Shown: piece by piece, positions 1-64,000 of the stretch | Layout of the letters: each line of letters opens with the position of its first letter | Position numbering within the stretch: position 1 is the stretch's first letter | Source: Candidatus Omnitrophota bacterium | GTDB lineage: Bacteria > Omnitrophota > Gorgyraeia > 2-01-FULL-45-10 | Direction of reading: 5' to 3' | Assembly (NCBI GenBank): GCA_041650935.1 | Contig: JBAZKH010000001.1 | Location: 139,945 to 203,944, forward strand | DNA: 64,000 bases | Notes under the pieces: generated by a model | The model's database searches: none | What the model was told of the DNA's origin: nothing | What the model saw: the letters and a program-made list of their open reading frames with translations, nothing else | Position numbers and translations under genes: made by a program

Positions 1-441
1 ATACTCCTTCCGGTCGATAACATTATCGCCGATAAATTCGACGCGGCCGCCAATGCGAAACTTGTCGGTGAGGATATCCCGGCCGGCTGGATGGGGCTCG
101 ACATAGGACCTAAGACAGTAAAACTTTTCGAGGATAAGCTGAAGGGCGCGAAGACGATAGTCTGGAACGGCCCTCTCGGAGTATTCGAGATGGATAAGTT
201 TGCCGGGGGCACCGAGGATATTGCAAAGTTCATAGCGGGCCTTAAAGGAGCGATATCTATAATAGGCGGCGGAGATACGGCCGCGGCTATGTCCAAATTC
301 AAGGTTGACGGCAAGATGACGCATATCTCCACGGGCGGAGGCGCTTCGCTCGAATATCTCGAGGGGCGCGGGTTGCCGGGGATCGACGCGTTGAATGATA
401 AGGACTCTTCATGCTGCTGTTCCGGCGGAAAGTGTAAGTAG
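1..441 (+). CDS. pgk: phosphoglycerate kinase, C-terminal part (5' end outside window)
   Basis: Frame 1 is open from nt 1. The translation ...[30 protein letters not shown]...[10 protein letters not shown]...[14 protein letters not shown] matches the PGK C-terminal domain. Confidence 0.9.
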
Positions 442-454
442 AAAGAGATAAAAT

Positions 455-1210
455 ATGCGTAGAGTGATCATTGCCGGCAACTGGAAGATGAATAAGAATA
501 TAGCGGAGTCGATCGATCTAGCCAATTCCGTAAAACGGCTGGTCTGCGATGTCGAGCGGGTCGAAATAGTGCTCTGTCCGCCGTTTACGTCATTAAGCGA
601 TGTTAACGAGATCGTGATGGAATCGAATATCTCACTGGGCGGGCAGGATGTATACTGGGAGAGCGCGGGCGCTTTCACGGGCGAAGTATCCGCCCCCATG
701 CTGAAGAACGTCGGCTGTGCTTATTGTATCGTGGGCCACTCCGAGAGGAGGCAATTTTTCGGGGAGACCAACGAGACCGTTAATAAAAAAGCCAAAGCGC
801 TTCTAAGGGAAGGGCTAAAACCGATAGTCTGCGTCGGGGAAAAGCTCGAGGAGAGGAAAGCGGGCAAAGCCTTCGATGTAGTGAAGGGCCATGTGGCCAA
901 TTCACTTGCCGGCTTTACGAAAGACGACATGAAGAACATTGTTATAGCGTACGAGCCGGTCTGGGCGATAGGTACAGGGGTGAATGCAACTAAGGATGAA
1001 GCCCAGGAGATCCATAAGTATATCCGCGGGTTGTTAAAAGGCATGTTCGGTGAAGAGACGGCGGCTTCCGTCAGGATACAATACGGCGGGAGCGTAAAGC
1101 CGGATAATATAAAAGAACTTATTTCGCAGGCAGATGTCGACGGCGCGCTTGTGGGCGGAGCGAGCTTAAAGGCGGATTCATTTGCCCAGATAGTGCGCGG
1201 CTGTTTATAG
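455..1210 (+). CDS. tpiA: triosephosphate isomerase
   Basis: 251 aa. IIAGNWKMNK, catalytic HSERR and YEPVWAIGTG motifs. Canonical pgk-tpiA-secG order. Confidence 0.95.
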   Translation: MRRVIIAGNWKMNKNIAESIDLANSVKRLVCDVERVEIVLCPPFTSLSDVNEIVMESNISLGGQDVYWESAGAFTGEVSAPMLKNVGCAYCIVGHSERRQFFGETNETVNKKAKALLREGLKPIVCVGEKLEERKAGKAFDVVKGHVANSLAGFTKDDMKNIVIAYEPVWAIGTGVNATKDEAQEIHKYIRGLLKGMFGEETAASVRIQYGGSVKPDNIKELISQADVDGALVGGASLKADSFAQIVRGCL

Positions 1211-1282
1211 CGGGAAACCGCATGTGCGATTAAGCCGCCGGTAATCGCCTGATTGCGAACGAGTTATTTGCGAGGAGATAAT

Positions 1283-1609
1283 ATGTTATACGGATTGATC
1301 ATTGCGATACATGTGATAGTATCTATGGTATTGATAGCCGTAATCCTGCTTCAGGCGGGGCGGGGCGGGGGATTGAGTGAAACATTCGGCGGCAGTTCGA
1401 CCCAGACTCTATTTGGGACGAAGACCTCGCTATTCTTGAAACGGGCGACAGCAGTGTCGGCGGTAGTCTATATATTAACCTGCCTTATACTTGCGGTTTT
1501 AACGAGCCACAGGGGCAGGTCTCTGGTATCACGGGGTACCATGGCTCCGATTACCCAGGGCCAGGCAAACGTTCCCCAGCCTTTACCCGAAGAGCCTATA
1601 GATTTTTGA
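1283..1609 (+). CDS. secG: preprotein translocase subunit SecG
   Basis: MLYGLIIAIHVIVSMVLIAVILLQAGRGGGL...FGG is the SecG signature. The ORF track starts at 1253, but the internal ATG at 1283 gives the typical SecG N-terminus. Confidence 0.85.
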   Translation: MLYGLIIAIHVIVSMVLIAVILLQAGRGGGLSETFGGSSTQTLFGTKTSLFLKRATAVSAVVYILTCLILAVLTSHRGRSLVSRGTMAPITQGQANVPQPLPEEPIDF

Positions 1610-3313
1610 GTGAAGATGCGAGATCCCGTTGTTCATTCCGCCTTCGCCGAGGCTTCGGCAGACAGGCGTTCATTCCGCCTTCGCCGAGGCTTCGGCGGAC
1701 AGGCGTTCATTGTTCGTAAGATACCGCTGGTTATATCCGCGGTATTTTTTTTGTTCTGCACAAAAACGTTTTGCGGTGAACCGGATAAACCTTGTTATGG
1801 CGACGCCATTGTCGTAAGTTCTATAAGCGATGCGCGTACGCTCGTCCCCATACTTGCGTCGGATTCCGCCTCATGCACTGTCTGCGACAGGCTCTTTAAC
1901 GGGATGGTCAAATACGATAAGAATGTCCGCATAACAGGAGAGCTTGCCGAGAGCTGGGAGATAACCGGCGGCGGCCTCATTATAACATTCCATTTAAAGA
2001 GGAACGTGAAGTGGCATGACGGGAAACCCTTTACGGCTAGGGACGTCCTCTTCACATATAATAAACTTATCGACCCGAAGGTTAAGACCCCTTACAGCGG
2101 TGATTTCGAGAGGATAAGGTTGCTCGAAACGGTCGACGACTATACCGTAAAAGTCACTTACAAGGAGCCTTTCGCGCCGGCCCTCTCCAGCTGGGGCATG
2201 TGGATAATGCCGGAGCATCTTTTAAAAGACGAGGACCTGAATTCGACCAAGTTTTCGCGCAACCCTGTCGGGACCGGGCCGTATAAATTTAAGTCATGGA
2301 GGACGGGCGAGAAGATCGAACTCGTTTCGAACCGCGACTATTTCGAAGGCAGGCCATGTATAGACCGGTATATATATCGCATAATACCCGACGATGCCAC
2401 CATTTTTCTTGAACTTGAGACCCGGGGCGTCGACCTCTCGACGCTTTCGCCGCTTGAGTATACGCGGCAGACCGATAATAAATTCTTCCGCACGTATTAC
2501 AATAAGTTCAGGTATCCGAGTTTCGGTTACAACTTTATGGCATATAACCTGTCGGATCCGAAGTTCCGCGACCTGAAGGTAAGGGAGGCGATAAATTACG
2601 CGGTAAACAGAGAAGATATAGTCAGGACGATATTCTTCGGTCTTGCGGAAGCGACAACAGGGCCTTTTATGAAAGAGTCGTGGGCTTACAATAGAGATGT
2701 TATGCCTGCCGCCTACGATCCCGGACGCGCTAAAGCGCTCCTGGGTGAAGCGGGGTGGCGGGATACCAATGGCGACGGGTGGCTGGAGAAGGATGGAGTG
2801 AAATTCGAGTTTACGGTTCTTGTTAATCAGGGGAACGGCGAGCGTCTGCGCTCGGCCGAGATGATCCAGAAGTACCTTGAGGACGTTGGGATAAAAGTGA
2901 AGATACGGATCGTGGAGTGGAGTACCATGATAAGCGAGTTTCTCGATAAGCGCAGGTTCGAGGCCGTCATAATGGGGTGGTTCCTGCCCCGCGATCCGGA
3001 TTGCTACGATATATGGCATTCGTCTAAGACGCGGGAGGGCGAATTCAACTTTGCGGGGTATAAGAATGAGGAAGTCGACAGGCTTCTGGTGGAGGGAAGG
3101 CGCATCTTCGACGAGGCGCAGCGCGCCGGGATATACCGCCGGATACACTCACTTATCTACGCCGACCAGCCGTACCTGTTCCTGTATACATCGGATATCC
3201 TGCCGATCGTGAGTTCGCGTTTCCGCAATGTCAAGACCTCGGCGATCGGCATCGGGTATAACTTTATCGAGTGGTACGCGCCGCGGGATGAGCAGCGGTA
3301 CAGGGAGAAGTAA
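1610..3313 (+). CDS. ABC transporter substrate-binding protein (family 5, oligopeptide/dipeptide-like)
   Basis: 567 aa with an SBP_bac_5-like pattern (signal-like hydrophobic stretch, ...GTGPYKF..., ...WLPRDPDCYD...). The start is uncertain (GTG 1610 or ATG 1616). The first ~34 codons run through a 37-bp tandem repeat. Confidence 0.8.
   Translation: MKMRDPVVHSAFAEASADRRSFRLRRGFGGQAFIVRKIPLVISAVFFLFCTKTFCGEPDKPCYGDAIVVSSISDARTLVPILASDSASCTVCDRLFNGMVKYDKNVRITGELAESWEITGGGLIITFHLKRNVKWHDGKPFTARDVLFTYNKLIDPKVKTPYSGDFERIRLLETVDDYTVKVTYKEPFAPALSSWGMWIMPEHLLKDEDLNSTKFSRNPVGTGPYKFKSWRTGEKIELVSNRDYFEGRPCIDRYIYRIIPDDATIFLELETRGVDLSTLSPLEYTRQTDNKFFRTYYNKFRYPSFGYNFMAYNLSDPKFRDLKVREAINYAVNREDIVRTIFFGLAEATTGPFMKESWAYNRDVMPAAYDPGRAKALLGEAGWRDTNGDGWLEKDGVKFEFTVLVNQGNGERLRSAEMIQKYLEDVGIKVKIRIVEWSTMISEFLDKRRFEAVIMGWFLPRDPDCYDIWHSSKTREGEFNFAGYKNEEVDRLLVEGRRIFDEAQRAGIYRRIHSLIYADQPYLFLYTSDILPIVSSRFRNVKTSAIGIGYNFIEWYAPRDEQRYREK
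1631..1711 (+). repeat. 37-bp tandem direct repeat (2.2 copies) GTTCATTCCGCCTTCGCCGAGGCTTCGGC(A/G)GACAGGC
   Basis: Directly visible: unit at 1631-1667 and again at 1668-1704, then a partial copy. Two reading frames stay open through it. Confidence 0.85.
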
Positions 3314-3318
3314 AATCT

Positions 3319-3338
3319 GTTTCCACCCCGGGGTGGAA
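3319..3338 (+). terminator. GC palindrome TTTCCACCCCGGGGTGGAA after the SBP gene
   Basis: Perfect inverted repeat CCACCCCGGGGTGG. The same 16-mer TTTCCACCCCGGGGTG recurs at 13419. Confidence 0.5.
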
Positions 3339-3387
3339 TACCAAAGCGACCGAGGACATGACCCATAGATTTATAGAGTAAAATTAT

Positions 3388-4371
3388 ATGCTCAGGTACA
3401 TCGCAAAAAGACTGATCGGACTTGTGCCAGTATTCTTCGGGATTACACTGATATCGTTCTTCGTAATCCATCTTGCCCCGGGGAAGCCGACGGATGTCGA
3501 TACGAGCCTCAATCCGAAGGTATCGTATGAAGCGAGGATGCGGCTCGAAAAATTGTACGGATTCGACAAACCGATTCACGTACAGTATTTGAACTGGCTC
3601 AAGGCGTTTGTGTTCTTTGACTTCGGCTCCTCCTTCGTTGACGGCAGACCCGTAGCGGAGAAGATAGCGGAACGCATACCGGTAACGCTCCTTATAAATA
3701 TATCGTCGATGATATTGATGCTGAGTATCGGTATACCGCTGGGCATCCTCTCGGCCGTGAAACGCGGCTCGCTCCTCGACAGGACGACGACGATCGTTAC
3801 CTTCATCGGTTTTTCCGTACCCGAGTTCTGGCTGGCCCTTCTTTTAATGAGCTTTTTTGCGATAACGCTGGGCTGGCTGCCCATATCCGGGATAAAATCG
3901 CTCGACTTCGAATACTATTCGCTTGCCGGCAAGATACTGGATGTGGCAAGGCACCTCGTCCTGCCCGTCGCGATCGCCGCGTTCGGAAGCCTCGCAGGCA
4001 TTTCCAGATATACGAGGTCGGCCATGATTGGTGTTATCCACCAGGATTATATAAGGAGCGCCCGCGCAAAAGGCCTGAGTGAGCGCATCGTGATATACCG
4101 GCACGCCCTGAAGAATGCGATGCTGCCGGTTATAACGATCCTGGGCCTTTCGGTCCCGGGTCTCATCGGCGGCAGCGTCATATTCGAATCGATATTTGCC
4201 ATACCGGGGATGGGCAGGCTCTTCTACGAATCCGTAATGGCGCGGGATTATTCGACGATAATGGGCATCCTCTCGATAGGGGCGATATTGACGCTATTGG
4301 GCAATTTTCTCGCCGACATTGCATACTCTTATGCCGACCCGAGAATACGCGTTACGGGGAGCGGCGAATGA
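3388..4371 (+). CDS. ABC transporter permease (OppB/DppB-like)
   Basis: 327 aa polytopic membrane protein. The N-terminus [24 protein letters not shown] is the OppB/DppB family signature. Confidence 0.9.
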
Positions 4372-5198
4372 AGACATTTTTAAAGAATAAGGCGGCGTTT
4401 GCATCGTTACTCTTTATAGCGATGATAATACTCTTCGCGTTCTTCGCGCCGCTTGTCGCCCGGCACGACCCGTCCGCCATCGATACAAACTCGATCCTCG
4501 CCGCGCCGTCCGGCGCGCACATATTCGGGACGGATACTCTCGGCCGCGACATATTTGCCCGCATCGTATACGGCTCCAGGATCTCGCTCGCTATCGGGTT
4601 TATCGCCGTCGGAATCGCGGTACTTATAGGCACGGTCTTCGGTTCGATCGCCGGATATTACGGCGGAAAGGCCGACTCGATAATGATGCGGTTCGTCGAT
4701 ATCATGCTCTGCTTCCCGGCGTTCTTCCTGATCCTTGCCGTTATAGCGGTACTCGAACCGTCGATATTTAACATCATGGCCGTCATAGGATTGACGAGCT
4801 GGATGGGCGTTGCCCGGCTGGTGAGGGCTGAGGTGATGACGCTTAAAGAGCGCGACTTCGTCTGGGCCTCGAAAGTTATGGGCGCAAGCGACACATGGAT
4901 AATAGCGCGGCACCTCATTCCCAATGCCATCGGCCCGGTGTTTGTCAGCGCTACGCTCGGAATAGGCGGAGCGATCCTGACCGAATCCGCATTAAGTTTT
5001 CTTGGGATAGGTGTCCAGCCTCCGACGCCCAGCTGGGGCAATATACTTATGGACGGAAAATCGACACTTGGCGTGGCGTGGTGGCTCACTATATTCCCCG
5101 GGTTATTCATACTGTTTACGGTCTTGTCATATAACCTCCTGGGCGAGGGCTTAAGAGATGCTTTAGAGCCAAAATTGAAGGAGTTATCCACAAAGTAG
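4368..5198 (+). CDS. ABC transporter permease (OppC/DppC-like)
   Basis: 276 aa with an OppC-like N-terminus and BPD_transp_1 core. Overlaps the previous gene by 4 nt. Confidence 0.9.
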
Positions 5199-5220
5199 CT
5201 GACGTTTAAACGTCAGCTAC
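5181..5220 (+). repeat. ~40-bp element GAGTTATCCACAAAGTAG + GTTTAAAC-centred hairpin (copy 1); supplies the last codons and stop of the permease gene
   Basis: GAGTTATCCACAAAGTAGCTGACGTTTAAACGTCAGCTAC. Perfect palindrome AGCTGACGTTTAAACGTCAGCT. Near-identical copy at 10898..10937. Confidence 0.6.
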
Positions 5221-5231
5221 TATCAGACACC

Positions 5232-6017
5232 ATGAAAATATTGCAGATCGAAGATCTAATGGTATATTTTGGGCCGCAGAAACGTCCCTTAAGGGCTGTT
5301 GACGGCGTAAGCTTCGAAATAGAGCGGAATAAAGTCTTCGGGCTGGTCGGAGAATCCGGGTCGGGCAAGACACTTACGGCACTCTCCATCATTAAGTTAA
5401 TTCCCGAAGGCGCTTACTTTGCCGGAGGCAGGATCTTATTCAACGAAAAAGATCTCCTGGCCGCAGAAGATGAGTACCTTCGCAAGCTTAGGGGGTCGAA
5501 GATATCGATCGTTTTTCAGGATCCCGCCAGTTCCTTAAACCCGGTCTTCACCGTCGGATACCAGATAGCTGAGGCGATCCTCGCCCATCAGGATATCGGG
5601 ACCCCCTCGGCCGTAGAGCTTGCGCTTGAATTTTTGCGCAAGGTCCACATAGCCGATCCCAAAAGAGTGTTCCACGATTATCCGCACCAGCTCTCGGGCG
5701 GGACGAAACAGCGCATAAGTATAGCGATGGCGCTCGTCAACTCTCCGGAGCTTGTGATTCTCGACGAGCCGACGACGGCCCTCGATGTTACGATACAGGC
5801 GCAGATCCTGGATCTTCTTACCGAGATAAGAGAGAAAGAGAAATTGTCCATGCTTTTCATAAGCCACGATTTCGGAATAATTGCCAGGATGTGCGATGAA
5901 GTGGGCGTCATGTATAAAGGAAATATGGTCGAGCGCGGCCCGACCAAACAAGTTTTAACCAGCCCGAAAGAGCCATACACAATATCGCTGTTGGAATCGG
6001 TAAAGGCGTTTATATGA
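5232..6017 (+). CDS. ABC transporter ATP-binding protein (OppD/DppD-like)
   Basis: Walker A GESGSGKT, signature LSGGTKQR, Walker B ILDEPTTALD. Confidence 0.9.
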   Translation: MKILQIEDLMVYFGPQKRPLRAVDGVSFEIERNKVFGLVGESGSGKTLTALSIIKLIPEGAYFAGGRILFNEKDLLAAEDEYLRKLRGSKISIVFQDPASSLNPVFTVGYQIAEAILAHQDIGTPSAVELALEFLRKVHIADPKRVFHDYPHQLSGGTKQRISIAMALVNSPELVILDEPTTALDVTIQAQILDLLTEIREKEKLSMLFISHDFGIIARMCDEVGVMYKGNMVERGPTKQVLTSPKEPYTISLLESVKAFI

Positions 6018-6751
6018 TAATGGTAAAATGCGACAGCCTGACGAAGTCTTTCCCGGTATTCAAGGGTTACCTGAAGGAAAGGGCGGGTGAGGTGACGGCG
6101 GTTGATAACGTCTCCCTGCAGATAGAGCGGGGCGAGATGTTCGGTCTTGTCGGAGAATCGGGGAGCGGAAAGACGACGCTGGGTAAGATTATCCTCGGCA
6201 TCCTGAAGCCGGATTCAGGGAACGTGGAACTCGCGACCGGCAGGCTTAACGTAATATTCCAGGATCCGTACAATTCCCTCGATCCGAAGATGAGAGTTGG
6301 TGACATAATAGCGGAAGGGCTGGTCGTTAGGAGACCGGAGACCAAAGACCGGGTAGGGGAAGCGCTCGAACTCGTCAAACTGCCGCGGACGGCCGCGACT
6401 AAATATCCGCACCAGTTCTCCGGAGGGGAACGGCAGAGGATAGCGATAGCGAGGGCTGTTATTACAAAGCCCGAACTCATCGTCTGTGACGAGCCCGTCT
6501 CGAGCCTCGATGTCACGGTCCAGCTCCAGATATTGAATCTTTTGAAAGGTATACAGAAAGAATCCGGCATTACGTATCTCTTCATAAGCCATGACCTCAG
6601 GGTTATAAAATATATGTGCGGCAGGGTTGCTGTTATGAAGGCGGGCAGGATCGTCGAAGAGAATACGACAAGATCCTTATATTCGACGCCCGCGCATCCT
6701 TATACAAAACTTCTCCTATCGTCTATTCTGTCCTATGATTACTCAAGATAA
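6014..6751 (+). CDS. ABC transporter ATP-binding protein (OppF/DppF-like)
   Basis: Walker A GESGSGKTT, FSGGERQR, Walker B CDEPVSSLD. Confidence 0.9.
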   Translation: MIMVKCDSLTKSFPVFKGYLKERAGEVTAVDNVSLQIERGEMFGLVGESGSGKTTLGKIILGILKPDSGNVELATGRLNVIFQDPYNSLDPKMRVGDIIAEGLVVRRPETKDRVGEALELVKLPRTAATKYPHQFSGGERQRIAIARAVITKPELIVCDEPVSSLDVTVQLQILNLLKGIQKESGITYLFISHDLRVIKYMCGRVAVMKAGRIVEENTTRSLYSTPAHPYTKLLLSSILSYDYSR

Positions 6752-7421
6752 GATCAAGAAGATATTATCCGTTCTCGAATGTGCCTACGGCCGGCCGGAG
6801 CCGTTTAAGAGAGACAACCCCATCGATGTCCTTATACGCACGATCCTTTCGCAGAATACTACGGATAAGAATTCGCTCAAGGCATTTGCTGTGCTGAAAG
6901 CGGCCTTCAGGCCCTGGGATAAAGTGCTGGCCTCCGATGCAGGCAGGATAGCCGGGGTCATAAAACATGCGGGGCTCGCGAATATAAAAGCGCGGCGGAT
7001 CAAGAACGCGCTGGCCGAGATAAAAAAGCGCGAAGGGAAGCTTAGCCTGGTAAATCTACCCAGGTTAGATGCCGAAAGCGCCCTGGGTTACCTGACATCC
7101 TTGAAAGGGGTTGGACCGAAGACGGCGGCATGTGTACTTCTATTCAGTTTCGGCAGGCCTGTGATGCCGGTAGATACGCACATTTTCAGGGTAGCGCGGC
7201 GGTTGGGCCTGATAGATAAGAAAGTCGGTATAGAGGATGCTCATAAGATCCTGACAAAAATTATACCAAAGCACTTGATATGCCGTTTTCATTTATGTAT
7301 AATAGAACACGGTCGCAGGACCTGTAAGGCGCAAACCCCAAAGTGCGGGGTTTGTGTCGTTTATAGGCTGTGCAAGTTCGCAAGGAAGGAATACTGCAAA
7401 AGTTTAGCAGAGCAGGTTTAA
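6735..7421 (+). CDS. nth: endonuclease III-like DNA glycosylase (HhH-GPD, 4Fe-4S)
   Basis: HhH-GPD core (LKGVGPKTAACVL) and C-terminal Cys cluster CKAQTPKCGVCVVYRLC. Overlaps the ATPase gene by 17 nt. Confidence 0.75.
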   Translation: MITQDKIKKILSVLECAYGRPEPFKRDNPIDVLIRTILSQNTTDKNSLKAFAVLKAAFRPWDKVLASDAGRIAGVIKHAGLANIKARRIKNALAEIKKREGKLSLVNLPRLDAESALGYLTSLKGVGPKTAACVLLFSFGRPVMPVDTHIFRVARRLGLIDKKVGIEDAHKILTKIIPKHLICRFHLCIIEHGRRTCKAQTPKCGVCVVYRLCKFARKEYCKSLAEQV

Positions 7422-7433
7422 ACCTGCTCTGCT
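7406..7433 (+). terminator. Perfect palindrome AGCAGAGCAGGTTTAAACCTGCTCTGCT
   Basis: GTTTAAAC-centred hairpin. The nth stop codon TAA lies in its loop. Confidence 0.5.
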
Positions 7434-7451
7434 ATAAGTCGAGGCATCTAG

Positions 7452-7901
7452 ATGATACGCAAAGCTAAAGTCACGGACGTCAAGGCGATACAGCGGCTGA
7501 TAAATTATTACGCCAAGCGCGATAAGATGCTCCCAAGATCGCTAAATGAGTTGTATGAGAATATACGCGATTTCTTCGTCTACGCGGAAGGCCAAAAGGT
7601 CTATGGCTGCTGCGCCCTCCACATAGATTGGGAGGACCTGTCCGAGATAAAGTCGCTTGCGGTTGCGCCGTCCAGGGCCGGCAGGGGGATGGGGAAGAAA
7701 CTGCTGGAGGAGTGCATTAAAGAAGCGAAGGCGTTAAAGCTGAAGAAGGTATTTGCGCTCACCTATGTTCCGGGCTTCTTCGAGCGGTTTGGATTTACGA
7801 TCGTGAACAAGGCCGAGCTTCCTCATAAGATATGGAGCGAGTGCATTAAATGTGTCTATTTCCCCGGGTGCAAGGAAATAGCTGTAATGAAAGAGTTATA
7901 A
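7452..7901 (+). CDS. GNAT family N-acetyltransferase (resembles short-form amino-acid N-acetyltransferase)
   Basis: 149 aa with an acetyl-CoA binding motif RAGRGMGKKLL. Abuts leuC with no intergenic spacer. Confidence 0.65.
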   Translation: MIRKAKVTDVKAIQRLINYYAKRDKMLPRSLNELYENIRDFFVYAEGQKVYGCCALHIDWEDLSEIKSLAVAPSRAGRGMGKKLLEECIKEAKALKLKKVFALTYVPGFFERFGFTIVNKAELPHKIWSECIKCVYFPGCKEIAVMKEL

Positions 7902-7902
7902 A

Positions 7903-9228
7903 ATGGGATATACGATAACCGAAAAGATTTTATTGAAGCATACGGGTGAGAAAGATATCCATCCTGGCAAATTCATCGATGCCAGGGTAGACCTCTGCCT
8001 GGGCAACGACATCACGGCGCCTTTCGCTATCGAAGAGTTCGAGAGGCTCGGCGCCAAAAAAGTATTCGACAGGAAGAAAGTTGTGCTGGTACCGGACCAT
8101 TTTACGCCCGCAAAAGATATGAAGAGCGCTAACCAGTGTAAGATACTCGCCAACTTTGCCAAAAAATACAACGTGAAGCATTACTTCGAGATAGGCAGGA
8201 TGGGTATAGAACACGCGTTATTGCCGGAGATAGGGCTCGTGTTTCCCGGCGATCTCGTCATAGGCGCGGATTCGCATACCTGCACATACGGTGCGCTGGG
8301 CGCTTTCTCGAGCGGCGTAGGTTCGACGGATCTGGCCGCGGCGATGGTTACGGGCGAGTGCTGGCTCAAAGTCCCGGAGTCGATGAAGTTCGTATTCTAC
8401 GGCCGCCGCGGGAAGTGGATTGGCGGCAAGGACCTTATACTTTATACTATAGGTGACATAGGCGTCGACGGCGCGCGTTACCGGGCTATGGAATTCTGCG
8501 GTGAGACGATCGCGAATCTTCCCATGGATGACAGGCTCACCATGTGCAATATGGCGATCGAGGCCGGCGGTAAGAACGGCATAATCGCGCCGGATAAGAT
8601 CACGGCGCAGTACCTGAAAGAGATAAAGAACCCTTCGACAGGCTCAGGGTTCTATCCCGAGCGAAGCCGAGGGAAAAATAAACCCCGCCCGGGCCAGGGT
8701 AAATTTTACGCAAGCGATAAGGACGCAGTCTATTCGGCCGTAAAAGAGTATGATGTGCGCAAGATAGCCGAGCCCGTAGTCTCGTGCCCGAACCTGCCGA
8801 GTAATACGCGACCGGTCAGTAAGCTTAAAGGTGTGAAGCTGGATCAGGTGGTGATAGGCTCGTGCACGAACGGCAGGATCTCCGATATGAGGCTTGCCGC
8901 GCGGGTGCTTAAAGGTAAGAAGGTAAAGGCCGGCGTGCGGCTCGTGGTAATACCGGCTACACAGAAGATATATTTAGAATGCGTGAACGAGGGGCTCGCG
9001 AAGATATTCGTCGAGGCCGGCGGGGTATTTTCTACGCCGACCTGCGGGCCGTGCCTGGGCGGGCATATGGGCATACTCGCCGAAGGCGAGGTGGCGCTGG
9101 CGACGACGAACAGGAATTTCGTCGGCCGTATGGGCCACCCGAATAGCAGTGTCTATCTTTCGAACCCGGCCGTTGCCGCCGCGAGCGCTATAACGGGCCG
9201 CATTACGCATCCGGAAGAGGTAGTTTAG
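7903..9228 (+). CDS. leuC: 3-isopropylmalate dehydratase large subunit (aconitase family, short archaeal-type LeuC)
   Basis: 441 aa. N-terminus MGYTITEKIL, aconitase Cys ligands (GSCTNGR, CGPCLG). Confidence 0.9.
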   Translation: MGYTITEKILLKHTGEKDIHPGKFIDARVDLCLGNDITAPFAIEEFERLGAKKVFDRKKVVLVPDHFTPAKDMKSANQCKILANFAKKYNVKHYFEIGRMGIEHALLPEIGLVFPGDLVIGADSHTCTYGALGAFSSGVGSTDLAAAMVTGECWLKVPESMKFVFYGRRGKWIGGKDLILYTIGDIGVDGARYRAMEFCGETIANLPMDDRLTMCNMAIEAGGKNGIIAPDKITAQYLKEIKNPSTGSGFYPERSRGKNKPRPGQGKFYASDKDAVYSAVKEYDVRKIAEPVVSCPNLPSNTRPVSKLKGVKLDQVVIGSCTNGRISDMRLAARVLKGKKVKAGVRLVVIPATQKIYLECVNEGLAKIFVEAGGVFSTPTCGPCLGGHMGILAEGEVALATTNRNFVGRMGHPNSSVYLSNPAVAAASAITGRITHPEEVV

Positions 9229-9335
9229 TCAGTTAGATTGAGTTACGTTGCTAGTTGTCAGCTATACGTTGTTCGCGTGATATTTAAAGCCGCGAAGCGA
9301 CACAACGTACGCACAACGAGAAAGAGGTCTTACGC

Positions 9336-9830
9336 GTGATATACAAAGGCCGTGCGCACAAATTCGGGACCGATATAAATACCGACGATATCATTGCCGC
9401 CAAGTATCTTAATACGACGGATAGGGCGGAGCTTGCCAGCCATTGTATGGAACATATCGATAAAGATTTCATGAAGAAGGTCTCCTCTGGCGACATGCTG
9501 GTAGCCGGCAGGAACTTCGGCTGCGGCTCATCGAGAGAGCATGCGCCTATAGCGATCAAGGCCGCCGGCATATCGTGTGTTATAGCCGAGAGTTTTGCGC
9601 GCATATTCTTCAGGAACAGCATAAATATAGGGCTTCCCATAGTGGAGTCTAAAGAGGCGGCCGGACGCATCAGGATCAAAGATGTGGTTGCCGTCGATAC
9701 TACAAAAGGCGTAATAAAGAATCTGACGAGGAAAGAGAGTTATAAGATAGAAAAATACCCGCCATTCATGCAGCGGATATTCTCGTCGGGCGGGCTGATT
9801 GAATCATTAAAGAAGAGAGGGAAGAAGTAA
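9336..9830 (+). CDS. leuD: 3-isopropylmalate dehydratase small subunit
   Basis: 164 aa LeuD-type ([29 protein letters not shown]). GTG start. Confidence 0.9.
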
Positions 9831-9831
9831 A

Positions 9832-10893
9832 ATGGCTGTGAAAAATTATAAGATCGCGGTGATCCCGGGTGACGGTACCGGCCCGGAAGTAGTTGCCGAG
9901 GGGTTGAAGGTCATGAAGGCCGCCGCTAAAAAATTCGGCTTTAGTTACAAAACGGATATGTTCGATTATGGCGGCGCGAGATATCTTAAGACGGGCGAGA
10001 CCATTACCGATAAAGAGCTGGCCGCGCTAAAAGAATACGATGCCATCTTTTTGGGAGCGATAGGGCATCCGGACGTAAAACCCGGTATCCTGGAGCAGGG
10101 GATACTCCTGAAGACACGGTTCGGTCTCGACCAGTACATAAATTTGAGACCTGTAAAATTATACAATTCCGCGTTCTGCCCGTTAAAGGATACGACGCCG
10201 GAGGATATAGATTTTGTCGTCGTGCGCGAAAATTCCGAGGGCCTGTACAAGGGCATGGGCGAATTCCGGGATAAGGGCAAGCCGGATGAGGTTGCGATAC
10301 AGATTTCATATAATACGAGGAAAGGCGTCGAGCGGTGCATCCGTTACGCGTTCGAGTTCGCGAGAAAACGTAATAAAAAAAAGAAACTGACGCTCTGCGG
10401 CAAGACAAATGTCCTCACCTTTGCGTGGGACCTTTGGCAGAGGACATTCGACATCGTGAAGAAGGACTACCCGGATATCCAGACCGACTACGCCCATGTC
10501 GACGCGACCACGATGTGGTTCGTAAAGAACCCGGAATGGTTCGACGTAATCGTTACCGATAATTTGTTCGGCGATATCATAACCGACCTTGGCGCCATGA
10601 TACAGGGCGGCATGGGCATCGCCGCGGGCGGTAATATCAACCCGGCAGGCGTATCGATGTTCGAGCCGATCGGCGGTTCCGCGCCGAAATATACGGGTAA
10701 ACATGTCATAAATCCGCTCGCCGCGGTCTGCGCGGGCGGGATGCTGCTCGATAATATAGGCGAAGAAAAAGCGGCGCGGGCTATCGAAAGAGCCGTTATA
10801 AAGATAGCAAGCACCAGGATGAAGAGTCTCGCGGCGGGCAAGATGGGGTACTCGACCGAAGAGGTAGGGGATCTGGTGGTTGAAAATCTGTAG
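9832..10893 (+). CDS. leuB: 3-isopropylmalate dehydrogenase
   Basis: KIAVIPGDGTGPEVV N-terminus, NLFGDIITDL and GGSAPK motifs. Confidence 0.9.
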   Translation: MAVKNYKIAVIPGDGTGPEVVAEGLKVMKAAAKKFGFSYKTDMFDYGGARYLKTGETITDKELAALKEYDAIFLGAIGHPDVKPGILEQGILLKTRFGLDQYINLRPVKLYNSAFCPLKDTTPEDIDFVVVRENSEGLYKGMGEFRDKGKPDEVAIQISYNTRKGVERCIRYAFEFARKRNKKKKLTLCGKTNVLTFAWDLWQRTFDIVKKDYPDIQTDYAHVDATTMWFVKNPEWFDVIVTDNLFGDIITDLGAMIQGGMGIAAGGNINPAGVSMFEPIGGSAPKYTGKHVINPLAAVCAGGMLLDNIGEEKAARAIERAVIKIASTRMKSLAAGKMGYSTEEVGDLVVENL

Positions 10894-10897
10894 AGAC

Positions 10898-10937
10898 GAG
10901 TTATCCACAATGTAGGGGACGTTTAAACGTCCCCTAC
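10898..10937 (+). repeat. ~40-bp element GAGTTATCCACAATGTAG + GGGGACGTTTAAACGTCCCC hairpin (copy 2)
   Basis: Shares the 5' flank, the GACGTTTAAACGTC core and the 3' CTAC with the copy at 5181..5220. Confidence 0.6.
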
Positions 10938-10958
10938 TGCAGAATGATGGGCTGAAAC

Positions 10959-11954
10959 ATGAAGAAATACAACGTAGCCATAATGGGCGCGACAGGCGCC
11001 GTCGGGAATTGTTTCTTACGGATTCTCGAGGAGCGTAAGTTCCCCATTAAAAATATACGGCTTCTTGCTTCCGAGCGTTCGGCGGGCAAGAAATTAAAGT
11101 TTATGGGCAAGGACCATCCCGTGGAGGTCCTGACCCACGACTCCTTTAAGGGGGTCGATATCGTCCTGGCAAGCGCCGGCGCGTCGCGGAGCCTCGAATT
11201 TTTGCCGAGTGCGGTAAAAGCCGGGGCTGTATGCGTCGATAACTCGAGCGCTTTCCGGATGGATAAAGGGGTGCCGCTTGTCGTCCCCGAGGTAAACCCG
11301 CAGGATATCAAAAAGCACAAAGGTATTATCGCCAACCCCAACTGCTCGACGATACAGATGGTCGTGGCGCTCTATCCGGTGCATAAGCGCGCTAAGATAA
11401 AGAGGATAGTGGTGACGACCTTCCAGTCCGTCTCCGGCGCCGGGCAGAAGAAGATAGTCGAACTCCAGGAACAGGCGGCGGCATTCCTCGCGCGGAGGCC
11501 CTTTAAGGCGGTTGAACTGCCGTACCAGATAGCGTTCAATCTCATCCCGCAGATAGACGTATTTATGGATAATGGATATACGAAAGAAGAGATTAAGATG
11601 GTCAACGAGACACGTAAGATCATGGGCGACGATTCGATCAACGTGAATGCTACGTGTGTGCGGGTGCCCGTATTCTACGCCCATTCGGAGAGCGTCAATA
11701 TCGAGACTGCCAAATATATAAGCGCCAATGAGGTGCGCGAGCTCCTTCTGAAGGCGCCTGGCGTGAAGCTCGTCGACGATCCGCAGACCAGGCGGTATCC
11801 GATGCCTATCGACGCGGAAGGCCGTGACGCGACGCTCGTCGGCAGGATCAGGCAGGACGAGTCCGTGAAGAACGGGATATCGATGTGGGTCGTTGCCGAC
11901 AATATCCGCAAAGGCGCCGCGTTAAACGCCATCCAGATTGCTGAGCTACTGTAA
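10959..11954 (+). CDS. asd: aspartate-semialdehyde dehydrogenase
   Basis: VAIMGATGAVG Rossmann N-terminus, active-site NCSTIQMV. Confidence 0.95.
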   Translation: MKKYNVAIMGATGAVGNCFLRILEERKFPIKNIRLLASERSAGKKLKFMGKDHPVEVLTHDSFKGVDIVLASAGASRSLEFLPSAVKAGAVCVDNSSAFRMDKGVPLVVPEVNPQDIKKHKGIIANPNCSTIQMVVALYPVHKRAKIKRIVVTTFQSVSGAGQKKIVELQEQAAAFLARRPFKAVELPYQIAFNLIPQIDVFMDNGYTKEEIKMVNETRKIMGDDSINVNATCVRVPVFYAHSESVNIETAKYISANEVRELLLKAPGVKLVDDPQTRRYPMPIDAEGRDATLVGRIRQDESVKNGISMWVVADNIRKGAALNAIQIAELL

Positions 11955-12066
11955 AATTTTTCGTCTGTGGAGAAATCCCCTTTCGGGATTGTGCCTCGCG
12001 GGCACGAATCCCTGCGGGGATTTCGACGGCGGGACTAGAGTGGCAGACGAAAAATTTCCATACTAA
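11955..12066 (+). repeat. ~110-bp GC-rich nested palindrome between asd and truA
   Basis: Outer stem TTTTCGTCTG/CAGACGAAAA encloses a long imperfect hairpin GAAATCCCCTTTCGGGATTGTGCCTCG|CGGGCACGAATCCCTGCGGGGATTTC. Confidence 0.5.
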
Positions 12067-12068
12067 TC

Positions 12069-12803
12069 ATGCGCAATATAAAACTCACGATACGATACGA
12101 CGGTACGCGGTATGCCGGCTGGCAGTCGCAGACAAACGGCCTTGCCATACAGGATGTTATTCAGGATACCATTAAAAAGATAACCGGTGAGCGCGTTACT
12201 GTGATAGGCTCCGGCAGGACAGATGCTGGGGTCCACGCCGAAGCCCAGGTTGCCAATTTTAAGACCAGGACAAAGATACCGCTTAAAAATATACAGATGG
12301 CCCTCAATAGCAGGCTGCCCAGGGATATCGCTATAACATATATAGAGGAAGCTGACCCGAAGTTTAACGCTCAGAAGAGCGCGAAGTCAAAGCTTTACAG
12401 GTATACGATACTGAATAATGACTATATGGACCCCCTCAGGAGGTATTTTACCGCAAAGTGTTTCTTTAAGCTGAACGTGAATTCGATGCGGAAGGCCGCC
12501 GGATACCTTGAAGGCCGGCACGATTTCAGGTCGTTTCAGACCACTGACGGAAGAGAGAAGAACTCTGTCCGGACGATAAAGTCTATCGATATCCGGAAGG
12601 ACGGGAATATTATATGCGTTTACATAGAAGCCAACGGGTTTTTATACAATATGGCAAGGAATATTGTGGGCACTCTTGTCGAGGTCGGCCGCGGAAGATT
12701 TACGCCGATGCTTGTGAAAGATATCATAGCAAAACGTGACAGGAGTTCTTCCGGCCCGACGATGCCGGCGAAAGGGCTTTGCATGGTCAAGGTGCGGTAT
12801 TAA
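12069..12803 (+). CDS. truA: tRNA pseudouridine(38-40) synthase
   Basis: IKLTIRYDGTRYAGWQSQ and GSGRTDAGVHA (catalytic Asp) motifs. Confidence 0.9.
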   Translation: MRNIKLTIRYDGTRYAGWQSQTNGLAIQDVIQDTIKKITGERVTVIGSGRTDAGVHAEAQVANFKTRTKIPLKNIQMALNSRLPRDIAITYIEEADPKFNAQKSAKSKLYRYTILNNDYMDPLRRYFTAKCFFKLNVNSMRKAAGYLEGRHDFRSFQTTDGREKNSVRTIKSIDIRKDGNIICVYIEANGFLYNMARNIVGTLVEVGRGRFTPMLVKDIIAKRDRSSSGPTMPAKGLCMVKVRY

Positions 12804-12804
12804 T

Positions 12805-13416
12805 ATGAAGAAGAGATATACGACGATCGCATTCGACCTGGGCAATACCGTTATCAGGTTCGACCACAATATCTCGGCGCGTAAGATAGCCAACCTCTTC
12901 AATATCGATTCCAGGAAGATATATGATACTTTTTTTGATTCGGAAGTAACGAGGGCATTCGATAGGGGGCGGTTGTCATCCAGGCAGTTTCACAAAGAAG
13001 CGACGCGGGTGCTGGGCATAGTGCTTCCATATATGGACTTCGCGAAAATCTGGAGCGAGATATTCTGGGCAGATGAGAAAGTCTGCGGCCTTGTGCGGGA
13101 GCTTAAAAGCTTGAATTACCGGTTATTCCTCCTCTCCAATATAAACCGCATCCATTTCGAATATATCGAAAAACGGTTCGACATCATCAAGGCCTTCGAC
13201 GAACTAATCCTTTCCTATATGGTCGGCGCTATAAAGCCCGAGCCTTTGATATACGAGGATGTCATAAGAAGGGCCGGCGGCAACAGGCAGGATATCCTTT
13301 ATATCGACGACAGGGAGGATCTTATAAAGGAAGCAACCGCGATGGGTATCGATTCGATCCGGTTTGAAGATTTTGATCTCTTAAAACAAGAGATGGCGCA
13401 TAGAGACATCCTGTGA
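12805..13416 (+). CDS. HAD-superfamily hydrolase (subfamily IA-like)
   Basis: Motif I FDLGNTV, motif IV-like DDREDL. Start taken at ATG 12805, just after the truA stop. Confidence 0.7.
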   Translation: MKKRYTTIAFDLGNTVIRFDHNISARKIANLFNIDSRKIYDTFFDSEVTRAFDRGRLSSRQFHKEATRVLGIVLPYMDFAKIWSEIFWADEKVCGLVRELKSLNYRLFLLSNINRIHFEYIEKRFDIIKAFDELILSYMVGAIKPEPLIYEDVIRRAGGNRQDILYIDDREDLIKEATAMGIDSIRFEDFDLLKQEMAHRDIL

Positions 13417-13418
13417 GG

Positions 13419-13436
13419 TTTTCCACCCCGGGGTGT
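13419..13436 (+). terminator. GC palindrome TTTCCACCCCGGGGTG (second copy)
   Basis: CACCCCGGGGTG is a perfect palindrome, followed by an A/T-rich tract. Confidence 0.5.
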
Positions 13437-13470
13437 AAAATTAAGATTTAAAAAAGTTAGACATTTTCAC

Positions 13471-13498
13471 TTGACAAATCTTTCCTGTGTGGTAAACT
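13471..13498 (+). promoter_or_regulatory. sigma70-like promoter TTGACA-N16-TAAACT for the giant ORF
   Basis: TTGACA at 13471-13476 and TAAACT at 13493-13498, about 170 nt upstream of the SD AGGAGG and ATG 13671. Confidence 0.5.
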
Positions 13499-13670
13499 AC
13501 ACACAAGTTGTTTTATCCGCCTTCGCTAACTGACTTAAAATAACGGAAAGCTTCGGCGGACACTTTAATACAGAATGTAACAGCGAACGCTTGGCAAAAT
13601 TGCCGGGCGTTTTTTATTTTTATAAAAGAGTTTAATAAGTCGAAATACTACAAAACAGGAGGAGCTATAA

Positions 13671-16600
13671 ATGAAGAATAAGATATTAATAAAATCTTTG
13701 AGTATAGTCGTTTTATGCGCATTTCTATTTAACGATCTCGCCTATGGCCTGAGTCCTATAGTCGTGTCGGGCCCCGATGGTGGAGGCTCCGGCACCAGAG
13801 ATGACATGTACGCCCTCGGCAAGAAGTTATTTGCCGCGAAGTGGCTCGGTCCCGGCTCAATCGGTGCGATGGACATGTCCCGTGTTGGTATCCCGAAATT
13901 TCGCGGAACCGCCCCGAAGATAAAGAACGTCTCAAATTTCCGCAGGGTGACTTACCGGGAAGACATGGAATTTCCCGCCGGCTGGTCAAATAACAAAGTG
14001 AATAGGGAGTTGCTAAAGTCTCGGGACCTCATCTCTGCCCTCAGATGTTTCAGGAAGAATGAAGCCGCAATATCGGGTGAATTCCTATCTATCGAAGAAG
14101 GGTATTTTGAACCGGAGCGGAAGGGTGAACTGCCGATAGCCAGGACGGAAATACTTGATAACGGCATGCTTAAGCTCATCGTACATACGGAATTTGTCCA
14201 GATGTGGGACGATCTGCTGGCCCGCGATATATGGTTCGATCACACCTTCCCGGACGGTAAGACCAGGACCGTGAGCGCTGCGTGGGCGCTATTTTACCGC
14301 CTGGCCAAGCACGAGATGGCGGATAGGGTTAAGGTAGGAGCGTATCATAAAGGCGGAGGGCACATATCAAGCTTTTCTTTCGGGAGCATTCCCGAAATAT
14401 TCAGCAATGAGTTTTCGGCAAACGAGATCGGCGGGCGATATAATATCATAAACGACGCTATATGGCTCTGGTATCTGGGCTCTTATTCCTATACCAACAA
14501 GACGAGATACAATAATAGAACCGCGAAGGCGAGGTACAACTGGATATTTAACGGTAAGAAGGCTAAGGAGCTTGAGCTCGACCAGGAATTTCCCAATCTT
14601 CGCGGCGGCGAAAACAAGGCAAATAGGGAATTTGCCATCAAGCTGGCCCTGAATATAAATAAGACGTGTTTTGAAAAAGGTAGAATAGTGTGGGAGACCG
14701 TAGTCGATCAAAAATTCATCGATGCCTACGAACGGCGACGACAGAGGATTTATTCTGTCCTACCCGCTACCGGCCGCGACGATGATCGAAAGCCGCGCGC
14801 GCATGACCGTTGGGCCAGGGGTGAGGCCGGGCCGGCTAAGAAAGATCTTGCCGCGGCCAGCGTCGACGATATCACGGCGCTTCTAAGGAAGTATGGCCTT
14901 AAGCCGGCTACTATATCCGAACGCGAATGGATAGCTAGTGTCGCGTCGATGCTGTGTGTGGAAGCAGGCTTTTCGAAGATTGCCCCGCTGGTGAATAAAC
15001 TGTGCTTAGTGCAGGACCTCGGGCGTTATATCGAGGATACAGAACCGGAACTTTACGGGCGGGTAAAGGCAGCTTTTAAAAAGCATGGGCTGGAGACTAC
15101 CGCGGATGCGCTTATAGATGCCGCGAAAGAAGCCGGTTTTACCGATATGATGGATTTCGCAAGAAATGTTATAGGCGGCGAGATAGAGTGGAATCCAAAG
15201 ACCGAAGAAGCCGCCCGCGGATTGGCCGATCATGAAAATAGGACCTTGGAATTACTGGAAGATGAGGGTTATTCTATAGGGCAGTTCGAAGTAAACCTCA
15301 TACCTGCGCACCATGATTTTTCCAAGCTATCTACCGAAACTACGCCGGTAAAGCGGGCTATTACGGCGGCTATCCGGCTGGCGCTTATACTCAATTATTC
15401 TAACAGGAATAAAGGCGATTCGATGGAAGCGGTAGAGAGTTTTATGGTTAGCAGGATTAACACGGAAGGTATGGCCGGGTATGGTATAGATGCGATGCAG
15501 AACTACCGCAGGCTGCTTGCAGCGGAAGGCGGCCAGCTTTTAGCGAGAATAAGAGAAGCGCGGGCGGCATATTCCGCCGATTCTGTCATAAGAGAAGGTG
15601 ATGCGGAATTTTTGGCATCTCTGCAGGGACGATTAATGTCCGGCGAACCACCTGTTGCCGGTGCAGGGTCGGACGGATCTGTTATTGAAGGCAAACTCAC
15701 TATAGGTGACCTTAATAGAGCGGTCATAAGAGAGATAAATAGTGATTCCGGCATAACAGTATCGGATGCAGAAGGATATATAGAATTATGGGGAAACTTT
15801 ATTGCGGAGCACGCCGCGGAGAACACGACTGTTAATATCTCGGATATCGAGAACATTCTTGCCAGTAAGGGCGAAGAGACTATTGGCTGGCGCGAAAGTA
15901 TAAGAGCATTAATAACTCCTTTATCTGTTGGGATAGGTATTGTATGGGGCTATACAGGCTTTTGGTATATAGCGGCAATGCATTATGTCGCAGGGGCAGT
16001 ATTTTTTGGCGATTTTATATATAACAATTTCATAAAAGGGAAGGATGAAAAAGAGGGTTTTGCGGCTCTGGCAGGATACCTCAGGAAGGCCAAGTTGGGC
16101 GTGCCGGGCCAGGCAGTGACTTTCTTCGCGATAGGAACCCCATCCGTTACGCCGAAAGCAACCCTGGCGAATCTGACCATAGATGCCCTTACCGGAGAAA
16201 TTACAAAAGCGCTGAAACATGACTTTAGCCTGACAATTTGGGATAGATTTAGATATGGGGAGTTGTGGGGCAAAGTCATTGAAAAGTATGGAGAAAATGC
16301 GGCCATTAGTATTTCAAATATAGAGAAGGGCCTTATTAATAAGAGAAGCCGGCTCATCGGATGGTGCGGTGCAGGAATAGCTGCAGGCTGTGTATTTGGC
16401 GCTGCAGGCGTCCTTTGCGGTATCGCCGTTCCTTGGGCAACGGCATTATTTGATTTAATTACAGTATATTATTCGATAGAGGGTATCTTTGGGCTTGTCG
16501 GCACTAGACAGCAAGACTTAGCTGCGCTGGCAGGCTACCTTAAAAAAATTGAGTATGAGTTGAGGAGCCAAGAGGCAGGAGAGGCAGTGGAAACGCCTGC

Positions 16601-19600
16601 TCAACCACAGCGTGATGACAAACACAGCCCTGGCGAGCCGCCGACGGCGGGATCGATCGACGGAGTAAAGCCGTCCGACCTTGCCATACATCCGATGCTG
16701 AATGCGCTTATTAATAAATATTTGCAAGGCGGGAATGGAAATGCTTGCGTATCAGAAGATATAAAGACCCCGTTTTTTGACAAACTTTACTTGCTGGGAG
16801 ACGCTAATGATTTTACGTTCCGGGATATTTTCGACAAGCTTGTCAACCGGGAAATGCGAGAGCAGCATATGAACCGGCCGGATGCGGAAGCCGCATTGGT
16901 CATACAGCTTGTAAACCACTACAGAAGCTATGCCCATATTAACAGGCATATGGTCGAAGCGTTCAAGAACCAGCTTGCCCAGCAGGTCGAGCATTTCGGC
17001 GTCTACCATAACGGCGCCATATACGTTATGCGCGGGCTTATAGGAAGTAAAGATGAGATAATACAGCATGCGGTCCTGGAGTGCCGTATCCATAGAGAAT
17101 GCGCTGAAAGCCTGGATTATAACGGTCAAGGCGCGGAATCGGCCTACCGGTCGTGGAGAGATCCAATAGACAGCCGGGAGATGGACGTAAATGTCGCTAT
17201 TCCCGAACACGGCATTAATATAAGAGGGCGAATGACGTATAAGCGGTTTGTCGACCTGGCTTATGACGCCGCGGAGAAAGCGTATCCTCTATCGAGCCTG
17301 ATCCCAAAAAATAAACGGCATAAGCTGGGCGACCTGAGCTATGCCCTGCCCGGTGAACCACCTGTTGCCGGTGTAGGGTCGGACGGCGCCGGCGCTGAAA
17401 GTAAACTTACCATAGACGACCTTACTAGGGCGGTTATACGCAGTATAAATGATGACCCCAGCCTGACGGAATCAGTTATAGAGGGATATGTAGACTTGTG
17501 GAACGATTTTATTCAAGAGCGTCCTGAGGATAATGCGACCGTTAATATCTCGGATATCAAGAAGGCTCTTGCCGAGAAGAACGAACAGCTTACTCCTTTG
17601 GCCGGGGTTGTTATAGAAGCGACTACGGCCGCTATATTTTTTGCCGTAGGTGTCATATGGAGCATCACGGGCCCTTGGTATGTGGCGGCAATATATTATG
17701 CCATAAGTACAGGATTTCTTGCCGATTCCATAAATAATTATCTTTCTCATCATAAACAAAAAGACTTCATGGCGCTGGCAGGCTACCTTAAAAAAATTGA
17801 GTATGAGTTGAGGAGCCAAGAGGCAGGAGAGGCAGTGGAAACGCCTGCTCGGATGCCCGAAGAAACCGACCGGCGGATAAAGCGCGGTAAGTCCCCGGAT
17901 TGGGCGCTCACTGTAATTGCGCTCTCCGGCCTGGAAGAAATTACGATAAAAGATTATTTGGATCAATTTGACTGGGCGATAGAAGAGTATCCGGAGTTTG
18001 ACCTTGACGTCCGCGCCGAAAAGAAGCCGGAATCTACCGCAAGGAGAGACCTTTACCTAAACCCCCGTTCGTTGGAAATAATGGGTATCATCGAACCCGC
18101 AAGCCGTCTTCCGGGCTCGAGGGAATATAGGTGGCGATTGACGGAAAAAGGAAGACGCCTGGCAGAGCTTACCGTCCGGATGAGGAAAAAGATCGAGGAA
18201 GCCTGGCAGATAGTCCCGTCCGGCATACGATGTGATGGAACTACGAGCGAAGAGCTGATTATTGTGGAGGACGATAAAAAAGTTTTAGAGAGCGAACTTA
18301 AAAGCCTGCTTAGATTAAATGGCCGTGACCTTGCGCAAAAATTAGCGGCGGCAAGGTTGGAAGATAGATGTGAAATCGATGACATTCTCAGAGATTTAAG
18401 TGGTAATGCCCGCGTCTCGGAAAAACTGCGTACTTGTATAGAAGATGCGAAGGCCGCGGCGGCGGAGTTTAACAAAGTAACGTCGATGCTGGAACCGCGG
18501 AAAGCCGGCGTGAAGCGCCGTGAGCCGCCTACGATGCAGGAAAAACTTGAGCCGGAGGAGTTTTTTGCGCAAAATAGGACTAAAAATGCAGAGCCCATTA
18601 AGCCGATGAGCAGCCTGCCATATAGTCACGATGACAACATAAGGTTTATGTCCCAAACAGGAAAAGAACGACAGCTTGCGCCCCAAAACTCTGCCGAACC
18701 TGCGCGTATAAGCGTGGGCGGGTCGGAGAAAACCGAAGCCATATCCGTTCCATCATTGGCCGATATCCGCAATATTAGCAGTGCTTTTGCTGCAAGATTA
18801 CCAAGTAATTTTCCGGATTCTTTTAGAACAAGACGCGATCTTCGATTGTGGATGCTCAACGATATCCAATCTTTAAGAGCGCAGTTTTTAGAAAATATGG
18901 CAAGAGCAGGGGGCTATAAAAAGACAGATGTGATGTATCCGCAATATTCAGGCTGGGCTATTGAATGTGATAATAAACGATCTGAAGCTGAAAGGGTATA
19001 TGGAATACTATTCGGCGAAGGGGAAGCGAAACCGGCCCGGCCGCGCGACAACGCCCGCTTTGATTACAAATCTCCCGGCAGTCCGGCGCATTACCTGCTT
19101 TATATAGGGTTATATCCACCCATTCCCACGGGATGGAAGCCTCGGACATTAACCAGCGCCCACTTTTCGCAGATGGGGAAGATCAGTGACAGGACATTGC
19201 GGCGGGACAGAAAGTTTTTAGAAGATATTGGGTATCTGGACATAGAAAAGCCTACCTGGCTTACGGAGAAGGGTTACGCGGAAGCATGTGATTTTGCAGG
19301 CAGGCTGAAAACATTAGCCGCGCAGGTTAAGCCCGGTTACTCTGGGGATAGCCGTCTACTTGTACAGGATTTGATAAAAGAAGCAAATCCCCAAATACTT
19401 TCCGAAATCAAGAAGATGAACGACAAACTTCGGGCGGAAGCAAAATCAGTCCGGTTGAGCAAAGCTGACCAACGGAAAAGACTCGCTGCCATACTATCCG
19501 CAGCGAAGATAAAAGATCTGACCGCCCGCGTCACAGCATTAATATACTTACGGGACAATCTGCCCCGGGAGACTAAAAGAGAAGACGAAAAACTGAAGCG

Positions 19601-22600
19601 GTCCATTGTCGAAATAGCCGGTCAGAATGATAACCTGGCCGCCCGCGTCACAGCGTTGGCATACTTAAGAGATGTTCTGCCGTCAAGGACCGAGATCGAG
19701 TCCGAAAAGCTGTGGCAGTCCATCTGTGCAATAGCGACTCAGAAAAAAGATCTCACAGCCCGCGTCATGGCGTTGATATATATGAGGGATGAGTATGATC
19801 CCGACATTGACGCTGATAAACGCCAGGAAAAGCTCTGGAACTCTATCGGTAAAATAGCACGCCAGAAAAAAGACCTCACAGCCCGCGTCACAGCGCTTAT
19901 GTTTTTAAAAAGTCCAGACAGATGGGTACAACATGAATTCTCGCGGCTAGCACCGGATGGTGAACTTTTATATTTTTATCGTGATAGTGATAGGCGAAGA
20001 GCTAGCCCTATCCGTGAGATAGCTAACCAGGATAAAGACCTCACAGCCCGCGTTGCGGCGTTGATATGTCTGAGGAATGGAGGAGATTATAACTGTGAAG
20101 AACTCTGGCAGTCTATCCGTAGAATAGCCCACCAAAAGAGAGACCCTGTAGCCCGTGTCACAGCGTTGATATATATGAGAGATAATACACCGGAAATTGC
20201 CGGGGATGAACGCGAGCGCTTATTGCAAAGAATTCAAGGTAAAGAACCGGCCTCTGTATCCGTGCCTCGATTCGATTGGGTGGATACGTTAAGTCGCGCC
20301 GAAAGGAAGGAGATAGTAGACAATCTTGCACTTACAGATGAGCAAATAGCCGATAGAACCATCTTAAGGGCGGCTATTGCAGCGGTGACTGCGAATACAG
20401 AACAAGATAAAAAACAGGCAATGATTGTGCTCGCATGCCGTTTCCAGGAATTAGATGGCGATGGCTCGTACGCCGCCGCAGAACGCGCAGAACAGTCAAT
20501 AAAAGATATTCGCCGCGAAATAGATAACAAGGGAGAGATCGACCGGCGCACGGAATCCGGCAAGGGACAGGCAGCGGAAACACCTGCCCGGCCGCGCGAT
20601 GGAAATGACCGTTCTTGGAATGGCCATATAACGGAAGGCGATATAAGGATGCACGCGGATGTGGGTAATTCGGAAGATATTAACTGGCTTGTTGATGCCA
20701 GCGCTAACCAGCCCGATATGGTGGAGAAAATACTCACTGAGCCTAAATACGCCGCTGTACGCAAGCAGTATAAAGTGGCGCTAGCGAAATTACCATCAAT
20801 GCAATGGGGGATAAAAGATTTTACTAGTATGGCGCAATTCCTAGGAAAACATGCGGCTTCTTTTAAGAAACAGGTTGGTGGGTTCCATTTTTACATAGGA
20901 GTACCGGAACACTCGGATCAGCGTTCACTTAAAACATCTTTCATTTCTTATAACGCCAATTTTGGGAAAGGAATGAGCTATACTTTCCGAAAAGAACCGT
21001 CCGGAGAGATTTCGTTGATAGTCAATCGTGCTATATGTGATGGCATGGGGGAATCACATATTTTTACAATAAATGAAAACATGATACGAGAGGAATACGG
21101 ATCCAGGGCAGAGGTTATAGAAAATGGCTTGATAAAGGGATTTGTGTCCAAAGATGGGTGTTTGTATGTTCTTGTTAGTCATGCTGGGAAGGAATTTGCA
21201 AAAAATTATATACCTGAATTTGACCCTGAATATAAGTTTGTGTCTTTTGTCGAATCAATGCCCGGTACAGTAGTGACGACGCCGGTACTGGAGACGGATG
21301 TAGCGAAAACTGCGCAAGCTGCGACAGGTGTGTCAGCGGATGCGCAAGAAGTAACGCAACCAGAAGCAGAAGATCTCGAGAACCTCCATTATTATTGGCT
21401 TGCATTGGGAGCCGCCCAGCGAGAAGCAATAATTGAAAATATCGCTGAAGTTACTCTCAGAAGAGTGTCCTATGCCGATACTGATTTGTTGTACAGTGTA
21501 GCGGCAAGGGTAGGAGCCAAGATGCCGAACGAAATTAATCAGGCTATGGCAATGATTGTCAGATGTTTTAAATCGAGAGGAAAAGATGACACGGCCGCTC
21601 AAAAAACAGCGGAAGAGCTGGTGGAACTTGTCAACACGGCCTTAAATGCCATTAAGACACTCCCCGAACAAAGAATAAGGTTTCAATCTGCATTAGATGG
21701 AGCACGTAATAGGCTAACTGCAGAACAAATGGGTGTGAGATTCCCTGTTGCGCAACCCGCGGTAAATGAAAAACCCCAGGCCGCGGCAATATCAGATACT
21801 GCGACAGAATTGGTCGAGTTGATGGCAAAGAGAGATGCTTTGCCGGAGAGCGCCGACCTGCTTGTGGTCTTTGGCAGTCCGGATGCCGAAATGGTCGCGG
21901 CGGAAGCGGCTAAAATGTATCGTGAGCGTAAGATATCGCGTATATTGGTTTCCGGGAAATACGGAAAACATTGCACCCCGTGTGCGGATAACGGTGACTT
22001 TGGACGTGATAAGGATGGTAACATCGTCAGGGCGGAGGCATTAATAATGAGAGATGCTATTATTGCCGCCGGAGTGCCGGAGTCATCGATCCTGGTTGAA
22101 AAAGAATCCCAGGGGATGACCGATAACGGAGTATTTTCCGTGAATAAATTAATAGAGGCGAATATTGTGCCCAAAACGGTCATTTTTATGCATGCGCCCC
22201 TTATGCAGTTAAGAGGCTCGTTGGCTCTTCGCAATGCCTTGGCGCAAAATAAGATAGAAGCCGCGGTATACGATTATGCGGCGTCTATTCCCGTAAACCC
22301 TTCCGAAAAATTAAGCGCTATTATTTGGCAGGCAGGCCGGCTGGATATTGAAATCGAGCCGATCGTCGGCAAAGAGAGATATGCTCAAATAATACTTCTG
22401 CTGGAGAGCCTGAGGATGCCTGAAAAGAGCGCGGGGGAGCAGTCCGCGACTGGAATGAATATGCCGGTTGCAAACGAAGTCAATGTGGCCGAAGCGAAAC
22501 CGGCCCAGCCTGCGGTGCGCGCGGGCGGCAGGGCAAATAATTTAATCGAAATATCCGAATTAAATCAACATATCGTAGAATTGGAAGCGATGGCTTCCAG

Positions 22601-23828
22601 AGGGAAGTATGTTGCAGATGAACTTGCGGTTGCTCATGAACGGCTTTTAGCGCTTGCGAAAGCTGCAGCGGTCAATGCGCAAGAAGTAACACAACCCGCC
22701 GCGCAGGAAGCCGAAAACGCATCGGTTGCGCAGCCCACTTTAGAAGAGCTCACGGTGGAGATGTCCAGTGGAGCCACTGCGGTTGACTGGATGCCGGTGT
22801 GGGAAAACGTACTGCAAATGGTTTTAAGCAAAAAAGTGTACGGTTCTGCCGTAACAATAAGAGAATATATGGAGTGTAATGATGTTGATCGCGAAACGAC
22901 TGTTACTGCACTTTCTGAACTTGTTAGGCAAGGTTATTTAGTGCGATCTAATATTATAAGGTGGAGTTACGATCTTACGCCAAAAGCTGCCGTTGAAATA
23001 TTATGTGCACAAGCAATAGCTGAACAAGGGCTGGATACGGACGAATTCTGGAGCGCCCGCGCCGCGGCTATAAAAGATACGAAGAATAGAGCCATCATTA
23101 AGGCGATATCGGATTTCACCGCTCGGCAAGGTCCGAATGCGGGCCCGGGCGCTATGATCCCGCTTTCGAAGACGACGACGCTCAGCATCTGGCAGATAGT
23201 AAACCTGGCCCATCAAAACAGGATAGAGATCTTCCGGCCCCAGGAGGACGGCCGTTCCGCCGGCATGAAGAAGGCCCTTGATACTATCGAAAAGCGGAGA
23301 GGGGATATCATAAGCGATAGATTCTACACCGGGAATAATCTCGAGGCGATGCTTAGGGACCCGGCCAAAAAGGGCACATTAAGGATAGTACTCACCACAA
23401 ACGCGGAATCGAAGAGACTTGTGGAAGCCCTGTCCAGGAAAGATGTTACGCTATTTAAGTCTACGCGGCTATTGAATCTGACGCTTCCCAGGGAGTACAG
23501 CGCATATCTTCCGAACTCTAAGGAGAGGACGTACTACCAGGCGAAGATGATATTCGAAGCCATACTGGCGCGGTTATATGAAAAGGGCAAGACGCCTATG
23601 GTCGAGCTTATCATGAGGAGCGTCTTCGAAGGCCGCATAGATGGCGGTATGGATAAATTCCTGGAGACATTGGCCGAGGCCGAAGACGAAAAGGATAATC
23701 CCGACCCGGAGAAGATAAAGATAAGGATCGAAAACTGTCTTAACATAATCGTGAGGCTTTCCGAGGAAGTGGCCAGGTCGATCGAGCATTTGAAGTTGAT
23801 CATGAAGGAGTTCTGGACAGCGGCGTAA
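13671..23828 (+). CDS. giant secreted/membrane multidomain protein (3385 aa) of unknown function
   Basis: Single uninterrupted ORF with SD AGGAGG 8 nt upstream. N-terminal signal peptide. Two paralogous modules with hydrophobic helices, ~7 HEAT-like repeats, a DUF218/YdcF-like domain, winged-helix-like segments. No recognisable enzymatic core over most of its length. Confidence 0.85.
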   Translation: MKNKILIKSLSIVVLCAFLFNDLAYGLSPIVVSGPDGGGSGTRDDMYALGKKLFAAKWLGPGSIGAMDMSRVGIPKFRGTAPKIKNVSNFRRVTYREDMEFPAGWSNNKVNRELLKSRDLISALRCFRKNEAAISGEFLSIEEGYFEPERKGELPIARTEILDNGMLKLIVHTEFVQMWDDLLARDIWFDHTFPDGKTRTVSAAWALFYRLAKHEMADRVKVGAYHKGGGHISSFSFGSIPEIFSNEFSANEIGGRYNIINDAIWLWYLGSYSYTNKTRYNNRTAKARYNWIFNGKKAKELELDQEFPNLRGGENKANREFAIKLALNINKTCFEKGRIVWETVVDQKFIDAYERRRQRIYSVLPATGRDDDRKPRAHDRWARGEAGPAKKDLAAASVDDITALLRKYGLKPATISEREWIASVASMLCVEAGFSKIAPLVNKLCLVQDLGRYIEDTEPELYGRVKAAFKKHGLETTADALIDAAKEAGFTDMMDFARNVIGGEIEWNPKTEEAARGLADHENRTLELLEDEGYSIGQFEVNLIPAHHDFSKLSTETTPVKRAITAAIRLALILNYSNRNKGDSMEAVESFMVSRINTEGMAGYGIDAMQNYRRLLAAEGGQLLARIREARAAYSADSVIREGDAEFLASLQGRLMSGEPPVAGAGSDGSVIEGKLTIGDLNRAVIREINSDSGITVSDAEGYIELWGNFIAEHAAENTTVNISDIENILASKGEETIGWRESIRALITPLSVGIGIVWGYTGFWYIAAMHYVAGAVFFGDFIYNNFIKGKDEKEGFAALAGYLRKAKLGVPGQAVTFFAIGTPSVTPKATLANLTIDALTGEITKALKHDFSLTIWDRFRYGELWGKVIEKYGENAAISISNIEKGLINKRSRLIGWCGAGIAAGCVFGAAGVLCGIAVPWATALFDLITVYYSIEGIFGLVGTRQQDLAALAGYLKKIEYELRSQEAGEAVETPAQPQRDDKHSPGEPPTAGSIDGVKPSDLAIHPMLNALINKYLQGGNGNACVSEDIKTPFFDKLYLLGDANDFTFRDIFDKLVNREMREQHMNRPDAEAALVIQLVNHYRSYAHINRHMVEAFKNQLAQQVEHFGVYHNGAIYVMRGLIGSKDEIIQHAVLECRIHRECAESLDYNGQGAESAYRSWRDPIDSREMDVNVAIPEHGINIRGRMTYKRFVDLAYDAAEKAYPLSSLIPKNKRHKLGDLSYALPGEPPVAGVGSDGAGAESKLTIDDLTRAVIRSINDDPSLTESVIEGYVDLWNDFIQERPEDNATVNISDIKKALAEKNEQLTPLAGVVIEATTAAIFFAVGVIWSITGPWYVAAIYYAISTGFLADSINNYLSHHKQKDFMALAGYLKKIEYELRSQEAGEAVETPARMPEETDRRIKRGKSPDWALTVIALSGLEEITIKDYLDQFDWAIEEYPEFDLDVRAEKKPESTARRDLYLNPRSLEIMGIIEPASRLPGSREYRWRLTEKGRRLAELTVRMRKKIEEAWQIVPSGIRCDGTTSEELIIVEDDKKVLESELKSLLRLNGRDLAQKLAAARLEDRCEIDDILRDLSGNARVSEKLRTCIEDAKAAAAEFNKVTSMLEPRKAGVKRREPPTMQEKLEPEEFFAQNRTKNAEPIKPMSSLPYSHDDNIRFMSQTGKERQLAPQNSAEPARISVGGSEKTEAISVPSLADIRNISSAFAARLPSNFPDSFRTRRDLRLWMLNDIQSLRAQFLENMARAGGYKKTDVMYPQYSGWAIECDNKRSEAERVYGILFGEGEAKPARPRDNARFDYKSPGSPAHYLLYIGLYPPIPTGWKPRTLTSAHFSQMGKISDRTLRRDRKFLEDIGYLDIEKPTWLTEKGYAEACDFAGRLKTLAAQVKPGYSGDSRLLVQDLIKEANPQILSEIKKMNDKLRAEAKSVRLSKADQRKRLAAILSAAKIKDLTARVTALIYLRDNLPRETKREDEKLKRSIVEIAGQNDNLAARVTALAYLRDVLPSRTEIESEKLWQSICAIATQKKDLTARVMALIYMRDEYDPDIDADKRQEKLWNSIGKIARQKKDLTARVTALMFLKSPDRWVQHEFSRLAPDGELLYFYRDSDRRRASPIREIANQDKDLTARVAALICLRNGGDYNCEELWQSIRRIAHQKRDPVARVTALIYMRDNTPEIAGDERERLLQRIQGKEPASVSVPRFDWVDTLSRAERKEIVDNLALTDEQIADRTILRAAIAAVTANTEQDKKQAMIVLACRFQELDGDGSYAAAERAEQSIKDIRREIDNKGEIDRRTESGKGQAAETPARPRDGNDRSWNGHITEGDIRMHADVGNSEDINWLVDASANQPDMVEKILTEPKYAAVRKQYKVALAKLPSMQWGIKDFTSMAQFLGKHAASFKKQVGGFHFYIGVPEHSDQRSLKTSFISYNANFGKGMSYTFRKEPSGEISLIVNRAICDGMGESHIFTINENMIREEYGSRAEVIENGLIKGFVSKDGCLYVLVSHAGKEFAKNYIPEFDPEYKFVSFVESMPGTVVTTPVLETDVAKTAQAATGVSADAQEVTQPEAEDLENLHYYWLALGAAQREAIIENIAEVTLRRVSYADTDLLYSVAARVGAKMPNEINQAMAMIVRCFKSRGKDDTAAQKTAEELVELVNTALNAIKTLPEQRIRFQSALDGARNRLTAEQMGVRFPVAQPAVNEKPQAAAISDTATELVELMAKRDALPESADLLVVFGSPDAEMVAAEAAKMYRERKISRILVSGKYGKHCTPCADNGDFGRDKDGNIVRAEALIMRDAIIAAGVPESSILVEKESQGMTDNGVFSVNKLIEANIVPKTVIFMHAPLMQLRGSLALRNALAQNKIEAAVYDYAASIPVNPSEKLSAIIWQAGRLDIEIEPIVGKERYAQIILLLESLRMPEKSAGEQSATGMNMPVANEVNVAEAKPAQPAVRAGGRANNLIEISELNQHIVELEAMASRGKYVADELAVAHERLLALAKAAAVNAQEVTQPAAQEAENASVAQPTLEELTVEMSSGATAVDWMPVWENVLQMVLSKKVYGSAVTIREYMECNDVDRETTVTALSELVRQGYLVRSNIIRWSYDLTPKAAVEILCAQAIAEQGLDTDEFWSARAAAIKDTKNRAIIKAISDFTARQGPNAGPGAMIPLSKTTTLSIWQIVNLAHQNRIEIFRPQEDGRSAGMKKALDTIEKRRGDIISDRFYTGNNLEAMLRDPAKKGTLRIVLTTNAESKRLVEALSRKDVTLFKSTRLLNLTLPREYSAYLPNSKERTYYQAKMIFEAILARLYEKGKTPMVELIMRSVFEGRIDGGMDKFLETLAEAEDEKDNPDPEKIKIRIENCLNIIVRLSEEVARSIEHLKLIMKEFWTAA
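19480..20200 (+). other. array of ~7 degenerate 36-45-aa alpha-helical repeats, HEAT-like/PBS-lyase-like, inside the giant ORF
   Basis: Recurrent ...EKLWQSI..IA.QKKDLTARVTAL[IM]YLRD... in the translation. Confidence 0.55.
21860..22330 (+). other. DUF218 (YdcF/SanA/ElyC-like) domain embedded in the giant ORF
   Basis: LLVVFGSPDAEM...AAKMYRERKISRILVSGKYG...AEALIMRDAIIAAGVPESSILVEKESQGMTDNGVFS...KTVIFMHAPLMQLRG follows the DUF218 spacing (VLG...SGG...EA..M..GVP...E..S.nT.eN...H..R). Confidence 0.55.
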
Positions 23829-23839
23829 AAAATATTATA

Positions 23840-23868
23840 TTGACAAGACAGGGGTGATATGATAATAT
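23840..23868 (+). promoter_or_regulatory. consensus sigma70 promoter TTGACA-N17-TAATAT upstream of rplM
   Basis: TTGACA at 23840-23845, a 17-nt spacer, and TAATAT at 23863-23868. Confidence 0.65.
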
Positions 23869-23903
23869 CAATCGCCTCTGCGAAAAGAGGTATTTTTTTA
23901 TCT

Positions 23904-24335
23904 ATGAAAACATATATAGCGAAAGAGAAAGATATCCAGAAGAGCTGGCACGTCGTCGACGCCAATGGCTTGGTGCTCGGCAGGCTTGCCGCTAAAGTAG
24001 CCACTATCCTTATGGGCAAGAATAAGGTAATATATTCGCCCCACCAGGATACGGGCGACGAGGTTATAGTTATAAATGCGAGTCTTGTAAAGGTCACCGG
24101 CAATAAGCTCGGCCAGAAGACTTATAAGAGATACTCGGCATACCCGGGCGGGTTGAAAGAGGAGAGTATGGCCTCCGTGATGAAGAAGGGTTCGGAGCGT
24201 GTCATAAGACACGCGGTCCACGGGATGCTGCCGAAGAGTAAACTCGGAGCGAAGTTACTGAAGAAGTTAAGGGTCTATCCGGGCCAGACGCACCCGCACC
24301 AGGCGCAGCAGCCGAAAGTGTTGAGGGTAGAGTAA
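23904..24335 (+). CDS. rplM: 50S ribosomal protein L13
   Basis: MKTYIAKEKDIQKSWHVVDANGLVLGRLA is the canonical L13 N-terminus. Confidence 0.95.
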   Translation: MKTYIAKEKDIQKSWHVVDANGLVLGRLAAKVATILMGKNKVIYSPHQDTGDEVIVINASLVKVTGNKLGQKTYKRYSAYPGGLKEESMASVMKKGSERVIRHAVHGMLPKSKLGAKLLKKLRVYPGQTHPHQAQQPKVLRVE

Positions 24336-24402
24336 GGGCAGAGTAAGAGTAGAGTTTAGGGTATACCCTATACCCAAGAGCGTAATCTAAGTGGGAGCAA
24401 AG

Positions 24403-24798
24403 ATGTCAGATAAAGTCCAGTATATAGCAACCGGGAGACGTAAAAATTCTACGGCCCGTGTCAGGCTCATGGCCGGTGAAGGTAAGGTCACTATCAACGG
24501 AAGGCCTTTTAACGCGTATTTCCCGAGGGAATCGAACAGGCTCATTATTATGCAGCCGCTCGAAACCGCCAAAGCGGAGACGAAGGTCGATATCTTTGTC
24601 AATGTAAATGGCGGAGGTTTAAGCGGCCAGGCGGGGGCTGTAAAACAGGGTATTGCCAGGGCGCTTGTCAAGATGGATGCCAATCTCAAAGCCGACATCA
24701 AGAAGGCCGGATTCCTGACGAGAGATTCCAGGAAGAGAGAGCGCAAAAAATACGGCAGGAAGCGAGCCAGGAGAAGATTCCAGTTCACTAAACGATAA
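24403..24798 (+). CDS. rpsI: 30S ribosomal protein S9
   Basis: YIATGRRKNSTARV... and the basic C-terminus ...RRRFQFTKR. Confidence 0.95.
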   Translation: MSDKVQYIATGRRKNSTARVRLMAGEGKVTINGRPFNAYFPRESNRLIIMQPLETAKAETKVDIFVNVNGGGLSGQAGAVKQGIARALVKMDANLKADIKKAGFLTRDSRKRERKKYGRKRARRRFQFTKR

Positions 24799-24819
24799 AA
24801 ATAGTTTCTCGACGAGGTT

Positions 24820-24880
24820 TAAAAAACCTATCTGGTCAACTCCGACGACGATTTTAGTTGACACGATAGGTTTTTTATTT
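24820..24880 (+). terminator. Rho-independent-type terminator after rpsI
   Basis: AACCTATCTGGTCAAC...GTTGACACGATAGGTT stem followed by a T-run. Confidence 0.6.
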
Positions 24881-24886
24881 TAATAT
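24858..24886 (+). promoter_or_regulatory. second TTGACA-N17-TAATAT promoter, overlapping the terminator 3' arm, for the arg operon
   Basis: TTGACA at 24858-24863 and TAATAT at 24881-24886. SD GGAGG at 24904 and ATG at 24912 lie downstream. Confidence 0.55.
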
Positions 24887-24911
24887 GAAAAGATATTCCG
24901 ACGGAGGACAA

Positions 24912-25925
24912 ATGATAAAAGCAGGAGTTGTCGGCGCGACCGGCTACGCCGGTGAAGAGGTAATAAAGATCCTCGTGAACCATAAAGGCGTGAAGATAAC
25001 CGAACTTTCAGCGGTTATCGATAAGGAAGAACAGTTCTCTTCCATATTTCCGGCCTTTAAGGGTAAACTGGATCTCATATGCAAAAAACCCAATCCGGAA
25101 GCGATGGCCGGGAATGTCGATCTCGTATTCTTGGGATTGCCGCACAAAGTTTCGATGGAGCTGGTGCCGGTATTCATGAAGGCGGGGAAGACCATCATCG
25201 ACTTAAGCGCAGATTACAGGCTCTCACCGGAAGTATATAAGGTATGGTACGGCATCGAACATAAAGATAAAGAGAATTTGCCTAAGGCCGTGTATGGTCT
25301 GCCCGAATTATATTATGATGCGATAAAGAAAGCAAAATTGATCGCGAATCCGGGATGTTATCCTACGAGCGTAATCTTAGGTATCGCGCCCATATTAAAA
25401 GAGAAGGCGATTAAGACCGATTACATGATAGCCGATTCGAAGTCCGGCGCGACGGGCGCAGGGCGCAAGCCTGATCTGGCGCTCTCATTCTGCGAAGTGA
25501 ACGAGAACCTTAAGGCCTATAAGGCAAACGAGCATCAGCATAAACCTGAGATAGGGAAGATACTTTCCGAGGTGGCGGGTAAAGAGATAGACGTAATATT
25601 TACGCCGCACCTTATTCCGATGAACAGGGGAATACTCTCGACGATCTACCTTAAGCTGAACAAGGCGCTTGATACGAAATCGGTATTGGGGGTATACAAA
25701 AAGTTTTACCAGGACAAGCCTTTTGTGCGGATATCGGACGAAGGGCGGCTGCCTCAAATCAGAGATATAGTCGGGACGAATTACTGCGATATCGGGTTGA
25801 AAGTGACGGGCGACACCCTGATCATCGTCTCGTGCATCGATAATTTGAAGAAGGGCGCGGCGGGCCAGGCGGTACAGAATATGAATATTATAGCAGGATT
25901 TGATGAAACCGAGGGATTAATTTAG
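24912..25925 (+). CDS. argC: N-acetyl-gamma-glutamyl-phosphate reductase
   Basis: MIKAGVVGATGYAGEE, active-site region GCYPTS. Start chosen at the ATG preceded by GGAGG. Confidence 0.9.
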   Translation: MIKAGVVGATGYAGEEVIKILVNHKGVKITELSAVIDKEEQFSSIFPAFKGKLDLICKKPNPEAMAGNVDLVFLGLPHKVSMELVPVFMKAGKTIIDLSADYRLSPEVYKVWYGIEHKDKENLPKAVYGLPELYYDAIKKAKLIANPGCYPTSVILGIAPILKEKAIKTDYMIADSKSGATGAGRKPDLALSFCEVNENLKAYKANEHQHKPEIGKILSEVAGKEIDVIFTPHLIPMNRGILSTIYLKLNKALDTKSVLGVYKKFYQDKPFVRISDEGRLPQIRDIVGTNYCDIGLKVTGDTLIIVSCIDNLKKGAAGQAVQNMNIIAGFDETEGLI

Positions 25926-25993
25926 GTGATAACTAAATTCTTGCCGGGTGAAATTTTCACCCGGCAAGAATTTCACCCGGCAAGGAGTGTGGT

Positions 25994-27232
25994 ATGATAG
26001 CAGTTAAAGGTGGTGTAGCGACAGCTATAGGATTCGTCGCTAACGGCGTCAAGGCCGGCATAAAGAAGTCGGGCAATAGGGACCTTGCGCTTCTCTATTC
26101 AGAGGTCCCGGCCGTCGCGGCCGCGGCCTTTACGACGAATGTCTTCGAAGCCTCGCCGGTGAAGGTGAGCAAGCTTCATATAAAGAATAAGACGCACCAG
26201 GCCGTGATCGTAAATAGCGGCAATGCAAATTGCGCGAACGGTAAGACCGGATATAAGAGCGCGCTTGCGATGGCCGAATATGCCGCTAAGGGCTTATGGT
26301 GCGATAGGCGGGAAGTGCTCGTGGCCTCGACCGGTATAATAGGGTGCGCTTTACCGATAAAGAAGATAGCGGATAAGGTGCCGGGCCTTGTCTGCGGCCT
26401 GTCGAAAGACGGCGGCAGGGGATTTGCCGAGACGATAATGACGACCGATACGGTGAGAAAAGAGTTCGCGATAAAACTTAAACTCGGCTCGTCTACGGTT
26501 ACGATCGGCGGCGCCTGCAAGGGCGTCGGGATGATATATCCCGCGATGAAGACTGCCTCCGGCAGCCGTGGCAAGGGACACGCGACCCTCCTGGCCTTTA
26601 TCACGACGGATGCGGCCATATCCAAGAGGATGCTTGAGGAGGCTCTGGGCGAGGCGATAGAGGGTTCTTTCAATATGGTCTCCGTCGACGGCGATATGAG
26701 CACCAACGATACGTGTTTTGTCCTCGCCAACGGCATGGCTGGGAACGCCAGGATAACGAAGCGGGATGCGAACTACAAAAAATTCGCCGCGGGCATGAAG
26801 TACCTGAGCTGTGAACTGGCAAAGATGCTTGCCGCCGACGGCGAAGGCGCGACAAAATTTGTGGAGATCGAGGTCAGGGGCGCGCGGACGGACCGGGATG
26901 CCTCGACGGCGGCAAGGAAGATATCGGTCTCGAGCCTTTTAAAATGCGCGATATTCGGCGAGGATCCTAACTGGGGCAGGGCCGCGGCCGCCTGCGGTGC
27001 GGCCGGGGTGGATTTCGATCCGGCGCGGATGGATATATATCTCGGCACGATGAGGGCCCTTTCGAGCGGCGCGATCGATAGAAATTACGATAAAGAGCGT
27101 GCCCGCAAGTTCTTTAAGACAAAGAGCGTGAAGATAGCGGTCGACTTAAAGAGCGGAAGAGGCAAGGCAACGGCATGGACGTGTGACTTCTCGAAGGAAT
27201 ACGTTGCGATAAATTCGGAGTATAGTACTTAG
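25994..27232 (+). CDS. argJ: bifunctional glutamate N-acetyltransferase/ornithine acetyltransferase
   Basis: ArgJ family with the autoprocessing site ...ATLLAFITTD.... Confidence 0.9.
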   Translation: MIAVKGGVATAIGFVANGVKAGIKKSGNRDLALLYSEVPAVAAAAFTTNVFEASPVKVSKLHIKNKTHQAVIVNSGNANCANGKTGYKSALAMAEYAAKGLWCDRREVLVASTGIIGCALPIKKIADKVPGLVCGLSKDGGRGFAETIMTTDTVRKEFAIKLKLGSSTVTIGGACKGVGMIYPAMKTASGSRGKGHATLLAFITTDAAISKRMLEEALGEAIEGSFNMVSVDGDMSTNDTCFVLANGMAGNARITKRDANYKKFAAGMKYLSCELAKMLAADGEGATKFVEIEVRGARTDRDASTAARKISVSSLLKCAIFGEDPNWGRAAAACGAAGVDFDPARMDIYLGTMRALSSGAIDRNYDKERARKFFKTKSVKIAVDLKSGRGKATAWTCDFSKEYVAINSEYST

Positions 27233-27290
27233 TATAGTGAATAGTGGAGAGTGAATAGTAAAATCGAACCGCAGTTTTTTTATCCACTAA
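27226..27290 (+). repeat. 'GTGAATAG' heptamer-repeat element (copy G1) overlapping the argJ stop
   Basis: TAGTATAGTGAATAGTGGAGAGTGAATAGT ... GCAGTTTTTTTATCCACTAA. Confidence 0.6.
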
Positions 27291-27303
27291 TAAAAGAGGA
27301 ATT

Positions 27304-28158
27304 ATGCGCGAAGCAATAAAGAAGAGTGAAGTCCTCATCGAAGCACTGCCGTATATACGCAAGTTTTATAAGAAGACGATCGTTATAAAATACGGCGGTT
27401 CCGCGGTCGAGGAGAAGGGCATAGAGCAGGGCATCCTCGAGGATATAATATTTATGAGCTATGCCGGTATGCGTCCGGTAATTGTCCACGGCGGCGGACC
27501 ATATATCTCGCGGATGATGAAGAAAGCCGGTATCGAGCCGAAATTTATACAGGGCCTGCGAGTTACCGACGGCCAGTCGATCCATATAATAGACAGGGCG
27601 CTCCATGCTATAAACAGTAAGATTGTCCGCACGTTAAGAACTCTGGGGGCGCGGGCGTTCGGGATGAGCGGGAAAGAGAACGGTATGATCAAGGTCAAGC
27701 GGATGAAGCGCGAATACGATCTAGGCTTCGTGGGCGAGGTTACGTCCGTCGACACTACGGTGGTGAAACAGCTCATCGAGGATAACATCATCACTGTGAT
27801 ATATCCGCTCGGTATAGGCAGAGACGGCCATACATATAACGTAAATGCCGACGATGTAGCCAGCTCGCTTGCAAAAGCGCTCAAAGCGGAGAAGTTTGTT
27901 TTATTGACGAACGTGAACGGTATTATGAAAGATAAGGATGATCCTCGGACCCTGTATAATACGATAAAGGACTCCGAGGTCGAACGCCTTATAAAGCGGC
28001 GGGTCATAAATTCCGGGATGATACCAAAGGCGAGGGCCTGTATCAACGCGACGAAGGGCGGCGTTAAAAAGGCGCATATACTCAACGCCGGCATACCGCA
28101 CGCGTTATTATTGGAAATATTCACGGATAAAGGTATCGGGACAGAGATTGTGAAATAG
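27304..28158 (+). CDS. argB: acetylglutamate kinase
   Basis: AAK family: VIKYGGSAV and VIVHGGGP motifs. Confidence 0.9.
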   Translation: MREAIKKSEVLIEALPYIRKFYKKTIVIKYGGSAVEEKGIEQGILEDIIFMSYAGMRPVIVHGGGPYISRMMKKAGIEPKFIQGLRVTDGQSIHIIDRALHAINSKIVRTLRTLGARAFGMSGKENGMIKVKRMKREYDLGFVGEVTSVDTTVVKQLIEDNIITVIYPLGIGRDGHTYNVNADDVASSLAKALKAEKFVLLTNVNGIMKDKDDPRTLYNTIKDSEVERLIKRRVINSGMIPKARACINATKGGVKKAHILNAGIPHALLLEIFTDKGIGTEIVK

Positions 28159-28187
28159 TGGATAGTGAATAGCGGAGAGTGGATAGT
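28148..28187 (+). repeat. heptamer-repeat element (copy G2) TGAAATAGTGGATAGTGAATAGCGGAGAGTGGATAGT
   Basis: Tandem TGRATAG-like 7-mers. Contains the argB stop and the argD SD. Confidence 0.6.
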
Positions 28188-29372
28188 ATGAAAAAAACAG
28201 AAAAAGTAGTTATGGCGTATGACAGATATGTAATGAATACTTACAAGCGTGTTCCGCTCTGCATTGAAAAAGCAAGCCTCGCGAAGGTCTGGGATATCGA
28301 CGGCAAGGTTTACCTCGACTTCTTCCCGGGCTGGGCCGTTTCGGGGATAGGGCATTGCCATCCTGCGGTAGTGAAGGCGATAAATAACCAGGCGAAGAAA
28401 CTGATGCATGTCTCGAATAATTATTACAGCGAGCCGCAGGCCCTTCTCGCGGAGGCGATAATAAAGAATTCATATCCGGGGAAGGTCTTCTTTGCCAACT
28501 CCGGCGCGGAGGCCAATGAGGCGGCGGTAAAACTCGCCAGGAAGTACGGCCATGATAAAGGCAAGTTTGAGATAATCACCATGACCAAGTCGTTCCACGG
28601 AAGGACGCTCGCCATGATAACGGCGACGGGCCAGGATAAGGTCAAGATAGGATTCGAACCTCTTCCTGCAGGATTTAAACATGTCCCGTTTAACGATATC
28701 GCGGCCGTAAAAGCAGCCGTGAGCGATAAGACCGCCGCCATAATGCTCGAACCGATACAGTGCGAGGGCGGTATCAATATCGCGGATCCTGAATACATGC
28801 GGGCGCTGCGCTTGCTCTGCGATGAGAAGGATATAGTCCTTATATTCGACGAGGTGCAGACAGGGATGGGCAGGGCCGGGAAGATATTCGCGTACCAGAA
28901 TTACGATATTACACCGGACGTTATGACCCTTGCTAAGGCTCTCGGCGGAGGCTTGCCGATAGGCGCGTGCGTGGCAAGGGGTAAATTCGGGGATGTCCTT
29001 ACGCCGGGGACGCACGCTTCCACCTTTGGGGGGTCTCCTATAGTCTGTGCCTCGGGCTTGAGCGTCTTCGAGGCGATAAAGAAAGAAAAATTGATCGCTA
29101 ATACGAATAGGATGGGAGCGTACCTTAAAAAACGGCTTGAAGAGTTGAAGCGGAAATATCATTTTATAAAAGAGATAAGGACCGTCGCGCTTATCATTGG
29201 CGTCGAGCTTAGCATCAAAGGGGACGATATCTACAAGCAGTGCCTCGAAGACGGGCTCCTCATCAATTGTACCCAGGATACGATCCTCAGGATAATGCCG
29301 CCGATGACCGTTACGAAATCGGAAATAGACAAGGCCATTTCGATACTTGACAAAGTCTTTTCGAGGATATAA
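28188..29372 (+). CDS. argD: acetylornithine aminotransferase
   Basis: Class III aminotransferase with the PLP-lysine region FDEVQTGMGRAG...TLAKALGGG. Confidence 0.9.
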   Translation: MKKTEKVVMAYDRYVMNTYKRVPLCIEKASLAKVWDIDGKVYLDFFPGWAVSGIGHCHPAVVKAINNQAKKLMHVSNNYYSEPQALLAEAIIKNSYPGKVFFANSGAEANEAAVKLARKYGHDKGKFEIITMTKSFHGRTLAMITATGQDKVKIGFEPLPAGFKHVPFNDIAAVKAAVSDKTAAIMLEPIQCEGGINIADPEYMRALRLLCDEKDIVLIFDEVQTGMGRAGKIFAYQNYDITPDVMTLAKALGGGLPIGACVARGKFGDVLTPGTHASTFGGSPIVCASGLSVFEAIKKEKLIANTNRMGAYLKKRLEELKRKYHFIKEIRTVALIIGVELSIKGDDIYKQCLEDGLLINCTQDTILRIMPPMTVTKSEIDKAISILDKVFSRI

Positions 29373-29387
29373 CCGAAGGCTGATATT

Positions 29388-30302
29388 ATGAAAGAAGATT
29401 TTATCTCTATAGAGTATCTCGACGAGCGGGATATATCCGACATCCTGGATCTTACGGGAAAAGTTAAATCCGATAGATCCAAATATGCCGCCGCCCTTAA
29501 CGGCAAATCGATAGGGCTTATATTCCAGAAACCGTCGAACCGGACGAGGGTCTCTTTCGAGATAGGCATGGTCCAGCTCGGGGGGCACGCCCTGTATCTG
29601 GGCCCGGACGAGATAGATATGGGAGGGCGGGAGTCCGTCAAGGATGTGGCATGTGTCCTGTCGCGCTATCTCGACGGTATTGTCGCCCGGACATATAAGC
29701 ACAGCGATGTGATAGAGCTTGCGTTGTATGCCGGTATCCCGGTGATAAACGGTTTGAGCGACAGGGCCCATCCCTGCCAGGCATTGACGGATATATTTAC
29801 GATAAAAGAGCGGTTTGGCACCTTCAAAGGGATAACGCTTTCGTATATCGGCGACGGGAATAATGTGCTGAATTCCCTCATGTTTGCCGCCGCTAAGGTC
29901 GGGCTCGATATGCGGATAGCGGCGCCCGGCGGTTATGAGCCACAGAAGGAGCTTATAGGCATTGCGAATAAATTCGCGCGTATTTCGGGCGCGCGTATCT
30001 CGTTTCTGGACGATCCGCGCTCTGCCGCAAAGGGCGCCGACGTGATATATACGGATGTGTGGGTGAGTATGGGGCAGGAGAAGGATTCCGCAAAGCGGCT
30101 GAAGGCATTCAAGGCCTTCCAGGTTAACGATGCCCTCATGAAACTTGCCAAGAAGGATTGTTTGGTGATGCATTGCCTGCCGGCGCATAGAGGACAGGAG
30201 ATAACGGATTCGGTTATCGATTCTCGGAATTCCATAGTCTATGATCAGGCGGAGAACCGGATGCATACCGAGAAGGCGATATTGTTACGGCTGTTACGAT
30301 AA
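29388..30302 (+). CDS. argF: ornithine carbamoyltransferase
   Basis: STRTR motif (KPSNRTRVSFE), HCLPAHRGQE. Confidence 0.9.
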   Translation: MKEDFISIEYLDERDISDILDLTGKVKSDRSKYAAALNGKSIGLIFQKPSNRTRVSFEIGMVQLGGHALYLGPDEIDMGGRESVKDVACVLSRYLDGIVARTYKHSDVIELALYAGIPVINGLSDRAHPCQALTDIFTIKERFGTFKGITLSYIGDGNNVLNSLMFAAAKVGLDMRIAAPGGYEPQKELIGIANKFARISGARISFLDDPRSAAKGADVIYTDVWVSMGQEKDSAKRLKAFKAFQVNDALMKLAKKDCLVMHCLPAHRGQEITDSVIDSRNSIVYDQAENRMHTEKAILLRLLR

Positions 30303-30337
30303 GAGAGGTTGTCGAGTTAAACGGTGTCGACTAAGAA

Positions 30338-30388
30338 GGGCTTAAGGTTGAGGCTGCGCCTGAACCTTAAGTCGTTTTAAGCGGGTAA
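30338..30388 (+). terminator. hairpin CTTAAGGTT(GAGGCTGCGCCTG)AACCTTAAG followed by a T-run
   Basis: 9-bp perfect stem then GTCGTTTT. Confidence 0.55.
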
Positions 30389-30422
30389 CCTAAACCTTAA
30401 CGTAATTTGTGAGGAGCTGTCT

Positions 30423-31613
30423 ATGAGTAAAAAAGTGGTGCTTGCCTATTCCGGCGGGCTCGATACATCGGTAATAATAAAGTGGCTCTCCAATAAAGGC
30501 TATGAAGTCATAGCTTACATGGCCGACGTCGGGCAGGGTTCGGACTTTGCGGTCTACAAGCGCCGCGCGCTGGCTACGGGTGCGGTAAAAGTCGTAGTCG
30601 ACGACCTGAAAGACGAATTCGTTAAGGATTTCGTCTTCAAGGCGCTTAAGGCGGACGCCGTTTATGAAAATAATTACCTGCTTGCCACGGCGTTGTCGCG
30701 TCCGGTGATAGCGAAGGGCCTTGTGCGCACAGCCCGGGAGGAAGGGGCTTGGTACGTGGCGCACGGCTGTACCGGAAAGGGCAATGACCAGGTGAGATTC
30801 GAAGTCACTGTAAATTCTCTAGACCCAAGCTTAAAAATACTGGCCCCGGTCAGGGAATGGGAACTTAAAACAAGATCAGAAGAGATAGAATATGCGAAGG
30901 ATAATCTTATCCCCATCGACACAACAAAGAAGAAGCCATACTCGATTGATGTTAATCTTTGGGGAATATCGATTGAAAGTGGGCGGCTGGAAGATCCTTA
31001 TTACGAGCCTGACGAAGATATATATCAACTTACGAAAGGAATAGATAAGGCAAGGCCGCGGCCTGTCTACGTGGAGATAGAATTCAAAAAAGGCGTGCCC
31101 TTTAAGCTCAACGGCAAGGCTATGGACGGAGTACGCCTGATAACCAGGCTCGGCAGGATAGCCGGCGATGCCGGCGTCGGCCGGAGCGATATGATAGAGA
31201 ACAGGCTCGTCGGCATAAAGTCGCGTGAAATATATGAGGCGCCGGCCGGCTGGGCGCTTCTTACGGCGCACAGGGCGCTTGAGTCGCTGGTCCTTGACCG
31301 GGAGACGCTCCACTTTAAAGAGATAGTGGCGCAGAAATACGCCGAGCTTACCTATTACGGGCTCTGGTATACGCCGCTTAAAGAGGCCCTGGATAAATTT
31401 GTCGACGCGACGCAGGGCTGTGTTAACGGTACCGTGCGGCTGAAGCTGCACAAGGGGAACTGTTCGATCGCCGGCAGGAAATCGCCGAATTCCCTCTATA
31501 AGAAAGAGCTGGCGACCTATGAAGAAGGCGATAAGTTCGACCAGTCTCTGGCGAAGGGGTTCATAGAGATCTGGGGTCTGCCGTATAGGGGATCATGCAA
31601 GAATGTCAAATGA
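30423..31613 (+). CDS. argG: argininosuccinate synthase
   Basis: VLAYSGGLDTS PP-loop motif. Confidence 0.95.
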   Translation: MSKKVVLAYSGGLDTSVIIKWLSNKGYEVIAYMADVGQGSDFAVYKRRALATGAVKVVVDDLKDEFVKDFVFKALKADAVYENNYLLATALSRPVIAKGLVRTAREEGAWYVAHGCTGKGNDQVRFEVTVNSLDPSLKILAPVREWELKTRSEEIEYAKDNLIPIDTTKKKPYSIDVNLWGISIESGRLEDPYYEPDEDIYQLTKGIDKARPRPVYVEIEFKKGVPFKLNGKAMDGVRLITRLGRIAGDAGVGRSDMIENRLVGIKSREIYEAPAGWALLTAHRALESLVLDRETLHFKEIVAQKYAELTYYGLWYTPLKEALDKFVDATQGCVNGTVRLKLHKGNCSIAGRKSPNSLYKKELATYEEGDKFDQSLAKGFIEIWGLPYRGSCKNVK

Positions 31614-31712
31614 CAAAATCCCAATAACAAATCAATCATTAAATAACCAATATCCAATTATTGGGATTTAACGATTGATTTGGTTTTTGTAATTGGGAAT
31701 TCGTAATTTCAG
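31602..31712 (+). repeat. AT-rich ~100-bp palindromic element, family A copy 1 (contains the argG stop)
   Basis: AATGTCAAATGACAAAATCCCAATAACAAATCAATCATTAAAT...ATTTAACGATTGATTTGG.... Inner hairpin AATCCCAATAA/TTATTGGGATT. Confidence 0.7.
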
Positions 31713-31723
31713 ATGAGGTGATC

Positions 31724-33082
31724 ATGGCTAAAAAACTATGGGGTGGGAGATTTACTAAAAAGGCGGATCCGCTCGCCGAAAAATTTACCAGGTCCATACA
31801 GTATGACTATAAGCTTGCGGAATACGATATAGTAGGATCGCTCGTCCATATCGATATATTGAAGAAGGCGGGATATCTTACTATCCCCGAGCGCGCGCGG
31901 CTCGAAAAAGGCCTGAAGGCCATATACGCGAGCGTGAAGAACGGTACTTTTTCACCCGACTGTGCCTGCGAGGATATACATACCGATATACAGAATAAAC
32001 TGCAGGCCCGGGTCGGAGACCTGGTTCTGAAGCTTCACACCGCCCGTTCACGGAATGAGCAGGTCAGCTTCGCGACGAAGGTATACTGCAAAGTGGAGAT
32101 CTCGCGGATCCTGGAACTGGCCGCCGAGGTCGATATTGCTTTATGCGAAACTGCCGCGCGGAATCGCGGTATGGTCATGCCCGGTTTCACGCATATGCAG
32201 CATGCACAGCCCGTCTGCCTGTCGGATTACCTGTCCGCGTACAGCGAAATGCTGAAGCGTGACTATGACCGGTTGTGGGTAGCCTCCGCCAATATCGACC
32301 TGACTATGGGCGCCGGTGCGCTTGCCGGTACGCCTATAAATTATAAAGATTATCATGTCCAGATATCGAAATATCTGGGCGGGGCAAAGGGTATGCGTAA
32401 CATGTTTAAGCTTAAACCGACCGTCAATTCCCTGGATTCGGTGAGCGACAGGGATTTTGTCATCGAACTGCTGGGCGTCCTTGCTATCATAGGGATGCAC
32501 CTGTCGAGGCTGGCTGAGGATTTCATCATCTGGTCTTCAAAGGAGTTCGGTTTCATAGATATCGACGACTCTTTTTGCACGGGCAGTTCGCTTATGCCGC
32601 AGAAGAAGAACCCCGATGTCCTGGAACTGATCAGGGGGTATACCGGCCGGCTATACGGCAATCTCATGAGCGTTCTTACGACGATGAAGGGCCTGCCGCT
32701 TACCTATAATAGGGACATGCAGCTCGACAAGGAGCCGTTATTCAATTCTATAGAGATAATAACCGATGAGCTTAAATTGGCCGGAGGCATAATAAAGACG
32801 GTTAAATTCAACAAAGTCCGGGTCGAGGAATATTTAGAGGATGAGGCCCTGTACGCGACAGACCTTGTCTATTACCTGGTATCGAAGGGCGTGCCGTTCA
32901 AGAGCGCCCATACGATCGTCGGAAAACTCATCAAGTACTCTCTCGATAATTCCATCGAGATAAAGAGCATGACGGAAAGGGAGCTGGGCAGGTTTTCCGA
33001 TAAATTTAAAAAGACGGATGTAATAAAACTATTAAACCCGAAAGTTTCCATCGGGTCGAAGAGATCCGTTAAAAGAGGATAG
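31724..33082 (+). CDS. argH: argininosuccinate lyase
   Basis: MAKKLWGGRF N-terminus, fumarase/ASL signature GSSLMPQKKNPD. Confidence 0.95.
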   Translation: MAKKLWGGRFTKKADPLAEKFTRSIQYDYKLAEYDIVGSLVHIDILKKAGYLTIPERARLEKGLKAIYASVKNGTFSPDCACEDIHTDIQNKLQARVGDLVLKLHTARSRNEQVSFATKVYCKVEISRILELAAEVDIALCETAARNRGMVMPGFTHMQHAQPVCLSDYLSAYSEMLKRDYDRLWVASANIDLTMGAGALAGTPINYKDYHVQISKYLGGAKGMRNMFKLKPTVNSLDSVSDRDFVIELLGVLAIIGMHLSRLAEDFIIWSSKEFGFIDIDDSFCTGSSLMPQKKNPDVLELIRGYTGRLYGNLMSVLTTMKGLPLTYNRDMQLDKEPLFNSIEIITDELKLAGGIIKTVKFNKVRVEEYLEDEALYATDLVYYLVSKGVPFKSAHTIVGKLIKYSLDNSIEIKSMTERELGRFSDKFKKTDVIKLLNPKVSIGSKRSVKRG

Positions 33083-33091
33083 GAGAGTTTT

Positions 33092-34348
33092 GTGCACGAA
33101 TTCACATTCAAGGATAACGAGCTTTACTGCGAGCGGATAAAGGTGGGCGATATCGCGAAGTCGGTCCCGACGCCTTTCTATCTATACAGCTATAAGACGC
33201 TGATGGACCATTATAATAAGCTGAAGGCCGCGTTCCGCACCATCAATCCGCTTATATGTTTTTCGGTAAAGTCGAATTCGAGCATTGCCGTATTGCGCGC
33301 GCTCATTAAACAGGGCGCGGGGCTCGATATAGTTTCGGGCGGGGAGCTTTACAGGGCAAAACTTGCCGGTGCGCGTCCCGGGAAGATAGTATACGCCGGT
33401 GTCGGCAAGAGATGCGAGGAGATAGAAGAAGCTATAAAATTCGGGATACTTTTCTTTAATATAGAATCGGAAGAGGAACTCGATGAGATAGAGCGGGCAG
33501 CCGGCCGGTTGAAGAAGCAGGTAAATGTCGCGATAAGGATAAATCCGGACGTTATCCCGAAGACGCACCACTATATCGCGACCGGCAAAGGCGAAAGCAA
33601 GTTCGGCCTGGATTTTGAAACTGTCCATAAGATATTCAATTCCCGCTGGAGATATCCTCATCTTAAGATGAGGGGGGTGCATATACACATAGGATCGCAG
33701 ATACTCGATGCCGAACCGTTTACGGCGGCGATCAAGAAGGTGCTCGATTTCCTTAAGGAGTGCAAGATAGATATCGAGTACTTCAACATCGGCGGCGGAT
33801 TGGGCATAGTCTATTCGATCGAAAATCCGCAGACCGCGAAGAGTTTCGCGAAGTCGATACTTCCGATCCTGAAAAAGTCCGGGCTTAAAATAATACTCGA
33901 GCCGGGCAGGTTCGTCTCCGGCAATAGCGGCATACTCGTAACGAGGGTCCTCTACACAAAGAGGACGCCGCGAAAAACTTTTGTGATAGTCGACGGCGGG
34001 ATGAGCGATCTCATAAGGCCCAGCCTGTATGAGGCCTACCATAAGATCGTGCCCGTCAAGGTCGACAGCAACTCGTCTGATACCGCCGAGCGGGTGGATA
34101 TCGTCGGACCGATCTGCGAGACGGGCGATTTCCTGGGCAAGGACAGGTACCTGCCGCATATGCCGAAAGGCAGCCTGCTGGCCGTGATGGGGGCGGGCGC
34201 TTATGGTTTCGTAATGTCGAGCAATTACAATTCGCGTCCCCGGGGGGCCGAGGTTATGGTGGTCGGGCGTAATTTTTATACTACAAGGAAAGCGGAAGAG
34301 TATAAGGACCTTGTGCGGGGCGAGATCGTTCCAAGGGTGCTGAGATAG
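33092..34348 (+). CDS. lysA: diaminopimelate decarboxylase
   Basis: GTG start after SD AGGAGAG. Orn/DAP/Arg decarboxylase family (FSVKSN, HIGSQ, EPGR motifs). Confidence 0.9.
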   Translation: MHEFTFKDNELYCERIKVGDIAKSVPTPFYLYSYKTLMDHYNKLKAAFRTINPLICFSVKSNSSIAVLRALIKQGAGLDIVSGGELYRAKLAGARPGKIVYAGVGKRCEEIEEAIKFGILFFNIESEEELDEIERAAGRLKKQVNVAIRINPDVIPKTHHYIATGKGESKFGLDFETVHKIFNSRWRYPHLKMRGVHIHIGSQILDAEPFTAAIKKVLDFLKECKIDIEYFNIGGGLGIVYSIENPQTAKSFAKSILPILKKSGLKIILEPGRFVSGNSGILVTRVLYTKRTPRKTFVIVDGGMSDLIRPSLYEAYHKIVPVKVDSNSSDTAERVDIVGPICETGDFLGKDRYLPHMPKGSLLAVMGAGAYGFVMSSNYNSRPRGAEVMVVGRNFYTTRKAEEYKDLVRGEIVPRVLR

Positions 34349-34358
34349 TGGATAGTAT
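34343..34358 (+). repeat. heptamer-repeat element (copy G3) GAGATAGTGGATAGTAT bridging the lysA stop and the dapF start
   Basis: Lies directly between the two genes. Confidence 0.5.
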
Positions 34359-35180
34359 ATGGGAAAGATAAAGTTTACGAAAGCGGTGGCGACCGGGAAC
34401 GATTTTATCATTATCGATAATAGGACGGGCCGCTTAACGGAAAAGAATTTAGCCGCATTTACGCGAAAAGCCTGCGACCGCAAAAGAGGGATAGGCGCGG
34501 ACGGCGTTCTTTTCATCGAACGCTCGCGGCGGGCCGATTTCAGGATGCGTATCTTCAACTCTGACGGGAGCGAAGCCGGGATGTGCGGCAACGGCTCCAG
34601 GTGCGCGGCGTTATTTGCGGCGACGAGAAAGATCGCTAAGAGTAAGATGACTATAGAGACACTGGCGGGTCTCCTCAATGCGGAAGCGCGGCGTGATGTC
34701 ATCAAGGTAAGGTTGACCGATCCCAAGGATATAAGGTGGAACTTTTGCCTCATGATAAATAAGTGCCCTTATAAAGTCAGCTTCGCCGACACGGGGGTCC
34801 CGCACGTCATACATTTTACCGACGATTTAGAGGCTATCGACGTCAGGAATATCGGTTCCCACATACGCCATCACGGCGAGTTTTCTCCGGAAGGGACGAA
34901 TGCCGATTTTGTCAAGGTAGTAAATGCCCACACTATAAGGATCAGGACCTACGAGAGGGGCGTGGAAGACGAGACACTGGCCTGCGGCACCGGAGCGGTG
35001 GCTAGCGCTATAATCTCCGCGGAGACCGAGCGGATGAAATCCCCTATTGTTGTCGAAACGCTCGGCGGGGAGCGGGTGAATGTCTATTTCGAAATGAAGA
35101 ACGGAAATTTCAAGAACGTATACCTGGAAGGCAGGGCTGAGTTGGTTTATGAGGGAGATTACTTAATAAATAGTAAATAG
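34359..35180 (+). CDS. dapF: diaminopimelate epimerase
   Basis: KFTKAVATGNDFIIID N-terminus. Two catalytic Cys (GNGSRC, CGTGAVA). Confidence 0.9.
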   Translation: MGKIKFTKAVATGNDFIIIDNRTGRLTEKNLAAFTRKACDRKRGIGADGVLFIERSRRADFRMRIFNSDGSEAGMCGNGSRCAALFAATRKIAKSKMTIETLAGLLNAEARRDVIKVRLTDPKDIRWNFCLMINKCPYKVSFADTGVPHVIHFTDDLEAIDVRNIGSHIRHHGEFSPEGTNADFVKVVNAHTIRIRTYERGVEDETLACGTGAVASAIISAETERMKSPIVVETLGGERVNVYFEMKNGNFKNVYLEGRAELVYEGDYLINSK

Positions 35181-35200
35181 TGGATAGTGGATAGAAAGTC
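35168..35200 (+). repeat. heptamer-repeat element (copy G4) AAATAGTAAATAGTGGATAGTGGATAGAAAG
   Basis: Contains the dapF stop codon. Confidence 0.55.
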
Positions 35201-35247
35201 TGACTGGCTTGTACCTATACACTAACGAATATACGGAAGGGAGCTTT

Positions 35248-36120
35248 ATGTTTAAAGGGTCGATGGTGGCGCTTGTAACGCCGTTTAAAAATGGCAAGAT
35301 CGACGAGCGGGCGCTTAAGAGCCTGGTGGAATTTCATATAAGAAGCGGCACGACCGCTCTCGTCCCGTGCGGGACTACGGGTGAGTCGGCAACGCTTTCG
35401 TATGACGAGCACGATAGGGTGATCGAACTTACGATAGAATTCGCGAAAGGGCGCGTGCCTGTTATAGCTGGCACCGGATCGAACTCTACGGAAGAGGCTA
35501 TAGCGCTTACGCGGCACGCCAAGAAATCCGGCGCGGCGGCGTCGCTCCAGGTAAATCCGTACTATAACCGTCCGACCCAGAAGGGGCTCTATCTGCATTT
35601 CAAGGCCATAGCCGAAGCGGTGGATATCCCGATAATCTTATACAACATAGCCGCCCGCACCGGCGTCAATGTCGAACCCGAAACGTTTGCGAAACTGGCG
35701 GAGATCAAGAACATAATAGGCGTAAAAGAAGCGAGCGGATCGCTCGAGCAGATGGCGCGTATCAGGAAGGCGTGCCCGGATAATTTTCTGCTCATTTCCG
35801 GAGACGACGCGCTGACCCTGCCTGTTATGGCGATAGGCGGCGTCGGCATCATCTCGGTCGTCGCGAACATCATTCCGCGCGATGTTGCGGGTATGTGCGG
35901 CGCGTTCGAGCGGGGCGATCTGAAGAAAGCGGCGGCTCTTTATTATAAGATGCTCGGGCTCGTCAAGGCGATGTTCGTCGAGACGAATCCCATACCTGTC
36001 AAGACGGCGATGGGACTCCTGGAAATGTGCTCGCCCGAAATGAGGCTTCCTCTCTGCGGGATGCTGCCTGAAAACAGGGATAAGCTGGTTAAAGCGATGA
36101 AGGAGTATAAATTATTATGA
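35248..36120 (+). CDS. dapA: 4-hydroxy-tetrahydrodipicolinate synthase
   Basis: DapA family GSMVALVTPF...GTTGES... with Schiff-base Lys region. Internal ATG chosen. Confidence 0.9.
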   Translation: MFKGSMVALVTPFKNGKIDERALKSLVEFHIRSGTTALVPCGTTGESATLSYDEHDRVIELTIEFAKGRVPVIAGTGSNSTEEAIALTRHAKKSGAAASLQVNPYYNRPTQKGLYLHFKAIAEAVDIPIILYNIAARTGVNVEPETFAKLAEIKNIIGVKEASGSLEQMARIRKACPDNFLLISGDDALTLPVMAIGGVGIISVVANIIPRDVAGMCGAFERGDLKKAAALYYKMLGLVKAMFVETNPIPVKTAMGLLEMCSPEMRLPLCGMLPENRDKLVKAMKEYKLL

Positions 36121-36794
36121 TAAAGATATGTGTTTCAGGCTCAAATGGAAGGATGGGATCCAGAATTATAGATCTTGCCAAAGACGATGCGGAACTGCGC
36201 GTCAGCGGGTCGTTCGATGTTGTCGAGGAGAATCCCGAGCAGTTTATAGAACTTTCCGATTGTCTGATGGAATTTACCGCGCCGCAGGCGACGATACAGC
36301 ACCTGGAACTGTGCGAAAAACATAAAAAGGCAATGGTGATCGGTACGACCGGGCTGTCTGACGGCGAACGCGCGAAAATCGAGGCGGCATCGGCGACGAT
36401 ACCCATAGTCTTTTCACCCAATATGTCTATAGGCGTAAACCTTCTGTTTAAGCTGGTCTCGGATGCGGCTAAAGCGCTTGGCACCGAATACAGTGTCCAG
36501 GTGCTGGAGGCGCATCATGCCGATAAGAAGGATGCCCCGAGCGGTACAGCCAAGGAAATCGCGCGTATAGTCAAAGAATTGAAGGGCGACAAAGAGGTCC
36601 CGATCGACTCGGTCCGCGAGGGCACGGTTGTCGGGGAACATACCATTACCTTCGAGTCGAGCGTAGATTTGATAGAGATCACGCATAGCGCCAAGACGCG
36701 CGATATATTCGTCACAGGCGCGCTTGCCGCGGCAAAGTGGATCGTTGGGAAAAAGCCCGGCTTGTATTCGATGAAAGATGTGCTGGGGTTGTAA
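36117..36794 (+). CDS. dapB: 4-hydroxy-tetrahydrodipicolinate reductase (short form)
   Basis: MIKICVSGSNGRMGSRI Rossmann N-terminus, EAHHADKKDAPSGTA. Confidence 0.85.
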   Translation: MIKICVSGSNGRMGSRIIDLAKDDAELRVSGSFDVVEENPEQFIELSDCLMEFTAPQATIQHLELCEKHKKAMVIGTTGLSDGERAKIEAASATIPIVFSPNMSIGVNLLFKLVSDAAKALGTEYSVQVLEAHHADKKDAPSGTAKEIARIVKELKGDKEVPIDSVREGTVVGEHTITFESSVDLIEITHSAKTRDIFVTGALAAAKWIVGKKPGLYSMKDVLGL

Positions 36795-36980
36795 AATTTT
36801 TCTCGGTAACGGCAGAATGCGCTGTGCCGGGTGGTTCGTGAGGGACACGTAATTTTTGGCCATGCAAAAATTACGCTCGAAAAAAATTGCTCGGACGCTG
36901 CCTCGCAATTTTTACGCCCTCACTCACCACGTCGTCACATCGCATTCTTACAGTGATGAGCGAAAAATTTTATCGGGGGA
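36795..36980 (+). other. 186-nt highly structured intergenic region (multiple hairpins) between dapB and dapL
   Basis: Stems CGTAATTTTT/AAAAATTACG and AAAATTGC/GCAATTTT, plus outer complementarity AATTTTTCTCGG.../...GAGCGAAAAATTTT. Confidence 0.4.
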
Positions 36981-38153
36981 ATGATGATGAAAATTGAGCG
37001 ATCGGAGAGGCTGAAAAACCTGCCGCCGTACCTGTTCGTCGAGATCGATAAGGCGAAAAAGCGCGCGCGCGACGAGGGGCGCGATATAATCGACCTGGGA
37101 ATAGGCGATCCCGACATCCCGACCCCGCGATTTATAATCGACGCGCTCAATAGAGCCGCGCGCGATCCGCGGAACCACCGGTATCCGCTCGACCAGGGAC
37201 TGCCGGAATTCAGGCAAGAGTGTGCCAGATGGCTTTCGGCGCGTTTCGGTGTATCGTTCGATCCCGAAAGCGAAATATACCCGCTGGTAGGTTCGAAAGA
37301 AGGGATCGCTCATATACCGCTTGCTTTCGTCAACCCCGGCGATATCGTACTCGTGCCGGATCCGGGTTATCCGCCGTACAGGTCGGGCGCATTGTTCGCC
37401 GGCGGCGAGGTTCTCAAAATGCCTCTTTTGGAAAAAAATCATTTCCTGCCGGACCTGAAGGCGATAAATCACGCATCGATGCATAAGATAAAGATGCTAT
37501 TCATAAATTATCCCAACAATCCGACCGCGGCGGTATGCGATAAGAGATTTCTGAAGGAGGCGGTCGATTTTGCCGCCAAACACAATATCATAGTCTGCCA
37601 CGATGCCTCGTACTCCGAAATAGCGTTCGGCGGGTTTAAGCCTCCGAGCATATTCGAAGTCGACGGCGCAAAGGATGTGGCGATAGAGTTTCATTCTCTT
37701 TCGAAGACATTCAATATGACCGGGTGGCGGCTGGGGTTTGCCATCGGTAACAAGGAGATCGTGGCGGGCCTTGCGAAGGTAAAGTCGAATATAGATTCCG
37801 GGTGTTTCTTCGCGATCCAGTGGGCGGGCGTCGCGGCGTTAAAGAATTACGACAGGCACATCAGGTCCGTGCTCAAGATATACGAAGAGCGCCGGAACGT
37901 CCTGGTCGACGGTCTCAATTCGCTGGGGTGGCACATCGCCAGACCGAAGGCCACATTCTATGTCTGGGCGCGCGTCCCGGCCAGGTACACTTCAGCCTCT
38001 TTCGCGAAAGAGCTGTTGGAGCGGTGCGATATCGTTGCGACGCCGGGTAACGGGTTTGGAGATAGCGGCGAAGGGTATGTCCGTTTTGCTCTCACCGTCG
38101 ATAAGAGACGGATCAAGGAAGCGGTGGACCGGATCAAGGAGAGAATGCAATGA
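36981..38153 (+). CDS. dapL: LL-diaminopimelate aminotransferase
   Basis: N-terminus ...RLKNLPPYLFVEIDKAKKRARDEGRDIIDLGIGDPD is diagnostic of DapL. Class I aminotransferase fold. Confidence 0.85.
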   Translation: MMMKIERSERLKNLPPYLFVEIDKAKKRARDEGRDIIDLGIGDPDIPTPRFIIDALNRAARDPRNHRYPLDQGLPEFRQECARWLSARFGVSFDPESEIYPLVGSKEGIAHIPLAFVNPGDIVLVPDPGYPPYRSGALFAGGEVLKMPLLEKNHFLPDLKAINHASMHKIKMLFINYPNNPTAAVCDKRFLKEAVDFAAKHNIIVCHDASYSEIAFGGFKPPSIFEVDGAKDVAIEFHSLSKTFNMTGWRLGFAIGNKEIVAGLAKVKSNIDSGCFFAIQWAGVAALKNYDRHIRSVLKIYEERRNVLVDGLNSLGWHIARPKATFYVWARVPARYTSASFAKELLERCDIVATPGNGFGDSGEGYVRFALTVDKRRIKEAVDRIKERMQ

Positions 38154-38266
38154 TTACAAATGACAAAATCCGAATGACAAATCAATCTTTAAATGACTAA
38201 CATAAACATTTGATATCGGTATTTAACGATTGATTTGGATTTTGAAATTTGAAATTGGGATTTTTG
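38148..38266 (+). repeat. AT-rich palindromic element, family A copy 2
   Basis: ...AAATGACAAAATCCGAATGACAAATCAATCTTTAAATGA...TATTTAACGATTGATTTGGATTTTGAAATTT... Confidence 0.7.
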
Positions 38267-38269
38267 CGG

Positions 38270-38674
38270 ATGGTTATCTGCTATATCGGTATAGGGTCGA
38301 ATCTTGGTGATAGGCAGGGATATATCGATAAGGCCGTAGAAGAGCTGAAGAGAAGCAAGGATATAAGTTTCAAGAGAAGTTCTTCGATATACGAAACGGA
38401 TCCGGTTAGCGTTATACCGCAGGGTAAGTTTTTAAACGGCGTCCTGGAGATAGAGACCTCTCTTAGTCCTCGGGGGCTGCTAAAAGAACTGAACAGGATC
38501 GAGGAGGCGCTTGGCAGGCGAAGGACCGTGAAAGACGCGCCGCGCGAGATCGATCTCGATATTTTGTATTACGGAGAAGATGTTGTAGCGGCGGCGGGCC
38601 TGCAGATCCCCCATCCGCGTATTGCGGAAAGGGAGTTTGTTTTAAAAGGTTTGCGAGAATTGAGAAAGGCTTAA
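38270..38674 (+). CDS. folK: 2-amino-4-hydroxy-6-hydroxymethyldihydropteridine pyrophosphokinase (HPPK)
   Basis: MVICYIGIGSNLGDR... and REIDLDILYYG motifs. Confidence 0.85.
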   Translation: MVICYIGIGSNLGDRQGYIDKAVEELKRSKDISFKRSSSIYETDPVSVIPQGKFLNGVLEIETSLSPRGLLKELNRIEEALGRRRTVKDAPREIDLDILYYGEDVVAAAGLQIPHPRIAEREFVLKGLRELRKA

Positions 38675-38675
38675 A

Positions 38676-39527
38676 TTGAAGGTTGTTGATAACATAGCGA
38701 GGATGACGACCCTCGTAAAGATCTTCAAAAAAGAAGGCAAGTCTATAGGCCTTGTCCCTACAATGGGATATCTGCATGAAGGCCATCTATCGCTTGTACG
38801 CGCCGCCGGGAAACATACGGATGCGGCGGTGTTGAGTATATTTGTCAACCCCATCCAATTCGGCCCGAAAGAGGATTTCGAAAAATACCCCAGAGACTTA
38901 AAGCGCGACGAGGAGCTTGCCGCATCGGCGGGCGCCGATATAATTTTCACGCCCGCCGCCAAAGATATGTACCCCGCGGGATATTCTACTTACGTCAACG
39001 TCGAAAATCTCACCGACGGGTTGTGCGGCGCGTCGAGGGCCGGCCATTTCAGAGGTGTTACCACGGTGGTCGCAAAACTTTTCGAGATAGTCCGGCCGGA
39101 TATCGCGTACTTCGGCCAGAAAGATGCCCAGCAGGCGATAGTAATAAAGAAGATGGCCGCGGACCTGAATATGGGTATCGAAGTAAAGATCATGCCTACG
39201 GTGCGCGAGCCGGACGGCCTGGCCATGAGCTCGCGGAATAGCTACCTTTCCCCGGAGGAGAAAAAAGACGCGCTCGTGCTGAGGGAGTCCCTTAAAAAGG
39301 CCGAGGATATGGTAAGATCGGGCGAGCGGGATTCGCGAAAGATCGTGCGGACGATGGAAACCATGATAAAAAATATCCCGTCGGCAAAGATAGATTATGT
39401 GTCGATCGTCGATACGGCCGGATTAAAAGAGGTGAAGACTATAGCCGGAGAGGCCCTGATAGCGCTTGCCGTATTCATCGGGCGGACCAGGCTCATAGAC
39501 AATGTAATTGTGAAAGGTGCAAAATGA
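38676..39527 (+). CDS. panC: pantoate--beta-alanine ligase
   Basis: [19 protein letters not shown]-type motif. Confidence 0.9.
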
Positions 39528-40495
39528 CCAGCATAGACAGCGGTGATTTAAAATATAACGAGACATTAAAGAAGAAGATAGAGAAACTTAAGAAACGCCG
39601 GAATGCCGTGATAATCGCGCACAATTACCAGCGCGATGAGATACAGGAGATAGCTGATATCAGCGGAGACTCGCTGGCGCTTTCCCAGGCCGCGGTAAGG
39701 ACTGACGCCGATGTTATCGTATTTTGCGGCGTCCAGTTCATGGCGGAATCGGCGTCTATCCTTAACCCGGATAAGAAGGTGCTGCTGCCGGTTATGGAAG
39801 CCGGCTGTCCACTGGCCGATATGATAACCCCGGAGAAATTGCGCGCCAGTAAGGCCGAGCATCCGAAGGCGGCCGTTGTATGTTATGTCAATTCTTCCGC
39901 AGAGGTCAAGGCGGAGAGTGACATAGCCTGTACCTCGAGTAACGCCGTGGAAGTAGTGCGGGCGCTTGAGGAGGAGGAGATAATCTTCGTTCCCGACAGG
40001 AACCTCGGCCGTTATGTCCAGTCGCAGATCCCGGAGAAGCGTATAATCCTGTGGGATGGTTTTTGCCCGACGCATATAAGGGTCCAGGAAGAGGATATCG
40101 TAAAGGCGAAGCGCGCGCACCCGCAGGCTGAGGTGATAGCGCATCCGGAATGCAACCCCGGCGTGCTGGCATTATCGGACCATATATGTTCGACGGGCGG
40201 GATGTTTACGTACGTAAAAAAGTCGGACACAAAAGAGTTTATAATCGCTACGGAATCCGGCATGCTGTATAAATTACAAAAAGATAACCCCGGGAAAATG
40301 TTCTTTTTACCGACTCCGCATCTCGTCTGCGCTAATATGAAGCTGATAACCCTGGGCTGGGTTGCCCACAGTCTCGAGAAGATGGTCTACGAGATAAAGG
40401 TTTCTGACGAAGTCCGTGAGAAGGCGAAGAGGGCTCTCGACAGGATGCTTGCGGTTACCGGTGAAAAGAAGGGTGCTGCGATCGCGGGGTATTGA
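39524..40495 (+). CDS. nadA: quinolinate synthase A
   Basis: [17 protein letters not shown]-terminus and conserved Cys ligands. Confidence 0.9.
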
Positions 40496-40598
40496 GTTAA
40501 GTGGAGGTTGGGGTATTTAAGTGAGATGAAGGTTAGGGTATGGGGTGTAGGTATGGGAAAGCCGGCGTTTTGGTTTTTAATATACACTGAAAGTCGAT

Positions 40599-41417
40599 AT
40601 GAGCCGTAAACGTTTGAAAGTCGGAATTATCGGTTGCGGGACGATAGGTGGTGAACTGGCACGCGCCTGCCAATCATGCCTTAAGGCAGGGGTTGCGCTG
40701 GTTGCTATATGTGACCAGGATGAAGCAAGGGCGCGGACGCTGAATGCCGGTTTAAATAAAAAAGCGGCTGTGCTTGGTCTCGATAAACTTATCGAAAATT
40801 GCGACCTGGTCGTCGAAGCCGCAAGTGCCAGGATTTCGGGAGTGGTCCTGGACCGGTGCATTAAACGGCGCAGGGATTGTATGATAATGAGCGTAGGGGG
40901 ACTTATCGGGTGCGAGAAGCTTCTTGAAAAAGCCGGGGATAAAGGCATAAAGGTTTATATACCGAGCGGCGCCCTGTGCGGTATCGACGGGTTAAAGTCC
41001 GCTTCGAGCGGACGGGTCGATTCGGTTACGCTTACAACCAGGAAGCCGCCGCGCGGCCTTGAGGGCGCGCCGTATCTGAAAGAGAACCGGATCGATATCG
41101 GCAATATACGCGGTGAGACCGTAATATTCGAAGGGACAGCCGAGGAGGCGATCAGGGGATTCCCGCAGAATGTCAATGTCTCCGCCGCGCTTGGACTGGC
41201 GGGACTAGGGGCGCGGAGGACGCGTGTCAGGATCGTTACTTCGCCCGACTATACGAAGAATGCCCATGAAGTCGAGATAGAGGGCGAGTGCGGCCGTATA
41301 TTTACACGGACCGAAAATGTGCCGTCGAAAGCGAACCCAAAGACGAGCGAGCTGGCGGTATTTTCGGCAATAGCCACACTCAAGGCCATCACGTCGAGCG
41401 TGAGAATAGGAACATAA
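40599..41417 (+). CDS. nadX: L-aspartate dehydrogenase
   Basis: KVGIIGCGTIGGELA Rossmann N-terminus. ~270 aa Asp_DH family. Sits immediately after nadA. Confidence 0.6.
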   Translation: MSRKRLKVGIIGCGTIGGELARACQSCLKAGVALVAICDQDEARARTLNAGLNKKAAVLGLDKLIENCDLVVEAASARISGVVLDRCIKRRRDCMIMSVGGLIGCEKLLEKAGDKGIKVYIPSGALCGIDGLKSASSGRVDSVTLTTRKPPRGLEGAPYLKENRIDIGNIRGETVIFEGTAEEAIRGFPQNVNVSAALGLAGLGARRTRVRIVTSPDYTKNAHEVEIEGECGRIFTRTENVPSKANPKTSELAVFSAIATLKAITSSVRIGT

Positions 41418-41420
41418 CAA

Positions 41421-41521
41421 TGGATAATAAATTCGAAATTCTAAATCCGAAATACGAAACAAATTATAATTTTCCAAATTACGATTTCGTATTTGTTTCG
41501 AATTTCGATATTCGGATTTAG
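41421..41521 (+). repeat. AT-rich palindromic element (variant family B)
   Basis: CTAAATCCGAAATACGAAACAAA ... TTTGTTTCGAATTTCGATATTCGGATTTAG inverted repeat. The 77-aa track ORF over it is probably spurious. Confidence 0.6.
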
Positions 41522-41530
41522 TGATTTAGA

Positions 41531-42265
41531 ATGAGACTTTTAAGCGGGACAGGTTTCTATATATCGAAGAAGATCGGCAAGGCGATTGCCGATTACAACC
41601 TTATCGAGGACAAAGACAGGATACTTGTGGCGGTCTCGGGCGGCAAAGACAGCATGGCGCTTTTAAAACTGCTTGCCGAACGCCAAAAATGGGCCCCGAT
41701 AAAATATGAACTGGCCGCTATCCATATCGAGACGGATATTAAAGGCATGGGATCCGTCAATACGGCCAGGCTGAGGAAATTTTTTAAAGAGAACAAAATA
41801 AAATATTGCTTCAAAAAAATAAAATTAGCAAACCGGCGGAAAGAGACTTCATGCTTCTGGTGCTCGTGGAACAGGCGAAAGGCGATCTTTCTCGCGGCCG
41901 ATAAATTGAAGTGTAATAAGATAGCGTTCGGGCACCATAAGGACGATATCATAGAGACGCTCCTTCTCAATATATTCTATCACGGGGAGTTTGCCGCCAT
42001 GAACCCGCGGCAGGAACTCTTTGGCGGCAAGATAATCATAATACGGCCGCTCTGTTATGTCGAAGAAGACCTCGTGAGGAAGTTTGCGAGAGAATCGGGT
42101 TTCCCGGTGCAGAAGTGCAATTGCCCGAACTCCGATACATCCAAGCGGCGGCTCATGAAGAATATGATAAGATCTCTTGAAAAGGATTGTTCGTTCGTTA
42201 AGACCAATATTTTCAGGAGTGTTTCAAGAGTGAAAGAGGAGTATATAGATCTGAAAAATAAATGA
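41531..42265 (+). CDS. ttcA: tRNA 2-thiocytidine synthase-like PP-loop ATPase
   Basis: SGGKDS PP-loop, CFWCS Cys pair, GHHKDD, C-terminal CNCP. Confidence 0.6.
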   Translation: MRLLSGTGFYISKKIGKAIADYNLIEDKDRILVAVSGGKDSMALLKLLAERQKWAPIKYELAAIHIETDIKGMGSVNTARLRKFFKENKIKYCFKKIKLANRRKETSCFWCSWNRRKAIFLAADKLKCNKIAFGHHKDDIIETLLLNIFYHGEFAAMNPRQELFGGKIIIIRPLCYVEEDLVRKFARESGFPVQKCNCPNSDTSKRRLMKNMIRSLEKDCSFVKTNIFRSVSRVKEEYIDLKNK

Positions 42266-42284
42266 GGAAGGGGGGTGAATTATA

Positions 42285-42527
42285 ATGGCAGAAAAAGTCG
42301 CAAAGGTAGGGATAAAGCGTAAGAAGGGTTATCTCTATTACGTGGATAAGAAAGGCAACGTGGTTGAGACGAAGATGGCGAGAGGCAAATCCAAGGGGGG
42401 CGGCGGTAAGGTAGTGGCGAAACCCGCGGTAAAGAAGGCAAAAGGATACCTCTATTTCGTCGATAAGAAAGGCGACGTCTCGAGAGCTAAGATGCTCGTA
42501 GGCGGCAAGAGGAAAAAAAGGAAATAG
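42285..42527 (+). CDS. small lysine-rich protein with two internal KGYLY(Y/F)VDKKG(N/D)V repeats
   Basis: 80 aa. SD GAAGGGGGGTG upstream. Internal duplication of a ~23-aa unit. Confidence 0.55.
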
Positions 42528-42537
42528 TCGTAATAAA

Positions 42538-42597
42538 AGGGACAGGTACCTCATTTTCACTACCTTTGTATGGAAAATAGGTATCTGTCCCTATTTA
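42538..42597 (+). terminator. hairpin AGGGACAGGTACC...GGTATCTGTCCCT followed by ATTT
   Basis: 13-bp stem with one mismatch. Confidence 0.45.
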
Positions 42598-42603
42598 AAT
42601 TTT

Positions 42604-45420
42604 ATGGAAAAAGATACGATCTTTATAAAAGGCGCAAAGGAACACAACTTAAAGAATATAGATCTCGAAATACCGAGGGGGCGGCTCGTTGTCGTAACGG
42701 GCCTTTCCGGCTCCGGTAAATCGTCGCTTGCATTTGACACGATATATGCGGAGGGTCAGCGCCGGTATGTCGAGTCGCTCTCCAGTTACGCGCGGCAATT
42801 CCTTGAACAACTGCAGAAGCCGGATGTAGAATATATCGACGGCCTTTCGCCCGCGATAAGTATCGAGCAGAGGACCGCCGGATCCAACCCCCGCTCTACC
42901 GTCGGAACACAGACCGAGATACATGATTACCTGAGGCTTTTATATGCGAGCATCGGTGTGCCCCATTGCCCGAAATGCGGCAAACCTATCGAAAGACAGA
43001 CCGCGCAGGAGATAGTAGAGCAGATTATGGGCCTGCCGGCCGAGACACGGATACTTGTACTTGCTCCGCTCGTGCGCGGCAGGAAGGGTGAATACCGCGA
43101 ATTATTCGATAAAGTGAAAAAAGACGGCTTTGTAAGGGTGCGGGTGGACGGAAAGATATCCGAGCTCGAGCACCCGGTAAAGCTCGATAAGAATAAGAAG
43201 CACGATATAGAAGTCGTAGTCGACAGGCTCGTTATGAAAGGCGATGTGAGGCGGCGGCTCACCGATTCGGTAGAGACTGCCCTCGAGGCCGCGAGCGGCC
43301 TGGTCATAGTCAGCCCCGAACTACGAAATACGAGCGACGAACGACTAACGACGAATAAAGATATCCTCTTCAACGAACAATACGCCTGCGGCGATTGCGG
43401 TATAAGTTTCGAAGAGTTGACCCCGAGGATATTCTCATTCAATTCCCCTTACGGCGCATGTCCGGGCTGCGACGGCCTGGGCAATAAGATGGAGATAGAC
43501 CCGGAACTCGTCATATCCGATAAATCCAAACCGCTGATCAACTGCGTCGACGCATGGAGGCGCGGCGGTAAAGGGCTTTACCTGTATTACAGGAGGTTAT
43601 TGCGTTCGCTTGCGCACGCACATGGCTTCGATGTCGAGACGCCGTTTAAGGACCTGCCGAAGGATATCAAACGGCTCGTTCTTTACGGCGAGGGGAAGGA
43701 GGGGCATGGCTGGGGTGTATATGAGGGTGTAGTACCCAATCTCGAGCGGCGTTTCCGCGAGACGGAGAGCGAGTTTATAAAGACAGAGATAAACAAATAT
43801 ATGTCGGTCCTGCCGTGCCCGGTCTGCAAAGGCGCCCGGTTGAAACCGGAGAGCCTTGCCGTCAAGGTTTGCAGGAAGAATATCGCCGAAATTTCGGCGA
43901 TGTCGATAAAGGATCTTAAAGTTTTTATGTCGGATCTGCATCTTACGCCCGCGCAGGCGAAGATAGCCCACCAGGTCCTGAAAGAGATAGCCTCGAGGCT
44001 GCAATTCATGATAAATGTCGGGCTTGATTACCTTACCCTCGAGCGGCGCAGCTATACCCTGTCCGGGGGTGAGGCCCAGCGGATCAGGCTGGCCACGCAA
44101 ATCGGATCAGGGCTCGTCGGGGTCATCTATATACTTGACGAACCTAGCATAGGCCTGCACCAGAAGGATAATGACAAGCTTCTCGATACGCTCATTACGC
44201 TCCGCGATCTCGGCAATACACTGATCGTCGTCGAGCACGATGAGGCGACGATCAGGAAGGCCGATTATATAATAGATCTAGGCCCCGGCGCGGGCGAGCA
44301 CGGCGGATATGTTATGGCCAGCGGGCCGTTAAAGGATATTCTTGCGTCTAAGGATTCCTTGACGGGTAAATATTTAAGGGGTGAATTCAAAATAGCGGTA
44401 CCCGGCACCAGAAGGCCTTACGACGGCAGTAAACGTCTTAAGATAATCGGTGCGCGCGAACATAACCTCAAAGGCATCGACGTCGAGATACCGCTGGGAC
44501 TATTCGTCTGCGTTACGGGCGTATCGGGCTCCGGCAAGAGCACGCTTGTCGACGATATCTTATACAGGGCCCTTGCCAAAAAATTTTACCGGTCCAAGGA
44601 GCGGCCCGGCGAGCATAAAAAAATCGAAGGTACGCAATTTATAGACAAAGTTATCGTCATAGACCAGTCGCCGATCGGCAGGACGCCGCGGTCGAATCCC
44701 GCGACCTATACGGGCGCATTTTCTTTTATCAGGGATCTCTTCTCTAAACTGCCGGAGTCGAAGGTGCGCGGGTATAAACCCGGCCGTTTCAGCTTTAACG
44801 TCAAGGGCGGCAGATGCGAATCCTGTATGGGTGACGGTATAAAGAAGATAGAGATGCATTTCCTGCCCGATATTTACGTCCAGTGCGAGGTTTGCAAAGG
44901 CAGGCGATTTAACGCGCAGACACTCGAGGTAAAATATAAAGGCAAATCGATAGCGGATATCCTCGAAACTTCCGTCGAGGAGGCCCTCGTTCTTTTCGCG
45001 CAGATACCGTCGATCAGGAATAAGCTCAAGACCCTTAATGACGTGGGTCTCGGCTATATAAAATTGGGGCAGTCGGCTACCACGCTTTCCGGCGGTGAGG
45101 CGCAGAGGATAAAACTTGCCGCGGAGCTCTCCAAGACGGCTACCGGCAGGACGCTCTATATGCTCGACGAACCGACGACGGGGCTGCACTTTGCGGATAC
45201 GAACAAACTCTTGTCCGTATTGCAGGCTCTGGTCGAAAACGGGAACACGGTGCTCGTGATAGAACACAATCTCGACGTGATAAAATCGGCCGATTACATA
45301 ATAGATCTCGGCCCGGAGGGCGGCCAGGACGGCGGAACGGTTACCTGCGCCGGTACGCCGGAAGAGATCGTTAAAGAGACGAGATCGTATACAGGACAAT
45401 ATCTCAAGGAAGTGTTGTAA
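42604..45420 (+). CDS. uvrA: excinuclease ABC subunit A
   Basis: 938 aa. Two ABC ATPase modules (GLSGSGKSS / GVSGSGKST) and zinc-finger Cys clusters. Confidence 0.95.
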
Positions 45421-45421
45421 A

Positions 45422-47743
45422 ATGATATTTAGAGCGGCGGTGCTGATAATGCTGATGCCCATCTCCGTCTTTGCGGCTCAGACTATGGAGGAAGGCGATT
45501 TCCTGGTCGCCAGGAAGGCTTTCAAGGACGGCCTCTACGACCTGGCCGGAGAGAGGCTCGAATCGATATTGCATAATTATCCCAACACGCCGCGCATATA
45601 TGAAGCGCATTTACTTCTCGGGAAGTCGTATCTGCGCCAGAACAACTTTTCGCGGGCGTCCTACGAATTCGAAGTTGTTATCAACGCGCCTGCCGGCAGC
45701 GATTCGCAGGACGCGGCTCTCTACTGGCTCGGCGAAATCTGCCTGAAGAACGGTGATTATAAGAGGGCGCTCGAACTCTACCAGCGCATCATGGATGAAT
45801 TCACGTCGTCTTTTTACATGAGCCATGCCCTCTACTCGAAAGGCTGGTGTTATTACAAGCTGGGACTCCTCGACGACGCCGTAACCTGTTTTAAAGAGGC
45901 CGTAGCGAAGTATCCACTCGAGGAAGCGGCGCCCGAGGCGCAGTTCCGGATAGGAGAATGCAAATATCTCGTGGCGGATTATACCGGCGCCGAAACTGAG
46001 CTTAAAAAGTTTATAGAGGAATTTCCGGTCTCCGAGAAGACGGCGGCGGCGTACTACCTGATGGGCGAGGTGAATTTTTTCCAGGCCAAATATAAAGACG
46101 CGGTTACTTATTTCCAGCGTGCCCTGGCAATTTCTCCGGAAGCCGCATGGTCATCTTTTGCCGCGTACCGCATGGCCGAGTCATTTTTCGGCGCGGGCGA
46201 TTACGCGGCAAGCATCAAAGAGTACAGGAGATGCCTGGCAAAGCGTAGTAACGGTCTTCTCTCAGGCGCGTCTTTAACCGGACTTGGCCGGGCCTGCGAG
46301 CGGACGGGTTCTACGGCTGAAGCCGTCAGGGCGTATGATGAAGTTATAGCGATGAGGTCGAAGAACGAAGCGGCGGCAGAGGCTTATTATAGAAAGGCGG
46401 CTATTCTATCGGCCGCGCGGAAATATGACGATGCCGAAAGGCTATGCAGGGACGGTATAGAAAAATTTCCTGGAGCCAAATATGCCGACGAACTTCATTA
46501 TGAGCTTGGCCGCATATATTCGCTGACCGGCAGGCGCGATGACGCGATACGGGAATTCCGGTGGGTCCAGGATAATTCGGGTGATCCGGCCCTTGCCGCA
46601 AACGCGATTGCCGGGATAGGAGAGATATATTACACCGCCAAAAAATTTAAGAGCGCGATGGAAAGTTATGACGCTATTTTGAGCAAGTATCCCGACAGCT
46701 CCGTTGCCGGCCGTGCCCAGGTTCAGGTTGGCAATGTATTTTTCGCGACGGATAATTTCGACCAGGCGGTCCTGGCATATCAGAGCGCGGTTACCAACTT
46801 TCCGGATACGGCGCTGCGCGCAGACGTTACGTTTTTACTGGGCGCGGCAAGCTTCAGGAAGGGTGACTTCAGGAGCGCTGCCGACTACTTGAAAAATTTC
46901 CTGGAATCGCCTGCCGGAGGCGAAACGGAGGAGCTTGCTAAATTGTACCTTGCAGATTCATTGTATTACACCGGTGATTATGCGGCGGCCATCCCTATTT
47001 ATAAGGCTATAAACAACGGCGCATTGAAGGCCATGGCGGATTATCAGGCCGGCTGGTGTTACTATAATACGGGCAGGGAGGCCGAAGCCGTCGAAGAATT
47101 TTCGCGATTTTCCAAAAATTATGCGTCCTCGCCCCTGGCCGCGGATGCGAGGTTCTGGCTGGGTGAATATTACAGCTCAAAGGGAAAATATGACAAGGCC
47201 AGGGAATCCTATTATTCGATTCCGATAGATTTTCCGTCGAGCGACCTTGCCGGCAGGGCCCTTTACCAGGCGGCCCTGACACTGCAGGACGAGGGAAAAT
47301 CCGAAGAGGCTGCGGGCAAGTTCGCCGAGCTGGCAGATAAATTCCCGGGATCCGACTTTGCTAGGAGCGGTTATAGACGGATGGCAAAATTCAGGCAGGA
47401 CAGGAAAGATTTCGACGGCGCGGTAGAGTGCCTTAAAAAGGCGCTCGGCGCCGGGAATAACGAGGCGAATGCGCAGGTTCAGTACGAGATATCGGAAATT
47501 TTAGAGGCGAAAGGAGACCTGCTTAAGGCGGCAGAAGAGTACCTCAAGGTTCCGCAGCTTTATTCCAACGGGGCTTTCTGGTGCGTCAGGGCACAATTTA
47601 AGGCCGCGCAGATATTCGAGCGAAACGGCCGTCCGGAAGAGGCGCGGCGGCTGTATGAAAAACTTGCGCGGATGGATGTCGAAGAGTCCGCTTTCGCGCA
47701 TGACCGCCTCGAATGGTTGAAGCGGCAGAGGCGGAAGCAGTAA
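45422..47743 (+). CDS. large periplasmic TPR-repeat protein (Tol-Pal associated, YbgF/CpoB-like repeats)
   Basis: Signal peptide plus many TPR-type repeats (...A.YWLGE.Y...G.Y..A...Y...). Confidence 0.75.
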   Translation: MIFRAAVLIMLMPISVFAAQTMEEGDFLVARKAFKDGLYDLAGERLESILHNYPNTPRIYEAHLLLGKSYLRQNNFSRASYEFEVVINAPAGSDSQDAALYWLGEICLKNGDYKRALELYQRIMDEFTSSFYMSHALYSKGWCYYKLGLLDDAVTCFKEAVAKYPLEEAAPEAQFRIGECKYLVADYTGAETELKKFIEEFPVSEKTAAAYYLMGEVNFFQAKYKDAVTYFQRALAISPEAAWSSFAAYRMAESFFGAGDYAASIKEYRRCLAKRSNGLLSGASLTGLGRACERTGSTAEAVRAYDEVIAMRSKNEAAAEAYYRKAAILSAARKYDDAERLCRDGIEKFPGAKYADELHYELGRIYSLTGRRDDAIREFRWVQDNSGDPALAANAIAGIGEIYYTAKKFKSAMESYDAILSKYPDSSVAGRAQVQVGNVFFATDNFDQAVLAYQSAVTNFPDTALRADVTFLLGAASFRKGDFRSAADYLKNFLESPAGGETEELAKLYLADSLYYTGDYAAAIPIYKAINNGALKAMADYQAGWCYYNTGREAEAVEEFSRFSKNYASSPLAADARFWLGEYYSSKGKYDKARESYYSIPIDFPSSDLAGRALYQAALTLQDEGKSEEAAGKFAELADKFPGSDFARSGYRRMAKFRQDRKDFDGAVECLKKALGAGNNEANAQVQYEISEILEAKGDLLKAAEEYLKVPQLYSNGAFWCVRAQFKAAQIFERNGRPEEARRLYEKLARMDVEESAFAHDRLEWLKRQRRKQ

Positions 47744-47848
47744 TGACGAATGTCAAATTTCAAAATCCAAATCAATCATTTAAAACCAAATATTTTAATG
47801 TTGGTCATTTAAAGATTGATTTGTCATTTGAAATTTAATAGTAACGCG
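47741..47848 (+). repeat. AT-rich palindromic element, family A copy 3
   Basis: TAATGACGAATGTCAAATTTCAAAATCCAAATCAATCATTTAAAA...TCATTTAAAGATTGATTTGTCATTTGAAATTT. Confidence 0.7.
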
Positions 47849-47868
47849 CATTTTAAGAGGAGGATAAT

Positions 47869-48501
47869 ATGTGGGATATAATCCAAAAAGGCGGACCGAT
47901 GATGTACCTGATAATACTGTCGTCCATACTGGCGTTCGGCGTCGTTATAGACAGGATATATAATTTACGCCGGGCCAGGATAGACGCGGATAAATTTATG
48001 GATGAAGTAACCGCGGTCCTCAAAAGGAATAAGATCATAGAGTCGATCGAGATGTGCAATAAGACGCCCGGGCCCATCGCGCATATAGTAAAAGCCGGTA
48101 TACTGAAACATGACCGGTCCAAGCCGGAGATAAAGGAAGCCGTTGACGAAGCGGCGCAGCTCGAGATACCGAGGCTCGAAAAACACCTGCCGATCCTGGC
48201 GACGATAGCGCACATAACGCCTCTCCTCGGTCTCCTTGGCACCGTTGCGGGCATGATAAAGTCGTTCCAGGTTATTCAGGCAAAGGCGCTCGCCCTTACG
48301 CCCGTAAACCCGGGGGACCTCGCGGGCGGTATATGGGAAGCGCTTCTTTCGACGGTAGCCGGCCTCGCCGTAGCTATTCCCACTTACGTTGCTTATAATT
48401 ATCTGACGAGCCAGATAGACGCGCTTGTCTTCGATATGGAAAGGAGCGCGACGGACCTGGTGAACCTGCTCTCGTCCAGGAGAGATACTTATGAGGTTTA
48501 A
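47869..48501 (+). CDS. tolQ: MotA/TolQ/ExbB proton-channel protein
   Basis: 210 aa with three TM segments and the TolQ/ExbB-type core. Confidence 0.85.
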   Translation: MWDIIQKGGPMMYLIILSSILAFGVVIDRIYNLRRARIDADKFMDEVTAVLKRNKIIESIEMCNKTPGPIAHIVKAGILKHDRSKPEIKEAVDEAAQLEIPRLEKHLPILATIAHITPLLGLLGTVAGMIKSFQVIQAKALALTPVNPGDLAGGIWEALLSTVAGLAVAIPTYVAYNYLTSQIDALVFDMERSATDLVNLLSSRRDTYEV

Positions 48502-48883
48502 AAGGCGGTTGAGGATAGAGAAGGGGCTGATAGAATTGACGCCGCTTGTAAATGTCTTCTTTCTCCTATTCGTATTCTTCGCGTTTACGTCGAGCTTTAT
48601 ATTCCAGCCCGGTATAACGGTGAACCTGCCGAAGGCGGTTACGAGCGAGGTTGTACAGCAGGAGAGCGCCGTCATAATAGTTACAAAATACGACGCGATA
48701 TACTTGAATGAACGGGAGATGTCGCGGGACGAGCTGGCCTCGAGCCTGCGCCTCATGGCAAAGAATAATATGCCGCTGCTAATCAAGGCGGACAACCACG
48801 CTTCGCTGGGGAAGGTTGTTGAAATTTGGGATATGTGCAGGGCCGAAGGCGTATCGCAGGCCAGCATTGCGACCAACAAATAG
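48491..48883 (+). CDS. tolR: ExbD/TolR biopolymer transport protein
   Basis: 130 aa. N-terminal TM (LTPLVNVFFLLFVFF) and ExbD fold. Confidence 0.85.
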   Translation: MRFKRRLRIEKGLIELTPLVNVFFLLFVFFAFTSSFIFQPGITVNLPKAVTSEVVQQESAVIIVTKYDAIYLNEREMSRDELASSLRLMAKNNMPLLIKADNHASLGKVVEIWDMCRAEGVSQASIATNK

Positions 48884-48891
48884 GTTGAATC

Positions 48892-49305
48892 ATGGCAGCG
48901 GCAAAGATGTTGCAGAAATTTTTCAGGAATGATGCTCACAGGATCTTTGCGATCGCCATTCTCATATCTTTGGCGTGGCATCTTTTCTGGATGGCTACGA
49001 TAACCATAGTCTCCGGGCAGCCGGGCGCTTCTCAGGTGAAATTTTCGCGGGTATCGTTTCTTGGGCCTCTGCTCGGAAGCGGGACCATGGAGCTTCAGGC
49101 CAGGCCGAAAGAGCGTTCATTCCTGGAAAAGAGATATTCCGCGGCGGTAAGCCGCTTATCGATTAAAGGTCCCGCGGTCCCGGGCGCACCGGCCGATAAA
49201 TATGAAAATGACGTCTATGCCGGCCATTCGCGGGATGAACGGATTATTGCTTTGATAGCCGACGCCCTTGGCAGTGAAAAGCTCGAACCGTCTCGCGAAG
49301 AATAG
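48892..49305 (+). CDS. hypothetical single-pass membrane protein (occupies the TolA/TonB position but lacks a C-terminal domain)
   Basis: 137 aa with TM IFAIAILISLAWHLFWMATITIV. Confidence 0.5.
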   Translation: MAAAKMLQKFFRNDAHRIFAIAILISLAWHLFWMATITIVSGQPGASQVKFSRVSFLGPLLGSGTMELQARPKERSFLEKRYSAAVSRLSIKGPAVPGAPADKYENDVYAGHSRDERIIALIADALGSEKLEPSREE

Positions 49306-49316
49306 TTCCCGAGGCC

Positions 49317-49571
49317 TTGACTATTGATATAATTATGATAAAATTAGATATAGGAACATTAATATTCTTCTATACATTATTTTCTGCTATACTTCTTTTG
49401 GTAATATGGACGTTATTTGCATATAAAAGGCCGAAAGGCCCGATAGCTAGAGAGATAGACTATACCTGGAAATGCTCGGTCTGTTTCCATTCTTATATCG
49501 ATTCGAAGCATGACGAAATATCTGTTTGTCCTTTATGCGGTAGCTACAACAAGAAGTCTGAAATAAGGTAA
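49317..49571 (+). CDS. small membrane protein with C-terminal CxxC...CxxC zinc ribbon
   Basis: 84 aa. TM LIFFYTLFSAILLLVIWTLF, then CSVC...CPLC. Confidence 0.45.
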   Translation: MTIDIIMIKLDIGTLIFFYTLFSAILLLVIWTLFAYKRPKGPIAREIDYTWKCSVCFHSYIDSKHDEISVCPLCGSYNKKSEIR

Positions 49572-49584
49572 TCCCTTGGCGCTG

Positions 49585-49815
49585 GAGTGAGAGTGTTGCA
49601 CCTCGGGATGATTTGCAAGAGTGAGATAAGGGCAAATCACGGTGCGATTTGTCTAAAGTTAGATACAAATTAAGGTAGCCCCTCGCTGCCGGAGTTAGAC
49701 AGTGGCAGCTCGGGACGATTTGTCAGACTTAGATACAATGAGGTAGCCCCTCGGTGCGGGACTTAGATTGTTGCACCTCGGGACGATTTGTCAGAGTTAG
49801 ATAATAACAAATCGG
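49585..49815 (+). repeat. ~68-bp tandem repeat, about 3.5 copies
   Basis: Repeated units ...TTAGATACAA(T)GAGGTAGCCCCTCG(G/C)TGC(G/C)GGA(C/G)TTAGA.(A)GT(T/G)GCACCTCGGGACGATTTGTCAGA(C/G).... Confidence 0.8.
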
Positions 49816-49825
49816 AGGTGGTAAA

Positions 49826-50026
49826 ATGATTACCGAAATAGGTATTACTGCTGGTGATATATGGCATTATCTTGATGTACACGGGAAGAGCCCTCTTTCG
49901 CAGATCGTTAAAGATATCGATACCGAAAAAGAGAGAGTTCTTATGAGCATAGGTTGGCTCGCCAGAGAGGGGCACGTCATCGTTGAAAAGTCCGGCCAGG
50001 ATTATCATATATATCTGAGGAGATAG
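49826..50026 (+). CDS. small winged-helix protein (DUF2582-like)
   Basis: 66 aa MITEIGITAGDIWHYL...SIGWLAREGHV. SD GGAGGTGG upstream. Confidence 0.55.
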   Translation: MITEIGITAGDIWHYLDVHGKSPLSQIVKDIDTEKERVLMSIGWLAREGHVIVEKSGQDYHIYLRR

Positions 50027-50037
50027 GGGGGGTAGGC

Positions 50038-50310
50038 ATGGAAGAGAAGAAGAGCCTGAGAGACGAAGAACAGGTACCGATAGTTGCTCCTTTAAAGGTA
50101 TTGGTCCAGAAGACTATAAATAAGCGTTTTGGGTGGTGGTCTGCCGTTGTCCTGCTCGAAAGCTACGGCAGAAAACAAGTCTGCTTCTACCTATGGCAGA
50201 AGAAAGATACCGGCGGCTGGAAAAGAAAACAGAAATTCGCCGTTCATAACCAGGAAGACTGGGAGCTCATACAGAACGCTGTCAGCGGGATGATAAGCGA
50301 ATTAACCTGA
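50038..50310 (+). CDS. hypothetical protein
   Basis: 90-aa ORF 11 nt after the previous gene. No recognisable motif. Confidence 0.4.
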   Translation: MEEKKSLRDEEQVPIVAPLKVLVQKTINKRFGWWSAVVLLESYGRKQVCFYLWQKKDTGGWKRKQKFAVHNQEDWELIQNAVSGMISELT

Positions 50311-50319
50311 CATTATCCC

Positions 50320-50670
50320 ATGCCGACCAGCAGAAGACCAAAATCGTACATACCCCGCGATTTTTGTATAATCCTAGTTACTTGCCAATCCAAAATAGAA
50401 GCCAGGAAGATCGCCTCGTCGCTTTTAAAGAAGCGGCTTGCCGCGTGCGTTAATATTATGCCGGGTGTCGATTCCAGGTTTTGGTGGAAAGGAAATATAG
50501 ATAGATCCGGTGAAGTGCTTCTTACGGCGAAGTCGGTGCGCCGTAATTTTATGCGTATAGAAAAAGCGGTGAGACGTCTCCATAGTTATGATGTGCCGGA
50601 GATAATCGCTATTCCATTAATTGCCGGCAGCGCGGATTATCTGAGATGGATAGCTTGTAATGTCGAATGA
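50320..50670 (+). CDS. cutA: divalent-cation tolerance protein CutA
   Basis: CutA1 fold signature ILVTCQSKIEARKIASSLLKKRLAACVNI...VPEIIAIPL. Confidence 0.8.
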   Translation: MPTSRRPKSYIPRDFCIILVTCQSKIEARKIASSLLKKRLAACVNIMPGVDSRFWWKGNIDRSGEVLLTAKSVRRNFMRIEKAVRRLHSYDVPEIIAIPLIAGSADYLRWIACNVE

Positions 50671-50765
50671 CAAAACCCAAATGACAAATAAATCTTTAAA
50701 TGACCAACATTAAAATATTTGGTTTTAAATGATTGGTTTGGATTTTGAAATTTGTCGTTTATGAT
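50655..50765 (+). repeat. AT-rich palindromic element, family A copy 4 (contains the cutA stop; abuts tRNA-Ala)
   Basis: AATGTCGAATGACAAAACCCAAATGACAAATAAATCTTTAAATGA...TTTAAATGATTGGTTTGGATTTTGAAATTTGTCG. Confidence 0.7.
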
Positions 50766-50772
50766 GTTCTTA

Positions 50773-50848
50773 GGGGCAGTAGCTCAGCTGGGAGAGCACC
50801 ACGTTCGCAACGTGGGGGTCGTGGGTTCGAATCCCATCTGCTCCACCA
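50773..50848 (+). tRNA. tRNA-Ala (anticodon CGC)
   Basis: Cloverleaf GGGGCAG/CTGCTCC acceptor stem with G3:U70. D-arm GCTC...GAGC. Anticodon stem CCACG/CGTGG with loop TTCGCAA. T-arm GTGGG TTCGAAT CCCAT. Encoded CCA. Confidence 0.9.
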
Positions 50849-51070
50849 TGTACCACTCGCAACAACTGGCTATAGATATTGCTCGGGTACATGGCGCAGC
50901 CATGTACCATATGCAGTCGCAGCGTGTAGTGATACATGCCCTGTACCTGAAAAATGCCGAAGGCATTTTGAATGGTATAGGGCCCTAAACCATTCACTGC
51001 GTTCAGGTTTGGGGCACAGCAAACACTCGGGTTTTGCCTAGCGCCCGAGCGGCAGTATTAGCGTTGGTGA

Positions 51071-52564
51071 ATGGTACTGGGAAAAAATAAAAAGCTTATG
51101 AAAACACAAATCATACTTGCAGCCTTTACCCTGCTTCTCACCTCCTCCGCCTCTGCCGCCGACGTGAAGACGGCGGATCTTGCCGGCACGTGGTATCCGC
51201 GGGACAAAACAGAGCTGACCGCTTTGCTTCAGGGTTATCTTGATTCAGCCGATCCGCAAAAGATAGACGGAGAGGTCTTCGCGATCATTTCACCGCACGC
51301 TGGATATCAGTTTTCCGGGCCGGTTGCCGCCTATGGTTATAAGGCCGTCCGGGATAAAGGCGTTAAGACGGTAATCGTTATAGGTTTTAGCCATAAGAAA
51401 CGGTTTGACGGTATATCCGTGTATGCCGGTGGAGCGTGGAGAACGCCTCTGGGCGATATCGCGATCGACGAAGCGTTTGCAAACGAGCTGATATCGAAGA
51501 ACAAGAGGATATCTTTTAACCCCGGTCTCTTCGAAGGTGAAAATTCGGTCGAGATGCAAATTCCGTTCATCCAGCTTGCCCTGAAAGGCGCCAGGATCGT
51601 TCCCGTTGCTTTTGGGACCCAGGAATATTCCGATGCCGAGATATTGGCCGGGGCCCTGGCGTCTCTGCTTAAAGATAGGCGCGATTGCCTTATAGTCGCT
51701 TCCACGGATCTTTCGCATTACCATCCTTATGACCGGGCACTGCGTATTGATAACGAGCTTATATCTATATTGCAAAAGATGCGGCCGCGGGACCTGTACG
51801 ATGGGGCCCTGGCGGGAAGGTGCGAGCTCTGCGGTTCTATGCCGGTTGTCGCGACGCTCGCCGCGGCACAAAAGGCGGGATTCGACAGGATCGAAATCCT
51901 GAAGTACGCAAATTCAGGGGACACATCCGGGGACAGGAGCAAAGTTGTCGGGTATTTGAGCGCGGCGATCTATAAAGGGCAAGCGCAAAAGAAAGAGGGA
52001 GCGGCCATGTTTAACGAATCCCAGAAAAAAAAGCTACTTCAGATTGCCAGAGAATCGCTGACGGCTTATGTTAATGGCGGTAAGCGAAAGGTATTTTCCG
52101 AGACGGACCCTCTATTGAACCAGGATCTAGGGGCGTTCGTGACATTGCATGAAAAGGGCGAACTCAGGGGATGCATCGGCAGCATATCCGGCCATGGCCC
52201 GCTATATCAGACTGTAGCGGGTATGGCGATAGAGGCAGCAACAGGCGATCCGCGTTTTCCCGTTCTTTCAAAGGAAGAGATAGATAAGGTCGACATAGAA
52301 ATATCCGTACTTACGCCGCTCCAAAAAGTTTCCGGTTACGCGGACGTTAAAATTCCCGGAAACGGTGTTTTAATAAGGCGCGGAACGAGAAGCGGTGTTT
52401 TCCTGCCGCAGGTTGCGGCCGAGACAGGATGGAACAGGGACGAGTTTTTGTCCTACCTGTGCGCGCACAAGGCCGGATTGCCGCAGGATGCCTGGAAAGA
52501 TCCGGACACGGAAATTTATATTTTTTCGGCAGAGGTATTTGGAGAGAAAGGGGGAGGCAGGTGA
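51071..52564 (+). CDS. fusion protein: Memo1-like (AmmeMemoRadiSam protein B-like) + AMMECR1 domain, with N-terminal signal peptide
   Basis: N-terminal half has ...FAIISPHAGYQFSGPVAAYGY.... C-terminal half has the AMMECR1 core ...GAFVTLHEKGELRGCIGSISG.... Signal peptide MKTQIILAAFTLLLTSSASAADV. Confidence 0.75.
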   Translation: MVLGKNKKLMKTQIILAAFTLLLTSSASAADVKTADLAGTWYPRDKTELTALLQGYLDSADPQKIDGEVFAIISPHAGYQFSGPVAAYGYKAVRDKGVKTVIVIGFSHKKRFDGISVYAGGAWRTPLGDIAIDEAFANELISKNKRISFNPGLFEGENSVEMQIPFIQLALKGARIVPVAFGTQEYSDAEILAGALASLLKDRRDCLIVASTDLSHYHPYDRALRIDNELISILQKMRPRDLYDGALAGRCELCGSMPVVATLAAAQKAGFDRIEILKYANSGDTSGDRSKVVGYLSAAIYKGQAQKKEGAAMFNESQKKKLLQIARESLTAYVNGGKRKVFSETDPLLNQDLGAFVTLHEKGELRGCIGSISGHGPLYQTVAGMAIEAATGDPRFPVLSKEEIDKVDIEISVLTPLQKVSGYADVKIPGNGVLIRRGTRSGVFLPQVAAETGWNRDEFLSYLCAHKAGLPQDAWKDPDTEIYIFSAEVFGEKGGGR

Positions 52565-53481
52565 AGAAGAAAATTTTAATAATAGTTATAGCCGTAGTTG
52601 CTGCCGCGCTGACAATAGCATTTATCATTCATAAGCCTTCTTCGGAAGCCGGGAAACGGGCGGGAAAGACGATTGCCTCCGGGAACCCTGAAAAAGAAAA
52701 GGGTGCGGGACAGGCGAAAAAATCGTTCCGTAAAGGAATGGGAGGGATCAGCGTAAGCATAAAAAATTCGAGCGGTAAGACCCAATATCTGAGATTAAAG
52801 GCTTTTAGCGTGGAAGGAAAACGGTCCAGTTCGTTTGCGGCCACGTTTGGATCGGGACGCATGCAGGAATTACCGCCGGGTAAATACGACATCGAGATAG
52901 ATACTGTGCCCGCGCTGATATATAAAAATATAGAGGTGAAAGAAGGCGTGGAGACGGTTGAAGATCTCGGCGCGATTACGGGCGCGCTTACAGTTAAGGC
53001 GCTCAATTCCAAAAAGAAGGAAACGCCTTTACCGGTAAAAATTATCCGCGCGAAATCCGATATTGCGGTCGCGGTTATTACGACAAACAGGCCTGCCGAG
53101 ATAATGCCCGGTATATACGATATCGATATAGAGACTATGCCCAAACAATCGAAGAGCGACGTTAAAATAGAGAGCGGTAAAGAGACGGTTGTGGATATGG
53201 GCGTGGTATCCGGGTCCGTAACGGTTAAGGCTGTCGACGAGAACGGCAAAGAAGCGCGCCTGAATGTCCGGATAAAAAATGCGGCTAACAATGTGATAGC
53301 GGCTTCTGCGATTACGGGCCGGCCGGTCGAGATAACGCCGGGAGAGTATGATATAGAGATTTTGTCGTCGCCTTCTCAGGCGCGGAAGGGCGTGAAAGTT
53401 ACGGCGGGCGAGGATACGGTCATAGATTTTTCTATTCAATCAACTCCGCCGCGGCCGGCTGCTCCGGCCAGGAAGAGATAA
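52561..53481 (+). CDS. membrane-anchored protein with three ~50-aa beta-rich repeats (PEGA/CarboxypepD_reg-like)
   Basis: GTG start overlapping the previous stop. TM IIVIAVVAAALTIAFII. Repeats around LPPGKYDIEIDT / IMPGIYDIDIET / ITPGEYDIEILS. Pro-rich C-terminus. Confidence 0.6.
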   Translation: MKKKILIIVIAVVAAALTIAFIIHKPSSEAGKRAGKTIASGNPEKEKGAGQAKKSFRKGMGGISVSIKNSSGKTQYLRLKAFSVEGKRSSSFAATFGSGRMQELPPGKYDIEIDTVPALIYKNIEVKEGVETVEDLGAITGALTVKALNSKKKETPLPVKIIRAKSDIAVAVITTNRPAEIMPGIYDIDIETMPKQSKSDVKIESGKETVVDMGVVSGSVTVKAVDENGKEARLNVRIKNAANNVIAASAITGRPVEITPGEYDIEILSSPSQARKGVKVTAGEDTVIDFSIQSTPPRPAAPARKR

Positions 53482-53536
53482 TCTGCCCCGGGTTTAGCAT
53501 CGTGAGGTAGGGGGGGGGCAAGAAAGAAGGTGCGGG

Positions 53537-54268
53537 GTGTCAAGATTCTTTATCTGCCCCGAAGCTGTAAAAGGGGAGCGTATAGTCATAAACGGTAAAG
53601 AGGCGCATCATATCCTTGACGTGATGCGCTTGAAGGTATCCGATAGCGTTGTTACCTTTGACGGCACCGGAAAAGAATACTCCGGTATAATTAAAAACGT
53701 ATCCCGCAATTCTCTTACGGTAGAGATAACCGCAACCCGCACGCTGTCCGGGAAGGGACAGCCGCGGATAATACTTATCCAGGCGTTGCCCAGAAAAGCT
53801 AAGATGGATTATATAGTCGAAAAAGCGACGGAGCTTGGCGTCCATGCGATAGTTCCGGTGATCGCCGAAAGGACCGTGCCGGTATGGAATGAGGAGAAGA
53901 TGCGCGCGCATGTCCAGAGATGGACCAAGATAGCGACAGCGGCGGCTAAACAATGCGGCAGGCTGGATATCCCGCAGGTTTTTGCTCTGGCAAAATTCAA
54001 GGATGCTTTGGAGAAACTCGCCGGCGTTAACCTGAAGCTGATAGCGGTTTTAAGCGAAGAAGCCGTTCCGTTAAAAGAGGTCATAAGAGGCTCGGGCGCC
54101 GGGCAGATCGCGATAGCCATAGGGCCGGAGGGAGACTTTACGGCCGGCGAAGCGGAATACGCCAGGAGCCTTGCCTTTAAAGCGGTGGATCTCGGCCCCA
54201 GGGTTTTAAAGAGCGACACGGCGGGCCTTGCCCTTCTCTCGATATTAAACTATGAGCTGTCAAACTGA
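53537..54268 (+). CDS. rsmE: 16S rRNA (uracil1498-N3)-methyltransferase
   Basis: RsmE family N-terminus MSRFFICPEAVKGERIVINGKEAHHILDVMRLKVSD. SPOUT C-terminal domain. Confidence 0.85.
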   Translation: MSRFFICPEAVKGERIVINGKEAHHILDVMRLKVSDSVVTFDGTGKEYSGIIKNVSRNSLTVEITATRTLSGKGQPRIILIQALPRKAKMDYIVEKATELGVHAIVPVIAERTVPVWNEEKMRAHVQRWTKIATAAAKQCGRLDIPQVFALAKFKDALEKLAGVNLKLIAVLSEEAVPLKEVIRGSGAGQIAIAIGPEGDFTAGEAEYARSLAFKAVDLGPRVLKSDTAGLALLSILNYELSN

Positions 54269-55589
54269 TTCCTTAAAGAGATTCTATATATATACCCTTG
54301 GCTGCAAGGTGAACCAATACGAGTCGCAGGCCATGAGGGAGATATTGCTCAGGTCCGGTTTCAAAGAGTGCCTGGCAAAAGAGATAGCGGATATCTACAT
54401 AATAAATACATGCACCGTTACGCATCATGCGGACAAGGAATCGCGCTACCTGGTCGGGATGTTCCACAGGATAAATCCAAAAGCGAAGATCGTTGTTGCC
54501 GGTTGTTATGTGGAGCGGAATGCCGACGAGATTTCATTTTTGCCGGGAGTGGCCCATATCGTGAAAAATGAGGAAAAGGGGCGGATCGCGGAGATTCTCA
54601 ACGAACAACGCACAACGAACAATGAACAACGAAACAGTCAGTCTGAGTTTATAATCACCGGCTTCAAAGGCCGCACGAAAGCCTTCGTCAAGATACAGGA
54701 CGGCTGTGAAAACAGGTGCTCATACTGCAAGGTCCCGCTTGTCAGGGGAGCGCTTAAGTCAAAGCCTCTGACGAGCATAGTCGAAGAGGCCGGCCGTCTC
54801 GTGTCGTCGGGTTTTAAAGAGCTTGTGCTCGTCGGCATCTGCCTCGGAGCGTGGGGCAAGGAGATAGCGGCAGGCACGGGCCCCGGGAGCGCAGGTGTTG
54901 TCGAAGTTCTCAAAGCGCTGGTTAAGATAGGCGGCGATTTTCGTATCCGCTTAAGTTCGATAGAGCCGCGATATATTACTGACGAATTGATAGAATTCAT
55001 AGCCGCAAATAAAAAAATATGTAAGCACCTGCACATACCGCTCCAATCAGGAGACGACGAAACGTTGAAGCGCATGAACAGGCCGTACACGGCGGTGGAA
55101 TATTACCAGATGGTCGGCCGGCTGAGACGCGTCATGCCCGATATAGCGTTATCTACGGATGTCATGGTTGGATTTCCCGGGGAGGGCAGGGCCAATTTTA
55201 CAAGAACGCGCGATTTTGTAAAATCGATTGTGCCGGCCCGGATGCATATATTTACATACAGCAAAAGAGACGGTACGGAGGCGTGCAATATGTCCGGAGA
55301 GATGCCGGAAGGGGTATTGAAGAAAAGGTATTACGACCTTAAGACGGCGGCCCTGATGTCATCCTATATCTACCGCGCTAATTTTGTGGACAGGCCCCTC
55401 GAAGTGCTCGTCGAGTCGAAGCGCGACAGGCAATCTGGCTTTTTGACGGGATACTCCGATAATTATATAAAGGTAATCTTTGATGGTAGCGATGATGTTA
55501 TGGGAAAGGTCGTGATCGTAAAGATAGAAGAGATGACGATGGGCTATACGATAGGCAGAATTTCCCAGGCTGACCAAAAAATTACTTGA
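54252..55589 (+). CDS. MiaB/MtaB-family radical-SAM tRNA methylthiotransferase
   Basis: N-terminal MTTase domain TLGCKVNQYESQAM. Radical SAM CxxxCxxC (CENRCSYC). TRAM-like C-terminus. Confidence 0.85.
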   Translation: MSCQTDSLKRFYIYTLGCKVNQYESQAMREILLRSGFKECLAKEIADIYIINTCTVTHHADKESRYLVGMFHRINPKAKIVVAGCYVERNADEISFLPGVAHIVKNEEKGRIAEILNEQRTTNNEQRNSQSEFIITGFKGRTKAFVKIQDGCENRCSYCKVPLVRGALKSKPLTSIVEEAGRLVSSGFKELVLVGICLGAWGKEIAAGTGPGSAGVVEVLKALVKIGGDFRIRLSSIEPRYITDELIEFIAANKKICKHLHIPLQSGDDETLKRMNRPYTAVEYYQMVGRLRRVMPDIALSTDVMVGFPGEGRANFTRTRDFVKSIVPARMHIFTYSKRDGTEACNMSGEMPEGVLKKRYYDLKTAALMSSYIYRANFVDRPLEVLVESKRDRQSGFLTGYSDNYIKVIFDGSDDVMGKVVIVKIEEMTMGYTIGRISQADQKIT

Positions 55590-55613
55590 CAAGAGATGGA
55601 TTATAGCTAAAAT
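55586..55613 (+). promoter_or_regulatory. sigma70-like promoter TTGACA-N16-TAAAAT upstream of fabG
   Basis: TTGACA at 55586-55591 and TAAAAT at 55608-55613. Confidence 0.5.
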
Positions 55614-55639
55614 GGCACAAAATAGATGAAAGGATCCGT

Positions 55640-56380
55640 ATGCTATTAAAAGAGAAAGTAGCTTTTGTTACGGGCGGTGCCAGGGGAATAGGCAGGGAGA
55701 TAGCCCTTACCTTTGCCAGGGAAGGCGCTAATATAGCTTTGTGCGATGTGAGCGCCGAAACTCTCGCCGCGGCCCAAAAGGAGATAGAAGCCCTGGGAAG
55801 GCTTGTCGTAACCGGTGTCGTGGATGTAACAAAGTCCGACCAGGTCGAATCCTTCGTCCAAAAAACCCTTGACAAATTCAATAAAATAGATATACTTGTT
55901 AACAATGCGGGCATCACCAGGGATGGACTTCTTGTAAGAATGTCCGAATCCGACTGGGATGCGGTCCTGGCTGTTAATCTGAAAGGCGCATTTAACTGCA
56001 CCAAGGCCGTATCAAAGGTAATGATGAAGCAGCGTGACGGCAGAATAGTGAACATGGCCTCTATAATAGGTATAATGGGCAATGCCGGCCAGGCAAATTA
56101 CGCTGCTTCAAAGGGTGGTCTGATAGCGTTAACCAAAACCATCGCCAAGGAGCTCGCATCAAGGAATGTCAGAGCCAACGCTATTGCGCCGGGTTTCATC
56201 CAGACAGACATGACCGCCAAGCTTTCCGATAACGTCAAGAGCGAGATGATGAAGTTCGTTCCGCTGGCTAAATTCGGAACGGTTAAGGATGTAGCCAATC
56301 TCGCCCTATTCTTAGCAAGTGATAATTCGTCCTATATTACGGGACAGGTAATACAAGTTGACGGTGGAATGGTAATGTAA
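55640..56380 (+). CDS. fabG: 3-oxoacyl-[ACP] reductase
   Basis: TGGARGIGREIA cofactor motif. SDR catalytic S...YxxxK. Confidence 0.9.
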   Translation: MLLKEKVAFVTGGARGIGREIALTFAREGANIALCDVSAETLAAAQKEIEALGRLVVTGVVDVTKSDQVESFVQKTLDKFNKIDILVNNAGITRDGLLVRMSESDWDAVLAVNLKGAFNCTKAVSKVMMKQRDGRIVNMASIIGIMGNAGQANYAASKGGLIALTKTIAKELASRNVRANAIAPGFIQTDMTAKLSDNVKSEMMKFVPLAKFGTVKDVANLALFLASDNSSYITGQVIQVDGGMVM

Positions 56381-56473
56381 AAACAGTGAATAGTGTATAG
56401 TGAATAGTGTATAGTTGAAGATATAACTATCCACTAGGTGCTATCCACTAAACACTAAATTTAAGGAGGTAGC
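56381..56473 (+). repeat. heptamer-repeat palindromic element (copy G5)
   Basis: CAGTGAATAGTGTATAGTGAATAGTGTATAG...CTATCCACTAGGTGCTATCCACTAAACACTA form imperfect inverted arms. Confidence 0.65.
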
Positions 56474-56713
56474 ATGGAAGTATCTCAGGATAAGATCAGA
56501 CAGATAATAGCGGACCAGCTTGGCGTTAAGAAAGAAGAAGTTACCGATAACGCGAAGTTTGTCGATGATTTAGGAGCGGATTCGCTCGATACGGTTGAGC
56601 TTGTCATGGCCCTGGAAGAAGAGTTCGGCATAGAGATACCGGACGAAGAGGCGGAGAAGCTCGTCACTGTCGGGGACGCTTTGAGGTATATTGAAGAGAA
56701 AGCCGGGAAATAA
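56474..56713 (+). CDS. acpP: acyl carrier protein
   Basis: [20 protein letters not shown] phosphopantetheine-attachment motif. Confidence 0.95.
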
Positions 56714-56725
56714 ACCCGTATAATA

Positions 56726-57985
56726 ATGCAAAACAGACGACGAGTTGTAGTAACGGGTCTCGGCGCGATCTCTCCGATAGGTAACACGATTGACGAGTTC
56801 TGGAAATCTCTTCTTGAAGGCAAAAGCGGCGTAAAGCGCCTGACCTGTTTTGATCCCACTTATTTCACATCAAAGATCGCGGCAGAAGTAAGGAATTTCG
56901 ATCCATCCCCATATCTTTCCCCAAAAGAGATTAAGCGGATGGATCGATTTGTCCAATTTGCCGTATGTGCCGCCAAGATAGCGATGACAGATTCCGGTAT
57001 CCTGCTCGATAAAGAGGACAGGAATAAGGTCGGAGTCCTCATCGGTTCCGGTATAGGCGGTCTCCATACGGTCGAAGCCGAGCACAGGCAGTTTATTGCT
57101 CTCGGTCCCGAAAAGGGGCCGGACAGAATCTCCCCGTTTCTTATTCCAATGCTTATAGTTAATATGGCCGCGGGGCAGGTCTCTATTACGCTGGGCCTGA
57201 AAGGGCCGAATTCGGCGGTTGCTACCGCATGCGCCACTTCCAACCACGCGATCGGAGATGCTTTGCGGATAATCCAGCGCGGCGATGCCGAGGTCATGGT
57301 TTGCGGAGGTTCGGAAGCGGCAACTACACATATGGGTTTCGGCGGTTTTTGCGCGCTGAAGGCGCTATCCACGGCCTATAATGACCGGCCGGAAAAGGCC
57401 TCGCGCCCGTTCGATAAGAATAGGGATGGGTTTGTCATGGGCGAAGGGGCGGGTATTGTCGTATTAGAGGAAGCGGAGCGGGCCATAAAGCGCGGGGCCA
57501 GGATATACTGCGAGCTTGTCGGCTACGGCATGAGCGGCGACGCGTATCATATGACCGCCCCGGATCCGGAAGGTGATGGCGGTGTAAGGTGCATGAAGGC
57601 GGCCATAAAGGATGCGGGCCTGAAACCAAAAGATGTGGATTATATAAATGCGCATGGTACGTCTACCTTCTATAATGACAAGATAGAGACGCTGGCGATA
57701 AAGAAGGTGTTTGGTGACCATGCCAGGAAGCTCGCTATAAGCTCGACAAAATCCGTCATGGGACATCTCCTGGGCGCCGCGGGCGGCGTGGAGCTGATAG
57801 CTTCGGTTTTAGCTATAAAGGAAGGCATCGTACCTCCCACTATAAATTATGAGACCCCCGACCCCGAATGCGACCTCGATTACGTCCCGAATAAACCGCG
57901 TGCCGCAAAGATTAAAATAGCGATGTCGAATGCGCTGGGCTTTGGCGGCCATAATGCGGCGCTTATTGTCAGGAAATTTACATGA
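56726..57985 (+). CDS. fabF: 3-oxoacyl-[ACP] synthase II
   Basis: KAS II family: active-site Cys region [12 protein letters not shown] and His/His motifs. Confidence 0.9.
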
Positions 57986-58090
57986 TTAGTGGATGGTGAA
58001 TAGCGTAGGGTGGATAGGTAAGCAAGGCCGCAGTTTTTATTTTCCTATATACCATTCACTATACACTAAAGTCAGTCAAAGGAGATTATC
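57986..58090 (+). repeat. heptamer-repeat palindromic element (copy G6)
   Basis: TAGTGGATGGTGAATAGCGTAGGGTGGATAGG...GCAGTTTTTATTTTCCTATATACCATTCACTATACACTA. Confidence 0.65.
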
Positions 58091-59248
58091 ATGGACTACC
58101 TGCTTACCGAACAACAGATAATGATACGTGACCTTGCGCGCAAGATCGCGCGGGAGAAGATAAAGCCGATAGCCGCAAAATACGACGAGACGGAGGAGTT
58201 CGCCTGGGAGATAGTCAAGGTCCTTTCGGACAGCGATCTCTTCGGCATATATATACCGGAACAGTACGGCGGCCTGGGCGGCGGCGTCATGGATATGTGC
58301 CTTGTCGCCGAAGAACTTTCGAAGGCATGCGGCGGTATTGCGCTGGGGTTCGCCGCGACCGCGCTAGGCACATTCCCTATATTGCTTTACGGAAGCGAGG
58401 AACAGAAGAAGAAGTACCTGCCGGATATAGCCAAAGGCAAGAAGCTCGCTTCTTTCTGCATAACCGAAGCCGAGGCAGGCTCGGATGCCGGCTCCATCAA
58501 GACGACGGCTAAAAAAGACGGAGATCACTATATCCTGAACGGCACCAAACAGTGGATAACGAACGCCGGTGAGGCGGAGATCTATACGGTTATAGCGATG
58601 ACCGATAAGACAAAAGGCGCGCGCGGGGCAAGCGCATTTATAGTGGAGAAGGGTATGAAGGGTGTCGATTTCGGTAAGAAAGAGAAGAAGCTCGGTATCC
58701 GGGCTTCGGCTACCCGCGAAGTCATATTTACCGATTGCAGGGTCCCTAAAGAAAATATCATTTCTAAAGAAGGTATGGGTTTTATCGTCGCAATGAAGAC
58801 ATTCGACAATTCACGCCCCGGAGTCGCCGCGCAGGCGCTTGGGATAGCGCAGGGCGCGATCGACCATGCTATCGAATACGCAAGGTCGCGGGTCCAGTTT
58901 GGGCAGCCGATATCGAGTTTCCAGGCTATCCAGCATATGCTCGCCGATATGGCTACGCAGACCGAAGCGGCGCGCGCGCTCGTTTATGCGACTGCCAGGA
59001 TGGTAGACTCCGGCGCCAAGAGCGTTGCCAAGGAATCGGCTATGGCGAAGATGTTCGCATCCGACGTTGCGATGAAGGTTACGGTCGACGCGATCCAGAT
59101 ATTCGGCGGATACGGATATATGAGAGATTACCCGATAGAAAAGTATATGCGCGACGCGAAGATCACCCAGATATACGAAGGAACGAACCAGATCCAGCGC
59201 AATGTAATTGCGCTCAGCCTGATCAAAGAGAGCATAAAAAGTGGATAG
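58091..59248 (+). CDS. acyl-CoA dehydrogenase (short-chain/butyryl-CoA DH-like)
   Basis: ACAD family with all three domains. Catalytic-base region YEGTNQIQ. Confidence 0.85.
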   Translation: MDYLLTEQQIMIRDLARKIAREKIKPIAAKYDETEEFAWEIVKVLSDSDLFGIYIPEQYGGLGGGVMDMCLVAEELSKACGGIALGFAATALGTFPILLYGSEEQKKKYLPDIAKGKKLASFCITEAEAGSDAGSIKTTAKKDGDHYILNGTKQWITNAGEAEIYTVIAMTDKTKGARGASAFIVEKGMKGVDFGKKEKKLGIRASATREVIFTDCRVPKENIISKEGMGFIVAMKTFDNSRPGVAAQALGIAQGAIDHAIEYARSRVQFGQPISSFQAIQHMLADMATQTEAARALVYATARMVDSGAKSVAKESAMAKMFASDVAMKVTVDAIQIFGGYGYMRDYPIEKYMRDAKITQIYEGTNQIQRNVIALSLIKESIKSG

Positions 59249-59312
59249 TGAATAGTGGCTAGTAAGTCCGACCGATTTTTTCCTATTCACTATCCACTAT
59301 TCACTAAACCGA
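59241..59312 (+). repeat. heptamer-repeat palindromic element (copy G7), perfect 18-bp inverted repeat
   Basis: AGTGAATAGTGGATAGTG... and ...CACTATCCACTATTCACT. The 5' arm supplies the last codons and stop of the acd gene. Confidence 0.75.
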
Positions 59313-59319
59313 GTCTAAG

Positions 59320-60102
59320 ATGAATATTATCGTCTGCATAAAACAGGTCCCGAATACCACCGACGTCAAGATCGATCCCGTTACGAATACACTTATCCGC
59401 GATGGCGTCGAGAGCGTCATAAATCCGTTCGATAGCTACGCTATCGAGGAGGGCGTACGCCTGAAAGAGCGGTTTGGCGGTAAGGTTACGGTGATATCGA
59501 TGGGTCCGCCGCAAGCCGAGACGGCCCTCAAAGAGGCGATCTCCCTGGGCTGTGACGAGGCGATACTTGTCAGCGACAGGAAGTTTGCCGGCTCCGATAC
59601 GTGGGCGACGAGCTACACGCTATCGGCCGCGATCAGAAAAATAGGCCTGTTCGACGTTATAATATGCGGCAAGCAGGCTTCCGACGGTGATACGGCACAG
59701 GTCGGACCGGGCATATCGACCCATCTCGACATACCGCAGGTTACTTATGTAAAGAAGATAGAAGAGATATCCGGCAACAAGGCAAAAGTGGAACGCATGA
59801 CCGAGGAAGGCTATGACGTCGTCGAGGCGCCGCTGCCGTGCCTATTTACGGTCGTAAAAGAGATCAATACTCCGCGAATCCCGTCGCTAAAAGGGATGAT
59901 GAAGGCAAAATCCGCCAAGGTTATCAAGTGGACGGCAGAGGACATCAAGGCCGATCCCAAATCGTTAGGGCTCGACGGCTCTCCTACGCGCGTGGTCAAG
60001 ATATTTACCCCGCCCGCCAGAAAGGGCGGAGAGATATTGAAGGGCGATACCCCTGACATAGCCAGGGAATTGGTGGAACTTTTGAAGGATATAGTAATCT
60101 AG
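59320..60102 (+). CDS. etfB: electron transfer flavoprotein beta subunit
   Basis: MNIIVCIKQVPNTTDVKIDP is the EtfB N-terminus. Confidence 0.9.
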   Translation: MNIIVCIKQVPNTTDVKIDPVTNTLIRDGVESVINPFDSYAIEEGVRLKERFGGKVTVISMGPPQAETALKEAISLGCDEAILVSDRKFAGSDTWATSYTLSAAIRKIGLFDVIICGKQASDGDTAQVGPGISTHLDIPQVTYVKKIEEISGNKAKVERMTEEGYDVVEAPLPCLFTVVKEINTPRIPSLKGMMKAKSAKVIKWTAEDIKADPKSLGLDGSPTRVVKIFTPPARKGGEILKGDTPDIARELVELLKDIVI

Positions 60103-60152
60103 CAGCTGGTAACTGACAACTAGCAGCTAAACTGTTGCTGGACGGTTAAAAT

Positions 60153-61364
60153 ATGGCAAGCTCTATACAGATACTGCTCGATAAATGCACCGGTTGTACG
60201 CTATGCGTGAAAGCGTGCCCGTTCGGCGCGATCCACATTGCGAACAAAAAAGCCGTTATAGACATGGCGAAGTGCAACTTATGCGGCGCGTGCGTACCGG
60301 TTTGCAAATTCAAGGCGATCAAACTCAATAAAGAAGCCGCCGCGAAGCGGGATCTTTCCGCTTACAAGGATGTCTGGGTATTCTGCGAGCAGAAGAAGGG
60401 CGTTATCCAGACGATTTCGTTCGAACTTCTCGGAGAAGGCAAGAAGCTCGCCAAAAAACTGGGTGTGAAACTCTGCGCGGTAATACTGGGCCACGATATC
60501 GAATCTAAGGTCGAAGAGCTCGCCCACCGCGGCGCGGATAAAGTATACATAGTCGACGCGCCGGAACTTAAATCCTACCAGGACGATTCCTATACGAAGG
60601 TTCTCGTCGAATTAGTGAAAGAATATAAGCCCGAAGTCTTGCTTTGCGGCGCTACGACCATAGGCAGGAGCCTTGTCTCGCGTGTCGCGGTAAAGATAGA
60701 CGCAGGATTGACCGCCGACTGCACCGGGCTCGATATAGACGAAAAAGATAGATTACTCCTCCAGACGCGGCCCGCATTCGGCGGCAACATCATGGCTACG
60801 ATCATTACACCGAACCACAGGCCGCAGATGTCGACTGTCCGGCACAAGGTAATGAAAGAAGCGGATATCCACAAGGGCCACAAGGCAGAAGCCATACGCA
60901 AGAAATACCCGGCCGAAGTTTTGAAGTCCCGGACGACGCTTCTGGATATAGTAGAAGAGATAGAAGAGACTGTTAACCTTGCCGAAGCCGACATTATCGT
61001 TTCAGGCGGCAGGGGAGTGGGCGGGCCTGAGAATTTCAGCCTTATAAAGGAGCTTGCCAAAGTGCTTGGAGGCGCTGTGGGCGCTTCGCGCGCAACTGTC
61101 GATGCCGGCTGGATACCGTATTCGCACCAGGTCGGGCAGACAGGGAAGACAGTCTGCCCTAAGCTCTACATAGCCTGCGGCATAAGCGGTCAGATACAGC
61201 ATCTGATCGGTATGCAGTCGTCAAAAGTCATAGTAGCCATCAATAAAGATCCCGATGCCCCTATCTTCAAAGTCGCCACGTATGGTATAGTCGGCGACCT
61301 TTTCGATGTAGTCCCCGCACTCACCAAAGAATTTAGGAAGATACTGGAAAAAGTTAAGCTATAA
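60153..61364 (+). CDS. etfA: electron transfer flavoprotein alpha subunit with N-terminal 2x[4Fe-4S] ferredoxin domain
   Basis: CTGCTLCVKACP and CNLCGACVPVC clusters, followed by the EtfA FAD-binding domain. Confidence 0.85.
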   Translation: MASSIQILLDKCTGCTLCVKACPFGAIHIANKKAVIDMAKCNLCGACVPVCKFKAIKLNKEAAAKRDLSAYKDVWVFCEQKKGVIQTISFELLGEGKKLAKKLGVKLCAVILGHDIESKVEELAHRGADKVYIVDAPELKSYQDDSYTKVLVELVKEYKPEVLLCGATTIGRSLVSRVAVKIDAGLTADCTGLDIDEKDRLLLQTRPAFGGNIMATIITPNHRPQMSTVRHKVMKEADIHKGHKAEAIRKKYPAEVLKSRTTLLDIVEEIEETVNLAEADIIVSGGRGVGGPENFSLIKELAKVLGGAVGASRATVDAGWIPYSHQVGQTGKTVCPKLYIACGISGQIQHLIGMQSSKVIVAINKDPDAPIFKVATYGIVGDLFDVVPALTKEFRKILEKVKL

Positions 61365-61524
61365 AAAAGCTTGATTTCTAGCCTTGTCGATATCGATGCT
61401 ATAGTGTAAACTTATATTGTAGACGCTAGGAATAAATATACTTGCCAGAACGCAACCATTCCGGCGAGTATATTTTTTCGACTGTTATTAAAAAGATTTA
61501 AGAACCTGAGGATACTATTAGTTA

Positions 61525-64000
61525 TGTCAGACGCTAGAGCTAATGGTTATATCCGGATTATCATGCGAAGGCCATTTAAAGCAATGACTTCTGTCATCGC
61601 TTTGATGGCCTTTGTCTTTAATACGCTATACTATGATATTGCCTGGGCTGATAGAACGCCCTCAGTGCTTACTAGCGTCGGCACTGATCCAAGAGCTGTC
61701 AGTCCTGTCAGTCCGGGCACTTTTAAAGAGTTGAACGTAAAGACCTTCAACCTCCCGCAGTCGCTTGGGACTATCAAAGACTCCTGGAGCCCTGCGCCAT
61801 CCACCCTTCGACGCGGCCCATCGGCAAACTATGGCCTTGCTCAGGATGAATTACGACCTTCGGTCGTAGTTCATATCCAGGACGCTCACTGCAATTACTA
61901 TGCCCAGCACACGATCACCGCGATACTCGAATATCTTACGAAAGAATACGGTATAAGTACGATAAATCTCGAGGGCGGCACGGCCGAATACGACCTCGAT
62001 GCGTTCACAAGGATAAAGGATAAGGAAGTGCGGGAGCGTGTTGCCGACTTTTTTGTCAAAGAGGGTGTCGTAAGCGGCGCCGAGTACTTTGCCCTGAATA
62101 ACCCGGATAAGGCGCAGTTATGGGGTGTCGAAGACGAGGGATTGTATATCGACAATCTCAAAGTCTACCGCGATTCGCTAAGTTATAAGGACAACGCCGA
62201 CAAGCTCCTTAAAAATTTGAGCTATCTCCTGACGAATCTTAAGATGAAGATATATTCCAAAGCGCTTCTCGAGCTCGACCTGAAGTATAACCAGTACAAG
62301 TCCGGCAGTATAGAATTTAAGGACTATATTAGTTACCTGGTTGCCAATGCAAAAGATAAGCTGATAGATATAAAGGCGTATCCCAACATCTTCCTGCTGA
62401 ACCAGGTCCTGAAACAGGAGGGTGATATAGACTTCGCAAAAGCCAATACCGAGCAGGATCTTTTTATAAATAAGATCGGGAAGCGGCTTTCCAAAAACAG
62501 CCTCAAAGAACTGGTCGCCAGGACCGTAGATTTCAGGGCGGATAAGATATCGCAAGTCGAATTCTACCGCTACCTTGTAAATAAGGCAAAAGACGCGGAT
62601 ATAACGGTAGAAAATTTCCCGGAGCTGGAAAAGTATATCGTCTATATATCTTCATACGCCGCTATCGACAAGTCTAAAATAATCGCCGAAACCGGCAGTC
62701 TCGAGGACAGTATCCGCGATTCTCTCTTCCGCAATGACAAGGAGCGGGAGCTCGACAGGCTGTCGAGGAACCTGGCGATCCTCAAGAATATATTCAATAT
62801 CTCGCTGACGAGGGCCGATTACCAATACTACAAAAATAACACGGGCGACTTTGCCATGAAGAATTACATCTCCTTTATCAGCCGCGAAGCGCCGCTCTGC
62901 AACATCAACGCAAAGACCGACGACGGTATTGCTAGGCTCGATGGGTATCGCGCGGATATTTTGAAGTTCTACGAATATTCTTTTAAACGCGACATCGCGT
63001 TTATGAGGAATATCAAATTTACGAAAGACGAACGACGAAAGACGAACGACGCGCGCCAGGTATCAATAGTCATTACCGGCGGTTTCCACACCGAAAACCT
63101 GTGCGAACTTTTTAAAAAGAATAAGATCGCCTATGTCTCTATAATCCCGAATTTCAAGCCGGGCGAAGGTTACGAGTGCCCGTATTACGGCCTCCTGGCA
63201 GGTAAACAGAATATCCTGGATGCGCGGATTAGCACTATGCTGGGCTCTGCACTTGCCGTGGCGAGCATCTTGAACAGACTGGGCATCAAAGTGGAAGGGC
63301 AGGCGGCCAGGCATATTTTAGATATCCGGATTGCGCTGGAAACGGCTGTCCAGGCGAACGGCGGCCGGATCGCGCTCTTCAACGCTAATGAGACTATAGT
63401 GATAGATGCGGACCTGAAGGTGCTTGATGAAGATGCCGGCGGTCTGCCGCGCGTAAACGCCGCGGATATCCTTAAGCCCTTTATAGCTGTACCGATGTCC
63501 GCCGTGCCTACGCTTACCGGGAGCCTTGACCGCGCCGGTGTTGTGTATGACGCTAAGAATAACCGGTGGGATTGGTCCGGGGTTAAGCCTGACGCGGATT
63601 GGGTGATGGACGAGATGCACGAGATGGAGATAAAACCTATCGTCGAGACGCTGGATGAGATGCCGCCGGCCGGTCTTATATCGTCACTTGATGATATGAA
63701 GGCCTTGCCGGTACTTTCTACCAGAGGTCGCGCGGATTTGCGCCTGAACATGATCGATATAGCGGGACGACAGGTTCCCTGCGTAGTCAAAATCCTCAAG
63801 AAGACGGATGCCGTGGAAAGGGAATATATTGCGGCGCAGATATACGAACGCCTTGGCATAGGGCCGCGTCTCTACGGTATTGTTAAGGATGCGAGCGGGA
63901 AGGCGGTAGGATACGCGATGGAAGTTGTCATCGGCGAATCGGTGATAGGTACAAAGCTCCAGGAAAGGCTGGGCAAAAACTTTGTCGTAGTTTTTAAAGA
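61525..64000 (+). CDS. large membrane-anchored protein, partial (more than 825 aa; 3' end beyond window); ChaN/TraB/Tiki-like signature and C-terminal protein-kinase-like region
   Basis: Frame 1 is open from ATG 61525 to the window end with no stop. Missing from the supplied ORF track because it is incomplete. N-terminal hydrophobic anchor SVIALMAFVFNTLYY. ...VVVHIQDAHCNYYAQHTITAILEYL... and ...IVITGGFHTENL... resemble the GTxH/GxxH superfamily. C-terminal ...VVKILKK...EREYIAAQIYERLGIGPRLYG...GYAMEVVIGESV resembles a kinase N-lobe. Confidence 0.7.

Follow-up and report, generated by a model that had tools for sequence, protein, structure and literature searches.

We are highly confident that the three hairpins described here are GTAG-type "double-foot" REP elements (repetitive extragenic palindromes) and that the REP/RAYT system to which they belong is widespread in Candidatus Omnitrophota. 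They lie in a 64-kb piece of an Omnitrophota metagenome-assembled genome (MAG), hereafter the window, to which all coordinates refer. The system is the Omnitrophota member of a known REP/RAYT kind and has one unusual feature, a conserved arm with a perfect DnaA-box 9-mer; apart from the arm, its biology is that of the known kind of element. Our search of the literature for Omnitrophota or Omnitrophica palindromes, repeats, hairpins, RAYTs and REPINs, and for DnaA boxes in connection with REPs, returned no account of the family. The original prediction, which took the hairpins for a terminator or a mobile palindromic unit, stands in its second half: further copies in related genomes, covariation of the stems, a RAYT gene flanked by inverted copies and the emptiness of all three sites in relatives speak for a mobile unit, and the three odd hairpins of the window are explained as mobile REP copies. 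As the nature of the element, the terminator was not supported.

The three GTTTAAAC-centred palindromes are located where they had been predicted, at 5195-5220, 7406-7433 and 10912-10937, the second of them pairing on to 7405-7434. The range given for the first palindrome (26 nt) was right, but the string written for it was only 22 nt long and left out the outer GT/AC. The hairpin of copy 1 (5195-5220, GTAGCTGACGTTTAAACGTCAGCTAC) is the 26-bp perfect palindrome GTAG-CTGACGT-TTAA-ACGTCAG-CTAC, and that of copy 3 (10912-10937, GTAGGGGACGTTTAAACGTCCCCTAC) is the 26-bp perfect palindrome GTAG-GGGACGT-TTAA-ACGTCCC-CTAC; no strand is assigned to any of the three hairpins. Each of these two is preceded by an arm on the plus strand, which consists of GAGTTATCCACAA and a one-nucleotide linker, A in copy 1 (5181-5194, with TTATCCACA at 5184-5192) and T in copy 3 (10898-10911, with TTATCCACA at 10901-10909). 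As predicted, copies 1 and 3 thus form a longer shared element (5181-5220 and 10898-10937), a 40-nt unit of the form GAGTTATCCACAA-N-GTAG-7nt-TTAA-7nt'-CTAC. Apart from the linker, they differ in two stem pairs (CT/AG versus GG/CC), both of which are compensated, so that the claim of differing stems with preserved pairing holds within the window as it does in the family. Copy 2 (7405-7434) is the 30-bp palindrome TA-GCAG-AGCAGGT-TTAA-ACCTGCT-CTGC-TA with the core AGCAGAGCAGGTTTAAACCTGCTCTGCT at 7406-7433. It is a diverged unit of the GGCAGGT type, has the foot GCAG (GYAG) at 7407 and carries no arm.

The number of GTTTAAAC sites in the window, three against 0.82 expected, is marginal when taken alone, as 6 of 100 shuffles reach it. 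All three, though, lie at the center of a perfect palindrome whose arms measure 13-15 nt, and the 18-nt 5' flank occurs twice against 0.07 expected, which none of 100 shuffles matched. The calculation of folding energies that had been proposed as a check gave -20 to -25 kcal/mol and z-scores of -5.9, -4.8 and -3.1, and no shuffle was equally stable (copy 1, -22.4 kcal/mol, z -5.9; copy 2, -25.5 kcal/mol). A covariance model trained on copies from elsewhere found exactly these three sites in the window, with E-values of 1e-15, 2.4e-15 and 2.8e-5; copies 1 and 3 scored 64.2 and 65.6 bits, and copy 2 scored 26.8 bits (E 2.8e-5). At gathering thresholds, Rfam reported nothing at the hairpins and a single tRNA in the window. 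The GTAG at 5195 and 10912 agrees with the GT[AG]G foot by which REPs are recognized, here mirrored and paired. The original prediction had not recognized GTAG/CTAC as the hallmark REP foot.

The search for further copies, the other proposed check, was positive. An exact scan of 185,579 species genomes with the 18-mer gave 44 matches. Thirteen of them, on MAG contigs (12 from Omnitrophota and one labelled Planctomycetales), all precede GTAG-7-TTAA-7'-CTAC, and the remaining matches do not. Among the latter, the matches in Desulfuromonadaceae/Geopsychrobacter (L008, L010, L027, L029) and in Oscillospiraceae-type contigs (L017, L033, L041) were set aside as unrelated, because their flanks are mutually conserved and coding-like and contain no hairpin. 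Others, such as L011 and L045, are DnaA-box clusters and probably origins. By a pattern scan, at least 119 metagenome contigs have the element architecture. A full-pattern scan of viral contigs gave 0 matches and no sign of a phage origin.

These family searches left the 7-nt stems free and did not demand pairing. Nevertheless, 116 of 138 copies show perfect 7/7 pairing, with 29 distinct stems among them. In 148 sequences, 94.1% of cells pair, as compared with 73.7% after shuffling and 33-47% in slid controls. Double-sided stem changes number 323 against 107 in the shuffled data, with 6-51 at each of the seven free pairs, and the observed covariation score was reached by 0 of 500 shuffles. That the arm, GTAG, TTAA and CTAC do not vary in this large alignment is partly a product of the search patterns, which required them. 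A hairpin scan that had not requested the feet found GTAG...CTAC in 168 of the 176 TTAA-centred hairpins of the loci. In 31 of 57 ascertainment-free hairpins the arm is present with at most one mismatch; about 45% are armless.

The unit of the family is a 26-bp perfect palindrome, GTAG-N7-TTAA-N7'-CTAC. An arm of 11-13 nt, (A/G)GTTATCCACA(A/G), is joined to it by a linker of 2-3 nt, usually on a single side and in some copies on both sides. Two-armed full forms are perfect inverted repeats of 54-60 bp and make up about 15-20% of copies (32 strand-wise matches, or about 16 loci). Of 102 single-arm copies, 45 are found between co-directional, 13 between convergent and 4 between divergent gene pairs. 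The density in the window is 3 copies per 64 kb, the REP threshold of more than 100 copies being one for a whole genome, and elsewhere as many as 6 were found within 13 kb (L064). A short palindrome (about 20-40 bp) able to form a stem-loop, compensatory changes in the stem and dispersed extragenic copies are what the definitions of REPs describe, and this family matches those of Nunvar 2010 (PMC2817692) and Di Nocera 2013 (PMC3733652).

In close relatives, the junctions orthologous to all three sites overlap or abut and the element is absent. L165/L166 (89% amino acid identity) and L168 have no element at site 1, and the genes there share an ATGA overlap. Compared with L169, the window contains a clean insert of 38 nt at site 2. 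L172 lacks the element at site 3; in it leuB and asd are joined as TAA-T-ATG with a 1-nt spacer, and a covariance-model search of the syntenic 12 kb of L172 gave no match. Because the three copies are missing from the same junctions in close relatives, this comparison of sequences shows them to be recent, lineage-specific insertions. No consistent target duplication was found at sites 1 and 3, and site 2 shows only an ambiguous 4-nt direct repeat, AAGT, on either side.

The insertions have widened operon junctions by 33-65 nt at the three sites and have given two proteins of the window REP-encoded C-termini and REP-encoded stops, a TAG from a foot and a TAA from a loop. Copy 1 has rewritten the 3' end of an ABC permease gene of the Opp/Dpp type (4368-5198, plus strand; Pfam BPD_transp_1/OppC_N). 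As had been proposed, it encodes the terminal ELSTK*: the reading frame ends in GAG TTA TCC ACA AAG TAG, encoded by the arm and foot, and the stop codon is the TAG of the foot (5196-5198). The orthologous permeases mostly end in ...LEPRLKE* and do not have LSTK. Copy 1 also parts the permease stop from the start of the following ABC ATPase gene (5232-6017, plus strand), the ATG of which overlaps the permease stop in relatives (ATGA). The last seven codons (KSLAEQV*) of the HhH-GPD (Nth-like) gene (6735-7421, plus strand) derive from the inserted copy 2, and its TAA (7419-7421) indeed falls within the TTAA loop of the hairpin. Copy 3 sits in the 65-nt spacer between the Iso_dh (LeuB-like) gene (9832-10893, plus strand) and the aspartate-semialdehyde dehydrogenase (Asd) gene (10959-11954, plus strand); just after leuB, as was claimed, its unit begins 4 nt past the stop. 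In one relative, a REP copy is found in frame within an ABC ATPase gene. The phylum Omnitrophota is large and uncultured, and its genomes are compact. In genomes of this kind, REP insertion hits overlapping or abutting junctions, breaks translational coupling and provides the upstream genes with stops and new C-termini.

In related loci, the element brackets open reading frames that encode mutually homologous proteins of 160-167 residues. These proteins score 118-131 bits on the NCBIfam model NF047646 for REP-associated tyrosine transposases (cut-off 80), match Pfam Y1_Tnp (PF01797) and reach only 22-36 bits on the IS200 model NF033573, below its cut-off of 55. The HuH (H-x-H), WQ, Y-x-HNNP and SSY motifs are invariant in them. 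RAYT genes were found by tblastn in 14 loci selected for the element. At least 10 loci (L035, L054, L067, L076, L091, L117, L133, L150, L153 and L158) have the REPtron layout hairpin-arm-(2-25 nt)-ATG RAYT stop-(0-20 nt)-arm-hairpin, in which the copies are inverted and the arms point inwards. Stems of the GT-TTAA-AC type go with L158-like enzymes (the RAYT of L158 is at 735-1217) and those of the CC-TTAA-GG type with L150/L153/L035-like enzymes, which may point to co-evolution of RAYT clade and stem type; in L158 and L076 the bracketing units are of the CTGACGT/GGGACGT type. The RAYTs bracketed in separate loci are 48-91% identical. All 92 RAYT homologues with an organism name are named Omnitrophota, and one homologue had been labelled "REP element-mobilizing transposase RayT" by JGI. 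A tblastn search found no RAYT gene in the 64-kb window, and none of the 92 homologues is recorded on the source contig (710,442 bp). The cognate RAYT of the source genome could be on another contig or have been lost.

By analogy with RAYTs characterized in E. coli, Stenotrophomonas and Marinomonas, a single DNA strand of the element would fold into a hairpin, in all likelihood at the replication fork, and the HuH/Tyr enzyme would recognize the hairpin together with the GTAG foot. The enzyme would then cleave a CT or CA dinucleotide close by and rejoin strands, and REP copies would spread as a result. The Y1 HuH transposase fold, the recognition of a single-stranded hairpin and a guide tetranucleotide 5' of the hairpin are shared with IS200/IS605. 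Unlike in IS200/IS605, however, it is the short elements that have multiplied and not the gene, and the protein passes the RAYT model instead. The two-armed full forms (arm-hairpin-arm, 54-60 nt) resemble REPINs in being long hairpins. REPINs, a term of Bertels and Rainey, are reportedly inverted doublets which form one long hairpin and are presumed to be the mobile unit. In contrast to their two separate REP hairpins and spacer, most Omnitrophota copies have a single hairpin and one arm.

The closest likeness is to the GTAG REPs and REPtrons, that is, E. coli REP/BIME with RayT/YafM, the Pseudomonas REPs and the Stenotrophomonas SMAG. In common with these, the Omnitrophota elements are short, rich in G+C and palindromic, possess a GTAG foot and have many dispersed copies, mainly in co-directional and convergent gaps, with sub-families that differ by compensatory stem changes and some copies within or overlapping gene ends. 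As in REPtrons, the RAYT gene lies between two inverted copies, often of two sub-types (PMC2817692, PMC3733652). The foot of classical REPs is one-sided and unpaired, whereas here it is paired and stands on both sides, GTAG...CTAC. The self-complementary TTAA of the loop does not vary, the stem is free of bulges, and most copies carry the conserved arm of 11-13 nt, which is outside every REP definition. Omnitrophota are absent from the phyla described as hosts of GTAG REPs. "Double foot" REPs of the form GT[AG]G...C[TC]AC were described by Quentin 2018 (PMC6006769), and the Omnitrophota enzymes, with Y[IM]HNNP and WQ, are similar to those of its TnpA-REP subclass 2.4, which have WQ and YIxNNP-type motifs. 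They differ from subclass 2.4 in the HuH motif, xHLH as against NH[IFV]H, and share the SSY motif with subclasses 2.2/2.6; this placement is by motifs and not by phylogeny. Published descriptions of double-foot REPs mention no arm. A sequence-and-structure model is now available to annotate the REP family in Omnitrophota.

Could selection on RNA structure have given rise to the hairpins where they now stand, as intrinsic terminators or as hairpins that stabilize or process RNA within operons? They are G+C-rich stem-loops right after genes, as intrinsic terminators are, their RNA folds are strong (-20 to -25 kcal/mol, z -3 to -5.9), a T-run and then TTGACA come after the hairpin in a few related loci (L005, L071, L099, L103), and the orientation of single-arm copies in co-directional gaps is biased, 33 versus 12. 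The window copies are nonetheless not canonical terminators because they have no T-tail (their tails are TATCAGAC, TATAAGTC and TGCAGAAT), and a terminator scan called none of them. Furthermore, the unit is found both along and against the direction of transcription, and the whole element, TTAA loop included, is a perfect DNA palindrome (with both arms in about 16 loci) and hence symmetric on both strands. Mismatches in the stems are not biased towards G-T (11 G-T/T-G against 22 A-C/C-A), which gives no sign of selection on the RNA of one strand. The copies of the window were acquired by insertion, as their absence from orthologous junctions in close relatives indicates, and copies of the element bracket a transposase gene. 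We consider an origin as terminators or RNA-processing hairpins very unlikely. As REP elements, strong hairpins in polycistronic mRNAs may still have secondary effects on mRNA stability or translation.

The mobile unit might instead be a MITE, or a solo end either of a DDE insertion sequence with terminal inverted repeats or of IS200/IS605. The full forms, being perfect inverted repeats of 54-60 bp, would suit a MITE, and AAGT possibly flanks the insert at site 2 as a 4-nt repeat. Yet a duplication of fixed length, which is expected of a MITE, is not found consistently at sites 1 and 3, and none of the Omnitrophota matches has its palindrome halves split by an insert the size of a transposase. 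The associated protein passes the RAYT model and fails the IS200 cut-off, and the bracketed genes, at 48-91% identity between loci, are unlike the near-identical copies of an active insertion sequence. This origin appears highly improbable to us. We give even less weight to the idea that the elements are operators of a dimeric transcription factor or sites of a nucleoid or segregation protein in the manner of parS, matS or NBS. Perfect dyad symmetry, conserved outer half-sites and intergenic positions beside start codons would all suit an operator, but an operator needs no self-complementary variable spacer, and here all 29 stem types pair. Moreover, the orthologous positions are not conserved and the neighboring genes are functionally unrelated.

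A different question, compatible with the identification of the elements as REPs, is posed by their arm. The original prediction had missed that the conserved 5' flank holds a perfect DnaA-box 9-mer: TTATCCACA is a 9/9 match to TT[AT]TNCACA, the high-affinity consensus quoted in PMC6006769, from which the preference in Omnitrophota may differ. The arm could be a genuine DnaA box, by which the elements would titrate DnaA, regulate their neighbors or link the processing of REPs to replication. Of the perfect 9-mers in the Omnitrophota loci, 170 adjoin a hairpin and 24 do not, 14 of the 24 adjoining imperfect hairpins; in the window, two of three perfect DnaA boxes are within REPs. TTATCCACA is also the dominant arm sequence (27 of 35 ascertainment-free copies), and the arm remains constant while the stems and the RAYT proteins diverge, the latter down to 48% identity. 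RAYT relatives fused to a DnaA-C-like domain, for which targeting to the replication fork was proposed (Quentin 2018, PMC6006769), count in favor of this reading as well. The likeness to such TIRYT/subclass 2.1 Y1 enzymes, with their Bac_DnaA_C-like C-terminal domain, hints at a link between RAYT systems and the recognition of DnaA boxes, although in subclass 2.1 the DnaA-like domain is in the protein and the repeats are without DnaA boxes, while the Omnitrophota have the reverse, with the 9-mer in the repeats. On the other hand, the RAYTs of about 160 residues contain no DnaA-like domain, about 45% of the ascertainment-free hairpins lack the arm, and identity of a 9-mer to a DnaA box can be a coincidence. 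The arm could equally be a region of RAYT recognition or cleavage, because it contains CA dinucleotides, which are the cleavage sites of some RAYTs (PMC8266576). On balance, we regard a genuine DnaA box as possible but doubtful, and slightly more doubtful still that the box is a functional one through which REPs recruit host DnaA or are read by way of a DnaA-box-like code.

If the arm did function in this way, RAYT processing would be tied to replication and many high-affinity DnaA sites would be scattered over the chromosome. As a cis-acting element, the arm would then mirror the RAYT relatives with a DnaA-C-like domain (Quentin 2018), and the REP family would double as a DnaA-titration or regulatory network kept across the whole phylum. 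An arm identical to a DnaA box offers a concrete, testable handle on the relation of REP/RAYT systems to the replication machinery. The position of the arm near start codons (...TTGTGGATAACTTTATG) also raised the idea of a promoter or a non-canonical ribosome-binding site. It was dropped as a primary explanation because the opposite orientation also occurs in the window and because the REPtron layout puts the RAYT start after the arm. At the start codons adjacent to arms, just a 3-nt GGA could pair with the standard anti-SD.

The three palindromes of the original prediction were re-read at their positions and found as described. Copy 1 (5181-5220) reads GAGTTATCCACAA-A-GTAG-CTGACGT-TTAA-ACGTCAG-CTAC, copy 3 (10898-10937) reads GAGTTATCCACAA-T-GTAG-GGGACGT-TTAA-ACGTCCC-CTAC, and copy 2 (7405-7434), which is without the 5' flank, reads TA-GCAG-AGCAGGT-TTAA-ACCTGCT-CTGC-TA. 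Copies 1 and 3 differ in the linker and in two stem pairs, both of which are compensated, so that their stems indeed differ with pairing preserved. The three GTTTAAAC sites of the window are exactly the three hairpin centres, a count of this 8-mer that by itself is only marginal. The 18-nt flank is found twice against an expectation of 0.07, and in both of these copies the conserved 5' sequence ahead of the foot, the arm, is on the + strand. The hairpins fold with -22 to -25 kcal/mol, a stability that no shuffled sequence equalled. A covariance model built from copies elsewhere of the same REP (a small mobile DNA palindrome) picked out exactly these three sites in the 64 kb. The neighbouring genes encode, according to Pfam, an ABC permease, ABC ATPases, an HhH-GPD (Nth-like) protein, a GNAT acetyltransferase, LeuC/LeuD/LeuB-like proteins and Asd. 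The permease has 100% identity to a protein listed at NCBI under a Candidatus Omnitrophota MAG, on a 710,442-bp contig. As had been noted, the elements reach into gene ends: the permease stop codon is the TAG of the GTAG foot of copy 1, and the Nth-like gene ends at the loop TAA of copy 2.

Conservation of the structure extends to the whole family. Although the search pattern imposed no pairing between the two 7-nt stretches, all seven stem pairs form in 116 of 138 distinct copies, with 29 different stems. In 148 aligned copies, 94.1% of the cells pair; shuffled controls reach 73.7% and controls with a slid partner column 33-47%. Double-sided stem changes number 323 versus 107 expected. Single contigs hold several coexisting stem types. 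That the arm, GTAG, TTAA and CTAC do not vary in the large alignment is in part a product of how it was built and should be read with caution. In 1.07 Mb of fetched loci, an ascertainment-free scan that accepted every TTAA-centred hairpin of 11 bp gave 176 hairpins, 168 of which have GTAG...CTAC feet. Of the 176, 106 have the exact arm on one side and 14 have it on both, which makes the latter perfect palindromes 54-60 nt long; the others carry the arm with a different linker (e.g. TTATCCACAGC-GTAG), an altered arm such as TGTTAATAAC, or none. Of the 57 hairpins outside the search pattern, 31 have an arm, placed 2-3 nt away, with at most one mismatch from TTATCCACA.

Five of the related loci fetched for comparison (L060, L090, L117, L144 and L152) contain "chimeric" hairpins, in which the 5' and 3' arms belong to two stem types (e.g. 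GTACCAC / ACCCCTC) and are hence unpaired. They look like the outcome of two units having exchanged sequence, or of a deletion between them, at the TTAA centre, a process suggested as the origin of double-foot REPs (Quentin 2018). Another locus, L112, has a BIME-like cluster at 7248-7341, where two identical REP units with their flank (CTCAATTGTGACAAGTTATCCACAATGTAGAGCACCCTTAAGGGTGCTCTACTATTG) stand in tandem with a 57-nt period and are followed by a degenerate third arm.

A scan for GAGTTATCCACAANGTAG across 185,579 species, each represented by a single genome, returned 44 matches, 13 of which are in 12 Omnitrophota contigs plus one Planctomycetales-labelled contig, and all 13 of these Omnitrophota-type matches continue into GTAG-7 nt-TTAA-7 nt-CTAC. 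The remaining matches are unrelated coding sequence or origin-like DnaA-box clusters and not REPs. The 18-mer GAGTTATCCACAATGTAG in four Desulfuromonadaceae/Geopsychrobacter loci (L008, L010, L027, L029) is likewise coincidental, as it occurs once per genome in a conserved, apparently coding context with no hairpin. In metagenomes, TTATCCACAANGTAG-N7-TTAA-N7-CTAC was found in at least 119 contigs; viral contigs gave no match to it.

Where a copy of the element stands on each side of an open reading frame (ORF), the encoded proteins are homologous and 160-167 residues long. They score 118-131 bits on the NCBIfam model NF047646 for REP-associated tyrosine transposases (RAYTs; cut-off 80), match Pfam Y1_Tnp and do not reach the cut-off for IS200. 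Fourteen members, down to 48% identity, all retain the HuH histidines, WQ, Y-x-HNNP and SSY. With tblastn, RAYT genes were located in 14 loci that had been chosen by DNA pattern only, and in at least 10 of these the gene is bracketed by two hairpins whose arms face inward, with 2-25 nt between the first arm and the RAYT start codon (ATG) and 0-20 nt between the stop codon and the second arm. This layout matches the published definition of a REPtron, a RAYT gene bracketed by inverted REPs. The protein family has 92 database members, one of them named "REP element-mobilizing transposase RayT" by JGI, and the attached organism names are all Omnitrophota except for one partial member from a Chloroflexi-labelled MAG. 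The stem types adjoining RAYTs group with enzyme clades, GT-TTAA-AC stems being found beside L158-, L076-, L067-, L054- and L091-like enzymes and CC-TTAA-GG stems beside L150-, L153- and L035-like ones, which fits the reported RAYT-REP co-evolution. The L158 RAYT is flanked by GGGACGT and CTGACGT, the two stem types of the arm-bearing window copies. No RAYT gene is present in the 64-kb window, and none is recorded on its own contig. "Double foot" REPs start (5') with GT[AG]G and finish (3') with C[TC]AC (Quentin 2018, PMC6006769), and the family is a REP/RAYT system of this form with a GTAG foot, an ordinary kind of element. A literature search covering part of the journals found no paper describing it, and such a system is not known to have been described from this phylum. 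The unusual feature is the conserved arm, whose sequence equals a DnaA box.

At the corresponding junctions of relatives all three window copies are absent, and their insertion was therefore recent. Site 1 is empty in L165/L166 (permease 89% identical) and L168 (83%), where the stop codon of the permease gene and the start codon of the ATPase gene share an ATGA; the window is about 40 bases longer there, and its permease ends ...KLKE-LSTK* versus ...KLKEPQR*. Compared with window 5176-5232, L167 (1843-1889) has a REP of this stem type at that junction too, but shifted 9 nt upstream (to the left). Its permease, which ends EPK-LSTK*, is a more distant orthologue (about 84% identity); in the closer relative (89%) the site is empty. 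This means either two insertions at the junction or a loss or transfer of the element. Two further proteins, P0054 and P0062, also have the LSTK end. At site 2, comparison with L169 reveals a clean 38-nt insertion in the window with identical flanks, and in L169 the Nth-like gene extends to overlap the acetyltransferase gene. At site 3, L172 has leuB TAA-T-ATG asd versus a 65-nt element-containing spacer in the window, and a model search of the whole 12-kb syntenic L172 gave no match.

The original prediction had named a terminator and a mobile palindromic unit as possible explanations. A canonical terminator is rejected, because the hairpins have no T-tail and none was called by a terminator scan; furthermore, both orientations occur and stem mismatches show no G-T bias. 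The RAYT-bracketing layout and the empty orthologous junctions instead bear out the mobile unit.

By analogy with studied RAYTs (Corneloup 2021, PMC8266576), such a mobile element would fold as single-stranded DNA, and the enzyme would recognise the hairpin and the GTAG foot, with the foot as a guide, cut at a nearby CT or CA and then perform strand transfer. As CA dinucleotides are found in the arm immediately 5' of the foot, one might guess that the arm holds the cleavage region. The arm includes TTATCCACA, an exact match to the high-affinity DnaA-box consensus. Of the perfect 9-mers in the Omnitrophota loci, 170 adjoin a well-paired hairpin and 24 do not, a ratio that is biased because these loci were selected by the arm; 14 of the 24 adjoin imperfect hairpins and the remainder is about the chance expectation. 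In the window, which was not arm-selected, two of the three perfect boxes lie within REPs. RAYT relatives with a DnaA-C-like domain have repeats without DnaA boxes (Quentin 2018), whereas here the box is in the repeats and the 160-aa enzymes have no such domain. The arm may be bound by DnaA or may simply be part of RAYT recognition.

Effects of these REPs on host mRNAs are plausible and could include protection from 3' exonucleases or, where no more than about 15 nt separate a REP from a stop codon, ribosome stalling. According to ORF-based calls, which are crude, 45 of 102 single-arm copies lie between co-directional genes, 13 between convergent and 4 between divergent ones. The co-directional class prefers the order gene-end, hairpin, arm, gene-start by 33 to 12; the orientation seen in the window copies is the less common one. 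The element supplies the stop codon at 30 gene ends (foot TAG 19, loop TAA 11). In L168, a REP copy at 3429-3454 (GCAGGGCAGGT-TTAA-ACCTGCCCTAC), followed by a degenerate arm GTGTGGATAT, lies in frame within an ABC-transporter ATPase gene and encodes ...GRAGLNLPYCSGVD..., part of a loop whose counterpart in the window's protein is short and which varies among other orthologues; REPs inside genes were also reported by Di Nocera 2013. A junction ...TTGTGGATAAC-TTT-ATG-A... recurs in many loci (e.g. L061, L063, L093, L098, L140, L160), with the next start codon 4-5 nt past the arm and no recognisable Shine-Dalgarno sequence, and the RAYT gene itself is arranged likewise.

Across the whole window (1-64000), GC skew is positive in all 4-kb bins and the + strand carries nearly all of the long ORFs; the window is therefore probably on a single replichore with its genes co-oriented with replication. 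A perfect palindrome at 25935-25973 (and to 25986), AAATTCTTGCCGGGTGAAA-T-TTTCACCCGGCAAGAATTT, with 19-nt arms, a 1-nt loop and -33.8 kcal/mol, is flanked by two co-directional ORFs, 24885-25925 and 25994-27232. The palindrome lacks a GTAG foot, and the sequence ahead of it, GGTGATAACT, bears a loose resemblance to the REP arm. A second copy of the palindrome's 3' arm core (CACCCGGCAAGGAG) follows, overlapping the likely Shine-Dalgarno sequence of the downstream gene, and thus alternative pairing is possible. A near-perfect palindrome at 50969-50996 (TGAATGGTATAGGGCCCTAAACCATTCA), not of the GTAG/TTAA type, lies about 125 nt downstream of a tRNA gene (50773-50845), and a single + strand ORF of 3,385 codons, a giant gene, spans 13671-23828.

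Follow-up and report, generated by a model that had tools for sequence, protein, structure and literature searches.

The Giant Gene and Its Expression Signals

The window analyzed here is a 64,000-nucleotide stretch of a Candidatus Omnitrophota genome and contains no N bases. As the first-pass annotation had stated, its longest ORF (13671-23828, + strand) is a single uninterrupted ATG-to-TAA frame of 10.2 kb, encoding 3385 aa. An identical protein is present in NCBI, JGI, and ENA, on a 710-kb contig; the NCBI entry, MFA5142675.1, is annotated as hypothetical and derives from a Candidatus Omnitrophota MAG, in agreement with the Omnitrophota-type source suggested earlier. The ORF is real, uninterrupted, and coding. 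Codon-usage likelihood, scored in 22 windows of 450 nt, prefers the annotated frame in 21; the sole exception is aa 1651-1800, where coding signal is absent in all frames. The conserved end domains described below lie exactly at both ends of the ORF, as they do in 69 other complete family members, which argues that it is complete and free of frameshifts.

A strong Shine-Dalgarno (SD) sequence, AGGAGG (13657-13662, +), had been noted previously and is read directly 8 nt upstream of the ATG. The gene had also been credited with a near-consensus promoter of its own, and here the picture is mixed. The best sigma-70-like match is a candidate at 13471-13498 (+), with TTGACA, a 16-nt spacer, and a TG-extended TAAACT. 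However, promoter-like sites around the gene start are not in excess (18 observed vs. 16.8 in shuffles), and a strong terminator-like hairpin with a T-run (13585-13622, +; hairpin 13585-13612, 12 bp with 6 GC pairs, fold z = -2.2) sits between the candidate promoter and the ATG. Given both observations, an own promoter is best described as plausible. The hairpin may act as an attenuating leader or mark where a small RNA of ~115 nt ends; the 5′ leader matched no Rfam family. Downstream, a hairpin and T-run at 23874-23900 (+), 46 nt past the stop codon, form a candidate terminator of the giant gene. This hairpin also overlaps the SD-like AAGAGG of rplM.

A Protein Family Defined by Its Two Ends

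The giant protein belongs to an undescribed, fast-evolving head-and-tail family of Omnitrophota. The head comprises the first 374 aa and the tail the last 269 aa, and this pair defines a family of 184 cluster representatives, recovered among 1.84 billion by an N-domain profile search. The first-pass annotation had recommended searching metagenomes for orthologs and conserved neighbors; relatives were found, with head and tail conserved, while no partner gene is kept across loci. The recurrent neighbors are only housekeeping genes, at one orthologous position. In a search with the whole protein, all 14 other matches (14/14) were confined to aa 1-374 and 3117-3385, with identities of 25-45%. The N-domain begins within the first 40 residues in nearly all strong full-length matches, and the N-domain, the C-domain, and a terminal F-W-x-x-A occur together in 70 fetched members. 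These form a continuous size series of complete proteins, from 591 aa, where the two domains are adjacent, to 5171 aa, which is also the longest N-domain match among the 150 matches listed; the middle thus varies from 0 to ~4500 aa. The same head-middle-tail layout is seen in complete ORFs at 33 further metagenome loci. All taxonomically labeled family loci come from an Omnitrophota MAG or from a MAG labeled uncultured Planctomycetia, and viral contigs yielded no family members. Profile searches of 5.8 billion proteins returned one fragment for the C-domain and nothing for module B (described below), but are uninformative because they also missed known members.

The head opens with a segment (aa 1-26; 13671-13748, +) that resembles a signal peptide, as the first-pass annotation had proposed: a lysine-rich start, a hydrophobic core of 12 residues, and the cleavage-type motif A-Y-G before L-S-P, with MKNKILIKSLSIVVLCAFLFNDLAYG standing ahead of LSP. 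Across the family, a hydrophobic N-terminal segment is present in 60 of 67 complete members and the motif A-x-[GAS]-L-[SGA] in 59 of 67. The ~600 aa after the signal peptide had been called unrecognizable, yet a conserved 350-aa N-domain opens this stretch (aa 27-374; 13749-14792, +), with a family profile match of E = 2e-137 across aa 1-374. It ends in L-P-A-T-G. The family consensus of this closing motif is [LIVM]-[YP]-A-[TAG]-G, most commonly L-Y-A-T-G; at aa 364-368 it lies ~3000 aa from the C-terminus of the giant protein, which therefore does not class as an LPXTG sortase substrate, a type in which the motif stands close to the C-terminus and a hydrophobic segment and basic tail come after it.

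In the 103 N-domains compared, H214 is invariant (103), and H231 (101), D186 (101), E215 (93), S202, and E247 are nearly so, as is the acidic position 218 (D or E in 94). The giant protein carries H214, E215, D218, and H231. In the structural model the order is strand, backing helix, two strands, and a helix bearing K-H-E-M-A-D. The N-domain weakly resembles minimal zincin metallopeptidases, whose fold combines a mixed sheet, a backing helix, and an active-site helix. The motif H214-E-M-A-D218 reads HExxD and fails the zincin HExxH pattern; position 218 is D in 85 N-domains, E in 9, and H in only one (P0077). This departure, together with the substitution of E215 in 10% of family members, speaks against zincin-type activity. 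Nor did loss of E215 follow loss of the FW terminus in any clear pattern, a point against the mechanism proposed below. Foldseek of the N-domain against the PDB gave no match, scanning all 15 N-domains with Pfam returned isolated, scattered hits only, and PDB sequence profile searches with the N-domain, the C-domain, and module B yielded one match, a chance hit to a designed protein.

The tail, or C-domain (aa 3117-3385; 23019-23825, +; profile E = 5e-86), contains a G-P-G motif, a flavodoxin-like alpha/beta core, and a helical tail with terminal F-W-T-A-A, so that the chain ends KEFWTAA. In the family this domain always closes with F-W-x-x-A. Its modeled fold is generic flavodoxin-like, and both end domains are modeled as mixed alpha/beta folds.

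Composition of the Insert

The 2.7 kaa between head and tail (aa 375-3116; 14793-23018, +) is a lineage-specific insert. Its base composition is distinct: GC3 is 0.42-0.57 in the insert, 0.58 in the N-domain, and 0.665 in the C-domain, against 0.633 ± 0.039 for 24 further genes in the window, placing the insert more than 3 SD under the neighboring genes and the two ends near or within their range. Similarity between the insert and other family members is confined to aa 643-1475 and 1781-1925, and some 1.7 kaa of its roughly 2743 aa is orphan sequence with homologs found nowhere. The earlier statement that the protein is mostly without recognizable homology was thus borne out. Of the Pfam searches it had advised, whole-protein scans (with NCBIfam included) gave nothing significant, and a piecewise scan placed DUF218 alone above threshold. 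The orphan sequence and the 150-aa stretch lacking coding signal suggest that the insert may in part be tolerated filler and not functional cargo.

The recognizable portion begins with module A, described in the first-pass annotation as two paralogous ~330-aa modules with hydrophobic segments. Paralogy and hydrophobicity stand, but the unit measures ~170 aa and is present in three copies, with the paralogous stretches at aa 661-831, 835-984, and 1231-1401. As modules, copies 1 and 2 (aa 656-831 and 832-984; 15636-16622, +), delimited by DNA repeats and protein self-matches, each have a ~45-aa hydrophobic hairpin (aa 742-785 in copy 1, aa 893-945 in copy 2) together with the tail ALAGYLKK; copy 3 (aa 1229-1401; 17355-17873, +) has its hairpin at aa 1306-1346. 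Module A also occurs in the family members P0019, P0020, P0021 (three copies), P0033, P0053, P0150, and P0153. Between copies 2 and 3 lies module B (aa 985-1228; 16623-17354, +), with invariant H, Q-x-x-H, Y, H-x3-E-x3-H, and Y-x-x-W-R; it is present in eight other members, twice in P0004, and matched nothing in PDB or Pfam.

Several winged-helix-like segments had been proposed, and the matches are indeed all to winged-helix families, but every one is sub-threshold (E about 0.01-0.2). The first module (aa 1402-1530; 17874-18260, +) is shared with P0004 (aa 741-859), and matches HxlR at E = 0.16, the homologous P0004 segment matching EarA at E = 0.15. The second (aa 1781-1925; 19011-19445, +) is shared with P0128 and P0028 (HTH_11, E = 0.1-0.2). 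The third, a segment at ~aa 3058-3100 (22842-22970, +), resembles MarR_2 (E = 0.037), DUF5817_CT (E = 0.0095), and GntR (E = 0.2).

About seven HEAT-like repeats had been counted. Repeats are present at 19446-20243 (+), but six of 35-55 aa each are clear by DNA (repeat families D1 and D3) and protein self-matching, and no HEAT model matched them, the sole match being IBN_N at 28.9 bits. Their consensus is K-L-W-x-S-I-x-x-I-A-x-Q-x-K-D-L-T-A-R-V-T-A-L-I-Y-L-R-D, in which we take D-L-T-A-R-V-x-A-L to resemble HEAT_PBS repeats. The DUF218/YdcF-like domain named by the first-pass annotation was confirmed (aa 2723-2874; 21837-22292, +): with aa 2600-3000 scanned alone, PF02698 scores 32.1 bits against a Pfam gathering cut-off of 27.6 (E = 1.2e-7), and E. 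coli YdcF (3ca8) aligns to the segment at E = 0.013. SanA- and ElyC-type DUF218 domains are periplasmic. No other head-and-tail family member was seen with a DUF218 domain.

Turnover of the Insert Among Relatives

Cassettes turn over between close relatives. P0029 and P0042 share 78% identity in the N-domain and 68% in the C-domain, yet are 1624 vs. 834 aa long; P0012 and P0032 are 62-84% identical at the ends and ~17% in the middle; P0016 and P0017 are mosaics in which modules at 58-74% identity alternate with indels hundreds of aa in length. By N-domain, the nearest relatives of the giant protein (59, 57, and 50% identity) have nothing in common with it past aa 374. The same turnover is seen at an orthologous position: between alr and ilvD in related genomes, the family gene encodes 671, 1728, 1838, at least 1730, at least 2243, or at least 2429 aa. 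The family also evolves fast relative to its neighbors at this locus, where alr is 69-77% and ilvD 83-90% identical between genomes, whereas N-domains of the most divergent genomes (L009, L021, and L025) are only ~40-45% identical. The giant gene is large because material accreted at one permissive site, rather than because it encodes a long adhesin.

In many relatives the middle contains captured domains, including NAD synthase, NAPRTase, enolase, kinases, and sigma-factor domains. In P0011, a single chain joins NAD synthase (225 bits) to a CN_hydrolase domain and parts of NAPRTase. Other captures are partial or disordered, such as Enolase_C before Enolase_N in P0002 and an isochorismatase domain present only in part in P0011. 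Enzymes of this kind are normally cytoplasmic, which is odd for an exported protein and counts against the export reading. The motifs EPPxAG, PARPRD...KSPGSP, and the one closing the N-domain were considered as general cleavage or junction marks and rejected; they are enriched, but specific to a module or to the N-domain end.

Proposed Mechanism and Alternative Readings

We propose, with moderate confidence, that the giant gene encodes a Sec-exported, membrane-tethered protein with a ~600-aa head-tail core and swappable cassettes at a permissive linker. The family core would be a two-domain unit of signal peptide, N-domain, and flavodoxin-like C-domain. The conserved His/Glu/Asp/His cluster on a zincin-like scaffold would make the N-domain a putative metal-dependent hydrolase, and the free C-terminus F-W-x-x-A of the C-domain would be fixed in register. 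Lineages would gain, lose, and swap cassettes, either family-specific modules or captured enzyme domains, at the linker between the two domains. The load accreted by the giant gene would then consist of three hydrophobic-hairpin modules, the His/Glu-rich module B, winged-helix-like modules, HEAT-like repeats, DUF218, and orphan sequence. Judging from sequence features, export and membrane tethering are likely; export would proceed via Sec with cleavage after A-Y-G, and the three hairpins would tether the chain to the membrane, with all soluble parts on the outer side. Head and tail may act as a single unit presenting the insert at the cell envelope. In the simplest version, the C-terminal carboxylate tail would occupy the cleft of the N-domain, in the manner of minimal zincin zymogens.

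Conserved ends around a cassette-like middle could also describe a polyprotein or effector carrier similar to MARTX or polymorphic toxins, in which the ends direct export and translocation, the N-domain acts as a protease that cuts the chain, and a host or prey cell receives the freed cassettes, so that enzymes of cytoplasmic type would be active there. We regard this as unlikely, although several observations are consistent with it. The N-domain is zincin-like, relatives such as P0011 contain intact-looking cytoplasmic enzymes, the hydrophobic hairpins could enter a target membrane, the family is fast-evolving relative to its neighbors, and Omnitrophota are thought to be host-dependent (PMC10066038). 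However, there is no general cleavage motif at module borders, EPPxAG and PARPRD being module-bound, and no cysteine protease domain, RTX repeats, or nearby partner secretion genes were found. Minimal members exist without any cargo, captured domains are partly incomplete or out of order (P0002, P0011), and the giant protein itself has no recognizable effector enzyme. A more elaborate form of the head-tail core reading seems to us distinctly unlikely. It would make the family an evolvable display or delivery platform of host-dependent Omnitrophota in which a head-tail lock, with the C-terminal carboxylate tail seated in a zincin-like cleft, holds a recombining cargo loop, and captured enzymes or pathways (NAD salvage in P0011) are exported and either shown to a partner cell or released into it under diversifying selection.

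If the N-terminal helix were instead an uncleaved anchor, the modules could act inside the cell, as a cytoplasmic scaffold or regulator. HTH-like segments in the giant protein and the sigma-70, RNAP alpha CTD, kinase, and metabolic enzyme domains of its relatives would suit such a role, and nearly half of Omnitrophota proteins of at least 10 kaa are predicted to have TM segments, no signal peptide, and a cytoplasmic bulk (10.64898/2026.06.07.730766). The N-terminus makes this quite improbable: the hydrophobic core has three lysines ahead of it and an acidic stretch behind it, is only ~12 residues long, and ends in the conserved A-x-G before L-S-P, all of which fits a cleaved signal and a chain outside. 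The periplasmic location of SanA/ElyC-type DUF218 also argues against it.

The first-pass annotation had raised a role in cell-cell contact. The signal-like N-terminus, hydrophobic anchors, and fast family evolution, frequent in surface proteins, would suit a giant surface adhesin, and such a role has been proposed for larger giants (PMC10066038; 10.1101/2023.11.21.568195). The present results do not bear this out. The piecewise Pfam scan revealed no adhesin-type domain or beta-rich repeat and no Ig, cadherin, lectin, dockerin, or TSP3 domain. The end domains are mixed alpha/beta, recognizable parts of the insert are helical-repeat or HTH-like, and 591-aa members exist without an insert. Pilus, type II secretion, and glycoside hydrolase genes are reported around giants of at least 80 kaa (10.64898/2026.06.07.730766), but none was found among 20 scanned ORFs of the window. 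An adhesin is thus hard to credit. Least credible by far is an artefactual origin, whether through a chimeric assembly, collapse of a repeat, or decay of a gene whose frame is accidental. The MAG origin, the internal repeats (98 nt, 93% identical; 242 nt, 72% identical), the one 450-nt window without coding signal, and the deviating insert GC3 might suggest it, but a 3385-codon open frame is impossible by chance at 49% GC, and the frame preference is nearly uniform. In addition, head and tail occupy the very termini, as they do in 69 other complete members assembled independently, other members contain modules A and B as well, and the internal repeats have diverged and are short.

Omnitrophota are marked by large, unannotated proteins targeted to the membrane, which have so far been treated as poorly conserved one-offs. 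The head-and-tail family offers a handle on them, with a recognizable end-domain pair, a defined insertion site, and a size series from 0.6 to 5.2 kaa; combined with positional orthologs that differ only in the insert, these features make growth of such proteins testable by comparative genomics. Small members (591-850 aa) provide expressible and solvable alternatives to intractable giants. Should the core turn out to be a metallohydrolase that is exported and either presents cassettes or releases them, it would bear on the dealings of ultra-small bacteria with their hosts.

Comparison With Known Systems

The described Omnitrophota giants share with the giant protein the phylum, a signal or TM segments, and mostly unannotated, poorly conserved sequence (10.1101/2023.11.21.568195; 10.64898/2026.06.07.730766). 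The giant protein is 10-40 times smaller, the SecA_DEAD, C39/S8 peptidase, dockerin, and TSP3 domains of the described giants were not found in it, nor were type II secretion, pilus, or GH2 genes found near its gene, and the sections consulted of those papers do not describe a conserved head-and-tail pair. The individual classes do not accommodate it either. Archaeovorin-type genes exceed 90 kb (>30,000 aa) and encode numerous TM helices and a SecA DEAD-like domain with GT, GH, methyltransferase, NUDIX, and peptidase domains (West-Roberts et al., 2023, 10.1101/2023.11.21.568195), whereas here the gene is 10.2 kb, encoding 3385 aa, with a signal-like peptide, three hydrophobic hairpins, and only DUF218 above threshold. 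The Dockerin-type Omnitrophota giant has multiple dockerin and TSP3 repeats (10.1101/2023.11.21.568195), and PF00404 and PF18884 were unmatched in our protein in whole and piecewise Pfam scans. "Multi-enzyme metabolic clusters" have at least 10,000 aa tiled by distinct Pfam enzyme domains (Nielsen and Lui, 2026, 10.64898/2026.06.07.730766). Relatives of the giant protein likewise string metabolic enzymes together, but the protein itself has 3385 aa and one Pfam domain, and enzyme-tiling relatives (P0011) also remain below 10 kaa.

MARTX and polymorphic toxins (PMC3482391) likewise have conserved flanking or leading parts, swappable cassettes, and a possible metallopeptidase-like processing domain. 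Unlike in those systems, no RTX repeats, cysteine protease domain, Rhs or filamentous hemagglutinin repeats, or immunity gene was found, and polymorphic toxins vary at the C-terminal end, whereas the head-and-tail family varies internally and its C-terminus is most rigidly conserved. Assignment to MARTX proper would call for a cysteine protease domain and, at each end, glycine-rich RTX-type repeats; Pfam found neither, and the ends are globular. Among the closest known systems are also the minimal zincins (minigluzincins, MEROPS M95: projannalysin 4jix, proabylysin 4jiu, and selecase 4qhf), for which filling of the active site by the protein's own C-terminus is a known precedent (PMC5557861, PMC3890501). 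The DUF218 proteins YdcF, SanA, and ElyC resemble the giant protein through the PF02698 match of aa 2723-2874, but in the giant protein the domain is just one of many cassettes along a chain of 3.4 kaa.

Flagellin, with its hypervariable center and giant or enzyme-bearing forms (PMC7643111), offers a likeness of architecture only, with no relation in sequence or fold (PF00669 and PF00700 were unmatched in the giant protein). Flagellin ends are coiled-coil D0/D1, whereas those of the head-and-tail family are globular alpha/beta domains whose co-folding is only inferred. Flagellin uses the flagellar apparatus, while the family apparently has a Sec-type signal, and nothing suggests polymerization. 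Yet both have conserved ends around one central insert-tolerant site, inserts ranging from zero to very large and including whole enzyme domains, and a fast-evolving, lineage-specific middle. Were the family to serve as a display or delivery platform, it would be a protein-level analog of the flagellin hypervariable region, used for cargo.

A family with conserved ends
Whole-sequence searching of 5.8 billion proteins with the product of the giant gene, hereafter the window protein, returned the protein itself and 14 others of 1982-5171 aa, each covering only about 10% of it and always in the same two regions, aa 1-374 (the N-domain side) and aa 3117-3385 (the C-domain). All these proteins start with a signal-like segment ending A-[YF]-[GA]|L-S-P and end with F-W-x-x-A. 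An N-domain profile recovered 184 proteins from 1.84 billion cluster representatives (124 with E<1e-30), and in nearly all strong full-length matches the N-domain begins within the first 40 residues. Members that carry both domains and the F-W-x-x-A end count as complete; 70 of the 156 sequences examined qualify, covering lengths from 591 to 5171 aa in a continuous series. The N- and C-domains abut in the 591-aa member; at about 800 aa they are separated by one module A, a hydrophobic hairpin-bearing unit. All complete ORFs in 33 further metagenome loci show the same N-domain/C-domain/F-W-x-x-A layout. The family's taxonomic range is based on 13 labelled loci from a species-level genome collection, all 13 being MAGs labelled Omnitrophota or 'uncultured Planctomycetia'; no member was located on a viral contig. 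Tandem paralogues are common, as at least three loci carry two family genes head to tail (L002 9911-15405, L037 1151-7362, L039 2-9291).

An exchangeable middle
The ends of P0029 and P0042, two family members, are 78% and 68% identical, and the proteins measure 1624 vs 834 aa; P0012 and P0032 share 62-84% identity at their ends but about 17% in between. P0016 and P0017 have a mosaic structure, with modules retaining 58-74% identity between indels that span hundreds of aa. Past aa 374, the window protein has nothing in common with its nearest N-domain relatives (59%, 57% and 50% identity). The closest of them (59%) is encoded at L018 4271-9472, and its insert, unrelated to the window protein, starts by eye with a GHMP-kinase-like G-A-G-L-S-N-S-A-A motif.

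Eight loci (L009, L010, L021, L025, L038, L040, L042 and L046) carry a family gene between alr and ilvD, in the conserved order mtnA-like, thiL-like, tsaE, tsaB-like, alr, family gene, ilvD, ilvB, ilvC. Six distinct family genes occupy this position, encoding 671, 1728, 1838, at least 1730, at least 2243 and at least 2429 aa, and flanking identity across the eight loci is 69-77% for alr and 83-90% for ilvD. Among the most divergent loci (L009, L021, L025), N-domain identity drops to about 40-45% against 70-90% for the flanks, and the family gene there thus evolves much faster than its neighbours. Base composition was also compared within the window, where 24 other genes have a GC3 of 0.633 +/- 0.039 (minimum 0.566). 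The C-domain of the window protein gene (0.665) lies inside this range and the N-domain (0.58) at its low edge; the insert (aa 375-3116; 14793-23018) has a GC3 of 0.42-0.52 in most segments, below all other window genes examined. The family's middle is an exchangeable insert.

The reading that we favour, which stands about an even chance of being right, is that the conserved 600-aa core would be the functional unit, exported and with a metal-site-like N-domain, that cassettes would accumulate and be exchanged at the inter-domain linker, a permissive site, and that the window gene would be a heavily loaded, membrane-tethered family member.

Enzymes in the inserts of relatives
The inserts of relatives contain enzymes of cytoplasmic type. 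P0011 (2432 aa) is a fusion of NAD-salvage enzymes, joining in one chain NAPRTase parts (out of order), a partial isochorismatase (PncA-like), a CN_hydrolase domain and an NAD synthase, and P0002 (2190 aa) has Enolase_C ahead of Enolase_N. P0002 additionally carries an HERGH motif within a hydrophobic region. Cargo of this type would accord with a polyprotein or an effector carrier that is cleaved by its N-domain, but general cleavage motifs are absent and cargo-free members exist, and we consider this alternative unlikely.

Conserved ends and topology
AlphaFold models of the N- and C-domains, built separately from 15-sequence alignments, have pLDDT values of 71 and 72.6, respectively, with confident cores; the modelled C-domain adopts a generic flavodoxin-/CheY-like alpha/beta fold followed by helices. 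All complete members stop exactly three residues past an invariant Trp, which points to recognition of the free C-terminus itself. Proabylysin fills its active-site cleft with its own C-terminal tail (PMC5557861), and in an M94 mini-zincin the C-terminal carboxylate is bound to the motif's first His (PMC3890501). Here the tail may likewise dock into the N-domain.

About 60 of the 67 complete members keep a signal-like N-terminus. In the window protein three lysines lead into a 12-residue hydrophobic core, which is followed by a polar N-D break and A-Y-G, with small residues at -3 and -1; a cleaved Sec signal fits these features better than an anchor. The same features count against a membrane-anchored cytoplasmic scaffold, an improbable reading. 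Further hydrophobic segments occur in only 20 of 67 members, the window protein included, whose three hydrophobic hairpins lie in its module A copies. A membrane hairpin brings the chain back to the same side, so the simplest reading of the sequence is a predicted exported protein with three membrane tethers.

Domains inside the window protein
Whole-protein Pfam and NCBIfam scans returned nothing significant. When the Pfam scan was repeated on ten overlapping pieces, DUF218 (PF02698) was placed at aa 2729-2859 (E=1.2e-7; 32.1 bits vs a cut-off of 27.6), and E. coli YdcF (3ca8) aligns to this region (E=0.013); the DUF218/YdcF-like domain called in the first-pass annotation is therefore correct. 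The two 330-aa modules described there are paralogous and hydrophobic, but they are actually three copies of about 170 aa each (module A; aa 661-831, 835-984 and 1231-1401), with a roughly 45-aa hydrophobic hairpin and a tail reading ALAGYLKK in every copy. Instead of some seven HEAT-like repeats, six units of 35-55 aa stand out clearly (DNA families D1 and D3; protein self-matches), and the repeat region matched no HEAT model in Pfam. Three proposed winged-helix-like segments gave only sub-threshold matches, although every match was to a winged-helix family. Between the conserved ends, matches to other members are confined to aa 643-1475 and 1781-1925 and consist of module A, the His/Glu-rich module B (aa 985-1228) and two HTH-like modules; orphan sequence amounts to about 1.7 kaa. 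No adhesin-type domain was found in the window protein by the piecewise Pfam scan, which makes a role as an adhesin distinctly improbable.

The giant ORF and its surroundings
As first noticed, the gene is one uninterrupted ORF on the + strand (13671-23828; ATG 13671, TAA 23826-23828; 3385 aa), the longest of the window by far, with a strong Shine-Dalgarno AGGAGG (13657-13662) 8 nt ahead of its ATG. That it is an artefact is scarcely credible. There are no N bases anywhere in the window. A codon-usage likelihood trained on 22 other window genes, applied to the ORF in 22 segments of 450 nt, prefers the annotated frame in 21 of them. The identical protein is deposited, on a 710-kb contig, as MFA5142675.1 ('MAG: hypothetical protein WC522_00720 [Candidatus Omnitrophota bacterium]'). 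The sole ORF stretch lacking codon-usage signal, with all frames checked, is aa 1651-1800 (18621-19070); it resembles a low-complexity Pro/Ser/Glu-rich linker.

The neighbours are housekeeping genes, namely leuC, leuD, leuB, asd, truA and a HAD hydrolase upstream, and rplM, rpsI, argC and argJ, then argG, argH, an aminotransferase, uvrA and a TPR protein downstream. No secretion, pilus or glycoside hydrolase genes were found among the window ORFs scanned. Within 12069-13416, the truA ORF (12069-12803) runs 68 nt into the listed ORF of the HAD hydrolase (GTG 12736), whose actual start is probably further downstream. Elsewhere, a mechanical ORF (50733-51041) is probably spurious because it overlaps a tRNA-Ala(CGC) gene (50773-50848).

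The best promoter-like site upstream of the giant gene is TTGACA-16-TAAACT (13471-13498). About 85 nt past it, upstream of the Shine-Dalgarno, lies a strong 12-bp hairpin with a T-run (13585-13622). The 13471-13622 leader, which has a fold z-score of -2.2 and matches no Rfam family, might either encode a small RNA of about 115 nt or attenuate transcription. Strong -35/-10-like boxes were also seen by eye upstream of other family genes. The gene had been credited with its own promoter; the site is indeed near-consensus, but the hairpin intervenes before the ATG, and since promoter-like matches near the gene are not commoner than in shuffled sequence, a dedicated promoter with 13471-13498 as its candidate site is only plausible. 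Another hairpin (23874-23891), followed by a T-run, lies 46 nt past the stop codon, its 3' arm containing an SD-like AAGAGG, and is preceded by a promoter-like TTGACA-17-TAATAT (23840-23868). It may be the giant gene's terminator, a translational operator of rplM, or both. Translation of rplM probably starts at ATG 23904 (MKTYIAKEKD..., resembling the L13 N-terminus), not at the listed 23859.

Comparison with known systems
Omnitrophota are noted for giant, poorly annotated, membrane-targeted proteins, and the available portions of the same reports make no mention of a conserved head-and-tail pair in these giants (PMC10066038; 10.1101/2023.11.21.568195; 10.64898/2026.06.07.730766). By their criteria, the window protein falls outside the Archaeovorin and Dockerin types and the multi-enzyme clusters of at least 10 kaa. 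The family belongs to none of the flagellins, MARTX toxins or polymorphic toxins; its closest analogue in architecture is flagellin, with a hypervariable central region, and its closest analogues in possible function are the MARTX and polymorphic toxins.

Follow-up and report, generated by a model that had tools for sequence, protein, structure and literature searches.

The window (i.e., the whole stretch of 64,000 nucleotides that was analyzed) contains a giant open reading frame (ORF; 13671..23828, + strand) whose 3385-aa product houses a DUF218 domain. An AGGAGG ribosome-binding site lies at 13657-13662, with the ATG 8 nt downstream, and the product is identical to the MAG-derived NCBI entry hypothetical protein WC522_00720 [Candidatus Omnitrophota bacterium]. 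The neighbors of the gene are housekeeping genes; nothing in this neighborhood linked it to genes for Und-P, peptidoglycan, or ECA, and an Rfam search of the 5' leader gave nothing close to threshold. The features of the ORF are as follows.

13671..13748, + strand: predicted Sec-type signal peptide, aa 1-26 (read from the family alignment and a hydropathy peak)
13671..14780, + strand: N-terminal cap (N-cap), aa 1-~370 (33-45% identity across family members)
15906..16040, + strand: hydrophobic hairpin 1, Gly/aromatic-rich, aa 746-790, about two membrane-span lengths (hydropathy)
16353..16505, + strand: hydrophobic hairpin 2, glycine-zipper-like, aa 895-945 (hydropathy)
16587..17495, + strand: internal module, aa 973-1275 (26-28% identity to P0003, P0004, P0014, and L007)
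17601..17735, + strand: hydrophobic hairpin 3, aa 1311-1355, part of a duplicated module (hydropathy)
19518..20191, + strand: about six HEAT-like repeats of ~39-41 aa each (..KDLTARVTALIYLRD..; internal repeat analysis)
21744..21782, + strand: Pro/Ala/Gln-rich linker (VAQPAVNEKPQAA) directly upstream of the DUF218 module
21783..22370, + strand: DUF218 (YdcF-type) structural module, aa 2705-2900 (Pfam, profile, model, and Foldseek)
22482..22526, + strand: linker downstream of the DUF218 module (AEAKPAQPAVRAG; AQPAV and EAKPA motifs)
23052..23825, + strand: C-terminal cap (C-cap), aa ~3128-3385 (25-44% identity, all full-length family members)

The signal peptide consists of a Lys-rich n-region, a hydrophobic core (hydropathy peak, aa 5-23), and AYG followed by LSP. 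The duplicated module with hairpin 3 is marked by a 242-nt repeat (15637/17347; 72% identity) and a 98-nt repeat (16505/17753; 93% identity), and the internal module at aa 973-1275 matches no known family. DUF218 is the only Pfam family above threshold in the protein, also after division into 400-aa tiles; besides it, the full-length and tile scans gave a repeat-driven, weak IBN_N match, which is the sole Pfam signal in the HEAT-like region, and a sub-threshold DUF739 match. Set off by Pro/Ala-rich linkers on both sides, the DUF218 domain is a self-contained module of ~200 residues, with one helix before and one after an alpha/beta core; the core as matched by Pfam spans aa 2729-2859 (nt 21855-22247). 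The motif AQPAV is present in both flanking linkers, and AQPAV and EAKPA also recur at further module borders of the protein. A preliminary description of this DNA had placed a DUF218 domain inside a 3385-aa polypeptide, as is indeed the case. Its range (21860-22330) covered the right stretch and was one base out of frame; the peptides that it quoted (LLVVFGSPDAE...MQLRG) are found at aa 2730-2849, nt 21858-22217.

A scan of the full 3385-aa protein with hmmscan found no DUF218 at E ≤ 1. All four excised pieces exceeded the PF02698 gathering score of 27.6 bits, at 31.3 to 33 bits (255 aa, E = 1.4e-7, 31.9 bits; 196 aa, 32.7 bits; 148 aa, E = 6.7e-8, 33 bits; a 400-aa tile, 31.3 bits). Giant proteins are underannotated in public databases because full-length HMM scans miss their domains. 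NCBIfam matched neither the DUF218 segment nor the whole protein. Among PDB sequences, the sole meaningful phmmer match was E. coli YdcF (3ca8; E = 0.0059, ~150 residues), and a profile built from the domain and 33 relatives matched YdcF only (E = 1.2e-28). An AlphaFold2 model of aa 2705-2900 (pLDDT, 93.9; pTM, 0.89) placed 3ca8_A/B at the top of a Foldseek search of the PDB (E = 6.5e-7; probability, 1.00; TM, 0.61), with the runner-up at E = 2e-3. In a 34-sequence alignment of DUF218 relatives, the domain retained the three family-invariant positions (G2762, E2789, and N2819) and nine near-invariant columns, including G2735, G2801, P2803, E2810, S2813, P2843, and R2848; the single deviation is that the usual S-x-N-T-x-E-N reads S-Q-G-M-T-D-N, with Met in place of the canonical Thr. 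Apart from this Met, the domain follows the DUF218 pattern of hhhhxG, an SGG-type glycine, E-A, GVP..I..E..S..T.EN, and P...R. The profile matches and the predicted model thus identify aa 2705-2900 as a DUF218 domain of the YdcF type that is intact and has a Rossmann-like alpha/beta fold. The domain assignment in the preliminary description and the spacing of conserved motifs that it listed were both borne out, as were the checks that it had proposed, a PF02698 scan of the segment and a structural comparison with YdcF.

The preliminary description had further characterized YdcF, SanA, and ElyC as small, stand-alone, envelope-associated proteins, and this description suits SanA and ElyC better than it suits YdcF: only SanA, ElyC, and YgjQ are membrane anchored with a periplasmic DUF218 domain, while YdcF is predicted to be cytoplasmic (PMC3879167, PMC12176290). 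On the basis of profile scores, the present domain belongs to the YdcF branch and not to the SanA/ElyC/YgjQ branch. The profile matched YdcF over its full length (103 bits; YdcF residues 16-191), and it matched YgjQ (41 bits), SanA (18 bits), and ElyC (16.5 bits) partially. With the single sequence, YdcF scored 19.9 bits, versus 4.5, 3.8, and -0.5 bits for the other three proteins. SanA function requires a Thr-His-Glu set (T125, H149, and E182; PMC12176290). In the alignment, Thr125 corresponds to Met2816 of the present domain and to Cys126 of YdcF, and H149 and E182 lie outside the alignable region. An N-terminal membrane anchor directly ahead of the domain, as in SanA, ElyC, and YgjQ, was not found by hydropathy; the closest hydrophobic stretch ends at aa 1355, ~1350 residues upstream of the domain start at aa 2705. 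Because the domain is of the YdcF branch, its identity is no indication of a role in envelope biogenesis.

A word-indexed search for homologues of the 255-aa segment found nothing, whereas an exhaustive HMMER search of 1.84 billion (1.84e9) representative proteins gave 101 matches. The nearest relatives lie nearly all within ~20 other proteins of 2-8 kaa. The best 8 of the 101 matches (self excluded) are in proteins of 873-7699 aa, except for one 274-aa entry, in which the match reaches the final residue; the 7699-aa partial Omnitrophota protein carries the NCBI name ElyC/SanA/YdcF family protein. A neighbor-joining tree and a motif table show that the domain sits in a DUF218 clade found almost only inside multi-kiloresidue proteins. 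The clade has a signature (SxxMxxN, SG[RK][YF]GK, and HxPxxx[LI]RG), and the Thr-to-Met change is common to all of it. The architecture is therefore unusual only against model organisms, contrary to the preliminary description; it is typical of Omnitrophota, not a one-off. Sister proteins carry cytidylate kinase, guanylate kinase, HEAT, and WD40 domains alongside DUF218 (HEAT repeats in P0016 and P0017). Since the host protein shares no other region with the DUF218-bearing giants, the DUF218 module appears to move independently. The two caps are absent from the other DUF218-bearing giants by BLAST and HMM, so these giants and the capped proteins described below form overlapping but distinct sets. 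The existence of such giants without caps also counts against the explanation that we prefer below.

Fourteen relatives of the host protein have only aa 1-~360 and ~3130-3385 in common with it. The 15 family loci found in species-representative genomes are all in Omnitrophota MAGs or MAGs labeled "uncultured Planctomycetia," and a profile search of a word-indexed database with the N-cap alignment added three fragments and no more. The shortest family member has 640 aa (caps only) and the longest 5171 aa, with complete two-cap members of 640, 786, 821, 1048, 1196, 1281, and 1333 aa, and the interior grows from ~85 aa in the 640-aa member to more than 4500 aa. Cargo located with coordinates in the relatives comprises enolase, aldolase II with ADH_N, 2-Hacid_dh, and PncA/PncB/NadE-type domains; across the family, interiors hold enolase, aldolase, an NAD-salvage pathway, kinases, or HTH modules, and P0006 has a GT9 heptosyltransferase domain. 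The host protein has the signal peptide and the ~360-aa N-cap at residue 1 and the ~250-aa C-cap at the very end, and HMMs of both caps match this ORF alone within the window. The alignments thus show that the host protein is one of a family restricted to Omnitrophota, whose members have a conserved predicted signal peptide, two caps, and a freely variable interior. No conserved neighbor or secretion/injection gene was found beside the family members. A polyprotein with a family-wide cleavage motif was down-weighted, because linker motifs are protein specific, varying between family proteins whereas the N-cap is conserved.

The N-cap invariants are K-H-E-x-x-D (aa 213-218), H231, and D262. Its fold is possibly zincin (minigluzincin)-like, with H231 and E247 as candidate third ligands, but Asp stands in place of the second His of the HEXXH motif. 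The N-cap had no credible match among Pfam or PDB profiles, and Foldseek returned nothing for its model, peptidases included. The C-cap, which has no Pfam or PDB match, has as invariants GPG, E, Q, and the terminus ...K-x-F-W-x-A-A-COOH. An autotransporter was considered for the C-cap and rejected, since the sequence appears helix-rich and charged and ends in -AA, not in an aromatic residue.

The topology was read from hydropathy and from a visual assessment of the signal peptide, not from a trained predictor. The signal peptide (conserved family-wide as A-x-G/A followed by L-S) and the three hydrophobic hairpins suggest export independently of the DUF218 identity, and an extracytoplasmic location of the host protein is plausible. 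A published survey that applied DeepTMHMM to giant proteins of Omnitrophota reported the same pattern of signal peptides and transmembrane helices. With a cleavable Sec signal and hydrophobic spans in even number, the DUF218 module would most likely end up outside the cytoplasmic membrane. The proposal in the preliminary description that the giant protein acts at the cell envelope is partly supported, by these export features and not by the identity of the DUF218 domain. For a YdcF-like domain, and for the kinases, NAD synthase, and enolase carried by the relatives, an extracytoplasmic site is awkward, since, to our knowledge, the periplasm contains no SAM, ATP, or NAD.

We consider it probable, though by no means assured, that the domain is a YdcF-type module carried as cargo in a capped, exported Omnitrophota protein. 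What the two caps do would be common to the family, with export, anchoring, or assembly as the likeliest roles, and the interior modules would be cargo, each acting on its own. By analogy with YdcF, which the PDB title of 3ca8 and works cited in PMC3879167 and PMC12176290 describe as SAM binding, the DUF218 module probably has a small molecule containing a nucleotide as its ligand or substrate, and it would act at the surface or in the periplasm of a nanobacterium that depends on a host. A surface or periplasmic cargo of the YdcF type would offer few clues to a SanA/ElyC kind of envelope biogenesis. The term "nucleotide-binding enzyme" is an extrapolation from one structure title and the fold, and, because Met replaces the Thr usual in S.NT.EN, the module may have a different chemistry or none. 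We know of no biochemical function for any YdcF-type DUF218.

The most probable of the other explanations, though a doubtful one, extends the cargo idea to a cargo-display or delivery chassis of Omnitrophota. The signal peptide, a zincin-like N-cap, and the C-cap would form a common export, anchoring, or processing unit, into which arbitrary cytoplasm-type enzymes and regulators (YdcF-type DUF218, NMP kinases, an NAD-salvage pathway, enolase, and sigma/HTH modules) would be recombined and then deployed outside, possibly into the host cell on which these nanobacteria depend; the giant-only DUF218 clade would be an enzyme of an effector type with a changed active-site motif. A related and unlikely alternative, with a logic analogous to that of MARTX toxins, is that the caps and hairpins bring cytoplasm-type cargo (DUF218, NMP kinases, NAD-salvage enzymes, and sigma/HTH regulators) to or into the host cell and that the N-cap may be a zincin-like protease that frees this cargo. 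The conserved ends around variable interiors, the linker motifs recurring at module borders, and the Sec signals on proteins whose enzymes need cytoplasmic cofactors all fit such a carrier, and Omnitrophota are thought to be host dependent or predatory. However, linkers that differ from protein to protein beside a conserved N-cap leave no common cleavage site, the N-cap has HExxD rather than HExxH and drew no peptidase in Foldseek, secretion/injection genes are not conserved beside family members, and the gene is located among housekeeping genes.

That the domain is instead a SanA/ElyC-like periplasmic factor acting on undecaprenyl-linked peptidoglycan or polysaccharide precursors, with the giant protein taking part in envelope assembly, seems to us quite unlikely. 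The predicted topology would place the domain beyond the cytoplasmic membrane, the side on which the DUF218 domains of SanA, ElyC, and YgjQ act, and the GT9 domain of P0006 is in keeping with an envelope role. On the other hand, YdcF is favored by 60-85 bits, SanA, YgjQ, and ElyC align over only ~80 residues, the Thr essential in SanA is Met here, the domain has no adjoining anchor, and the sister proteins carry nucleotide kinases and HEAT and WD40 repeats rather than envelope enzymes. Least probable of all is a DUF218 domain that is no longer catalytic and acts as a spacer, structural or ligand sensing, within a large protein of the surface coat. A Pfam score just ~5 bits over threshold, the Met for Thr in the most conserved motif throughout the giant-only clade, and a remainder in which no second enzyme family joins the hairpins, HEAT-like repeats, and unknown modules would agree with it. 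It is opposed by the retention of all three invariant and nine near-invariant positions, by the high confidence of the model, and by a clade signature strongly conserved among proteins that have no other region in common, which argues for selection for a specific, possibly altered, activity.

DUF218 is among the most widespread bacterial domains, and the giant-only clade provides functional clues to its chemistry (i.e., fusion to cytidylate/guanylate kinases and HEAT scaffolds) together with a naturally varied active-site motif. The capped family shows how Omnitrophota giants may be built, from a 640-aa two-cap core with unrelated modules inserted between the caps, and so small a core makes the origin and purpose of the giant genes of this phylum more tractable.

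Compared with known systems, the domain shares with YdcF its fold, the full-length profile match, an N-terminal helix with LA.RD.LP, a post-core Y.YA..P extension, and the lack of an adjoining membrane anchor. It differs in that YdcF is a 266-aa stand-alone cytoplasmic protein and not an internal module of a signal-peptide-bearing protein, in the low identity (~23%), in two motifs (STNCGEN and QDPTMQRR of YdcF are SQGMTDN and HAPLMQLR here), and in missing the last ~70 (C-terminal) residues of YdcF. With SanA, ElyC, and YgjQ, it has in common the Pfam family and, if the signal peptide is functional, probably the membrane side, but the profile match is partial and weak (16-41 bits), no transmembrane anchor adjoins the domain, and Thr125 of SanA is not conserved. 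MARTX toxins have conserved N- and C-terminal regions around variable, unrelated functional domains, and conserved ends likewise bracket a variable interior in the capped family. This likeness is one of analogy only: the capped proteins are without RTX/glycine-rich repeats, a cysteine protease domain, and a T1SS signal, their cargo consists of housekeeping-type enzymes, and homology to MARTX was not detected.

The nearest parallel within the phylum is offered by the multi-enzyme giant proteins of Omnitrophota (Nielsen & Lui 2026 preprint, class 1; West-Roberts et al. 2023; Seymour et al. 2023). None of these three surveys mentions DUF218 or a family defined by conserved N- and C-caps with a caps-only 640-aa member. 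They begin at ≥10 kaa or >20 kb, while the host protein has 3.4 kaa. Class 1 proteins in the 2026 preprint have at least 10 kaa and many distinct Pfam families tiling the polypeptide, whereas the host protein, at 3385 aa, has one Pfam family above threshold, although its capped relatives do carry several enzymes. Like those giants, the host protein combines HEAT scaffolding with intragenic repeats and strings a normally stand-alone enzyme domain on one chain with a predicted signal peptide and/or transmembrane helices.

The domain studied here lies within the following gene:

13671-23828, + strand, giant gene (10,158 nt), a single ORF encoding a 3385-aa protein

An AGGAGG sequence lies 8 nt 5' of its ATG, and the product is identical to the NCBI entry [quoted passage not shown] (710-kb contig). 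Pfam hmmscan reported no DUF218 domain for the full-length 3385-aa protein even at an E value of ≤1, which probably explains the label "hypothetical protein". When parts of the protein were scanned, however, the scores exceeded the curated PF02698 cutoff (27.6 bits): two excised segments scored 31.9 and 33 bits, aa 2705-2900 alone scored 32.7 bits, and a 400-aa tile scored 31.3 bits. Since the same residues score 32 to 33 bits when excised and are missed at full length, routine full-length annotation easily overlooks domains in very long proteins.

The preliminary description had proposed a DUF218 domain in this protein (the peptides it quoted correspond to aa 2730-2849, nt 21858-22217), and five lines of evidence confirm that the segment is one. 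The outcome that it named as refuting, the lack of a significant HMM match, does not arise as long as the segment is scanned by itself. The sole meaningful match of the domain sequence in the PDB was Escherichia coli YdcF (3ca8; E = 0.0059). An exhaustive HMMER search (query, aa 2690-2944; 1.84 billion representative proteins; E ≤ 1e-3) matched 101 proteins, 33 of which were aligned with the window domain (alignment A1). Pfam assigned PF02698 to 34 of the 34 A1 sequences, and the A1 profile matched YdcF (E = 1.2e-28) and no other PDB entry. An AlphaFold2 model built with A1 (pLDDT, 93.9; pTM, 0.89) retrieved two chains of the YdcF crystal structure as the top Foldseek matches in the PDB (E = 6.5e-7; probability, 1.00; TM, 0.61), and the runner-up was more than 3 orders of magnitude weaker. 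The window domain retains all the invariant A1 columns (G2762, E2789, and N2819) and 9 of the 9 near-invariant columns. An H-C-T-P-C (CxxC) motif is present at aa 2767-2771 (nt ~21969-21983), within an insertion loop typical of the subfamily; P0016 and P0017, the closest relatives, lack it.

The identity of the domain had also been taken as a hint of a cell envelope role, with YdcF, SanA, and ElyC all cited as envelope-associated proteins. E. coli has four DUF218 proteins, of which SanA, ElyC, and YgjQ are inner-membrane-anchored, have periplasmic domains, and affect the peptidoglycan/ECA balance (PMC3879167, PMC12176290). The attribution is thus correct for SanA and ElyC but not for YdcF, which these papers describe as a predicted cytoplasmic, SAM-binding protein with a nucleotide-utilizing alpha/beta fold. 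The four MG1655 sequences were scored with the A1 profile and with the single window sequence.

Scores of the four E. coli DUF218 proteins
YdcF: profile, 103 bits; single sequence, 19.9 bits; match over almost the whole profile
YgjQ: profile, 41 bits; single sequence, 4.5 bits; match of ~80 residues
SanA: profile, 18 bits; single sequence, 3.8 bits; match of ~80 residues
ElyC: profile, 16.5 bits; single sequence, -0.5 bits; match of ~80 residues

SanA function needs three residues, one of which is Thr125 (PMC12176290); the aligned position is Met2816 in the window domain and Cys126 in YdcF. Together with the scores, this substitution indicates that the window domain is of the YdcF type. Moving from DUF218 membership to an envelope function borrows the biology of the SanA/ElyC/YgjQ branch. 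The preliminary interpretation is partly right: it names the domain correctly but implies the wrong subfamily.

The architecture, previously considered unusual, is recurrent rather than unique. The eight best non-self matches of the exhaustive search comprised proteins of 2450, 2833, 2049, 7699, 3663, 873, and 6112 aa and one 274-aa entry, in which the DUF218 match extends to the last residue; further long matches included proteins of 2478, 4189, 2958, 2220, and 6362 aa. Within these proteins, the domain is N-terminal, internal, or C-terminal. The 7699-aa partial protein is HOW60018.1 ([quoted passage not shown]). A neighbor-joining tree placed almost only embedded DUF218 domains in a separate clade (signature, SxxMxxN, SG[RK][YF]GK, and HxPxxx[LI]RG), while a few other embedded copies clustered with stand-alone proteins of 200 to 300 aa, so DUF218 was captured into long proteins more than once. 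The window protein has nothing in common with the DUF218-bearing long proteins beyond this module, which therefore travels independently. Among the sister proteins, P0017 has the domain directly after a cytidylate kinase (HEAT repeats elsewhere), P0016 has two DUF218 copies along with HEAT repeats and a guanylate kinase, and P0024 has the domain after a WD40 propeller; the window protein likewise contains approximately six HEAT-like repeats. DUF218 inside a giant protein is not unusual in Omnitrophota.

The gene for P0017 (2833 aa), the closest DUF218-bearing relative, is located at L020 (GCA_964508905.1, CAZDVO010000002.1), directly downstream of a gene encoding 10,112 aa and upstream of a stand-alone CN_hydrolase plus NAD_synthase gene. 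Among the DUF218 proteins of at least 1400 aa, 17 of 22 end in -AA (9), -SA (6), -FA, or -VA; the short DUF218 proteins (n = 66) had no such bias. This small-residue or Ala-Ala C terminus resembles an ssrA-tag or tail-specific-protease recognition end and may be a sorting or processing signal common to these long proteins.

A whole-protein search retrieved 14 relatives (1982 to 5171 aa), each matching only ~11% of the window protein. By BLAST, the regions in common were aa 1 to ~360 (33 to 45% identity) and aa ~3130 to 3385 (25 to 44%), which in every case form the very termini of the two proteins compared; we refer to these as the N-cap and C-cap. The N-cap begins with a sequence-conserved signal peptide (Lys/Arg-rich n-region, hydrophobic core, and A-x-G/A followed by L-S) and has K-H-E-x-x-D, H231, and D262 as invariants. 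The C-cap invariants include GPG, E, and Q; the cap terminates in K-x-F-W-x-A-A, and all the members of the capped family end in F-W-x-[AYF]-A, an ending that may belong to the same putative sorting or processing signal. Neither cap matched Pfam or PDB sequences. The N-cap model (pLDDT, 75; core, mostly 80 to 95) had no Foldseek match, and its motif is HExxD instead of HExxH; for these two reasons, "zincin-like" is kept as a possible lead only.

Screening a single genome from each species yielded 15 capped-family loci, all from Omnitrophota MAGs or MAGs labeled "uncultured Planctomycetia". Complete members of 640, 786, 821, 1048, 1196, 1281, and 1333 aa keep both caps, the shortest being essentially the N-cap, 85 aa, and the C-cap. 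At least two genomes carry two copies each (L010/L014 and L012/L015), and locus L003 contains tandem paralogues (the 786-aa member at 3001-5361, then directly an N-cap ORF at 5538-7082).

Between the caps, long members carry enolase; class II aldolase plus ADH_N; 2-hydroxyacid dehydrogenase; PFK/PfkB/UPRT; alanine dehydrogenase; protein kinase plus RidA; a complete nicotinamidase, NAPRTase, and glutamine-dependent NAD synthetase series; and HTH module arrays, sigma-70 regions, and the RNA polymerase alpha CTD. No recognizable family besides DUF218 was found in the window protein. In P0011 (2432 aa), the whole NAD salvage route lies on one polypeptide (NAPRTase, isochorismatase-type nicotinamidase, NAPRTase_N, CN_hydrolase, and NAD_synthase domains; aa 663-2148). 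In P0002 (2190 aa), the N-terminal domain of enolase (1069-1118) comes after its C-terminal TIM-barrel domain (648-945), a reversed order that suggests a permuted or split enolase; this protein also has an H-E-R-G-H motif adjoining hydrophobic segments (~aa 441-566). In this picture, the two caps are constant and the modules between them are freely exchangeable. Pro/Ala/Glu-rich linkers set these modules apart; within a given protein, the linkers reuse short motifs (ETPARPRD, PGEPPVAG, and AQPAV in the window protein; SPDMAKEK in P0003; others in further members), and the motifs differ from protein to protein. At two module borders, a 98-nt direct repeat (16505-16602 and 17753-17850) encodes the identical 25-aa stretch ALAGYLKKIEYELRSQEAGEAVETPA; its 93% nucleotide identity indicates recent intragenic duplication or gene conversion.

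The N terminus of the window protein fits the positive-inside rule (N-in/C-out; A-x-G at -3/-1), and three hydrophobic Gly/aromatic-rich stretches of 40 to 50 residues are each of hairpin length. If the signal is cleaved and the spans are even in number, all the large parts of the protein, including DUF218, would be located outside the cytoplasmic membrane, as judged from hydropathy. Such a location fits poorly with the cofactors that YdcF-like, kinase, and NAD-synthase modules require, a tension that keeps an effector delivery reading alive; a 2026 preprint noted the same tension for its own Omnitrophota giants.

The giant gene is surrounded by housekeeping genes on the same strand: an aconitase-family leuC-like gene, isopropylmalate/isocitrate dehydrogenase, asd, truA, and a HAD hydrolase on the 5' side and rplM, argC, argJ, argB, and argD on the 3' side. 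Almost every long ORF of the window is on the + strand, and the GC skew is positive over the full 64 kb; the window also contains one tRNA-Ala(CGC) (50773-50848) and ORFs at 42604-45420 (938 aa) and 45422-47743 (773 aa). The 254-nt spacer preceding the giant gene (13471-13670 inspected) contains a promoter-like TTGACA-16-TAAACT with an extended TG, an ~110-nt structured stretch (fold z-score, -3.8), and a terminator-like strong hairpin plus T-run (13585-13612) ~58 nt 5' of the start codon. It matched no Rfam family (best E, 0.23); it could terminate the upstream truA/HAD unit, encode a small RNA, or serve as an attenuator-type leader of the giant gene.

Most likely, the DUF218 segment is a functional YdcF-type module that binds a nucleotide or SAM and that an exported, cap-defined modular Omnitrophota protein carries as independent cargo. 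The DUF218 call itself is ordinary annotation. Giant genes in general were described in earlier papers, and the 2026 preprint reported "multi-enzyme metabolic cluster" giants of at least 10 kaa from Omnitrophota, most of which have signal peptides, transmembrane helices, or both; DUF218 is mentioned in neither. The giant-only DUF218 clade, whose core motif is altered, and the cap/cargo family (640 to >5000 aa) appear to be undescribed, and they provide concrete handles on how and why Omnitrophota builds giant proteins.

Follow-up and report, generated by a model that had tools for sequence, protein, structure and literature searches.

Small AT-rich hairpin repeats directly behind stop codons in an Omnitrophota genome, a probable family of miniature mobile DNA

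Four homologous elements of about 105-115 nt, non-coding and AT-rich, each lie at an unrelated gene junction in the 64-kb window, by which we mean the whole stretch of Omnitrophota DNA that was analysed. We call them family A. Family A is probably a small hairpin repeat that is spreading, or once spread, as non-autonomous mobile DNA of the MITE or REPIN kind. Omnitrophota are uncultivated. The preliminary description of this DNA had proposed a dispersed, MITE/REP-like repeat family, and that proposal is supported by copies in both orientations, a pair of copies that is 97% identical, empty sites in syntenic relatives and two copies in a contig from another organism.

Results and Discussion

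Four copies in the window are homologous

The elements and their central stems are listed in Table 1. Related copies had been claimed downstream of argG, dapL, a TPR gene and cutA, and all four were confirmed at their coordinates, as was the element claimed after nadX. Pairwise identity among them is 79-97% across 77-108 nt, and local alignments gave scores of 88-144 compared to 22-26 for composition-matched shuffles (z = 16-19). AT-rich low complexity, which the preliminary description had named as the explanation that would undo the family, is ruled out by these shuffle alignments, and on the alignment evidence the four copies are true homologues. The closest match is between 47749-47830 in the TPR copy and the reverse complement of 50678-50759 in the cutA copy, which are about 95-97% identical with the non-periodic loop included (97% over 77 nt). 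The GC content of the elements is 25-28%, compared to 50.5% for the whole window. Allowing up to 3 mismatches, the 16-mer AAATCAATCWTTAAAT occurs 8 times (1.36 expected), and all 8 occurrences are in the four elements, one per arm; AATGACAAAATCC occurs 11 times (1.55 expected).

Table 1. Hairpin elements and central stems in the window, with the spacers at the same junctions in relatives.
Feature	Positions	Strand	Description and borders	Window spacer (nt)	Same junction in relatives
Family A copy 1	31602..31712	+	consensus orientation; argG/argH junction; nhmmer match 31603-31710, 87 bits; first 12 nt AATGTCAAATGA are the final three argG codons and stop TGA (31611-31613)	111	89-253 nt of other, unrelated hairpin elements
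Family A copy 2	38152..38266	+	consensus orientation; fills dapL/folK spacer; nhmmer 84.9 bits; dapL stop TGA 38151-38153, folK ATG 38270	116	1, 2 and 13 nt in three relatives
Family A copy 3	47738..47848	-	inverted; TPR gene/exbB junction; nhmmer 85.6 bits, minus strand; TPR gene stop TAA 47741-47743, exbB ATG 47869	125	22 nt in L128; 69 nt of unrelated sequence in L126
Family A copy 4	50659..50768	+	consensus orientation; cutA/tRNA-Ala(CGC) junction; nhmmer 91 bits; cutA stop TGA 50668-50670, within heptamers 1-2 (AATGTCG AATGACA); tRNA-Ala(CGC) 50773-50848		first ~33 nt the same in L124 (GTAATGTCAAATGACAAAATCCAAAT...), interior a different heptamer hairpin; a different hairpin in L126; none in L128
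nadX element	41421..41527	.	fills nadX/tilS spacer; a separate family, same architecture	113	5 nt in L004; genes overlap in L128
Inverted 16-mer pair, copy 1	31629..31681		AAATCAATCATTAAAT 31629-31644 and ATTTAACGATTGATTT 31666-31681; central stem		
Equivalent 16-mer pair, copy 2	38179/38221				
Equivalent 16-mer pair, copy 3	47769/47807				
Equivalent 16-mer pair, copy 4	50686/50724				

The family A profile is directional, giving 78-91 bits in one orientation and 23-45 bits in the other. The TPR copy is oriented opposite to the other three, which corrects the earlier reading. When the four window copies are taken together with the two copies on metagenome locus L045 (described below), 4 of 6 are oriented along the upstream gene and 2 against it. 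A profile search of the 64-kb window found no copy beyond the four. All of these fall within 19 kb of the 64 kb scanned, so that the window copies could stem from local duplication or gene conversion. An independent ENA assembly (locus L001) has the argG, dapL and nadX elements at 100% identity, which means that they are not assembly artefacts.

The elements are imperfect hairpins with a seven-nucleotide register

Each family A copy has a central stem made of two inverted 16-mers, a variable loop, and outer arms that pair imperfectly. The inverted AAATCAATCWTTAAAT 16-mers that make the stem have starts 37-42 nt apart in all four copies. Terminal inverted repeats are present, the left end AATGTCAAATGACAAAATCC resembling the reverse complement of the right end AATGACGAATGTCAAATTTCAAAATCC; they are imperfect and built of heptamers. 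The arms consist of degenerate heptamers of the form AAnnnCA with terminal repeats AATGWCR AATGWCA AAWYYC..., as seen in the left arm of the argG copy (AATGTCA AATGACA AAATCCC AATAACA AATCAAT), and the number of outer heptamers varies from copy to copy. No defined termini can be read in the copies, an observation that speaks against mobility. Invariant columns in the family A alignment are spaced by 7 nt, and autocorrelation at lags 7 and 14 has z values of 3-6 in every copy, with the same signal in each single arm. The periodicity is degenerate, matching at only 0.46-0.71 of positions at lag 7, and TRF run at a low threshold reported period 7 only in short parts of two elements (38233-38256 and 41429-41459).

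The preliminary description had read the copies as long imperfect hairpins, and RNA folding agreed with this: z values were -3.0 to -4.7 for the four family A copies (-31.4 kcal/mol and z -4.1 for the argG copy) and -1.6 for the nadX element. Stop codons occur in all three sense frames in every copy, usually within 24 nt for two of the frames. The heptamers carry TGA or TAA and 7 equals 1 modulo 3, which therefore places a stop in each reading frame.

The element downstream of nadX had been described as a fifth, divergent copy. Its architecture is indeed alike, with a left arm of AATTCGA AATTCTA AATCCGA AATACGA, a complementary right arm, a lag-7 autocorrelation z of 6.2 and a TRF period of 7 in 4.4 copies. 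Its sequence has no significant similarity to family A (z < 2 by alignment; nhmmer E = 0.02). The nadX element is a separate family that has only its build in common with family A.

A register of this kind could also be produced by heptanucleotide microsatellites that arise independently in place, through slippage and fold-back template switching, and resemble one another only through their AT-rich heptamers. Consistent with this, a strong lag-7 signal is present in each copy, 12 of the 28 window spacers that are 40 nt or longer have lag 7 as their strongest periodicity (z ≥ 2.8) compared to none of 136 coding control windows, and the number of terminal heptamers differs between copies. In many bacteria heptamers are the most frequent of the long simple repeats (PMC4679880, citing Mrazek 2007). 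However, the alignment of the copies, with the identities and z scores given above, runs through the non-periodic loop and the core, one copy is inverted, and there are copies in another organism, all of which makes independent origin of the family A copies highly improbable. Slippage may explain the origin and the fuzzy ends of such families, not the family A copies themselves. For the nadX singleton the microsatellite reading is a possible one.

Orthologous junctions lack family A

Junctions were compared with the syntenic Omnitrophota loci L003, L004, L005 (87% ArgG identity) and L128 (same sample), and also with two partial loci, L124 and L126. The closest ArgG from elsewhere shares 87% identity with the window protein. 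Empty sites, which the preliminary description had suggested looking for, were sought as short spacers or overlapping genes at the dapL/folK, nadX/tilS and TPR/exbB junctions of the syntenic relatives, and spacers of this kind were found at all three (Table 1). The dapL/folK and TPR/exbB junctions of relatives are thus empty sites for family A, and nadX/tilS is an empty site for the nadX family. The cutA/tRNA spacer holds some hairpin in 3 of the 4 species examined. Since the L124 cutA site has a related terminal sequence, either the cutA copy is old or the site is constrained.

No direct repeat that might be a target-site duplication was seen next to any copy, nor in filled-versus-empty comparisons at dapL/folK and TPR/exbB; the ends are indistinct, however, and at 87% ArgG identity the relatives are too distant for the exact sequence before insertion to be rebuilt. 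The absence of a visible duplication, together with termini that vary by whole heptamers, would fit spread by a single-strand mechanism (IS200/IS605 or RAYT type), or through recombination accompanied by slippage at the ends, better than it would cut-and-paste transposition; we offer this as conjecture.

The elements begin at stop codons and alter gene ends little

The genes of the window are nearly all on the plus strand, in tightly packed operons. Relative to the last base of the upstream stop codon, the profile match starts at -10 nt for argG and cutA, -3 nt for the TPR gene and +2 nt for dapL, and it ends 5-28 nt ahead of the next gene. The element therefore fills the whole spacer and leaves the downstream ribosome-binding site outside.

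Over the last 12 nt of the window argG coding sequence and the 8 nt after it, the sequence is the same as at the cutA end of L124, another species, so that the repeated unit includes those codons and the stop. To see what this has meant for the proteins, C-termini were compared with those of orthologues; all tails are given here up to the stop codon. Orthologues of ArgG have 2-10 residues after the conserved WGLPY[KR]G. The window tail GSCKNVK and that of the closest relative, GSHKNLR, are of equal length, and their DNA has AAG AAT in common, followed by GTC AAA TGA in the window in place of TTA CGC TAG. Window DapL ends in ERMQ, and relatives end in DRLT or KRLK, again with equal length. CutA ends in ACNVE in the window, ACNVK in L124, and KNTKA, KNTR or KNVKIR elsewhere. 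The N-[VT]-K tail of CutA is also found in the L126 orthologue, whose downstream spacer holds a different element; its occurrence in CutA orthologues marks it as the ancestral tail type. Both the argG and the dapL copy are preceded by ATGCAA, a hexamer that was considered as part of the element and rejected; in argG it encodes the ancestral S-C/H-K of relatives.

From these comparisons the element appears to supply the stop and at most two or three codons in argG. In cutA either the element supplied them likewise long ago, or it originally captured that gene end. The idea that element sequence encodes gene ends and stops thus holds for argG and probably for cutA, where the profile match spans the stop, while the protein tails keep their ancestral length. 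The further proposal, that insertion remodelled the 3' ends of genes, is not upheld: in argG, dapL and cutA the lengths are unchanged and 2-3 residues at most differ.

Hairpins immediately 3' of genes, with T-rich right arms, might be intrinsic (Rho-independent) terminators that also provide a stop codon, and a role as combined terminator had been suggested. A consensus scan found no G+C-rich stem with a T-run in any element; the stems are AU-rich and interrupted. A terminator scan of 31100-51000 returned 24 sites, none in an element, the total being not above the shuffled expectation. Moreover, 4 of the 5 sites are inside operons of conserved order whose genes are translationally coupled in relatives, the relatives do without the elements, and bona fide terminator-like hairpins at other places in the window have a different appearance (for example 24799-24884, conserved in L003-L005). 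A terminator role for family A is unlikely, and terminators doubling as stop-codon donors are very unlikely indeed.

The placement also recalls integron attC sites at the ends of gene cassettes, which are imperfect palindromes of 60-140 nt that abut the 3' ends of ORFs in co-oriented gene arrays. No element contains a properly ordered RYYYAAC ... GTTRRRY pair, the flanking genes belong to housekeeping operons (arg, dap, nad, uvrA) that are syntenic across species, and no integrase is nearby. The chance that these are attC sites is negligible.

A second hairpin family bears on the function of the first

Hairpins with a seven-nucleotide periodicity occupy 12 of the 28 spacers, and among them is another family, family B, with TAGTGRA or TAGCGNA units at six window junctions, most of which are empty in relatives. 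One member, the hairpin between fabF and acd, is shared by the window, L124 and L128. Its identity between species is 80%, compared to 42-57% at 4-fold degenerate sites, and 6 of its 23 pairs are kept by double substitutions (TAGTG/CACTA versus TAGCG/CGCTA) across the three species. The fabF/acd hairpin is clearly under selection, and hairpins of heptamer build can therefore be functional.

Family A might likewise consist of RNA structures selected by the host to punctuate operons, as sites of RNase III/E processing, protectors of 3' ends or partial attenuators, in which case any mobility would be incidental. The selected fabF/acd hairpin favors this reading, as do the stable RNA folds of the elements, the hairpins in the cutA/tRNA spacer of 3 of 4 species, and the location of all copies inside co-directional operons directly after a stop, where they are positioned to be co-transcribed. 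However, family A is absent at the orthologous junctions of all relatives examined (spacers of 1-22 nt), its orientation relative to transcription is not fixed, and the interior of the cutA-site element is not kept between the window and L124. Both strands of family A fold equally well, with no consistent difference between sense and antisense, and 1 of 26 pairs covaries, a count that is uninformative with six close copies. With strand-symmetric folding and almost no covariation, nothing indicates a constraint specific to RNA. We consider host-selected punctuation a possible but rather doubtful account of family A.

Copies in other genomes

Two genuine family A copies, one in each orientation, were found in metagenome contig Ga0105164_10000247 (L045; 44% GC). 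They came from a metagenome scan with a permissive pattern that matched at least 118 loci; among the matches listed, L045 was the sole locus with real copies. Each L045 copy is within 10 nt of, or overlaps, the 3' end of an AcrB-like gene, and one has a nested 21-nt G+C-rich hairpin. In an AcrB-like ORF of this contig the Pfam domain ends at residue 1038 of 1071, and the ORF reads 26 codons into the element before reaching a stop, a plainer example of an altered gene end than those in the window. No transposase was found around the L045 copies, nor among the Pfam annotations of the window and its neighbourhood. A two-arm pattern run against a genome collection from which the species of the window is absent matched just a chance palindrome in Paenibacillus, and a stricter pattern gave no match in viral contigs. 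The literature searched held no paper that links Omnitrophota to MITE or REP elements or describes their repeat content.

Relation to known repeats

Family A is like the stem-loop MITEs Correia/NEMIS, ERIC/IRU, RUP and YPAL/RU-2 (PMC2229807) in being non-coding, in having terminal inverted repeats that match imperfectly and a transcript that forms a long stem-loop, and in size (~100-170 bp for the class). These MITEs also occupy operon spacers in both orientations, are co-transcribed with the upstream gene and have filled and empty sites; some overlap ORF ends or are fused to them, and in several there are stops in all frames (PMC2229807). Unlike them, family A has no recognisable TA termini or target-site duplication, and its termini are fuzzy arrays of degenerate heptamers.

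REPINs, or REP doublets, which are mobilised by RAYT proteins (PMC3116915, PMC3337134), share with family A a pair of conserved ~16-mers in inverted orientation with a less conserved spacer between them, a hairpin that can form in ssDNA or mRNA, and an extragenic position that is often just 3' of stops. REPINs leave no target duplication, and none was visible at the family A copies. In contrast to family A, with its 25-28% GC, REP units are palindromes rich in G+C that carry a GTAG or CGTC tag (PMC3733652), and the 37-42 nt between the starts of the family A 16-mers compares with 71 bp in the Pseudomonas GI REPIN. When the elements were searched for REP tags, GTAG, CTAC and CGTC were absent and a single GACG was present at 47745.

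Cyanobacterial STRR sequences, reportedly described by Mazel et al. in 1990, are said to be heptanucleotide intergenic repeats. TAACTGA heptanucleotide repeats are known from Beggiatoaceae, Cyanobacteria and Bacteroidetes (PMC4679880). Both resemble family A in the 7-nt unit, the intergenic location at gene boundaries, the stop codons within units and the patchy phylogeny. They are, however, direct tandem arrays of one exact heptamer, found mostly just upstream of starts, whereas family A lies just after stops and has degenerate heptamers (46-71% match at lag 7) in two complementary arms around a unique core. At the Rfam gathering threshold only tRNA-Ala passed and no element matched; at E ≤ 5 the elements gave only far sub-threshold matches to miRNA precursors, as generic long AU-rich hairpins do.

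In its working family A is similar to stem-loop MITEs and REPINs and is assignable to neither; it is not an attC site, an intrinsic terminator or an Rfam family. What it adds to the known miniature hairpin-forming mobile repeats is the combination of heptad-periodic arms and strict placement at stop codons.

A possible route of spread

If family A is mobile DNA, it would be mobilised in trans, now or formerly, in the manner of a MITE or REPIN. In co-directional, tight operons, the only place where copies would survive is the gap of a few bases that separates a stop codon from the following ribosome-binding site. Landing there would be tolerated because the heptamers bring TGA or TAA, and with them a stop in every frame, and the downstream ribosome-binding site is untouched. 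Where the insertion, or a later conversion, clips the last codons of a gene, the terminal heptamers would supply two or three codons and a stop, as in argG and probably cutA. Selection would thus leave only insertions in stop-adjacent gaps, with the element's own stops rescuing clipped genes. In this scheme we infer transposition itself, the enzyme, the absence of target duplication and the effect of the co-transcribed hairpin. That hairpin, ~45 bp long and AU-rich as RNA, may influence mRNA processing or stability, by analogy with Correia, ERIC and YPAL (PMC2229807).

Implications

If the mobile reading is right, family A would be miniature mobile DNA that colonises a very compact genome, with operon gaps of 1-20 nt, by bringing its own stop codons. 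About 40% of the longer window spacers would be such insertions, with almost none at the same junctions of close relatives. Elements of this kind account for C-terminal tails that vary and for ORF calls that run too far, the AcrB-like gene of L045 being an example; they interrupt translational coupling, and can serve as strain-typing markers.

More speculatively, and on balance we think it unlikely, Omnitrophota may carry a lineage-specific class of heptad-periodic hairpins, in which unrelated families (A, with AAnnnCA; B, with TAGTGRA or TAGCGNA; and the nadX type, with AAWWCGA) have one architecture of two complementary arms whose degenerate heptamers carry stop codons, and are present in some species and absent from others. 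Were this so, there would be dedicated machinery that reads or makes the 7-nt register, such as a transposase, polymerase slippage or an RNA-binding protein, and some copies would have been domesticated as operon punctuation. The 7-nt register common to unrelated families and the one clearly conserved hairpin offer a handle on how selfish hairpins turn into functional RNA structures.

Hairpins between genes

The window holds a second family of heptamer hairpins, family B, built from TAGTGRA units, which have TAG and TGA in them. All six of its junctions in the window lie within operons, and relatives are empty at most of them. The hairpin between fabF and acd is kept in L124, a partial Omnitrophota locus, and in L128, a syntenic locus from the same sample as the window. 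Between species its identity is 80%, compared to 42-57% at 4-fold sites; compensatory changes are present in 6 of 23 pairs and the sense strand gives the better fold.

Downstream of rpsI, a hairpin with a T-run (AAAAAACCTATC...GATAGGTTTTTT) is conserved in 4 of 4 genomes (the window and the syntenic Omnitrophota loci L003, L004 and L005). Unlike the AT-rich family A hairpins, this one has the look of a true intrinsic terminator. One family A copy on L045, a metagenome contig, carries in its right arm a G+C-rich nested hairpin, GCCTGCCTGCCGGTCAGGCAG, reminiscent of the very small nested mobile repeats that reportedly occur in cyanobacteria.

Two further elements were found directly 3' of stop codons. 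The stems of the first, GAGTTATCCACAAWGTAG-[stem]-GACGTTTAAACGTC-[stem]-CTACT, show compensatory differences among copies (AGCTGACG...CGTCAGCT versus GGGGACG...CGTCCCC), and the repeat is also kept 3' of leuB in L003. The second, the G+C-rich palindrome TTTCCACCCCGGGGTGGAA, is like REP in size and composition and was found in L005 too. Units containing GTAGCCCCTCGGTGCGGGA and GCACCTCGGGACGATTTG, which had no Rfam match, are candidates for a structured RNA motif; three stand upstream of a small DUF2582-type ORF in the window.

Positions of repeats, hairpins and large ORFs
Feature	Locus	Positions	Remarks
Family B	window	27226-27290	argJ-argB
Family B	window	28154-28187	argB-argD
Family B	window	35162-35197	dapF-dapA
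Family B	window	56385-56457	fabG-acpP
Family B	window	57986-58068	fabF-acd
Family B	window	59237-59314	acd-etfB
rpsI hairpin	window	24799-24884	
rpsI hairpin	L003	4637-4751	
rpsI hairpin	L004	4655-4787	
rpsI hairpin	L005	4544-4730	
Nested hairpin	L045	3531-3551	21 nt
GAGTTATCCACAAWGTAG repeat	window	5181-5221, 10898-10938	
GAGTTATCCACAAWGTAG repeat	L003	1252-1313	
TTTCCACCCCGGGGTGGAA palindrome	window	3320-3342, 13417-13439	
TTTCCACCCCGGGGTGGAA palindrome	L005	about 17640-17665	
GTAGCCCCTCGGTGCGGGA/GCACCTCGGGACGATTTG unit	window	49562-49813	~68-107 nt, three in tandem
GTAGCCCCTCGGTGCGGGA/GCACCTCGGGACGATTTG-type unit	L124	7079-7200	one similar unit, upstream of fabG
Composite hairpins	window	11955-12068, 36795-36980	
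Composite hairpins	L003	2310-2352, 12783-13053	
Composite hairpins	L004	11192-11280	
Composite hairpins	L005	11183-11435, 12792-13057, 17245-17858	
Period-7 arrays (TRF)	window	43317-43355, 54599-54633, 63021-63051	4-6 copies each
Giant ORF	window	13671-23828	3,385 residues; repeats of ~117 nt (39 residues) at 19507-20183
ORF extending past window end	window	61524-64000	

Repeats within coding sequence

Period-7 arrays were also detected within long ORFs, namely uvrA, a radical-SAM gene and the window's last ORF, with units CGAACGA, CACGAA-type CAACGAA and ACGAAAG. This was unexpected because a coding 7-nt repeat runs through all three frames. At the position syntenic to the giant ORF, L004 and L005 likewise carry very large ORFs. 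A homology search placed the ORF that runs past the window end in a family of >100 hypothetical proteins of 800-1400 residues, most without a Pfam domain; the family has several paralogues per MAG, and its named members are Omnitrophota without exception.

Composite hairpins

A third repeat type consists of composite hairpins of 45-250 nt with the ends AAAATTTTTCG ... CGAAAAATTTT; this type takes up the argG-argH spacer in L004 and L005. Their junctions vary among several Omnitrophota species, and they look like a widespread MITE-like family.
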